DNA of 32,000 nucleotides from Wolbachia endosymbiont of Cimex lectularius. Its GTDB lineage: Bacteria; Pseudomonadota; Alphaproteobacteria; Rickettsiales; Anaplasmataceae. The notes beneath the pieces are model-generated. The model ran no database searches. It had not been told where the DNA came from and was given only the letters and a program-made list of their open reading frames with translations. The position numbers and the translations under genes are program-made. Positions 1 through 32,000 of the stretch are shown piece by piece (position 1 is the first letter of the stretch; each line of letters starts with the position of its first letter). The stretch is from contig NZ_AP013028.1 of NCBI RefSeq assembly GCF_000829315.1, forward strand, positions 660,001 through 692,000, written 5' to 3'.

Positions 1-267
1 TATGTTGATGAAGAAGGTAACTACGCCAACTTGCAGTTTCCTTGCAATCCAAACGGATCTACGTACGATCTGGCAGCCTTATCAGATAAAAGTGGTAGAG
101 TACTGGCTTTAATGCCTCATCCGGAGAGAGGGATATTTTTCACTCAGCAGGACAACTGGCCGCTTGAAAAGGAGAAAAGCAAGCGCTTAGATGCCGCTAT
201 GCCAAAATATGGCGATGGAATGCTTATATTTGAAAATGCACTGAAATATTTTGCACAGGCGTTGTAA
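1..267 (+). CDS. 3' end of FGAM synthase glutamine-amidotransferase component (PurQ-like / PurL C-terminal domain); 5' end lies outside the window
   Basis: Frame 1 is open from base 1. The tail contains NPNGS...GRVLALMPHPER, the conserved His/Glu catalytic region of FGAM-synthase type-1 glutaminases. Confidence 0.6.
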   Translation, partial: YVDEEGNYANLQFPCNPNGSTYDLAALSDKSGRVLALMPHPERGIFFTQQDNWPLEKEKSKRLDAAMPKYGDGMLIFENALKYFAQAL

Positions 268-304
268 CACGACACAATGTTACATAGTAAACGGTGTTAC
301 CCAA

Positions 305-615
305 CAGAAACAAAAAAACTACTTGACAACCTTCGCCAGTCCCCTTACAATAGAATTGTGGGTGTTTTAAGCCTAAAATTTATCTTTAATCTTTGTATTA
401 AGTGACAAAAGCACAGTATAAAACAAGGCGTGTTATGTTTAATTTTTGCAGCATGGACATTGCATGTCTTTATAATTTTTTGTCTACATTAGCTGGACCT
501 CGCTTATTAAGCGGTGTAAGAGAGAACCGGACGCCAAGTTTTTGAGAGAACAGTAAACAACTCACATTGCGGGGTTTCTTTTGTCTTTTTTCAAAATTCG
601 TTAAAAATTTAACTA
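305..615 (+). repeat. E-repeat copy 1 (full-length form of a promoter-bearing dispersed intergenic repeat)
   Basis: A-tract, then TTGACA (323-328), 17 nt, TACAAT (346-351). The body has a CGCTT-ATTA-AGCG hairpin and a GACGCCAAG box. The tail is GCGGGGTTTCTTTTGTCTTTTTTC. The same module order recurs at six other loci in the window. Confidence 0.7.
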
Positions 616-630
616 ATCTCATTTTTTTTA

Positions 631-803
631 CAAAAAAATTGCTTGACAAGTTTTGACGTTTCCCTTATCATGAAATTATGGGTATTTACAACCCCAAGGT
701 CAGCTACTTGTCAAGCGTATAGAACATTAACGCCAAGTTATTAAAATAGATATTGACCGGGGCTTCTTTTGCTTTTTTTTCGTGTAGTTTAGGTTATGCA
801 ACG
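631..803 (+). repeat. E-repeat copy 2 (short form), in tandem with copy 1
   Basis: A-tract, then TTGACA (643-648), 17 nt, TATCAT (666-671). An ACGCCAAG box is followed by the tail CCGGGGCTTCTTTTGCTTTTTTTTC and the end module TAGTTTAGGTTATGCAAC, which is also seen at 10631-10650 and 19646-19660. Confidence 0.65.
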
Positions 804-882
804 TGTCTACTCTCTAGTTTCACTATGAAACAATTGAATTGACTTTATATGAACAATCAGTATAACTTAGTTAACTTGTATC

Positions 883-954
883 GACTCTTTCGTCTAGTGG
901 TTAGGACACCACCCTTTCACGGTGGTAACACGGGTTCAAATCCCGTAAGAGTCA
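883..954 (+). tRNA. tRNA-Glu (anticodon TTC)
   Basis: Hand-folded 72-nt cloverleaf. The acceptor is GACTCTT/AAGAGTC, the D arm is GTCT-AGTGGTTA-GGAC, the anticodon arm is CCACC-CTTTCAC-GGTGG and the T arm is ACGGG-TTCAAAT-CCCGT. CCA is not encoded. Confidence 0.9.
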
Positions 955-1414
955 CTCGTCATGTTTTATGGATCTCTCTTATAATGATTTTAGCATGGCA
1001 TAAATCCGCCACAATAGCCTGTTTTGCCACCCATAGAACCTTTTGCTTCTAATTGTTTACCTAAAGTTTACCATTTTCTTTCCATAATCTGTTAATTTTT
1101 TTAAAAAAGTGGGTACTTTTTTGCTATTTTGAGAAAAGTAAATAAACGCATTTGTTGTGACGCTAAAGACGACCTGTTTTTGCATGAACATGGTTGATCT
1201 AGTTAAGATCTAACTCAATATTAAAGAAGCGTAAAGTAGTACACCACACCTGCAGCACACTACCCGCATTTTTACTTTTTCACATTCAGCCTTAATAATT
1301 AGCGACGCCATGAAGCCTGCAAGTAACTAGTTTGTGATCTGCCATTATCACTATTGTCAGAGTTGCCAGCTTGTGACCTGCGCAACTGTCTACGCGATGT
1401 TACCCGTACTTCCC

Positions 1415-2344
1415 TTAACCTGCTCTTAGATCTAACTGATCACTATTGTCAGCTCGTGATCTGCTAATATCACTATCGTCAGAGTCGTTAGAACGTGAAA
1501 ATCTCGGTAACCTATTAGACGATATTGACTGCACTTCACTTAACTCGCTGCTTAGATCTGACTGATCGCTATCGCTACCAGAGTTTGACAGGCTCGATGA
1601 GCTCTCTTCCATTTCTCTATTACGCCTTTTTTCTAATGAGATAAGGATATATACTTCTACACCTTTGTCATCAATTCTGTTCCATCTTAAATCAAGTGAA
1701 GTAAGCCGTGAAAGATTACCATTAGCTAAAGCCTCTGCACCTTTTTTACTAATATTATTACCCATAAGATCAAGTTCAGTGAGACGTATAAGATTACCGT
1801 TAGCTAAGGCTTCTACACCTTTATTACCAATACGGTTGTTATTTAAATTAAGTGAAGTAAGACGTGCAAGATTGCTATCAGCTAAAGCCTCTGCACCCTT
1901 TTCACCAATATCATTACTCGATAAATTAAGCTCAGTAAGCCGTGAAAGATTACCATTAGCTAGAGCCTCTGCACCTTTATCACCAATTTCGTTGAAACGT
2001 AAGTCAAGTTTAGTAAGACGTGTGAGATTACCATTAGCTAGAGCCTCTACACTTTTGTACCTAATATGGTTGCATTTTAAATTAAGCTCAGCAAGATGTA
2101 CAAGATTGCCATTAGCTAACGCCTCTACTCCTTTTTCTCCAATATTATTATTCTGTAAATCAAGTGAAGTAAGATGTGTAAGCTTAGCCAATTCTCTCGC
2201 GTCTTCATTATTAATGCTTGCTATTTTTAAAGTAAGTTTTGTAATATATGTGTTACTTCGTAAAAAGCCTACTAGCTCTTTTACATTAACTCTAGTCCAT
2301 GATATTTCTAAAGCGTTACCTTTGACATATTGGTTAAAATCCAC
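1415..2344 (-). CDS. leucine-rich-repeat protein (about 6.5 units of 26 residues, NxIGxKGxEALANGNLxRLT signature) with a Ser/Asp-rich acidic C-terminal tail; eukaryote-like candidate effector
   Basis: 309-aa ORF with a clear 78-bp DNA periodicity. The repeat signature resembles ribonuclease-inhibitor-type LRRs. The tail is SSSSLSNSGSDSDQSD...DSDDSDISRSRADNSDQ. Confidence 0.8.
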   Translation of the reverse strand: MDFNQYVKGNALEISWTRVNVKELVGFLRSNTYITKLTLKIASINNEDARELAKLTHLTSLDLQNNNIGEKGVEALANGNLVHLAELNLKCNHIRYKSVEALANGNLTRLTKLDLRFNEIGDKGAEALANGNLSRLTELNLSSNDIGEKGAEALADSNLARLTSLNLNNNRIGNKGVEALANGNLIRLTELDLMGNNISKKGAEALANGNLSRLTSLDLRWNRIDDKGVEVYILISLEKRRNREMEESSSSLSNSGSDSDQSDLSSELSEVQSISSNRLPRFSRSNDSDDSDISRSRADNSDQLDLRAG

Positions 2345-2512
2345 TTTACCCTCCGATTAATATATTATGGGAATACCTTATATGGCATTTTAGTAACTGT
2401 CAACCACTTTATATAATGCTAGAAATTATATAAGATTTATATGTAAAAAAGCTCACACACCTCTTTTCTCAGCAGCTTTTTCTGTTGAGCTGTAGGACTT
2501 CTCAGAACCTGT

Positions 2513-2977
2513 TTAAAATCTTCGTAACAGGAGAGAAATGAAGGAGAGGACTATCATCTGTAAGCTAGTGTTGAGCTTCCGCTCGCAATTTTTCCACAAT
2601 CGCCTGCACTTTTCTAACCAGGCAAAAGAGCGTTCAACAACCCATCTTTTTGGCAATACGACGAAAGTGTGTAACTCACTTCGCTTTATTACTTCAACAG
2701 TCGCACCAATGATAGCTTTTATTTGTGTTGCAAAATTTTCTCCTGTGTAGCCAGCATCAACCAGTATGTTTTTAACTTCAGAGAGGTTTGCTTTAGCATT
2801 TTCGACCATTTTCACAGCACTGCTACGGTCAGTTGCTTCTGCCGTTGTTACATAAATTGCATGTGGCAAACCTTGTGTATCAACTGCAATATGGCGCTTT
2901 ATCCCTGAAATCTTTTTACCTGCATCATAGCCTTTTTTTTTCAGCAGTATCTGCGTTTTTAACGCTTTGAGAATCAA
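2513..2977 (-). CDS. IS transposase C-terminal DDE part (OrfB as called; its upstream portion is read in the wrong frame before the T9/A9 tract)
   Basis: GYDAGKKISGIKRHIAVDTQGLPHAIYVTTAEATDRS...VDAGYTG...RWVVERSFAWL is the IS5/IS427-type DDE core. Confidence 0.8.
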   Translation of the reverse strand: MILKALKTQILLKKKGYDAGKKISGIKRHIAVDTQGLPHAIYVTTAEATDRSSAVKMVENAKANLSEVKNILVDAGYTGENFATQIKAIIGATVEVIKRSELHTFVVLPKRWVVERSFAWLEKCRRLWKNCERKLNTSLQMIVLSFISLLLRRF

Positions 2978-2988
2978 TTATACAAAAG

Positions 2989-3309
2989 CTAGTTTTCTCT
3001 TTCCGACCATTGCTGATACGGACCTCTCCAACTAATTTTTTTTAAGACTAATTCCAACAAGCTTGGCTCTTCTCCATTCTTTTTACTCCACACTCGAAAA
3101 TAGTAATATACGCTTTCCCATCTTGGAAAACCCTTTGGTAACATCCTCCACTGACAACCACTTTTTAAGACGTACAACACCCCACAAAATACGTCATACA
3201 AATCAAGTTTTCTTGGTTTTGTTTTCTGCTTGCTACTCTCCAAAATTGGCCTGATTTTTTCAAACTGCTCTTGACTTATATTACTTGGATAACTTTTCTG
3301 CATAGACAC
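2989..3309 (-). CDS. IS transposase N-terminal ORF (OrfA, DNA-binding part)
   Basis: The 106-aa ORF is identical in all four complete IS copies. The pattern ...CGVLYVLKSGCQWRMLP... is typical of IS5-family N-termini. Confidence 0.85.
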   Translation of the reverse strand: MSMQKSYPSNISQEQFEKIRPILESSKQKTKPRKLDLYDVFCGVLYVLKSGCQWRMLPKGFPRWESVYYYFRVWSKKNGEEPSLLELVLKKISWRGPYQQWSEREN

Positions 3310-3365
3310 CTCATTATTAATCTATGCTTACTTTACCTCACATTTCCAAGATTTTAAACAGGTTC

Positions 3366-3565
3366 TAAGACGTACAACACCCCACAAAATACATCATACA
3401 AATCAAGTTTTCTTGGTTTTGTTTTCTGCTTGCTACTCTCCAAAATTGGCCTGATTTTTTCAAACTGCTCTTGACTTATATTACTTGGATAACTTTTCTG
3501 CATAGACACCTCATTATTAATCTATGCTTACTTTACCTCACATTTCCAAGATTTTAAACAGGTTC
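3366..3565 (-). mobile_element. 200-bp partial copy of the OrfA-proximal IS end, in direct tandem with 3166-3365
   Basis: 3366-3565 repeats 3166-3365 with one difference that I can see (3193 g versus 3393 a). The unit starts at an internal TAA. TCA at 3566-3568 matches TCA at 2502-2504. Confidence 0.85.
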
Positions 3566-3633
3566 TCAAGCTGTTTACTCATAATAGCGGTATTTTGGCT
3601 TTCCTGAAGTCTATCAATTTTAGATGGTCTGGT

Positions 3634-3858
3634 ACAACTGTACGAACATTGTGATTTGAGCTTACCACTAGGGTGTCATGCCAGTGTCAAGCACTGGCAT
3701 CCAGGAATTTTATTAAGTTGGTGAGTATAAAAGTAGCTGTTTTATGTTAAAATACGACGTTTTGATGATTAGGAAAGGCTGGATCCCAGTGTCGGAGCAC
3801 TGGGATGACACCGTCTGTTACGCGAATTACCTGCTAATTGCAATGTTCGTACAGTTGT
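3634..3858. mobile_element. MITE-like 225-bp palindromic element
   Basis: Perfect 18-bp terminal inverted repeats: ACAACTGTACGAACATTG (3634-3651) and CAATGTTCGTACAGTTGT (3841-3858). They are flanked by an identical 11-bp direct repeat GATGGTCTGGT (3623-3633 and 3859-3869). The interior carries two GC-rich hairpins (GCCAGTG-TCAA-GCACTGGC and CCCAGTG-TCGGA-GCACTGGG) and no ORF. Confidence 0.6.
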
Positions 3859-4132
3859 GATGGTCTGGTTGGGATGTCTTCCTATAAAAATTTGGCTTAT
3901 CTTTTACATCTAAACAGCATTAACACGATTTGGCTTTTTGTAGATTTTCTAGGAATTATCCTATTGAATTCTATGATATTATTTTTTGTAACATTGTTAT
4001 AAACATCATGGTGAGGGGGGCTGGAGGAATTTACCAAGTGATTTTTCTATGCTACCTGGTGTTGCGCAACTGCTTTGCTTGCTTTGGCCATATATTTATA
4101 TAAAATTAAAACAAATCAGAACCATAAATTGG

Positions 4133-5452
4133 ATGTTAACAAGATTCGCTCCAAGCCCAACTGGCTATCTTCATGTAGGAAACGTCCGCACTACACTCAT
4201 TTGCTGGATGTACGTACGTAGTCAAAACGGAAAGTTTCTACTTCGTTTCGACGATACTGATCTCCAGCGTTCAGATGTTAAATACGTAGACAGCATCATA
4301 CAAGACTTGAAATGGGTCGGTATAGATTGGGATTCAAACTTTAAGCAATCAGAGCGTTTTGAGCGCTACAATGAGGTGTTTTTGCAGTTAATAAAAGAAG
4401 GACATATTTATGAGTGCTATGAAACAAGAGAAGAACTAGACATTAAACGCAAATTGCAACTAAAACAGGGCCTACCACCGGTATATGACAGGAGCGCATT
4501 ATTTCTCACTGAGCAAGAGAAAATTCATTATGAACAGGAAGGGCGAAGACCACATTTTAGATTTAAGTTGGATAGAAGCGAAGTTATTAACTGGAATGAT
4601 GAAGTTAAAGGTGAAATAAACATGGCAACAAGTCACATCAGTGATCCCATAGTAAAAAGAGAAGATGGAATTTACACATACATGTTACCTTCTGTTATTG
4701 ATGATATTGACTTTAATGTAACCCATGTTGTACGCGGGGAAGATCATGTAACTAATACCGCAGTGCAGATACAAATGATTCAAGCATTAAAAGCGAAAAT
4801 TCAGAAGTTTGCTCACCTTTCTCTGCTGCATTTTGATGATAGCAAAATATCAAAACGCAAAGGTGGATTGGATATCAAATCCATCAAAGAAGATGAAATT
4901 GAACCAATGGCACTAGCTAGTTATTTAGCAAAACTTGGAACTTCAGACCCTATCGAGGCTCATGTTAGCATTCAGTCTTTAATTGACTCATTTGATATTG
5001 AAAAATTTAGCTCAGCATCTGCGCAGTTTAGCTTAAGTGAAGTGTATAAGCTAAATAGCAAAGTCCTACAACAAATGTCATTTGCAATGGTGGAAGAGCG
5101 TCTAAATCAAATTGGAGTGAACTCCTCGGAGTTTTGGTATTTTATAAGAAGCAATATAGAAAGATTTTCTGAGGTAGCCAAGTGGTGGCAGATATGTAAG
5201 TTCAATATAGAACCTGTAATTCTCGATAAGGAATTTGCAAAAGTTGCTCTCAATGCATTGCCTCAAGGTGATTGTAATGAGAACACATTGTCAGAGTGGG
5301 TCAAAGCTATTCAACGGACAGTGGATATAAAGGCAAAAGACTTGTTTATGCAGCTACGTTTAGCCCTAACAGGGACAAAAACAGGTCCAGAACTCGCTAA
5401 ATTATTAATTTTTATCGGCAGAGAGAACATCATTACAAGGTTAAAGGAATAA
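4133..5452 (+). CDS. gltX: glutamate--tRNA ligase
   Basis: The N-terminus is [20 protein letters not shown] (HIGH-type motif HVGN), and a KISKRKG KMSKS-like motif follows later. I chose the ATG at 4133, not 4049, because homologues start right at the RFAPSPTG motif. Confidence 0.9.
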
Positions 5453-5638
5453 GGTGGAACTTTTTCTGATACCAACCTCGTCATTGGGAAGGCAAATAGA
5501 GCGCATCATAGATTCGCTAAACCTCTAGGCAAAAGGCGATTTTTTTTAATTTGTCCATGGGGATTTAGTACCAGAAGGTTGTTTGAGTTATAAAGAGTAT
5601 AAGGTGAACTATTGTAGCGGGTTTTGTGAAATATTATA

Positions 5639-5714
5639 TGGTGGAGGCAAGCGGGGTCGAACCGCTGACCTTCTGCGTGCAAAACAGATGCTCTACCAAC
5701 TGAGCTATGCCCCC
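5639..5714 (-). tRNA. tRNA-Ala (anticodon TGC), CCA encoded
   Basis: 76-nt cloverleaf. The acceptor GGGGGCA/TGCCTCC has the G3:U70 alanine identity pair. The anticodon loop is TTTGCAC and the T loop is TTCGACC. Confidence 0.9.
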
Positions 5715-5821
5715 TAGGTAACTCTTACTTAAAGGATAAACTAACCCAGGCTGGAATACAAGAAATATTTATCTATTACATAATCTGCTTTCTGCCATAA
5801 TGCAAGAGATCTAATGTCACA

Positions 5822-6229
5822 TTAACTAGATCTTAAGTTAGTTAAAAAAAGATAGTCTTGATAAAATTTACTTGCGGCAAGCCTTTTTATATTCGGGCTA
5901 TCGGGTTGCTTTTTCTTATACCCTAATTTGTAGCTTATTGAATCCTTATACGAGCCGATCGTTTTGTATACCTTATCCATTTCCTTAGGATTAGCTATTG
6001 CGATACACAATCCTGCTACTACAGCAAAAGCTAAAGTAGTAAACACTAAAAAACTCTTTCCGCCAACTTTTTTTTCTTGTATACCCGTAGTGTGTAGCTC
6101 GTCTGATTCTTGTAAGTATTCATGCCATGTATGGTTGCAGTTTGTACACTTTACTTTCCTTCCAAGCTTGCCTATTTGCTCGGAGGATACTAAGTAAGTT
6201 TTAGTACAATTGTTGCATTGTATTTTCAC
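5822..6229 (-). CDS. zinc-ribbon (MJ0042-type CxxC...CxxC finger) membrane-anchored protein
   Basis: The N-terminus is MKIQCNNCTKTYLV...KVKCTNCNHTWH. One hydrophobic helix follows (FLVFTTLAFAVVAGLCIAIA). Confidence 0.6.
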   Translation of the reverse strand: MKIQCNNCTKTYLVSSEQIGKLGRKVKCTNCNHTWHEYLQESDELHTTGIQEKKVGGKSFLVFTTLAFAVVAGLCIAIANPKEMDKVYKTIGSYKDSISYKLGYKKKQPDSPNIKRLAASKFYQDYLFLTNLRSS

Positions 6230-6299
6230 AGCACTTACACATGAGTAGTAACAAGTTCAAGTTATACAAAACTATAAACTTATTGTCAATATATAATAA

Positions 6300-7130
6300 A
6301 TGGAATACCTGCAGCTAGAAAAAATACAAAGTGACGTGGAAGATATCTGGAAAAACAGGCATGAGCTTGGCGATCGGAGTGTAAAAAAAGCAGCAAAAGT
6401 GGTAATTAGAGAGGTAATTAAGCTCTTGGACAGTGGCAAAATTAGAGTGGCAGAAAAGCTGTCAGGTGGAAAGTGGGTAGTGCATACATGGATAAAGCAG
6501 GCAATATTATTACATTTTCTCACTGAAGAGAGCAAAATAATAGGCAATAACAATTGGTGGTGTGATAAAATCAACAATAAGTTTGATGGATGGAATGAAG
6601 AAAGGTTCTGCCAGTCAAAAATTAGAGCGGTTCCTGGGTGTTTTGTCCGTCAATCTGCCTACATAGGTACAAATGTTGTTCTGATGCCAAGTTTTGTTAA
6701 TGTTGGTGCTTATATTGATTCAGGCACAATGATAGATACTTGGTCAACGATTGGTAGCTGCGCACAAGTGGGGAAAAACTGCCATATTTCTGGAGGAGTG
6801 GGAATCGGAGGAGTTTTAGAACCTATTCAAGCTTCTCCAGTTATTATAGAGGATAATTGCTTCATTGGAGCGCGCAGCGAGATAGCCGAAGGTGTTATAA
6901 TAAGAGAAGGAGCGGTTTTAGGCATGGGAGTTTTTATTGGGGCATCAACAAAAATTATTGATAGAGAAACAAATAAAGTACTTTATGGCGAAGTGCCGCC
7001 TTATTCTGTGGTGGTATCAGGATCTATCCCATCTAAAAATAACATTTCAACCTATTGCGCAGTTATAATAAAAAAAGTGGATGAAAAGACAAGATCGAAA
7101 ACTTCTATAAATGAAATATTGAGAAATTAA
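6300..7130 (+). CDS. dapD: 2,3,4,5-tetrahydropyridine-2,6-dicarboxylate N-succinyltransferase
   Basis: 276 aa. Hexapeptide-repeat region ([40 protein letters not shown]) with a DapD-type N-terminal domain. Confidence 0.9.
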
Positions 7131-7175
7131 ACTGCTTCGCTAGATCTCCTGAATTATGGCAAGAATACAAGGGAT

Positions 7176-7457
7176 CTATTTCTTGTTGTCATTTTTTTTA
7201 TCATTACTAACTATAGTAATGGCATACGCACAAAGCTCTGGGAAAGAAACTCCATTTTCCTGAGACAATTTGTATAATTTCTGCAAGCTTTCTTTTACTT
7301 TACTTGGGATATTGCCTCCACGCTCTTTTACAAGCCAGGAATCTTGATGATGAATTGGATGAGTGTCGCTTTTTGGATTCCCTATGTATATTACAAAAGG
7401 CGAGTTTTGTCCCTTGAAATCACATTGTACAGTAAATTTTTTTATGGAATCAGCCAT
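7176..7457 (-). CDS. small conserved hypothetical protein (possibly DUF2610-like; family assignment from memory only)
   Basis: 93-aa ORF. Its ATG directly abuts the TAG stop of the upstream ORF. The coding strand has non-random composition. Confidence 0.5.
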   Translation of the reverse strand: MADSIKKFTVQCDFKGQNSPFVIYIGNPKSDTHPIHHQDSWLVKERGGNIPSKVKESLQKLYKLSQENGVSFPELCAYAITIVSNDKKNDNKK

Positions 7458-7841
7458 CTAAAGACCTCTACTTTTCTTTTTGGTTGGTTTTACAACAGGT
7501 GTAGAAGGTGGTTTCTTTATGAAATCTTGCCTGCTGATGACATTCTCTTTGCCTTCTAGAGCTCGAAGGACATCAGCTCTGCTCAATTGCGATTCTTTTG
7601 CTACCTTCATTCCATGCTTTGCCATAATATTAGCATACGCTAGCACTTTTTTTACCAATTCTAGATCACCATTTAACATTTGAACTAGAGCTTGAAATAC
7701 CTCTGCTAAAGTCAACCCATCAGCGCTTATAACCTTGTTTTCTACAAATTTAACAACCTCCTCAAATTTGTATTCAATGCCATCATTTTGATGTGTAAGG
7801 GCGGTATCTTGGTCGTCCATAGCTGAAGCACTATTATCCAT
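7458..7841 (-). CDS. hypothetical protein with a basic Pro/Lys-rich C-terminus
   Basis: 127-aa ORF, co-oriented and contiguous with 7176-7457. Confidence 0.5.
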   Translation of the reverse strand: MDNSASAMDDQDTALTHQNDGIEYKFEEVVKFVENKVISADGLTLAEVFQALVQMLNGDLELVKKVLAYANIMAKHGMKVAKESQLSRADVLRALEGKENVISRQDFIKKPPSTPVVKPTKKKSRGL

Positions 7842-7921
7842 AAGTTCTCAAGTTTATACTACACATATAAATATTCTAATACTTTATATCATGACATGCT
7901 ATAGTTAAACATTTATTAATA

Positions 7922-9067
7922 ATGCTCACTTATATACACAAGTTAATTGATAAAAACCAAGGGTCAATATCGATCAGTGATTTCATGAATGCTGCTCTAT
8001 ACCATAAAGAGTACGGCTATTATATGAGTAAATTACCACTTGGCAAGGATGGTGATTTTATTACAGCACCTGAAATCAGTCAATTGTTCGGTGAAATAGT
8101 TGCAGTGTGGGTAATGCATACATGGGAAAAATTAGGAAAACCGTCAAAATTTTCTCTGGTTGAACTCGGGCCAGGTAAAGGAACACTTATCCACGATATA
8201 ATAAGAGTTACTAGAAAATACAATGACTTTTTTGATTCAGTGTCGATCCACCTAGTTGAAATAAGTCCTGCTTTACAGGAGGTACAAAAAGAAGAATTAA
8301 AGGGCTTAGATATTAACTGGCATGAAAATATCGATAGCCTACCAGAGCAACCAACCATCTTTCTAGCAAATGAATTTTTTGATGCCCTCCCAATAGACCA
8401 GTTTGTGTATCGTAACGGAGAATGGTATGAAAATAGGGTAGCAAAGCAAGATAACGGGGTGTTATCTAAAGTAGCTGACACTAGGATCCAGAAAAAAGAT
8501 CCCAGTGCCCCCTCTTTGTCATCCCAGTGCGTGACACTGGGATCCAGGAAAAAGGATGATGTCACCCAAATAGCTGACACTAGGATCCAGAAAAAGGAAT
8601 TGTGTGTTCCAGTATCAGCTACTCAGATGACAAACAAAAAACTTTTCGACGGCGCAGTAGTGGAAGTATGTTCGGCTGGAATTGAAATATTAAAAAGACT
8701 TGAGGAGAAGATATACAATAACAAAGGAGCTGCTTTGATCATAGATTATGGTTACGTATATCCTGAGTATAAGAGCACTCTGCAATCGGTAAAGCAACAC
8801 AAGTATGCCAATTTTCTTAAAAATGTTGGTAATAGCGATATTACTGCACTTGTAAACTTTCAAGCGTTAAGAGATTCATTAAAACATGTAGATTGCGAGG
8901 TTTTAACTCAGAGAGAATTTTTATATCTTTTTGGTATAAAAGAAAGAACGCAGGCTTTGATAAAAAATGCAAGTGATGAACAAAAAAATAGGATTTTTGG
9001 TGAATTCCTAAGGTTAACTGAAAACATGGGTACCCTCTTTAAAGTAATGTTGATCAATCATTTATAG
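7922..9067 (+). CDS. MidA/NDUFAF7-type class I SAM-dependent methyltransferase (DUF185) carrying an in-frame palindromic-element insertion
   Basis: DFITAPEISQLFGE...LVELGPGKGTL...ANEFFDALP...IDYGY are MidA-family motifs. About 58 aa in the middle are encoded by a repeat (see 8458-8632). Confidence 0.75.
   Translation: MLTYIHKLIDKNQGSISISDFMNAALYHKEYGYYMSKLPLGKDGDFITAPEISQLFGEIVAVWVMHTWEKLGKPSKFSLVELGPGKGTLIHDIIRVTRKYNDFFDSVSIHLVEISPALQEVQKEELKGLDINWHENIDSLPEQPTIFLANEFFDALPIDQFVYRNGEWYENRVAKQDNGVLSKVADTRIQKKDPSAPSLSSQCVTLGSRKKDDVTQIADTRIQKKELCVPVSATQMTNKKLFDGAVVEVCSAGIEILKRLEEKIYNNKGAALIIDYGYVYPEYKSTLQSVKQHKYANFLKNVGNSDITALVNFQALRDSLKHVDCEVLTQREFLYLFGIKERTQALIKNASDEQKNRIFGEFLRLTENMGTLFKVMLINHL
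8458..8632. repeat. GC-rich palindromic element (Wolbachia/Rickettsia palindromic-element type) translated in-frame within the MidA-like gene
   Basis: TAGCTGACACTAGGATCCAGAAAAA occurs twice (8471-8495 and 8571-8595). GATCCCAGTG...CACTGGGATC is an inverted repeat. Related motifs occur at 3670-3815, 14651-14705, 17758-17810 and 19526-19620. Confidence 0.7.
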
Positions 9068-9144
9068 TCCTGTGTGGCTTTTATACTATAGCTAAAGGTT
9101 TATCGATATTCTGCTATGTGTTAGTGGCTGAGATACCGATATGG

Positions 9145-10428
9145 CTACGATATTCGCGCACAACTTCTACTGAATTGTGCTCTCTCTTCGATAACGTGGC
9201 GGAAATGCCTAATTAATCCTTGAATCGGCCAAGCTGCAGCATCACCAAGTGCGCAAATCGTATGTCCTTCTATTTGAGTTGTAAGATCAAGTAACTTATC
9301 TATTTCACCAGGTCTAATATTCCCTGTTACCGTCCTTTTCATAATTCTCCACATCCATCCAGTACCTTCACGACATGGTGTACATTGCCCACATGACTCA
9401 TGCATATAGAAATGTGATAACCTCTCTATTGCAGCTATTATGTCAGTTGATTTATCCATCACTATGACTGCAGCAGTGCCAAGGCTTGATTGTACATCTA
9501 TTAGTGAATCAAAATCCATTTCAATAGTATCGCATATAGATTTCGGAATAAGTGGCACTGAAGACCCGCCAGGTATCACAGCAAGTAAATTATCCCAACC
9601 CCCTCGCACTCCACCCGTGTATTTTTCAATTAACTCACGCAGTGGAATTCCAAGCTCTTCTTCAACATTACACGGGTTGTTTACATGTCCCGAAATACAA
9701 AATATTTTAGTACCGGTATTGTTTGGTTTACCAAGAGACGCAAACCATTCTCCTCCACGACGCAGAATATCTGGAACCATGGCTATAGTTTCAACGTTGT
9801 TTATCGTGGTTGGACAGCCAAAAAGCCCAACACCTGCAGGGAATGGGGGCTTCATGCGAGGGAAGCCCTTTTTTCCTTCAATTGATTCAAGCTGAGCTGT
9901 TTCTTCTCCACATATGTAAGCTCCTGCTCCCCTATGTATAAATACATCGAGGTCATAGCCCGATTTACAGGCATTTTTTCCAATCAGGCCTTCCTTATAG
10001 GCTTCCTCAAGTGCTTTTTTTAGCACTAAATATTCATTATAAAACTCACCCCTAATATAAATATATGCAACTGACGCGCAGATTGCTCTTCCAGCCAGAA
10101 GAATACCTTCAAGTAGCTTGTGTGGCTCATATCGCAATATATCTCTGTCTTTGCATGTACCTGGCTCTGACTCGTCTGCGTTGACTACTAGATATGTTGG
10201 TTGTTCTTTTGAAGGATTTTTGGGTATAAAGCTCCACTTAAGGCCGGTGGAAAATCCTGCACCTCCTCGACCTCTTAAGCCAGATTTTTTTACTTCATCA
10301 ATGATTTTTTCTGACCCCAAATCCAGTAGTTCTTTTGTTTTTTGCCAACTACCACGTTTTTTTGCATCCTTGAGTAGTGGAGTTCCTTTACCACTCAAAT
10401 TAGTGAATATTTTGTCTTGTTCTTTCAC
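9145..10428 (-). CDS. nuoF: NADH-quinone oxidoreductase subunit F
   Basis: 427 aa. [16 protein letters not shown] (NADH/FMN site) and [12 protein letters not shown] (4Fe-4S cysteines) are present. Confidence 0.95.
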
Positions 10429-10458
10429 CTTCTTTCACCATGGCCTTTGAGACCTTAG

Positions 10459-10531
10459 TGATCCCGGCGCGAATCGAACGCGCGACCCACTGATTAAAAG
10501 TCAGTTGCTCTACCGGCTGAGCTACGGGATC
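10459..10531 (-). tRNA. tRNA-Lys (anticodon TTT)
   Basis: 73-nt cloverleaf. The acceptor is GATCCCG/CGGGATC, the anticodon arm is ACTGA-CTTTTAA-TCAGT and the T arm is GCGCG-TTCGATT-CGCGC. CCA is not encoded. Confidence 0.9.
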
Positions 10532-10630
10532 ATTTCATTTCTCAGTTATATTGAACAGTAATACAACTTTTATCCGTTTTAATCAAACTAAAATTTTCAT
10601 ATGTAGTTAAATAAATTATACAATAGACTT

Positions 10631-11152
10631 GTTGCATAACCTAAACTAAGCAGAAAAAGGCAATTTACTGTCTGCCGCTACCTGCGGATCTCATCCGCTG
10701 ACACGTAGCGGGATGATGGTGGCTATAAAGGTTTAAGAAATTTACCAAGCAAGAAAAAAAAGCAAAAGAAGCCCCGTTGGTGGCTAATTATTTATATTAA
10801 CTTTATAAATTGGCGTTTTTTTATTCTAAACGTCTAATCTAGCTGCTTTTAAACCGCAACTGATCTAAATTTAAACGTTAAGAAATTTACTAAGCAAAGA
10901 AAAAGGTAGAAAAACCCCGTTAGCTAGTTATTCACTATCTATCTTTTAAATTGGCGTTTTTTATTGTCTTAAACGCTTTAACAAGCGCATTTTAGCTTAT
11001 ATTAGGTAAAAACCTTGAAAGTTTATAAAGACATGAGACGCCAAGTACATTGAGTTTTTTGTCATTTTATCTGCACAGACTGAAGATAAATAATAGCTTT
11101 AGTCTTATTATAAGGGTAACGGCGAAAGTTGTCAAGTAGTTTTTTTGTTTCT
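10631..11152 (-). repeat. E-repeat copy 3 (long form with a tandemly duplicated tail module)
   Basis: On the minus strand: TTGACA (11130-11135), 17 nt, TATAAT (11107-11112). The body has TTGGCGT...ACGCCAA and a CGCTT-GTTA-AAGCG hairpin. Two tail modules sit about 145 bp apart (about 10878-10963 and 10733-10820). Short GC palindromes follow, then the end module GTTGCATAACCTAAACTA (10631-10648). Confidence 0.7.
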
Positions 11153-11310
11153 AACGAAAACTCAACACTAGCTTGTAAATGGTTGTTCTTGCTTTCGCTG
11201 TTTTGCTCCTGAAGAGATTATGAATAGGTTCTTAGGGTTATTGAAAGTAATAAACTCCTTTATTTAAGACCGAAGTTTTGCTATTCTCGCATTTTAATAA
11301 TTTAAAATTA

Positions 11311-12945
11311 ATGAATGTAAACAAGAACGAGTTTTTATTTCTTCCACTTGGAGGAGTAGGCAGAATTGGGATGAATGTAAGCCTATATCATTACCAAGGG
11401 AAGTGGATTATGATTGACCTTGGCATTGGTTTTGCCGATGAAACTATGCCAGGCATTGAGCTATTAATCGCTGATGTGAACTTTATTGCTCAAAGAAAAA
11501 AGGATTTGCTTGGAATAATAATTACGCATGCGCATGAAGACCACTGCGGTGCAGTGCCTTATTTGTGGGAAGAGTTGCAATGTCCCATATATACAACAAA
11601 GTTCACGGTTAATTTTCTCAAGGAGAAACTAAAGGAGTTTCGGCTAGAAGGCATGGTACCTGTGAAAGAGGTGGACATAAACGGCAGCATAAATTTAGAT
11701 CCTTTCACCGTTGAGTTTATAAACGTAACTCACTCAATTCCTGAAGCACATTCAATATTGGTTAGCACTGATGTAGGTAGCGCGCTTCATACTGGCGATT
11801 GGAAATTTGATCCAAAACCTGTTGTTGGTTTAACTTCTAACATAAGTCGTTTAAAAGAAATTGGCGATAAAGGTGACCTGCTTGCAGCAATTTGCGATTC
11901 AACAAACATATTGAGCAAACATAATCCTGAATCAGAAGGTGAGATTTATAACAATATCTATAACATAATAAGACGGTCTAAAAAGCTAGTTGCTGTGTCG
12001 CTTTTTGCTTCAAACGTGGCGCGAATTGAAACAATAAGCCAAGCTGCAAAGGCGCTGGGCAGAAAAGTAGTTCTACTTGGAAGGTCTTTATGGAGAATAG
12101 TAAAAGTTGCACAAGATAGTGGATATTTAACCAATTCTGTTGAATTTTGTGAAGCAAAAGATGTGGCAGATTTGCCAAGGGAAAAGCTATTATTGATCTG
12201 CACTGGTTGCCAAGGTGAGCCGATGGCGGCAACCTCAAAACTTGCTAATAAGAGTCATCATGCATTTAAAATGCAACAGGGTGATACAGTGATTTTTTCG
12301 TCAAAAATCATCCCTGGTAATGAAACTCGTGCACACAGTATGTTCAACGCCTTTATCGAGATGGGCGTAGAGGTCATCATTGATAAAATGGAGTATGTTC
12401 ATGCCTCTGGACATCCAGTAAAAGCAGAGCTAAAGGAAATGTATTCTTTGATAAAACCTAGAATGTCTATTCCAGTTCATGGTGAGTATATTCACACGCA
12501 TGCCCATGTGAAGTTTGCTAAAGAGTGCGGTGTGAAAAAAGCAATAATGATTGCACCAGGTGATATCGTTAATTTGGAAAACGGAGAAAAGGTTGATTCA
12601 ATTGATGTTGACTACTTTGGTGTTGACGGTATGTTGCTACGTTATCCAGAGAGTGGTGTTATAAAAATGCGTAAGAAAATGAGAGATGCTGGAGCTGTTG
12701 TAGTGACAGCAATTGTTAACAAGAAAAATAAATTGCTTGCCAAACCAAAGGTATTTACGCCTGGTGTTTTCGAAGCGTCAGAAGATGCGGCTATTATACA
12801 GAGGATTACAAAAATGGTTGAGTCAGCGTTTAGTTTACAGTCAACAAAAAAAATAAGAAATAAGATTGAGAGCTCAATATTTAGTATCTTAAAGGAATAT
12901 TTACTAAAAAAGCCTATAATTGAGGTCCAAATAGAACAGGTATGA
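11311..12945 (+). CDS. rnj: ribonuclease J (metallo-beta-lactamase / beta-CASP family)
   Basis: It has the THAHEDHCGA (HxHxDH) motif and RNase J length and architecture. The ATG at 11311 (MNVNKNEFLFLPLGG...) is preferred over the TTG at 11278. Confidence 0.85.
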   Translation: MNVNKNEFLFLPLGGVGRIGMNVSLYHYQGKWIMIDLGIGFADETMPGIELLIADVNFIAQRKKDLLGIIITHAHEDHCGAVPYLWEELQCPIYTTKFTVNFLKEKLKEFRLEGMVPVKEVDINGSINLDPFTVEFINVTHSIPEAHSILVSTDVGSALHTGDWKFDPKPVVGLTSNISRLKEIGDKGDLLAAICDSTNILSKHNPESEGEIYNNIYNIIRRSKKLVAVSLFASNVARIETISQAAKALGRKVVLLGRSLWRIVKVAQDSGYLTNSVEFCEAKDVADLPREKLLLICTGCQGEPMAATSKLANKSHHAFKMQQGDTVIFSSKIIPGNETRAHSMFNAFIEMGVEVIIDKMEYVHASGHPVKAELKEMYSLIKPRMSIPVHGEYIHTHAHVKFAKECGVKKAIMIAPGDIVNLENGEKVDSIDVDYFGVDGMLLRYPESGVIKMRKKMRDAGAVVVTAIVNKKNKLLAKPKVFTPGVFEASEDAAIIQRITKMVESAFSLQSTKKIRNKIESSIFSILKEYLLKKPIIEVQIEQV

Positions 12946-12950
12946 AATGA

Positions 12951-14231
12951 ATGAAGGTGCTCGTTCAGCTGATATTACTTCTTTCGTTATTTCTTCCTTA
13001 TTTTGCTAAAGCTGCTTTGTATGTTGACATAAGAGAAAACACTGTTGGTAATATTAGCCTTGTTGTGTCCAAATGTGCATGTAAAACAGAGCTGGAGAGC
13101 GAATTAAGCGAAAGCATCACAAGGATAATTGAGGCAAATTTATCCAATTGTGGCTTATTTAACGTAAAACGTGGTACAGAAGCTGAAATTGCGCCGTACA
13201 AACCCAGGAGCGATACGCTGGCTACAGTGAGTTTAAGTGAAGTATCAGATAGAGCCTTAGAGTTATCGTTACACTTGTTTGATGCTTTCACAAAAAGGGA
13301 GTTATTTACTCATTCGGTTGTTTTTTCGGCAAAAGACTGGAGAAAAATTGCCCATTTTGTTTCAGATGCGATACATGATAGATTAACTGGTGAGAAAGGG
13401 CATTTTAACACGAAGATAGCGTACATAGCCGAAGAAAGGGATAGTAATTACAAGTCCATACGCAGAATTGCTGTTATGAATCAAGATGGAAGTGATATAA
13501 AATACTTAACAAATGGCGACAAATTTGTGTCAACACCAAGGTTTGCACCAAGTGGAGATAGTATTGTTTACATCTCATATCTAGATGGTAGAAGCTACAT
13601 AATATTGAAGAATCTGAAAGACAATACTGAGTCGATAATTAGTGCTTTCGAGGGAGTAATCTCTGCTCCGAGATTTTCTCCTGATGGCAAGTCTCTTTTA
13701 ATCTCTCTCTCATCTAATGGTGAAACAAATATATTGTCTCTAGATTTGAACAGTAAGCGCACGAAAAAAATCACTAGAAGTCCTGCTATAAGCACTTCTC
13801 CCTCTTTTTCTCCAGATCAGAAATATATAGTCTTTAGTTCTGATATAAGTGGAAGTCAGCAGCTATATATCATCGATTTCACTAAAAAAAATAAAAAGCC
13901 TAAGAGAATTAGTTTTGGAAGTGGAAAGTATGCTACACCTGTTTGGTCGCCAAATGGGGATCTTATAGCTTTTACAAAGATCCAATTGGGGAAATTTTAC
14001 ATAGGAGTTATGAAGCCAGATGGCAAAGGAGAACGTCTACTTTCAGAGGGGCATAAAATCGAATCCCCAGCATGGCTACCAAATGGCAGGGGAATCATCT
14101 TTACAAAAACAGAATCACCAAGCGACTCTAAACTATATTCGGTAGACTTAGTAAAGAGGAATCACAAAATAATTTCTACCCCAACAAATGCCTATTTGCC
14201 AGATTGGTCGCATTTGCCTCTGGTGGAGTAG
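12951..14231 (+). CDS. tolB: Tol-Pal system beta-propeller protein TolB
   Basis: Signal peptide, then a TolB N-terminal domain, then repeated PxFSPDG / PxWSPNG propeller blades. Confidence 0.9.
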   Translation: MKVLVQLILLLSLFLPYFAKAALYVDIRENTVGNISLVVSKCACKTELESELSESITRIIEANLSNCGLFNVKRGTEAEIAPYKPRSDTLATVSLSEVSDRALELSLHLFDAFTKRELFTHSVVFSAKDWRKIAHFVSDAIHDRLTGEKGHFNTKIAYIAEERDSNYKSIRRIAVMNQDGSDIKYLTNGDKFVSTPRFAPSGDSIVYISYLDGRSYIILKNLKDNTESIISAFEGVISAPRFSPDGKSLLISLSSNGETNILSLDLNSKRTKKITRSPAISTSPSFSPDQKYIVFSSDISGSQQLYIIDFTKKNKKPKRISFGSGKYATPVWSPNGDLIAFTKIQLGKFYIGVMKPDGKGERLLSEGHKIESPAWLPNGRGIIFTKTESPSDSKLYSVDLVKRNHKIISTPTNAYLPDWSHLPLVE

Positions 14232-14310
14232 AAAATAGATAGGTGGTATGAGTAGGTATTGCTTGGTTAAGAAAATGAAAAGATAATAACTTTTCAGAGT
14301 GGATAGGGGA

Positions 14311-14630
14311 CAATAGAAATGAAAAAAACTACTTGACAACCTTCGCCGTTACCCTTATTATAGCAATAAGGGTATTTCTGACTCAAAACTTGTTTTTGAT
14401 CTGCAGGCTCAATGACAAAATTCAGTAAAAAACTCAGGGTATTTTTTGGCGGATTGTATCAAATTATAGCGGCTGCATGTCTTTTTCATTTTTTCTACAT
14501 TCAGCCAAATCGCGCTTGAACTAAGCGTCAGCAAATTATTATAGCGCCAATTTAAAGTATTATAGAGTCAAAACTCGCCACTCGGGGTTTCTTTGCCTTT
14601 TTTTCTCGCTTGATAAAATTTTTAAATTTT
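14311..14630 (+). repeat. E-repeat copy 4
   Basis: TTGACA (14333-14338), 17 nt, TATTAT (14356-14361). TTGGCG...CGCCAA pairing and a CGCTT-GAACT-AAGCG hairpin are present. The tail is CTCGGGGTTTCTTTGCCTTTTTTTCTCGCTTG. Tail 14545-14612 is a near-identical inverted copy of 16366-16434. Confidence 0.7.
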
Positions 14631-14650
14631 TATTACTAAAGTAGTATCAC

Positions 14651-14705
14651 AAATCCCAGTGCCAGCTACTTGGATGACAAGAAAGGAGCTACTTATATGA
14701 CACCA
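14651..14705. repeat. fragment of the short GC-rich palindromic element
   Basis: AAATCCCAGTGCCAGCTACTTGGATGACAAG...ATGACACC shares the CCCAGTG / AGCTACTTGGAT / GACACC motifs with the other copies. Confidence 0.4.
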
Positions 14706-14744
14706 CTTTTGCTTCAATATTTACCACGCTCCTGAATAGATACA

Positions 14745-16109
14745 TTAAATATAGAGTAAGTTTTCCAGCATAGCCTTAGTTTTTTTATACATTCTATTTC
14801 TTTCTCTATATTTGATTATAGGCTTAAAAATAAATGGTAATCCTAGAATTGTTAAGCTTAAAGCCAGGGTTGAAAACATGCAAGAAGCTTTGTATTTACT
14901 ATGTAGCTCTTTCAGGTAAAGTATTAAAAACCTACAAAATTTCTTGTAGTTTTCGTTGATGTCTGCTCTGCCATTAGCTTTGTTGATAAACATGTCTATT
15001 GCAGTGTAACCGTCTTTGCATTTAATGCTAAGGTCTGCTCCTTTCTCTATTAATAGCTGAGCTATATCAAAATAATCCCTTTGGACAGCAAGATGCAGAG
15101 GTGTATAGCCCTGTTGCTCACAGATATTCATATTGGCTTTAACTTCCAGTAACATTTTCACAATCTTTGTATGACCTTTTTTAACTGCTAGTAGCAGGGG
15201 AGTTCTGTTACATTTGGTGACAGCATTCACATTTACTTTAAGCTCCAATAAGAGCCTAACTGCTTTAGTGTCACCGTTATAGCTAGCTTTATGTAACCGG
15301 GCATTACTATTGAAATCTTGATCATTTGCGTTCATTCCCTTTGAAACAAGAAATGTTACCATTTTCCTATTGTTATGCTCAACAGCGCAATCCAATGCAT
15401 CAAAACCATGGCTGTTTTTTGTACAGATAAATTCTTTAAAGTTAGCTTTTGCTTGCTGTTTTTTTACAATAAGCTTCACTATTTGCATTTTATTGTTATA
15501 TGCCGCTAGGAAGAGCGTAGTATTATTCTCCGCGTCTTTTGCTTCTATGTTCGCCCCCTTTTTTATCAGATATTCTATAATTTCTTCTCTACTCTCATAA
15601 TGTGCGGTGCACTGATAAATGGTCAGAAATAAAGGAGTGTGTAAATTATTATCTTCGCATTCAAGATTGGCTCCACCATCAACTAAAGTTTGGACGCTTT
15701 TTTTGGAACCGTATAGTGAAGCTATGTGGAGAGGAGTGTAGCCTTCTTTAGCATCTCTTTCATTAATTTTTGCACCTTTTGCGATCAAAAAACCTATTAA
15801 CTTCGTATCATCTTGTAGCGCAGCAAGGTGCAGCGGAGTAAATCCATTTTTATCTTTGGAATTAATTGTCAGTTGGTTGACAAGAAGTTTAGCAATTTTC
15901 TTATGTCCATGCATAACAGCATAATGCAGTGGATTTCTATTTTCGCTGTCTACAACATTAAAATCTGCCGCATGCTCTAGCAGTGATCTTACTCTAGCCG
16001 CATCGCCTTCTTTTGTAAATTTATGCAAAAGAGTGATTCCATTTGCATCTTTTGAGTTAATATCAAATCCACTTTCTACTAATTGGTTTATGTCTTCCTC
16101 ATGCACCAT
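14745..16109 (-). CDS. ankyrin-repeat protein (about 10 ANK units) with a C-terminal hydrophobic anchor
   Basis: 454 aa. Repeated G(Y/F)TPLH(L/I)A....G......LL..GA motifs. The C-terminal segment is MFSTLALSLTILGLPFIFKPII. Confidence 0.9.
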   Translation of the reverse strand: MVHEEDINQLVESGFDINSKDANGITLLHKFTKEGDAARVRSLLEHAADFNVVDSENRNPLHYAVMHGHKKIAKLLVNQLTINSKDKNGFTPLHLAALQDDTKLIGFLIAKGAKINERDAKEGYTPLHIASLYGSKKSVQTLVDGGANLECEDNNLHTPLFLTIYQCTAHYESREEIIEYLIKKGANIEAKDAENNTTLFLAAYNNKMQIVKLIVKKQQAKANFKEFICTKNSHGFDALDCAVEHNNRKMVTFLVSKGMNANDQDFNSNARLHKASYNGDTKAVRLLLELKVNVNAVTKCNRTPLLLAVKKGHTKIVKMLLEVKANMNICEQQGYTPLHLAVQRDYFDIAQLLIEKGADLSIKCKDGYTAIDMFINKANGRADINENYKKFCRFLILYLKELHSKYKASCMFSTLALSLTILGLPFIFKPIIKYRERNRMYKKTKAMLENLLYI

Positions 16110-16350
16110 ACCGCCCTTAAACTTCTAGTAAAACCCTTTTCGCATCAATAATACTCCCACTTAATTAAGTTTGAGTGAATCTGTAAGAGACATACTGATT
16201 GCTTATGCGGAAGGTGGTGTTTTTTGTACGCCAAGAAGTGCGTAAGGAACAGTTGGTGAAACAGGTGCCTGGATTATGCTGCGCAAGGCGTAAAGCTAAT
16301 AGAATTGTTATAAAAACAAATGTTCGTTCATAAATTGCAACTAGCTGTAA

Positions 16351-16702
16351 GCATTAAAAAATTTACCAAACGAGAAAAAAAGGCAAAAAAATCCCGAGTG
16401 GCGAGTTTTGACTCTATAATACTTTAAATTGGCGTACTATACTATCTTGAACGACTTATAAGCGCGTTTCAGCTTGTATAGGGAAAAACCTAGAAATCTA
16501 GGTGAAATTAATAAAGACATAAGGTGCACATAGTGCAAAAAATTAAACATAAGACGCCAACCGTGATACTTTCGTCGTTTAATCTGACAGATTGAAGCTA
16601 TTCATTTAGCTTCAATCTCATTGTAAGGGGGTTTGGAGGAATTTATCAAGTAGTTTTTTTCGTTTCTATTGGATGACGTTATAACTTTTTTCCACTGTTG
16701 CC
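16351..16702 (-). repeat. E-repeat copy 5
   Basis: On the minus strand: TTGATA (16644-16649), 18 nt, TACAAT (16620-16625). The 5' hairpin is GATTGAAGCTA-AATGAA-TAGCTTCAATC. TTGGCGT...ACGCCAA pairing and a TGCAC-TAT-GTGCA hairpin are present. The tail is CTCGGGATTTTTTTGCCTTTTTTTC. The upstream module (16650-16702) is nearly identical to 26811-26860. Confidence 0.7.
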
Positions 16703-16809
16703 TATTCACTTCCTGTTTAGTAGGAATTGGTATTAAGCAACCGTGAAGGTTACTTTTAGGGCATCTTGTCTACCTCATTTTACCGCTTCGTTGAATAGAT
16801 ACTATTTAA

Positions 16810-17121
16810 TTAGTCGTCGACCTGATTTTTAAGTTGTGCTAGCGCGTTGCGGCCATTTAGGGAGTCAAGGTTTTTAACCTGGCTGGCTAATATAAAAGAG
16901 TTGTTTTTCAGGTGTCTATCCATGAGTTTTGCAAGTCTCTTTGGATTACTCAAATAACTCCACTCTGCTTGTAAAACTTTTATATCACTCTGCGCTAAAC
17001 TAATTTCTCGTTTTATTTTTTTTAGTTCTTCATTTAATGACTGAACATGTAATTTTACCTTAAATAGCCCTGTAATACTGAAAAAAAACATAACCATTGA
17101 GATAATACAGAAAGTTCTCAT
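16810..17121 (-). CDS. ftsL: FtsL-like cell-division protein (single N-terminal TM helix plus coiled coil)
   Basis: 103 aa, immediately downstream of rsmH with a 4-nt ATGA overlap. The topology and synteny are typical of alphaproteobacterial ftsL. Confidence 0.6.
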   Translation of the reverse strand: MRTFCIISMVMFFFSITGLFKVKLHVQSLNEELKKIKREISLAQSDIKVLQAEWSYLSNPKRLAKLMDRHLKNNSFILASQVKNLDSLNGRNALAQLKNQVDD

Positions 17122-18065
17122 GATAACCTCTGTATAGCTCTTAGTTTTGCTGAGCGCGCACGTGGATTCGCATTTATCTCTTCCACACTCGCTTTGATCA
17201 CTTTTTTATTTAGGAGAGAAAATGTTCTATAATCAGCAGATCTTGGTTCACACAAACCTCTGAAAAAGGTTTTAATTATACGATCTTCTAAAGAATGAAA
17301 AGTAATGACAATTAGTTTGCCATTCTTATTTAAAATTTCAGATGCAGCCTTAATACCTTTTTCAAGTTCTCCAAGCTCATCGTTTACCCATATTCTGATC
17401 GCCTGAAATGTCCTAGTTGCAGGATCAATTTTACTTTTTCCACGAAATACCACGGAACGTACAATATCCGCGAGTTCAAATGTAGTTTTGATAGGTCTTT
17501 TCCTCCGCGTGTTTACTATTGCCCTTGCAATTTTGCGAGAATGACGTTCCCCTCCGTAGTTGTATATAGTATTGGCAATTTCTTCTTCGCGTAGAGCGTT
17601 AACAAACGTTGAAGCGTTGATTTGAGAAGAGCCACCCATACGCATATCAAGCGGACCATCATGTAAAAATGAAAATCCTCTATTTCCTTCATCAAGCTGC
17701 ATAGACGAGACCCCTATGTCAAATACAACTCCATCCACGCCTTCAGTAATTCTGTCTGGTGTCATTCCATCGCATTTTTTTTTCCGAATTCCAGTGTCAG
17801 CTATTTGGATTCTGCTCAGTATGCTTTTAATATTGCTAAATTTTTCAATAAATAACTTTATCCTATTAGGATATCTAACGCTCAAATCATCATAAAATTT
17901 AACAACCGTTTCGTCTCTATCAATTGCATACACTTTGCAATCAGCGGACTCCAGTATTGCTTTGCTATATCCCCCAGCTCCAAACGTAGCATCCACATAC
18001 ACACCACCATTTTGTAGTGAAAGTTGTAATAGCATCTCTTTTAACAAAACTGGAATATGTTTCAT
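17118..18065 (-). CDS. rsmH: 16S rRNA (cytosine1402-N4)-methyltransferase
   Basis: HIPVLL...DATFGAGGYS...DGVVFDIGVSSMQLD...FHSLEDRI are RsmH/MraW motifs. Confidence 0.9.
   Translation of the reverse strand: MKHIPVLLKEMLLQLSLQNGGVYVDATFGAGGYSKAILESADCKVYAIDRDETVVKFYDDLSVRYPNRIKLFIEKFSNIKSILSRIQIADTGIRKKKCDGMTPDRITEGVDGVVFDIGVSSMQLDEGNRGFSFLHDGPLDMRMGGSSQINASTFVNALREEEIANTIYNYGGERHSRKIARAIVNTRRKRPIKTTFELADIVRSVVFRGKSKIDPATRTFQAIRIWVNDELGELEKGIKAASEILNKNGKLIVITFHSLEDRIIKTFFRGLCEPRSADYRTFSLLNKKVIKASVEEINANPRARSAKLRAIQRLS
17758..17810. repeat. short palindromic-element segment translated in-frame inside rsmH
   Basis: The coding-strand sequence ATCCAAATAGCTGACACTGGAATTCGGAAAAAAAAATGCGATGGAATGACACC parallels AAATAGCTGACACTAGGATCCAGAAAAAGG in the MidA-like gene. 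It encodes IADTGIRKKK, compared with IADTRIQKKE there. Confidence 0.55.
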
Positions 18066-18292
18066 AGTGTTCTATCAAAAGGCTTTGTGTATACAGATAA
18101 AAATAGCTTCCTCACTAAAATATGGTGAAATATATGATATAAAAATACTCGATATAGTCAATGATATAAAAATATTAAGATTTAATGAGATATCACTATT
18201 AATATAATATTCACATAATGCTCACATTTTCCCATTATATTTGAAAAAACAAGGAATATCAATATTATATCAAGTAAACTGCAGAAGATTTT

Positions 18293-19504
18293 ATGCAACA
18301 AATAACAAAAGTAATATTTTCAAGTTTAATTTGTAACACCTTATTGTGGTATGACCATATGCTTTTTGGTTACCTAATCAGTATAATCGGCGGTGTGTTT
18401 TTTCCATCAGATAATCAATTGGTTAGCATACTGAAGGCTTTTGGAGTGTTTGCAGTGGGTTTCCTGATGAGACCAATCGGTGCTGCTATATTTGGCCATA
18501 TTGGTGATAAATATGGAAGAAGGGTTGCTCTATTGCTCTTTATTGTATTAATGACTCTGTCAACTGTACTCATTGCTTTTGTTCCGGGTTATCAAAACAT
18601 TGGGATGCTCGCATCAATACTGGTGGTATGTTTAAGGTTATTGCAAGGTATATCCCTTGGAGGAGAAGCAGGAAATGCCCCGTTTTTAATAGAGCATGCT
18701 CCTAAGGACAAGAAAGGATTCTTTGGCAGTATCGAAGTACTCGGTGCAATTCTTGGTTCAATACTAAGTCTTATAGCGGTACTCATATGCAAAAAAGTAT
18801 CCGATTTTGAATCTTGGGGATGGAGATTACCTTTTGTTTTCAGTTTAGTGATGGGATTAATCAGTATATATACAAGATATATACTTGATGAGAGCCCAGA
18901 GTACAAAAAGCAGAAAAATCCACCTCAATTGCCGTTAAAAGAGTTGTTAAATAGCTATAAAAAACCTTTTCTGATATCGGTAGGGGTCGACATAGTCGAA
19001 AATTCATCTCTTTATATATACTTAGTATTTTTCAATGTGCTTACATCAAAAATAAATACTCATTTTAACCACATGGTGGAAATACTGAGTCAAATTGCGC
19101 TCGGAGGATTGACTATACTGTTTGCAATACTTTCTGACAAGATAGGAAGAGAAAAAGTCATGAAATTTGCATTTATGGCTTTCATAGTAGTAAGTTATCC
19201 AGTTTTTTTAATGATACTAAGTGGTGATAACTTGCTAACCATAGTGGCACATGTTCTTTTTATAATCCCGATAGCTGCATCACTTGGTCCTGTTAGTGCA
19301 CTTATGTGCGAATTATTTCCAACAAAGGTGCGGTATAGCGGATTTAGTTTATCAAGAAATATAGCTGCTGGATTTTTTGGCGGCCTTGCACTATTTATAT
19401 GCACAACAATCATTAAGATTACAGGACAAGAAACTTCAGCAAGCTTTTACATGATTTTCTGTGCGTTGATTGGACTAGTTGCCATATCGCAGATTAAGGA
19501 TTAG
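18293..19504 (+). CDS. MFS transporter, metabolite:H+ symporter (ProP-like) type
   Basis: 403 aa with about 11-12 predicted hydrophobic helices. MRPIGAAIFGHIGDKYGRR is the MFS loop 2-3 signature. Confidence 0.8.
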   Translation: MQQITKVIFSSLICNTLLWYDHMLFGYLISIIGGVFFPSDNQLVSILKAFGVFAVGFLMRPIGAAIFGHIGDKYGRRVALLLFIVLMTLSTVLIAFVPGYQNIGMLASILVVCLRLLQGISLGGEAGNAPFLIEHAPKDKKGFFGSIEVLGAILGSILSLIAVLICKKVSDFESWGWRLPFVFSLVMGLISIYTRYILDESPEYKKQKNPPQLPLKELLNSYKKPFLISVGVDIVENSSLYIYLVFFNVLTSKINTHFNHMVEILSQIALGGLTILFAILSDKIGREKVMKFAFMAFIVVSYPVFLMILSGDNLLTIVAHVLFIIPIAASLGPVSALMCELFPTKVRYSGFSLSRNIAAGFFGGLALFICTTIIKITGQETSASFYMIFCALIGLVAISQIKD

Positions 19505-19525
19505 ATGCTTTTTACAAGGCACAAC

Positions 19526-19620
19526 GGTGTCATTCCAGCGTCACCGCTGGGATAACAGGAAAGGGATTATTTTCATGACACCGTCATAAAGAAACCAATG
19601 TTAGCTACTTGGATAATACC
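19526..19620. repeat. short GC-rich palindromic element copy, followed by an orphan E-repeat tail/end fragment (19625-19662)
   Basis: GGTGTCATTCCAGCGTCACCGCTGGGATAACAGG...CATGACACCGTC...AGCTACTTGGAT, followed by CGCCTTTTTTCTACTTAGTTTAGGTTATG. Confidence 0.5.
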
Positions 19621-19750
19621 CTAGCAATCTTCGCCTTTTTTCTACTTAGTTTAGGTTATGTAAAAAGTTGTAATTTGGCATTAGAATTTTGGTTGACTCG
19701 TTATTACACATACACCATTGCATATAGCAATGGTGTATGTGTATGGGCAG

Positions 19751-20310
19751 TTACTTATGCCCAACGTTCTGGTTAGCGCTCTGGCCAATGTTCTCAAGAT
19801 GATTGGATGTGTTAGTATCGTCCATAGAAGAAAGAGGAGGTGAAGCAGTCTTGTTTTCTTGCACGAAACTTTCGGCAGCTTCGACAACCTTGCTTATACG
19901 TGGTTCTTTTTCTAGTTCTTCACGATGTTTTGAAAAGATTTCACAACTTTCATCATCCATATGCACCATTATTTTACCAAAGCCTGAGGTATTTTCAGAA
20001 AATAGAACCATTTCAATCTTTTCACCATCGCCTACTTCAAAGGCCATCTGAAGTACGCCCTTCATATCGCAATATTGCCCGTTTTGCGTTCGGATTACAT
20101 CACCTTCCCCAAATTTCAGTGCTCCATCTAAATTTTTGAATTCTGGATTATTCAAAAATTTCGCAGGAGTTATAACACTTTCTTCTGGACACTTTACACA
20201 ATAAAATTCATTATCCCTTTCTACTATGATTCCTTCTTTTTTGTCATTTTCAATACTATTACGTACGACTTGCTCTAAACTTGATAAATAGTTTTTACGC
20301 TTCTCTTTTA
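19751..20310 (-). pseudogene. 5'-truncated hypothetical gene, cut by IS copy 2
   Basis: The called ORF starts at a TTG (20155). My manual translation shows the frame stays open for a further 51 codons, right up to the IS boundary at 20310 (...KEKRKNYLSSLEQVVRNSIENDKKEGIIVERDNEFYCVKCPEESVITPAKF-LNNPEF...). No upstream start is present. Confidence 0.55.
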
Positions 20311-20318
20311 GAACCTGT

Positions 20319-20675
20319 TTAAAATCTTCGTAACAGGAGAGAAATGAAGGAGAGGACTATCATCTGTAAGCTAGTGTTGAGCTTCCGCTCGCAATTTTTC
20401 CACAATCGCCTGCACTTTTCTAACCAGGCAAAAGAGCGTTCAACAACCCATCTTTTTGGCAATACGACGAAAGTGTGTAACTCACTTCGCTTTATTACTT
20501 CAACAGTCGCACCAATGATAGCTTTTATTTGTGTTGCAAAATTTTCTCCTGTGTAGCCAGCATCAACCAGTATGTTTTTAACTTCAGAGAGGTTTGCTTT
20601 AGCATTTTCGACCATTTTCACAGCACTGCTACGGTCAGTTGCTTCTGCCGTTGTTACATAAATTGCATGTGGCAA
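20319..20675 (-). CDS. IS transposase DDE part (called only from an internal Met because of the A10 tract)
   Basis: The 118 aa are identical to the C-terminus of the 154-aa OrfB of copies 1 and 3. Confidence 0.75.
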   Translation of the reverse strand: MPHAIYVTTAEATDRSSAVKMVENAKANLSEVKNILVDAGYTGENFATQIKAIIGATVEVIKRSELHTFVVLPKRWVVERSFAWLEKCRRLWKNCERKLNTSLQMIVLSFISLLLRRF

Positions 20676-20795
20676 ACCTTGTGTATCAACTGCAATATGG
20701 CGCTTTATCCCTGAAATCTTTTTACCTGCATCATAGCCTTTTTTTTTTCAGCAGTATCTGCGTTTTTAACGCTTTGAGAATCAATTATACAAAAG

Positions 20796-21116
20796 CTAGT
20801 TTTCTCTTTCCGACCATTGCTGATACGGACCTCTCCAACTAATTTTTTTTAAGACTAATTCCAACAAGCTTGGCTCTTCTCCATTCTTTTTACTCCACAC
20901 TCGAAAATAGTAATATACGCTTTCCCATCTTGGAAAACCCTTTGGTAACATCCTCCACTGACAACCACTTTTTAAGACGTACAACACCCCACAAAATACG
21001 TCATACAAATCAAGTTTTCTTGGTTTTGTTTTCTGCTTGCTACTCTCCAAAATTGGCCTGATTTTTTCAAACTGCTCTTGACTTATATTACTTGGATAAC
21101 TTTTCTGCATAGACAC
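20796..21116 (-). CDS. IS transposase OrfA
   Basis: The 106-aa translation is identical to the other copies. Confidence 0.85.
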   Translation of the reverse strand: MSMQKSYPSNISQEQFEKIRPILESSKQKTKPRKLDLYDVFCGVLYVLKSGCQWRMLPKGFPRWESVYYYFRVWSKKNGEEPSLLELVLKKISWRGPYQQWSEREN

Positions 21117-21288
21117 CTCATTATTAATCTATGCTTACTTTACCTCACATTTCCAAGATTTTAAACAGGTTCTGAGCATTATAGGCTATAAGAAAGGAGA
21201 GTTGAATGATGAGAGTAGTACAAAAGGTCTTTTATATTCTTTAAGATCTGTGGTAGACTAACAAAGGTTGTTTAATCATAAATAGCAA

Positions 21289-21552
21289 ATGGTAAAAGAC
21301 GAGAAATCGAAAACAATTTTTGAGGTGGAAGGGGCAGTAACTGCTTTATTACCTGCAGCAGAATTTAGAGTGAAGCTAGACAACGAACATGAGGTCATTT
21401 GTCATGTATCAGGAAAAGTTAGAAGAAGTAAAATACGCATTGTTATCGGAGATAGAGTGTTGGTAGAGATGAGTATTTACGATAGGAATGCGAAAAAGGG
21501 TAGGATAATTAGAAGGCTTAAAGGTACAAGTGACAGAACGATCTCTAGATAA
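21289..21552 (+). CDS. infA: translation initiation factor IF-1
   Basis: 87 aa. The S1-like fold sequence is ...EGAVTALLPAAEFRVKLDNEHEVICHVSGKVRRSKIRIVIGDRVLVEMSIYD... Confidence 0.9.
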   Translation: MVKDEKSKTIFEVEGAVTALLPAAEFRVKLDNEHEVICHVSGKVRRSKIRIVIGDRVLVEMSIYDRNAKKGRIIRRLKGTSDRTISR

Positions 21553-22126
21553 TCTTATTCTTGCTTCGTCGTCAGAAAGGCGTATAGCCCTACTAAAACA
21601 AATAAGTATTAAGCCAGGTTTAATTTTACCAGCAGATATAGACGAAACTCCTTTAAAAAAGGAACTTCCGAAAGATTATTCAATCCGTATGGCAAAAAGC
21701 AAAGCTGAGAAGATACAAAGCTCAAACCCAGATTATTTTGTGCTTGGTGTTGATACGGTTGTTGCTTGCGGTAGAAGGATATTGCTCAAAACTGAAAACG
21801 TTGAGCAAGCAGAAAAATGTATTCGCCTGTTATCAGGAAGAAGGCATAGAGTATACACCAGTGTGTGTCTACTCACTCCCCATCGATCCAAACAACATAT
21901 TAGAACCGTGGTTACGATAGTGAAATTTAAACGTCTCAGTGAACAAGAAATTAAATATTATTTAGCATCAGAAGAGTGGAAAAATAAGGCAGGGGGGTGC
22001 AATATACAAGGCCTTGCTGGAATGTTTGTATTGTTCTTACGCGGTTCCTACTTTTCCGTTATAGGGTTACCGTTACACGAAACTTATTGCTTGCTGAGCA
22101 ATTATTTTAACCTCAATTTATATTGA
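21530..22126 (+). CDS. maf: Maf-like nucleoside-triphosphate pyrophosphatase
   Basis: It has LILASSSERR...L.PADIDE...DTVV... Maf motifs. The GTG start overlaps infA by 23 nt, so the start is uncertain. Confidence 0.8.
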   Translation: MTERSLDNLILASSSERRIALLKQISIKPGLILPADIDETPLKKELPKDYSIRMAKSKAEKIQSSNPDYFVLGVDTVVACGRRILLKTENVEQAEKCIRLLSGRRHRVYTSVCLLTPHRSKQHIRTVVTIVKFKRLSEQEIKYYLASEEWKNKAGGCNIQGLAGMFVLFLRGSYFSVIGLPLHETYCLLSNYFNLNLY

Positions 22127-23711
22127 CACACCTTTATCTTTTTCTTGCTGTTGCTTGATATATTTAGTCCAAAGTAATCTGTTTTTGTTGCCCAATGCGA
22201 TTCTATTGCGATCATGACTGTTAGTGTGCTCTACTAAAGTAGAATCTCTTTCTTCTTCTATTACTCCAACTTTCAGTTGCGCTACATCTTTTTCTAATAA
22301 TCTATGTAGATTGCTATTTTTATCTATAGTCAGATTAGTATCAGCATTCTCCCGTTCTGCCACTTTTTTTACATCTGTTGAATTGTCTTTTAGCAACCCG
22401 TCTGCTAGTAAACGTTCTCTGGTTTGTTCACTAATTTCTTTTTGATCCACCGGTCTTAGTGGAAACTTTTGAGTTTTTCTATCCAACTTACTGGTAAATT
22501 TAGTAAGTAGAGTGTCATTACTTTGTCCAGCATTCATGAGGCTCTTCTTTAACTGTTTAGGATCTACTTGGGATTGCCCATTACTATCTTGAGTCGGAGA
22601 TGAAGGGTTTGAGTCACTTTGTTCAGCATTTCTTCTGTTTTCCTTCCATTCTCCTAATGCTTTACTTATTTTTTGAAAATTCCTCTCTTCCTCTTCAGGT
22701 TCCTGTCCACTCCTGTGAGAATTTTTCCGTGGTCGAGTGTCACCACTTTGTTCAACGTCAGTATTTCCACTAGTGCTAGTTGGAGATAGAGGTTTGCTAT
22801 CATCATTTTCTCCTTTTTCTACAATATTACTCTGACTATATTTTTTGGATAATTTTTCCTCTAGAGCATTCAAATTTTTATTGTTTTCTCTGCCCTCAAT
22901 CTTATCCTTTAGCCAATTACGTATAGTGTCATACTGGCTACCTTTTTCTATTTTTTCTAAAACATTTTCTATGAATTGTTTTTGCGCCATCTCAGTTGCG
23001 TTAGAGCTTAGTTCACTTTGCTCATCATCTTGGTGATCTAAGCCCTCTTGCTTATCAAAAACATCTTTTTTGAGTGAACTAGTTCAGGTAGCGGTGGAGG
23101 AGGAGTTTTTTTGTTCTGAGAATTCTCTTCAAAAAGCGATTGAAGGTTATAAACTCGACCTTCAGAACTTTCTTTTCGCGCTGCTTGTCTACGCTCGCGC
23201 TTTTCTTTAGCTTCTTGAGAATTGATTTCATTATCAAAATCTTCACTATGTAAGAATTCAATTTCTGCTCTCCGCTCAAGAATCGAAGTCACATCATTTA
23301 GCGGTGGCTTATTTCCGGTATTACCTGACTCCTTAGCATCTTTAGACTTAAATATACCTTCAACTTTTTTTAATGCGACATCTTGTGTTGGTGGCGCAAG
23401 CGCGGCGCTTCTTACTTGCAGGGCCTCCTCAGCAACTGTTTCTTTTTCTCCAGACGCAGTATATCTAAACGTGGTGAATGTAGGGCTGTCATACCGTTCA
23501 TCTTTTTGCCTATTATCTTGATTGCGCTTGCAGGCTCAGCAGAAGTTTGCTCACTGACAACGTTTCCTTTAGGTGGAAGTGAACTAGTTCTAGGTGGCAG
23601 TGGAGGAGGAGTCTGAGACCCAGCCTCTTGAGTTGTATTGGCAGCTTTGTTTTCTTGAATAGGTTTCTCAACATTCTTTTTTATTGCAGCTTCGAATGAT
23701 GGCTTATTCAC
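22118..23711 (-). pseudogene. fragmented gene for a low-complexity, charged, proline-motif protein (three frames: 23711-23412, 23535-23038, 23083-22118)
   Basis: My manual translation shows each downstream piece is open well upstream of its called start and overlaps the previous frame. One junction sits at a T6/A6 run near 23066-23071. It contains TPPPLPPR and TPPPPLPE motifs and an ALKKVEG motif. Confidence 0.55.
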
Positions 23712-23731
23712 CTCTTTCCACCTTCCTTTTG

Positions 23732-24471
23732 CTAAACTTCATATAAGTATAAATTGCCTATTTTTACATCTTTATTCGCTCGTAGCTGTTCTTTATTGAC
23801 ATCATGACCTCCAATACGTTCTACAGAACCATCAGCATTAATATTAATTGTGACAGTACACTTTTCCCCGTTCACATACCAATTTAGCGTCATTTCGTAT
23901 GAACCATCGATTACGACATAATGCCTTATTTTCTTCCTCCTTCCTCAGCAACAAAGCCGTGCATTCCGCTCTTTCCATCGCTATGCAACGTTGAAAACCC
24001 GAAGATTCCATTTTTCTGACAAAAATCACTATTTAAAAATTCGCTGATTTTGAATTCTTTTTTGTTGTCTTCCAGCGTAATACTTGCATGGTTACCGTAT
24101 ATTTTAACACCATTCTTTTTAACACCACCCTCGATATATTGACTTAGCTCCTTTTCGGCTTTTTCTTGAAGTTTTTGTTTAGCTTTATCTTCAAGCTTTT
24201 GTGCAGCTTTCTTTATCTTGTCGCATTCTTAAAGAACAACTTCACACGCTTTATTTTTGTTTTCATCTTCATCCCAATAGGGGTGTTCTATTGAAAACTT
24301 TACTATGTTGAAGTCAACCACGGCGTTGTAAATTGGTTCATCTTTTACTTCATTAGATAAAAGAAGATAAAAATCTTCTTTTATCTCTTTGGACAAAGAC
24401 GAAAAATTTTGAATGAACTCATGATGACTGTGTTCTTGTTGTACATTTTCAGTGTTCATATTCTTCCTCAC
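23732..24471 (-). pseudogene. decayed hypothetical gene (in-frame TAA plus one frameshift)
   Basis: The 80-aa ORF (24471-24229) continues in the same frame after its TAA as ECDKIKKAAQKLEDKAKQKL...HGFVAEEGGRK. The sequence then resumes in another frame as RHYVVIDGSYEMTLNWYVNGEKCTVTININ...LYLYEV, ending at 23732. Confidence 0.5.
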
Positions 24472-24559
24472 TAATAACCCTCTGCCTTTAGCTTGTTAGC
24501 TAATACAATTATTATGGGAATTAGTTGAATTTTTATTAAAGGAGGTTGTATCCAGTTCC

Positions 24560-24819
24560 CACTACACAGAAAGCGGACAGACAACAGTGGAAAAAAGCTA
24601 CCCCATAGAAACAAAAAAACTACTTGACAACTTTCGCCGTTATCCTTATAATGAGATTGAAGCTATTATTTATCTTCAGTCTGTGCAGATAAAACGACAA
24701 AAAACTCAATGTACTTGGCGTCTCATGTTTAATTTTTTGCACTATGTGCATCTCATGTCTTTATAAACTTTCAAGGTTTTACCTAATATAAGCTAAAATG
24801 CGCTCGTTAAAGCATTTAA
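24560..24819 (+). repeat. E-repeat copy 6, 3'-truncated by IS copy 3
   Basis: TTGACA (24624-24629), 17 nt, TATAAT (24647-24652). It has the 5' hairpin GATTGAAG-N11-CTTCAGTC, a TTGGCGT box, a TGCAC-TAT-GTGCA hairpin and a GCGCTCGTTAAAGC hairpin. It is almost identical to copy 3 until the IS junction. Confidence 0.7.
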
Positions 24820-24875
24820 GAACCTGTTTAAAATCTTGGAAATGTGAGGTAAAGTAAGCATAGATTAATAATGAG

Positions 24876-25196
24876 GTGTCTATGCAGAAAAGTTATCCAA
24901 GTAATATAAGTCAAGAGCAGTTTGAAAAAATCAGGCCAATTTTGGAGAGTAGCAAGCAGAAAACAAAACCAAGAAAACTTGATTTGTATGACGTATTTTG
25001 TGGGGTGTTGTACGTCTTAAAAAGTGGTTGTCAGTGGAGGATGTTACCAAAGGGTTTTCCAAGATGGGAAAGCGTATATTACTATTTTCGAGTGTGGAGT
25101 AAAAAGAATGGAGAAGAGCCAAGCTTGTTGGAATTAGTCTTAAAAAAAATTAGTTGGAGAGGTCCGTATCAGCAATGGTCGGAAAGAGAAAACTAG
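24876..25196 (+). CDS. IS transposase OrfA
   Basis: The 106-aa translation is identical to the other copies. Confidence 0.85.
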   Translation: MSMQKSYPSNISQEQFEKIRPILESSKQKTKPRKLDLYDVFCGVLYVLKSGCQWRMLPKGFPRWESVYYYFRVWSKKNGEEPSLLELVLKKISWRGPYQQWSEREN

Positions 25197-25207
25197 CTTT
25201 TGTATAA

Positions 25208-25672
25208 TTGATTCTCAAAGCGTTAAAAACGCAGATACTGCTGAAAAAAAAAGGCTATGATGCAGGTAAAAAGATTTCAGGGATAAAGCGCCATATTGCA
25301 GTTGATACACAAGGTTTGCCACATGCAATTTATGTAACAACGGCAGAAGCAACTGACCGTAGCAGTGCTGTGAAAATGGTCGAAAATGCTAAAGCAAACC
25401 TCTCTGAAGTTAAAAACATACTGGTTGATGCTGGCTACACAGGAGAAAATTTTGCAACACAAATAAAAGCTATCATTGGTGCGACTGTTGAAGTAATAAA
25501 GCGAAGTGAGTTACACACTTTCGTCGTATTGCCAAAAAGATGGGTTGTTGAACGCTCTTTTGCCTGGTTAGAAAAGTGCAGGCGATTGTGGAAAAATTGC
25601 GAGCGGAAGCTCAACACTAGCTTACAGATGATAGTCCTCTCCTTCATTTCTCTCCTGTTACGAAGATTTTAA
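25208..25672 (+). CDS. IS transposase DDE part (OrfB as called)
   Basis: The 154-aa ORF is identical to that of copy 1. Confidence 0.8.
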   Translation: MILKALKTQILLKKKGYDAGKKISGIKRHIAVDTQGLPHAIYVTTAEATDRSSAVKMVENAKANLSEVKNILVDAGYTGENFATQIKAIIGATVEVIKRSELHTFVVLPKRWVVERSFAWLEKCRRLWKNCERKLNTSLQMIVLSFISLLLRRF

Positions 25673-25682
25673 ACAGGTTCTA

Positions 25683-26879
25683 AGGCATTTTGATAGAGAA
25701 AAGATAAAATTTGAAATAAATGAAGAAGAAGCAAAAATAGTAAGGCAAATATTCGTGTGGATAGGACAAGAAAGAGTAAGTATAAGGGAAGTTATACGTA
25801 GACTAAGAGATAGGTCAATTAGAACGAGGAGTGGAAAAAAGGTTTGGCGTCCAATAGTAATTTGGAAGATGTTAAGAAATCCAGCGTATATGGGACAAGC
25901 AGCGTTTGGTAAATTAAAAAGGGTAAAAAGAAGAAGAAAAAATAAACAAAAGGTTTCTATCTATCGTGCAGATAAAGATAGTTGGATTTATATACCAGTA
26001 CCAAAGATAGTTGATGAAGGATTATTTAATAAGGTACAAAAGCAACTGGATGAAAATAGAAAAAGAGCAAGAATGCAGAGAAGGAAAGAGGTAAATTTAC
26101 TGCAAAGTCTAGTTGTATGTAAAAACTGTGGATATGCTTATGGCGGCGTGCACCATAGGGATGGGAAAAAAACGTATAGCTATTATCGCTGTAGTAGTAC
26201 CTCACATATTACTGATGGTGAGGAAAAATGTAACAATAAATTGGTTCGTAGAGAGATGTTAGAGACAGCAGTATGGGAAAAGGTAAAAGATTTGCTAAAA
26301 AACCCAGAGATGATAAAAAAGGAGTACCAACGCAGAATTTCAGAAAATAAAAGTGATGAACCATTAGGTAAAAAGCTTGCAAGAAGAGAAGAACAAATAA
26401 AAGAAGGTATAAAAGAATTAATGAAAGATTATTATAGTAAAGGAAACGCAGGTGAGAAACGATATATAAGTAAGGAAGTACTTGAACAGACAATCAGAGT
26501 ATTGAATGAAAGTTTAAAAGAAATAGAAGAAGAGAAAAAGAAGGTGACTAATCAAAGGGCAGTAAAAACGGGAATAAACCGTATTATAAGTAGCATAAAG
26601 AATTTTTATTCTAGTATGAAATCGAACTTGGAACAGCTAGATTGGGGAACTAAACGTGGTATTATTAAAGCACTGATAGGACGAATAGACATAGGCCGTG
26701 ACCAGGTGGAAATAAGATTTCAGATCGAAGAACCAGCGGAGGATGGGAAGATTTTTAATTTGTATCATTGTACTACATACCATAATAATGGGGCTGGTGA
26801 GATTTGTCAAGTAGTTTTTTTGTTTCTATTGGATGACATTATAGCTTTTTTCCACTGCCGTCTTTCGTCCTTTGTGTAG
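25683..26879 (+). pseudogene. large serine recombinase lacking its N-terminal catalytic (resolvase) domain; phage-WO/island-type integrase remnant
   Basis: The frame is open from the IS boundary (RHFDREKIKFEINEEEAKIVRQIFVWIGQERVSIREV...). It has the recombinase domain, a zinc ribbon (CKNCGYAYGG...YYRCSS) and a long coiled coil. The last 25 or so codons run into an E-repeat promoter module. Confidence 0.75.
26791..26860 (-). repeat. E-repeat copy 7 (promoter and upstream module only)
   Basis: On the minus strand: TTGACA (26805-26810), 17 nt, TATTAT. The upstream module CAAGTAGTTTTTTTGTTTCTATTGGATGACATTATAGCTTTTTTCCACTG is nearly identical to 16646-16697. Confidence 0.55.
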
Positions 26880-26940
26880 AGGAAATCAGTATGAGTATGG
26901 CCTACTAACGCTTATATTTCTGTAAAGCAAAAAATTTTAG

Positions 26941-27017
26941 TGGGGCGAGCGACCAGGATCGAACTGGCGACATTCAGTACCACAAACTGACGCTCTACCA
27001 ACTGAGCTACGCCCGCC
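26941..27017 (-). tRNA. tRNA-His (anticodon GTG) with encoded G-1 and CCA
   Basis: 77-nt cloverleaf. An extra 5' G sits opposite C73. The acceptor is GCGGGCG/CGCTCGC, the anticodon loop is TTGTGGT and the T loop is TTCGATC. Confidence 0.9.
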
Positions 27018-27134
27018 AAAGTATAAAATTTCTAACATACCAGCGCAAAAAGTCAATTGACTATTTAAGTAAATTCTTTTACTTCAAATTGTATTATAGT
27101 TATATGTAAAATCGTGGGGTTTCTAAGAACCTGT

Positions 27135-27491
27135 TTAAAATCTTCGTAACAGGAGAGAAATGAAGGAGAGGACTATCATCTGTAAGCTAGTGTTGAGCTT
27201 CCGCTCGCAATTTTTCCACAATCGCCTGCACTTTTCTAACCAGGCAAAAGAGCGTTCAACAACCCATCTTTTTGGCAATACGACGAAAGTGTGTAACTCA
27301 CTTCGCTTTATTACTTCAACAGTCGCACCAATGATAGCTTTTATTTGTGTTGCAAAATTTTCTCCTGTGTAGCCAGCATCAACCAGTATGTTTTTAACTT
27401 CAGAGAGGTTTGCTTTAGCATTTTCGACCATTTTCACAGCACTGCTACGGTCAGTTGCTTCTGCCGTTGTTACATAAATTGCATGTGGCAA
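27135..27491 (-). CDS. IS transposase DDE part (called from an internal Met, A10 variant)
   Basis: The 118-aa translation is identical to that of copy 2. Confidence 0.75.
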   Translation of the reverse strand: MPHAIYVTTAEATDRSSAVKMVENAKANLSEVKNILVDAGYTGENFATQIKAIIGATVEVIKRSELHTFVVLPKRWVVERSFAWLEKCRRLWKNCERKLNTSLQMIVLSFISLLLRRF

Positions 27492-27611
27492 ACCTTGTGT
27501 ATCAACTGCAATATGGCGCTTTATCCCTGAAATCTTTTTACCTGCATCATAGCCTTTTTTTTTTCAGCAGTATCTGCGTTTTTAACGCTTTGAGAATCAA
27601 TTATACAAAAG

Positions 27612-27932
27612 CTAGTTTTCTCTTTCCGACCATTGCTGATACGGACCTCTCCAACTAATTTTTTTTAAGACTAATTCCAACAAGCTTGGCTCTTCTCCAT
27701 TCTTTTTACTCCACACTCGAAAATAGTAATATACGCTTTCCCATCTTGGAAAACCCTTTGGTAACATCCTCCACTGACAACCACTTTTTAAGACGTACAA
27801 CACCCCACAAAATACGTCATACAAATCAAGTTTTCTTGGTTTTGTTTTCTGCTTGCTACTCTCCAAAATTGGCCTGATTTTTTCAAACTGCTCTTGACTT
27901 ATATTACTTGGATAACTTTTCTGCATAGACAC
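27612..27932 (-). CDS. IS transposase OrfA
   Basis: The 106-aa translation is identical to the other copies. Confidence 0.85.
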   Translation of the reverse strand: MSMQKSYPSNISQEQFEKIRPILESSKQKTKPRKLDLYDVFCGVLYVLKSGCQWRMLPKGFPRWESVYYYFRVWSKKNGEEPSLLELVLKKISWRGPYQQWSEREN

Positions 27933-28066
27933 CTCATTATTAATCTATGCTTACTTTACCTCACATTTCCAAGATTTTAAACAGGTTCTAAGATGTACAG
28001 CCCCACAATTCCTCCTTTGATGGTGTTTTTTCTCAAACTTTATCATACTTTCTGGGACCAAACTCT

Positions 28067-29410
28067 CTACTTTCTGCTTAGCATATCCATCAAATCAGAT
28101 TCTTTGAGTTTGCTGTGGTCGACTTTGCTGAACTTGTTTACCATCGCGCTCATTTGGTTATATTGCTTAACTAAGAGATTAACATCCGGCACACTCGTTC
28201 CAGAACCTTTTGCAATTCTAAGCCTCCTCTTGCCATTTAGAATATCTGAATCTCGCCTTTCCTTTTCAGTCATCGAATTTATGATAGCTATATATTTTTT
28301 CACTTTGCTATCATCTGGCACTCCGCTACTTAGCTTTTTTGTAAACGAGCTTGGGATGAACTTCATTATGTTGCTGATGCCATCCATTTTATTCAGAGTT
28401 TTTAGCATTCCTACTAAATCATTCAGGTCAAATTTACCTTTTTTTACTTTCTTTTGCAGTTTATCGATTTCTTCCTGACCAACGATCTCGGCAGCTCTTT
28501 CAACCAACGAAACAACATCACCCATATCAAGTATCCTTTTTGCGATTCTATCTGGGTAAAAGTCATCGAGATCACTTAGCTTTTCACCACAAGCAATAAA
28601 TTTAATTGGGCAATTAGTTGTCATTTTCATAGAGAGGGCAGCACCACCACGTGCATCGCCATCAATACGAGTGAGAACAATGCCAGTCACGCCTATTGCT
28701 TCATTGAATGATTTGGCGATGTTCACTGCGTCTTGGCCGATCATCGCATCGGCTACTAAAATCACTTCTGCAGGTGAAGCTATTTCTTTCACAGCCTTCA
28801 ACTCATTCATCATATTTTCGTCGATATGAAGCCTACCCGCGGTATCTAGTATTAATACATCACAGTTATCGTTCTTTGCTGCTGCCAGTGCCCTTTTTGT
28901 AATTGCAATAGGCTTTTCATCTATCGCTATAGGTAAGGTTTGTACGTCTATTTGTTTACCGAGCACCTCAAGCTGTTTCTGGGCAGCCGGCCTGTAAATA
29001 TCCAAAGAGGCAAGCATTACTTTTTTCTTCTGTTTTTTTAGCTTTAAAGCAAGTTTCCCCGAAGTGGTTGTTTTACCTGCGCCTTGTAAGCCCACCATCA
29101 TAATTATAGCAGGAGGTTTAACTGCTAGGTTCAATTCACTTTTTTCTGGTCCGAGAATTGCAACTAAATTATCCTGCACAATTTTGATTATCATTTGTGC
29201 TGGAGAAACACTTTTTATGACTTTTTCCCCTATGACCTTATCTTTAATATCATTGATGAATTTTTTTGCAACTTCAAGCGAAACATCAGCTTCAATTAGG
29301 GCTATACGTATTTCACGCATAGCAAGGCTGAAGTCATCTTCGGAAATGATTGACTTTCCCCTGAGCTTGTTGAATACAGAATTTAAACTCTCGGTTAATG
29401 ATTTAAACAT
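28067..29410 (-). CDS. ffh: signal recognition particle protein Ffh
   Basis: 447 aa with N domain, GTPase G domain (GLQGAGKTTTSGKLA, DTAGR, TRIDGDARGG) and Met-rich M domain. Confidence 0.95.
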   Translation of the reverse strand: MFKSLTESLNSVFNKLRGKSIISEDDFSLAMREIRIALIEADVSLEVAKKFINDIKDKVIGEKVIKSVSPAQMIIKIVQDNLVAILGPEKSELNLAVKPPAIIMMVGLQGAGKTTTSGKLALKLKKQKKKVMLASLDIYRPAAQKQLEVLGKQIDVQTLPIAIDEKPIAITKRALAAAKNDNCDVLILDTAGRLHIDENMMNELKAVKEIASPAEVILVADAMIGQDAVNIAKSFNEAIGVTGIVLTRIDGDARGGAALSMKMTTNCPIKFIACGEKLSDLDDFYPDRIAKRILDMGDVVSLVERAAEIVGQEEIDKLQKKVKKGKFDLNDLVGMLKTLNKMDGISNIMKFIPSSFTKKLSSGVPDDSKVKKYIAIINSMTEKERRDSDILNGKRRLRIAKGSGTSVPDVNLLVKQYNQMSAMVNKFSKVDHSKLKESDLMDMLSRK

Positions 29411-30954
29411 AACAGTACCAGTAGAACGCTCATCAAAAAAAGAGAAGAAGCTGAAACGAAACTCACTGAGTTATAACTTAGCACTTCTTTAAGTTTAGTA
29501 GTATTATTAGAGTATAGACTGGTAAGCGAATTAGTCAAGTTTTGCAGCACGCTAGCAGATATCTTTCTCATTTTGAAAGCTAATTTATTGAACAGTGAAA
29601 CAACATAAGGTATGAGAGCTCTGAAAATCCAATCGATATCCATTTTAAAATTTATTCTTGGCAGAAATAACTTGCGTAAGGAGATAAACAACAAGGTAGC
29701 ACATAGTAATGAACTAAATTGCGACCAGATATTTTGTGTGTTGTACGCAAGATTAAAAATCGCAGGTTTGTTGTAAATAGGTAAGTAAGGATTGCCAACA
29801 ATTACGCATATAAATGCTAAAATAATCATGGCTATTCCACTCCCTTCCTCTGCTGAAGGTTTTGACTTGCTTTTGGCAACAAATATGTAGTAAAGAAACT
29901 TAAGTCCCACGCTTAAATAAAGCAATAAATTCAGAATTTTGTGTAAGTTTTCGTACAATTCTAAATCAGTACCATTCATTTTAATTTCAGCTGCAATGTA
30001 TGATTTGCTAATAAATCCAGCAGTCCCAGGAAATGCAGCCATTGTGAGTATTGCGATCAAAGCATACATTCCTTCTACTGACATGAATTTGCTCGCTCTA
30101 TTAAAATTCACCACTTTTGTCCGCAAGATAATCGAGTTGGCAACAGCGATGAGCAATAGTTGATAGGCAATGGAAAAAATTATGTTGAGAGCAAGTAGTG
30201 GTACAGCATTTTCCAAGCGGCTAAGCAGACTCCCTGTCATAATTAATATGCCCATTTGCCCTACAACACTGTAGGCTAAAAACCTACGGATGTTTTGTTC
30301 AAGGGAAGCAAATATAATACCATAAATAGCAGTGATAGTGCCCAGGAATGCTAATATTTCAGAATAATCTTGCCAAAGGTTGTAAGTATGCAGGAGTGCT
30401 ACTAAAAAAGAAATCTTGGTAGTAAATAGGGAAAGATATGACGCACCGTGTAATGATGCAGCAGGATATGTATCAACAACCCAGAATGAAAAAGGAAAAC
30501 AGGCGCAATTTATTAATAGACCTATGATTATTAGATTAGAACTTTGAATTGCTAACCCTGCTGTTAGTACAACCCCGACGAAAAAGTGTACACAAGCGTA
30601 TCTTACTGCAGGGCCATTATCTTTGCTGCCAGCTGCGATAATAAAAGATGCACTGATGGCCATTAATTCACAGAATATCACAGCCAATAATATCTGCTTA
30701 GATAATATTGCACACAATGAACTGATAGTATAAGCAAAAAAGGATAACATTTCCGAAAAGCTTAAATTTTTTGCTGGTAGAACAATTAGAAATGCAGCTG
30801 ATAAAAAAGATATCAATAAGATGCGAAAAGATAAATCAAAATTTAGAACAGGATAAGACCAATTAAATGTGGTATCGAAATTCTCAGGTAAATTTAGTAC
30901 TACAACTACTAATATAGACAGCAGAAATAACAGCGAAAATTTATAAAGTTGCAC
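29395..30954 (-). CDS. proton-conducting membrane transporter subunit (NuoL/M/N - MrpD/MnhD family), probably a cation:proton antiporter subunit D
   Basis: 519-aa polytopic membrane protein. Its composition and spacing are typical of the Proton_antipo_M family. It overlaps ffh by 16 nt. Confidence 0.6.
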   Translation of the reverse strand: MQLYKFSLLFLLSILVVVVLNLPENFDTTFNWSYPVLNFDLSFRILLISFLSAAFLIVLPAKNLSFSEMLSFFAYTISSLCAILSKQILLAVIFCELMAISASFIIAAGSKDNGPAVRYACVHFFVGVVLTAGLAIQSSNLIIIGLLINCACFPFSFWVVDTYPAASLHGASYLSLFTTKISFLVALLHTYNLWQDYSEILAFLGTITAIYGIIFASLEQNIRRFLAYSVVGQMGILIMTGSLLSRLENAVPLLALNIIFSIAYQLLLIAVANSIILRTKVVNFNRASKFMSVEGMYALIAILTMAAFPGTAGFISKSYIAAEIKMNGTDLELYENLHKILNLLLYLSVGLKFLYYIFVAKSKSKPSAEEGSGIAMIILAFICVIVGNPYLPIYNKPAIFNLAYNTQNIWSQFSSLLCATLLFISLRKLFLPRINFKMDIDWIFRALIPYVVSLFNKLAFKMRKISASVLQNLTNSLTSLYSNNTTKLKEVLSYNSVSFVSASSLFLMSVLLVLLCLNH

Positions 30955-31756
30955 GACAATTTAAGTCAATATAGTTTATACTATCTCGATGAATAAATAA
31001 AATCAATTTGCATGTATTAACCACTAATTAAACTGATTATCATGTAATTATATCAGGGTTAGGGGGTTATAGGAAACCGGTCAGATTAGGTTTTTAATCT
31101 AACCTGACCGATAGCTTTAATAGTGAGGTAAGCCTCAATATAACACGCTCAATTTATAGTACTACATTCGTGCATAATCTATTTGAAATTTGTGCACGGG
31201 TGTTAGTAAATTATTTACTTTTTGAAATAAAGCTCAGCATTAATTTTTTACGGTTAGCACAAAATTAGTTATTTCCTTATTTTATATTACCATACTAAAA
31301 TATCTATTATAGCATAAAGTTATTAATAATATTTGTATTTTAGCATATTAGATGAAGGTTCAGTCTGACAGTCTAGTGTCATCCAAGTAGCTGGCTGGCA
31401 TCCAAGAAATTTTGCTTATAAGCGAGCGCGCTAAGTTAGTGAACATAAAAGTAGCAAATCTTGTGTTACGCTGGCTAAGTTTTCCCACTTCATACCGCAG
31501 CAACCGCTAACGCTAGCGGAACAATGGTTTTTTGAATCAGATCTCTTGTATAGCCAATTTATGGTGAGAAAAATACAGATGAGCACCGTAGAATACTTGA
31601 AGTTTGAGGAGCGCAAGCAAGTTTTGACGCAAAATCAAAAAGCAGGTTATGCAAAAGGTTTACTGTTATATAGCTTAATAATTAAATATTTCATTGACTT
31701 ATTAACTATTTTTATGTATTATTATACTATCAGTAGTTTATATCAAAACATCAATA

Positions 31757-31971
31757 ATGAGTAGCTCTACATTAGAAGAAAAGAAAAATCCAGTAGTTAC
31801 ACTAAAAGCTCAGGCAGAGAAGTTTAATTTTAGTATGTTAAGAGCTGATGAAAAGAATACATTAGCGAATTCTGGTGAGACGATGTTCTTAGATTTTTAT
31901 AGAATGAATTTTGTTGTTAACAAAAAAAGTATAGATAGCACTTTAATTTTTGCTTTAACAAAAGGAGCTAA
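31757..31971 (+). CDS. hypothetical ORF whose 3' end is replaced by IS copy 5
   Basis: The ORF runs MSSSTLEEKKNPVV...FALTKGA, then reads into the IS inverted repeat. It has no recognisable family. Confidence 0.3.
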
Positions 31972-32000
31972 GAACCTGTTTAAAATCTTGGAAATGTGAG
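31972..32000 (+). mobile_element. left end of a fifth copy of the IS5-family element (continues beyond the window)
   Basis: GAACCTGTTTAAAATCTTGGAAATGTGAG is identical to 24820-24848. It is preceded by TAA (31969-31971). Confidence 0.8.

Follow-up and report, generated by a model that had tools for sequence, protein, structure and literature searches.

A dispersed promoter-led intergenic repeat family of Wolbachia: probable non-coding transcription units and putative attachment sites of phage WO

The dispersed repeats found in a 32,000-nucleotide stretch of DNA from the Wolbachia endosymbiont of Cimex lectularius (NZ_AP013028.1, positions 660,001 to 692,000; hereafter the window) are true copies of an intergenic family that occurs Wolbachia-wide. 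We consider it probable that this is a Wolbachia-specific family of recombining repeats and that every full unit constitutes a non-coding transcription unit complete in itself. A UP-like A-tract together with the promoter TTGACA-17-TATNAT would drive initiation at the seventh base past the -10 box, yielding an AT-rich RNA of ~240 nt that forms short hairpins locally and conserves no reading frame. The unit would end in a U-rich tract that lacks a proper terminator hairpin. Termination would be inefficient, and transcription would continue through VNTR-like tail units, which are 3'-half copies devoid of a promoter, or through any other sequence that follows. The copies would reside at conserved intergenic positions, with their content swapped by homologous recombination or gene conversion, and a large serine recombinase of the sr2WO type would use the -10/start segment, its integration parting the promoter from the RNA body.

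Identification and anatomy of the family

A previous reading of the window from the sequence alone had proposed a single dispersed family with at least seven loci, and the repeat search does link these copies. The promoter 17-mer AAAAAACTACTTGAYAA, with up to two mismatches allowed, occurs at seven sites in the window (313, 633, 14323 and 24614 on the plus strand, and 11145, 16659 and 26820 on the minus strand) against 0.08 expected, a count reached in none of 100 shuffles. Of the units in the window, five are full or cut by an IS and one is short; additional tail units without a promoter and two promoter-only pieces accompany them (Table 1). When species-representative genomes were scanned with the promoter pattern, at least 120 loci were found, nearly all of them in Wolbachia; the carriers among the matches listed were wPaur, wTis, wMoz, wStur, the Cantharis Wolbachia and three termite-type MAGs. 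In the analysis, ~135 promoters were extracted. A scan of viral contigs with the 17-mer returned at least 120 contigs with a single match each, which were presumed, without inspection, to be due to chance and were not used. The window strain itself is a supergroup-F-like Wolbachia.

In each unit the A-tract is followed by TTGACA-17-TATNAT, a body of ~240 nt and a T-rich tract, and 38 of the 61 full bodies are 240-249 nt long. A family profile built from 59 bodies and run on the window matched full or IS-cut bodies at 16618-16376 (minus strand; copy 5, E 8e-61), 364-591 (plus; copy 1, E 1.7e-50), 11104-10900 (minus; copy 3, E 1.4e-40), 24654-24822 (plus) and 14376-14603 (plus), as well as 3'-half units at 10837-10755 (minus) and 707-779 (plus); matches to the 3' half only are common in related genomes. 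All motifs described earlier were recovered, namely the GATTGAAGCTA hairpin, the TTGGCGT...ACGCCAA pair, the TGCAC-TAT-GTGCA and CGCTT-loop-AAGCG hairpins, and the tail composed of GGGGYTTCTTTTGC and a T-run. The element CATGTCTTT is very strongly conserved among the copies, and so are several hairpins; since the view of the transcript as a "neutral leader" leaves this conservation unexplained, some function at the level of RNA or DNA may exist.

Table 1. Features of the repeat family and of the associated phage and insertion elements in the window, and attachment junctions compared with attP (the stroke marks the junction)
Feature	Position	Strand	Details
Copy 1, full unit	303..611	+	A-tract 312-318; promoter 323-351, TTGACA-17-TACAAT (-35 323-328, -10 346-351); predicted start 358; T-run to 591
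Copy 2, short unit	625..801	+	promoter 643-671, TTGACA-17-TATCAT; predicted start 678; 3' half only (707-779)
Phage WO P' arm	3571..4005	-	gatgtttataacaatgttacaaaaaataatatcatagaattcaatagg...; cut at 3570 by IS copies
Degenerate promoter half	4006..4046	-	ttggta...caccat; ends in att core CATGA
End module of copy 3 array	10632..10735	-	23-bp-type hairpin catcccgctacgtgtcagcggatg; terminator-like hairpin GGCAGACAGTAAATTGCC + T5; tail-end motif
Promoterless tail unit	10740..10880	-	duplicate of unit 3' half; profile positions 156-240
Copy 3, full unit	10897..11152	-	consensus promoter 11135->11107, TTGACA-17-TATAAT; predicted start 11100; first T-rich tail ~10919->10897
Copy 4, full unit	14311..14625	+	promoter 14333-14361, TTGACA-17-TATTAT; predicted start 14368; T-run to 14604
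Copy 5, full unit with upstream module U1	16350..16735	-	U1 16735->16665; promoter 16649->16620, TTGATA-18-TACAAT; predicted start 16613; T-run to 16376
Orphan tail-end motif	19625..19663	+	ttcgccttttttctacttagtttaggttatgtaa
Copy 6	24552..24818	+	U1; promoter 24624-24652; predicted start 24659; body cut by IS5-type element at ~24819
IS5-type insertion sequence	24819..25684	+	truncates copy 6 on one side, recombinase gene on the other
Phage WO large serine recombinase gene (sr2WO type), 3' part	25755..26781	+	82% identical to WOVitA1
Copy 7, U1 and promoter half only	26782..26890	-	-35 26810->26805; -10 26787->26782
Junction, window	4046->3990		...caccat / gatgtttataacaatgttac
Junction, L128			TATCATGATAATGA / GTACAATGATAC
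Junction, L246			CCCTTATCAT / GACGTGTATAACAATGTT
Junction, window copy 7			CATTATTAT / ggtatgtagtacaatgatac
attP, KX522565			gacgtcat / gatgtgtataacaatgttac

Copy 2 closes with a T-run (773-780) and the tail-end motif TAGTTTAGGTTATGCAA, and is followed by tRNA-Glu (883-955); its dimer with copy 1 is found again, at 90-93% identity, in six other sequences (L213, L184, L179, L221, L199 and L169). The locus at 10631-11152, previously taken as one copy, is indeed a family unit, but it also includes an extra 145-nt tail unit, which starts 145 nt from the start of the preceding copy 3 tail, and a module with a hairpin and a terminator-like element, after which comes tRNA-Lys (10531 to 10458). Copy 4 is convergent with an ankyrin gene (16109 to 14745), and the ankyrin gene downstream of copy 5 is co-oriented with it. 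The IS5-type copies in the window are 866 nt long and 100% identical.

Promoter activity and transcription start

The promoter geometry originally claimed, with a 17-nt spacer (18 nt in copy 5), is borne out in copies 1-5. Two 5'RACE clones of wMel, IGR-1021 and IGR-1047 (PMC4349823, S1 File), are homologues of the family, and so are the Cappable-seq starts 131390, 713865 and 1067756 of wMelPop-CLA and 280648 of wAlbB (PMC12558409, supplement). The profile scores the three wMel sequences IGR-1021, IGR-1047 and 131390 with E-values of 5e-48, 5e-36 and 1e-24, respectively; for 713865, 1067756 and wAlbB 280648, the family promoter and body were judged by inspection of the supplementary sequences. 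The RACE coordinates 1,190,012 and 1,216,539, looked up in the Cappable-seq tables, have no entry there, but the search by sequence did find a match. Position 1 of the 131390 transcript falls, in the alignment, on window position 24659, where transcription of copy 6 is predicted to begin, and in the Cappable-seq table the 50-mers upstream of the starts show TTGACA-17-TATCAT and then 6 nt. The starts determined by RACE and Cappable-seq for the wMel and wAlbB homologues fall on the seventh base, in agreement with the start anticipated ~7 nt after the -10 box. Because these mapped 5' ends match the family and lie on the seventh base past the -10 box, the family promoter is active, and the copies in the window, to which the homologues are 72-87% identical, are presumably transcribed as well.

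The possibility that the units serve as promoter cassettes for the genes downstream was rejected as a general rule: 28 downstream genes are co-oriented with the units and 27 are opposite, which argues that the units are not general drivers of downstream genes.

RNA structure and the 3' end

The sequence-only reading regarded the units as structured sRNA genes with stems kept by selection. In its full form this explanation holds that they are genes of a multi-copy, trans-acting structured sRNA, whose hairpins and invariant CATGTCTTT are functional and whose 3' end is the T-rich tract, and we consider it unlikely. The active promoter with starts mapped in homologues, the uniform length of the unit (~240 nt) and the occurrence of family motifs in many wMel intergenic regions chosen by RNA-seq as sRNA candidates agree with it, but the consensus structure is nearly absent, with RNAalifold giving only 3 pairs at -1.38 kcal/mol for the whole-family alignment. 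In a five-helix model, 86% of the cells pair, compared to ~35% when the partners are slid; nonetheless, the counts of covariation do not rise above the controls, neither for the pairs changed on both sides (8 versus 6.5 in shuffles, reached in 131 of 500) nor for further pair types (30 versus 31.3, reached in 438 of 500). The overall covariation score (0.114 versus 0.107) was matched in only 5 of the 500 shuffles, but sequences that are related can surpass this control in the absence of any structure. The long-range helix favors G-U over A-C (31 to 9), but in the 5' helix A-C (40) exceeds G-U (31). Similarly, the folding energies speak on both sides: the copies of the B, C and F types have MFE z-scores of -2 to -3, those of the A and E types are at ~0, and the mean over the copies is -0.9. 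The 5' hairpin described earlier is present as a motif, but it is significantly stable only in copy 5 (z = -3.1), and its outer bases (GATT) fall upstream of the RNA if transcription begins 7 nt after the -10 box.

The 3' end likewise departs from what a discrete sRNA would require. The tail motif and the T-run are present as described, but they do not form a canonical hairpin terminator, and no terminator-like sites were called at the unit tails. Transcripts had been expected to end at the T tract; in wMel, the IGR-1047 clone reads past the T-run and IGR-1021 shares a transcript with the downstream CDS (PMC4349823), so that read-through is documented both into the next unit and into a CDS. 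A search of the whole window against Rfam at the gathering threshold returned 4 tRNAs only, and a permissive search (E up to 5) with copies 1 and 2 and copy 5 gave nothing but sub-threshold chance matches; there is no Rfam match for the family. We infer that the RNA has no structure-dependent function in trans.

Spread of the family

The positions of the units are conserved as orthologous sites between strains that are 90-97% identical, while their contents are mosaic. At the nuoF/tRNA-Lys site, the window has a unit of the copy 3 type and L184 has a dimer of the copy 1 and copy 2 types; at the RNase J site, L146 carries a chimeric unit; and the tails of copies 4 and 5 in the window are 94% identical. 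As the positions are conserved and the contents are exchanged between loci, the family appears to be spread and homogenized by homologous recombination or gene conversion rather than by transposition, although it is the mosaicism from which we deduce this mechanism.

The same observations make it very unlikely that the units are non-autonomous, MITE-like "mobile promoters" that transpose with an outward-reading promoter aboard. Their copy number breaks short-read assemblies, many MAG contigs end within units and often carry, at either end, a promoter that faces outward, and the units are scattered near tRNA genes and gene 3' ends, all of which would suit mobile DNA; but no transposase is associated with them, and their 5' boundary is the promoter itself, preceded by at least three different upstream modules, with the upstream homology between copies ending ~12 nt before the A-tract. 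The wMel genome paper (PMC368164) lists repeats of unknown type whose ends are inverted repeats, and one copy of our family (L129) is flanked by TTGCATAACC ... GGTTATGCAA. However, terminal inverted repeats are inconsistent in the family as a whole: TTGCRTAA is found upstream of 5 of the 66 copies and TTAYGCAA downstream of 11, and the two bracket a copy in only 2 cases. An occurrence of GGTTATGCAA at window position 31645 was rejected as a chance match.

Attachment site of phage WO

The loci at 26791-26860 and 3990-4040, originally listed as a promoter-only copy and a degenerate promoter module, do carry promoter halves of the family, but they are fused to phage WO arms and are not decayed copies. 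Judging by sequence comparison, the promoter-only copies at 26782-26830 and 4006-4046 are attachment junctions of phage WO of the sr2WO type, with the crossover at the -10 box. Similarity to the WOVitA1 recombinase extends as far as the -10 box of copy 7 and no further, the end of the gene being the phage arm that abuts this copy; copy 7 would accordingly be the bacterial half of an att site, and the promoter half at 4006..4046 the bacterial side of an attL-type junction. The P' arm that adjoins the latter also adjoins a family promoter in L128 and L246. The sequence L246 (OZ181655), reached via an RNase J homologue in the search for a wMel-type locus, is not syntenic and has one att junction only. 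An unoccupied site is provided by L148, in which positions 145-510 match window positions 26802-27128 with 85% identity, whereupon an intact body replaces the end of the recombinase gene, giving the order tRNA-His, U1, promoter and intact body. In the WOVitA1 prophage record (L122), the bacterial flank at 2540-2736, gtgaagctattgtatttgctttcgccaatctgcagattaaaagg...cttatgtttaattttttgca, is a family body nearly identical to the IGR-1047 RNA of wMel. The attB of WOVitA1 has been described as "a noncoding, repetitive sequence" (PMC5062602), and sr2WO is reported to integrate into VNTR-105 (PMC9203015). Taken together, these data suggest that the -10/start region of the family is the chromosomal attB of the sr2WO-type recombinase.

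It is extremely unlikely that all copies are end scars of phage WO, with promoter and body as phage-derived att flanks of decayed prophages, for even though phage junctions account for two loci in the window, with a recombinase fragment and IS elements nearby, family sequence is absent from both flanks of attP in the packaged WOVitA1 genome, copies 1 and 2 and copy 5 find no BLAST match in 50,697 phage records (in which the recombinase fragment alone was matched), the intact unit of L148 is free of phage DNA, and most copies lie between housekeeping genes. The suspicion that the copies are merely fragments of prophage ends is hence justified for two of the nine loci and not for the family. No family sequence was found at the ends of the wRi WORiA record or at the far end of the WOVitA1 prophage record.

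Implications

The alternative that the units encode a small protein, e.g. a type I toxin-like peptide starting from the conserved ATGTTTAAT, has hardly any probability: a 37-codon frame, MFNFLHYVHLMSLLISPRLLGFSLYKLKRAYKSFKTV, is kept in the C and F copies (16558 to 16445 in copy 5) and in wMel an annotated "hypothetical protein" of 200 nt coincides in part with one copy, but the ATG is absent from 22 of the 59 copies, the remaining copies stop after 4-39 codons in differing frames (some after as few as 4-13 codons, others reading another frame owing to variation in T-run length), there is no Shine-Dalgarno sequence, and the peptide is unconserved across subfamilies.

Returning to the reading of the units as non-coding transcription units, it is tempting to go further and to consider these promoter-led ncRNA genes, Wolbachia-wide, as together forming a multi-copy landing pad for sr2WO phages, a proposal that we regard as doubtful. 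With the crossover at the -10/start segment and a palindromic att core (TCATGA), integration could, on this proposal, take place in either orientation. In L128 and in the ancestor of the window, the promoter, the P' arm and an LRR effector-like gene follow one another in this order and are all co-oriented. If the proposal were true, integration would place the terminal phage gene under a strong host promoter and silence the RNA body, so that lysogeny would be coupled to the expression of eukaryote-interaction genes and to the loss of a host RNA.

No new kind of biological system is revealed by our analysis. Its value lies in bringing together the VNTR typing loci, the "repetitive" attB of the WOVitA1 type, discarded sRNA candidates and orphan or intragenic transcription starts, which apparently belong to one family with a common anatomy, and in offering an explanation for the break points of short-read Wolbachia assemblies. 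The family supplies a compact, native and strong promoter with a mapped start site, together with a catalogue of natural landing sites for serine integrases, in an organism that is not yet transformable. It also predicts that a promoter class ranking among the more active ones goes unseen in transcript studies that apply multi-mapping filters.

Comparison with known systems

Among multi-copy intergenic repeats that bring along a sigma70 promoter and are transcribed, the family resembles the Correia elements of Neisseria and other "putative mobile promoters". The Correia elements are MITEs of 100-155 bp with terminal inverted repeats and TA target duplications. In contrast, the family described here has no consistent inverted ends, measures ~280 bp, to which tail units may be added, and has a mosaic make-up that we ascribe to recombination. 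Closer at hand, the wMel repeat families of unknown type, such as family 8 with 45 copies (Wu et al. 2004, PMC368164), share with it the character of multi-copy, non-IS intergenic DNA of Wolbachia.

The tandem arrays VNTR-105 and VNTR-141 of wMel are intergenic, with periods of 105 and 141 bp and 23-bp hairpins with 9-bp stems (PMC3287509; Riegler et al. 2005, 2012). In the window, tail units are spaced 145 nt apart (10728-10919), and hairpins of the ATCCCGCTA-CGTGT-TAGCGGGAT and ATCCCAGTG-TCAAG-CACTGGGAT types lie beside tRNA genes; hairpins that resemble the VNTR form, as the paper describes it in words, lie at 10714 to 10690 and downstream of copy 4, and their stems are imperfect. A primer for the VNTR-105 spacer (IGR-921) contains the reverse complement of the tail motif; the IGR-921 primers have no match in the window within 4 substitutions, and both are loosely alike by eye, with indels. 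On the strength of the architecture, the sr2WO literature and this loose resemblance of the primers, the family probably includes VNTR-105-type loci. The VNTR papers treat the arrays as markers, with no promoter or transcript (PMC3287509).

With the WOVitA1/sr2WO attB, the family shares the body as prophage flank, the junctions at the -10 box and the unoccupied site. However, the passages on attB in Bordenstein & Bordenstein 2016 (PMC5062602) and 2022 (PMC9203015) describe an intergenic repeat or VNTR and not the -10/start region of a multi-copy, promoter-led unit. The insertion of sr2WO into VNTR-105 concerns supergroup A, unlike the window strain, and at one of the junctions in the window the promoter half meets the recombinase arm in inverted orientation.

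As regards RNA, the S1 File of Woolfit et al. 2015 (PMC4349823) and the supplement of the Cappable-seq study (PMC12558409) do not group the matching sequences as one family, and IGR-1021 and IGR-1047 were among the sequences discarded as sRNA candidates. The named sRNAs of wMel, ncrwmel01 and ncrwmel02, differ from the family in sequence; ncrwmel02, considered as a possible member, was rejected, and its orthologue lies elsewhere in the window (31056-31180). The earlier statement that the repeats correspond to no named family is only partly correct: they overlap the sr2WO attB of phage WO and, most likely, the VNTR-105-type loci. Most of the pieces have been known separately, and the copies in the window are best regarded as further members of a poorly unified family.

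The repeat family and its unit

Repeat finding links all the repeat loci named in the sequence-only reading, eight pieces of which align, and the hexamers and spacers of the promoters agree with that reading. The 17-mer of A-tract and -35 box occurs seven times in the window with at most two mismatches, compared with 0.08 expected, and a profile built from 59 bodies recovered five bodies and two 3'-half units. A promoter-pattern scan of species-representative genomes yielded at least 120 loci; the matches listed are nearly all from Wolbachia, with about seven chance matches in Clostridia and other taxa, and about 135 promoters were extracted among them. Supergroup A was missed by the pattern, because wMel promoters read AAAAG(A/T)TTACTTGACA.

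The canonical unit starts with CAATAGAAAC, A7, CTAC, TTGACA, 17 nt and TATCAT or TATAAT, and its body ends in GGGGYTTCTTTTGYC and T6-9; among the matches listed, 38 of 61 copies measure 240-249 nt between the -10 box and the T-run. Downstream of many units lies a promoterless second copy of their 3' half, of about 145 nt (in the window, 10880->10740). Homology 5' of the units ends about 12 nt before the A-tract, the optional upstream modules are of at least three different kinds, and subfamily differences are concentrated in the first 60 nt. In 18 bystander copies, which were not selected by the pattern, TTGACA is exact in 16, and roughly half lack the last T of the -10 box. The body also contains TTGCAC/TTGCAG, 18 nt and TATAAT/TATAAA/TATTAA, a motif pair that looks like a second, internal candidate promoter and overlaps the invariant CATGTCTTTAT.

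Features of the window and copies sharing the short reading frame
Feature	Position or locus	Strand	Remark
Large serine recombinase, 3' part	25755-26879		ORF; 82% identical to WOVitA1 recombinase
37-codon frame MFNFLHYVHLMSLLISPRLLGFSLYKLKRAYKSFKTV	16445-16558	-
C/F-type copies with this frame, related genomes or records	L124, L143, L151, L164, L177, L188, L214, L219, L226, L232
Internal promoter-like motif	438-480
Internal promoter-like motif	16505-16545	-
Internal promoter-like motif	24729-24771
Second palindromic family	8469-8598	+	three in tandem
Second palindromic family	10690-10714	-
Second palindromic family	14655-14690	+
Second palindromic family	19525-19560	+
78-nt tandem periods	1656-2185		five, within LRR-protein gene
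ncrwmel02 orthologue	31056-31180	+	ggttataggaaaccggtcagattaggtttttaatctaacctgaccgatagctttaatagtgaggtaagc

Transcription

Homologues of the window copies have published transcription starts. Woolfit et al. 2015 (PMC4349823) list 5'RACE clones in their supplement, among them IGR-1021 (wMel 1,190,012), starting GAAGGCATTCAG..., and IGR-1047 (1,216,539), starting GAAGCTATTG...; both are family members (profile E 5e-48 and 5e-36, respectively). The Cappable-seq supplement of PMC12558409, which lists start sites with 50 upstream bases, includes wMelPop-CLA 131390, 713865 and 1067756 and wAlbB 280648, and in all four, six bases separate an upstream TTGACA-17-TATCAT (or TATAGT) from the start. In the profile alignment, base 1 of the 131390 RNA corresponds to 24659 of the window and base 2 to 11099. 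From these published starts, transcription in the window is predicted to begin at 358, 678, 11100(-), 14368, 16613(-) and 24659. Motifs of the family are also seen in many primers of Woolfit et al. for intergenic regions selected by RNA-seq; six primers, from five regions, match window copies with at most four substitutions. The primers all lie on one strand, which would explain most of the failed reactions in that study.

A phage WO attachment site

The phage similarity of the recombinase region ends where the -10 box of the promoter half in copy 7 is reached; this copy has no unit body. In the packaged phage the recombinase-end sequence goes on as gacgtcat|gatgtgtataacaatgttac..., into the P' arm, and in the wVitA prophage record it runs into a family body. 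The supposed degenerate promoter near 3990-4040 proved to be a promoter half (4046->4006) fused to this same P' arm, a junction found also in L128 and in L246 (OZ181655), two loci from related genomes. L148, from a related MAG, has tRNA-His, the upstream module U1, the promoter and an intact body, without the IS that adjoins the window site; at the equivalent position the window has the recombinase end instead of the intact body. The window junctions agree with the published attB of sr2WO-type phages, reported as VNTR-105 for sr2WO in supergroup A (PMC9203015) and as a noncoding repetitive sequence for WOVitA1 (PMC5062602). Integration may place the terminal phage gene under the control of the host promoter.

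Copy 7 is an inverted junction, in which the promoter half (26770-26830, -) meets the reverse complement of the recombinase (P) arm and not the P' arm. The shared att core, TCATGA, is a palindrome, so the phage may have integrated in either orientation or the segment may have been inverted later; both would give this arrangement.

RNA structure, 3' end and coding capacity

For the proposal that the units are structured sRNA genes, the evidence from consensus folding, covariation, folding energy and termination is weak. RNAalifold predicted three pairs (-1.38 kcal/mol) from the 59-sequence alignment. In a five-helix model made of the hairpins originally proposed, 86% of cells pair, compared with about 35% with slid partners, and therefore the palindromes are real. 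Nonetheless, neither pairs changed on both sides (8 vs 6.5 in shuffles; 131 of 500 shuffles) nor further pair types (30 vs 31.3) are in excess, and the covariation score (0.114 vs 0.107, matched by 5 of 500 shuffles) is of a kind that related sequences can raise above the control without structure. G-U outnumbers A-C in the long-range helix (31 vs 9), and A-C outnumbers G-U in the 5' helix (40 vs 31). MFE z averages -0.9 for the sense and -0.55 for the antisense strand, with values of about 0 in A and E type copies; the 5'-terminal hairpin, taken from the mapped start, is significantly stable in copy 5 only (z = -3.1).

None of the unit tails in the window was called as a terminator, and a terminator-like hairpin is found only at the array end of copy 3 (10676->10659). 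In wMel, IGR-1021 shares a transcript with the downstream CDS, and the IGR-1047 clone continues past the first T-run. No reading frame is conserved across the copies; about 19 copies, from two subfamilies (C/F types), keep the 37-codon frame open, and in the others it is absent or truncated.

Spread and genomic setting

The window and the MAGs share the orthologous sites of copies 3, 4, 6 and 7, but with differing contents: the nuoF/tRNA-Lys site in L184 holds a dimer of copy 1 and copy 2 type, and the RNase J site in L146 a chimeric unit. As the units also have no consistent terminal inverted repeats, comparison of these sites makes recombination between copies the likeliest mode of spread. 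Synteny breaks also fall at family copies. The gene upstream has the orientation of the copy in 81 cases vs 42, and the gene downstream in 28 vs 27, which suggests that the copies are tolerated at gene 3' ends rather than having a general promoter role for downstream genes. Single cases of read-through may matter, for example at WD1244 in wMel and, in the window, from copy 5 into the ankyrin gene and from copies 1-3 in the direction of tRNAs.

Copies 4 and 5 (14311-16735), whose last 81 nt are 94% identical, converge across a 454-aa ankyrin gene. Outward-facing promoters often flank the contigs of four draft Wolbachia assemblies (three termite-type MAGs and wPaur): at least six contigs have them at both ends by profile, vs three ending promoter-to-tail, and in three more the promoter pattern matches each end. 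This suggests that convergent unit pairs are common.

Many unit tails are followed by palindromes of a second short family, which includes the types ATCCCAGTG-loop-CACTGGGAT and ATCCCGCTA-CGTGT-TAGCGGGAT, each of about 23 bp; these are probably equivalent to the hairpins described for VNTR loci. The tandem group of three lies within a protein-coding ORF (7922-9067).

The window carries genes typical of Wolbachia (ankyrin and LRR proteins, NuoF, RNase J, TolB, GltX, RsmH and Ffh). In RNase J it is 98% identical to the supergroup-F strain wCfeF, and the flanking genes are 93-97% identical to those of termite-type "Rickettsiales" MAGs and wPaur. The IS5-type element is present in five copies, all 100% identical; the copy beside tRNA-His is missing at the orthologous site (L148 503, MAG Gx481_bin163), and its insertion at 27122-27995 is thus recent. 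In L128 (5300-6700) a family promoter, about 430 nt of the phage P' arm and an LRR-protein gene are co-oriented; the window keeps this order at 1415-4046(-), with two IS copies (2501-3366, 3356-3570) before the LRR gene (2344->1415), whose tandem periods encode 26-residue leucine-rich repeats. Rfam at the gathering threshold matched only four tRNA genes in the whole window, and gave no annotation to the orthologue of the wMel small RNA ncrwmel02, which agrees with the published 5'RACE clone and amplicon. This orthologue was rejected as a family member, its sequence being unrelated.

Relation to known elements

In a limited literature search we found no paper uniting the VNTR, attB, sRNA-candidate and start-site strands. 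The parts of the family are known separately, as the sr2WO attB, discarded sRNA candidates and orphan start sites, probably as VNTR-105/141, and possibly as a repeat family of the wMel genome paper (PMC368164). A promoter-bearing intergenic repeat that doubles as a phage integration target is not new in kind, and we rate the window repeats as further members of an already known sort of object.
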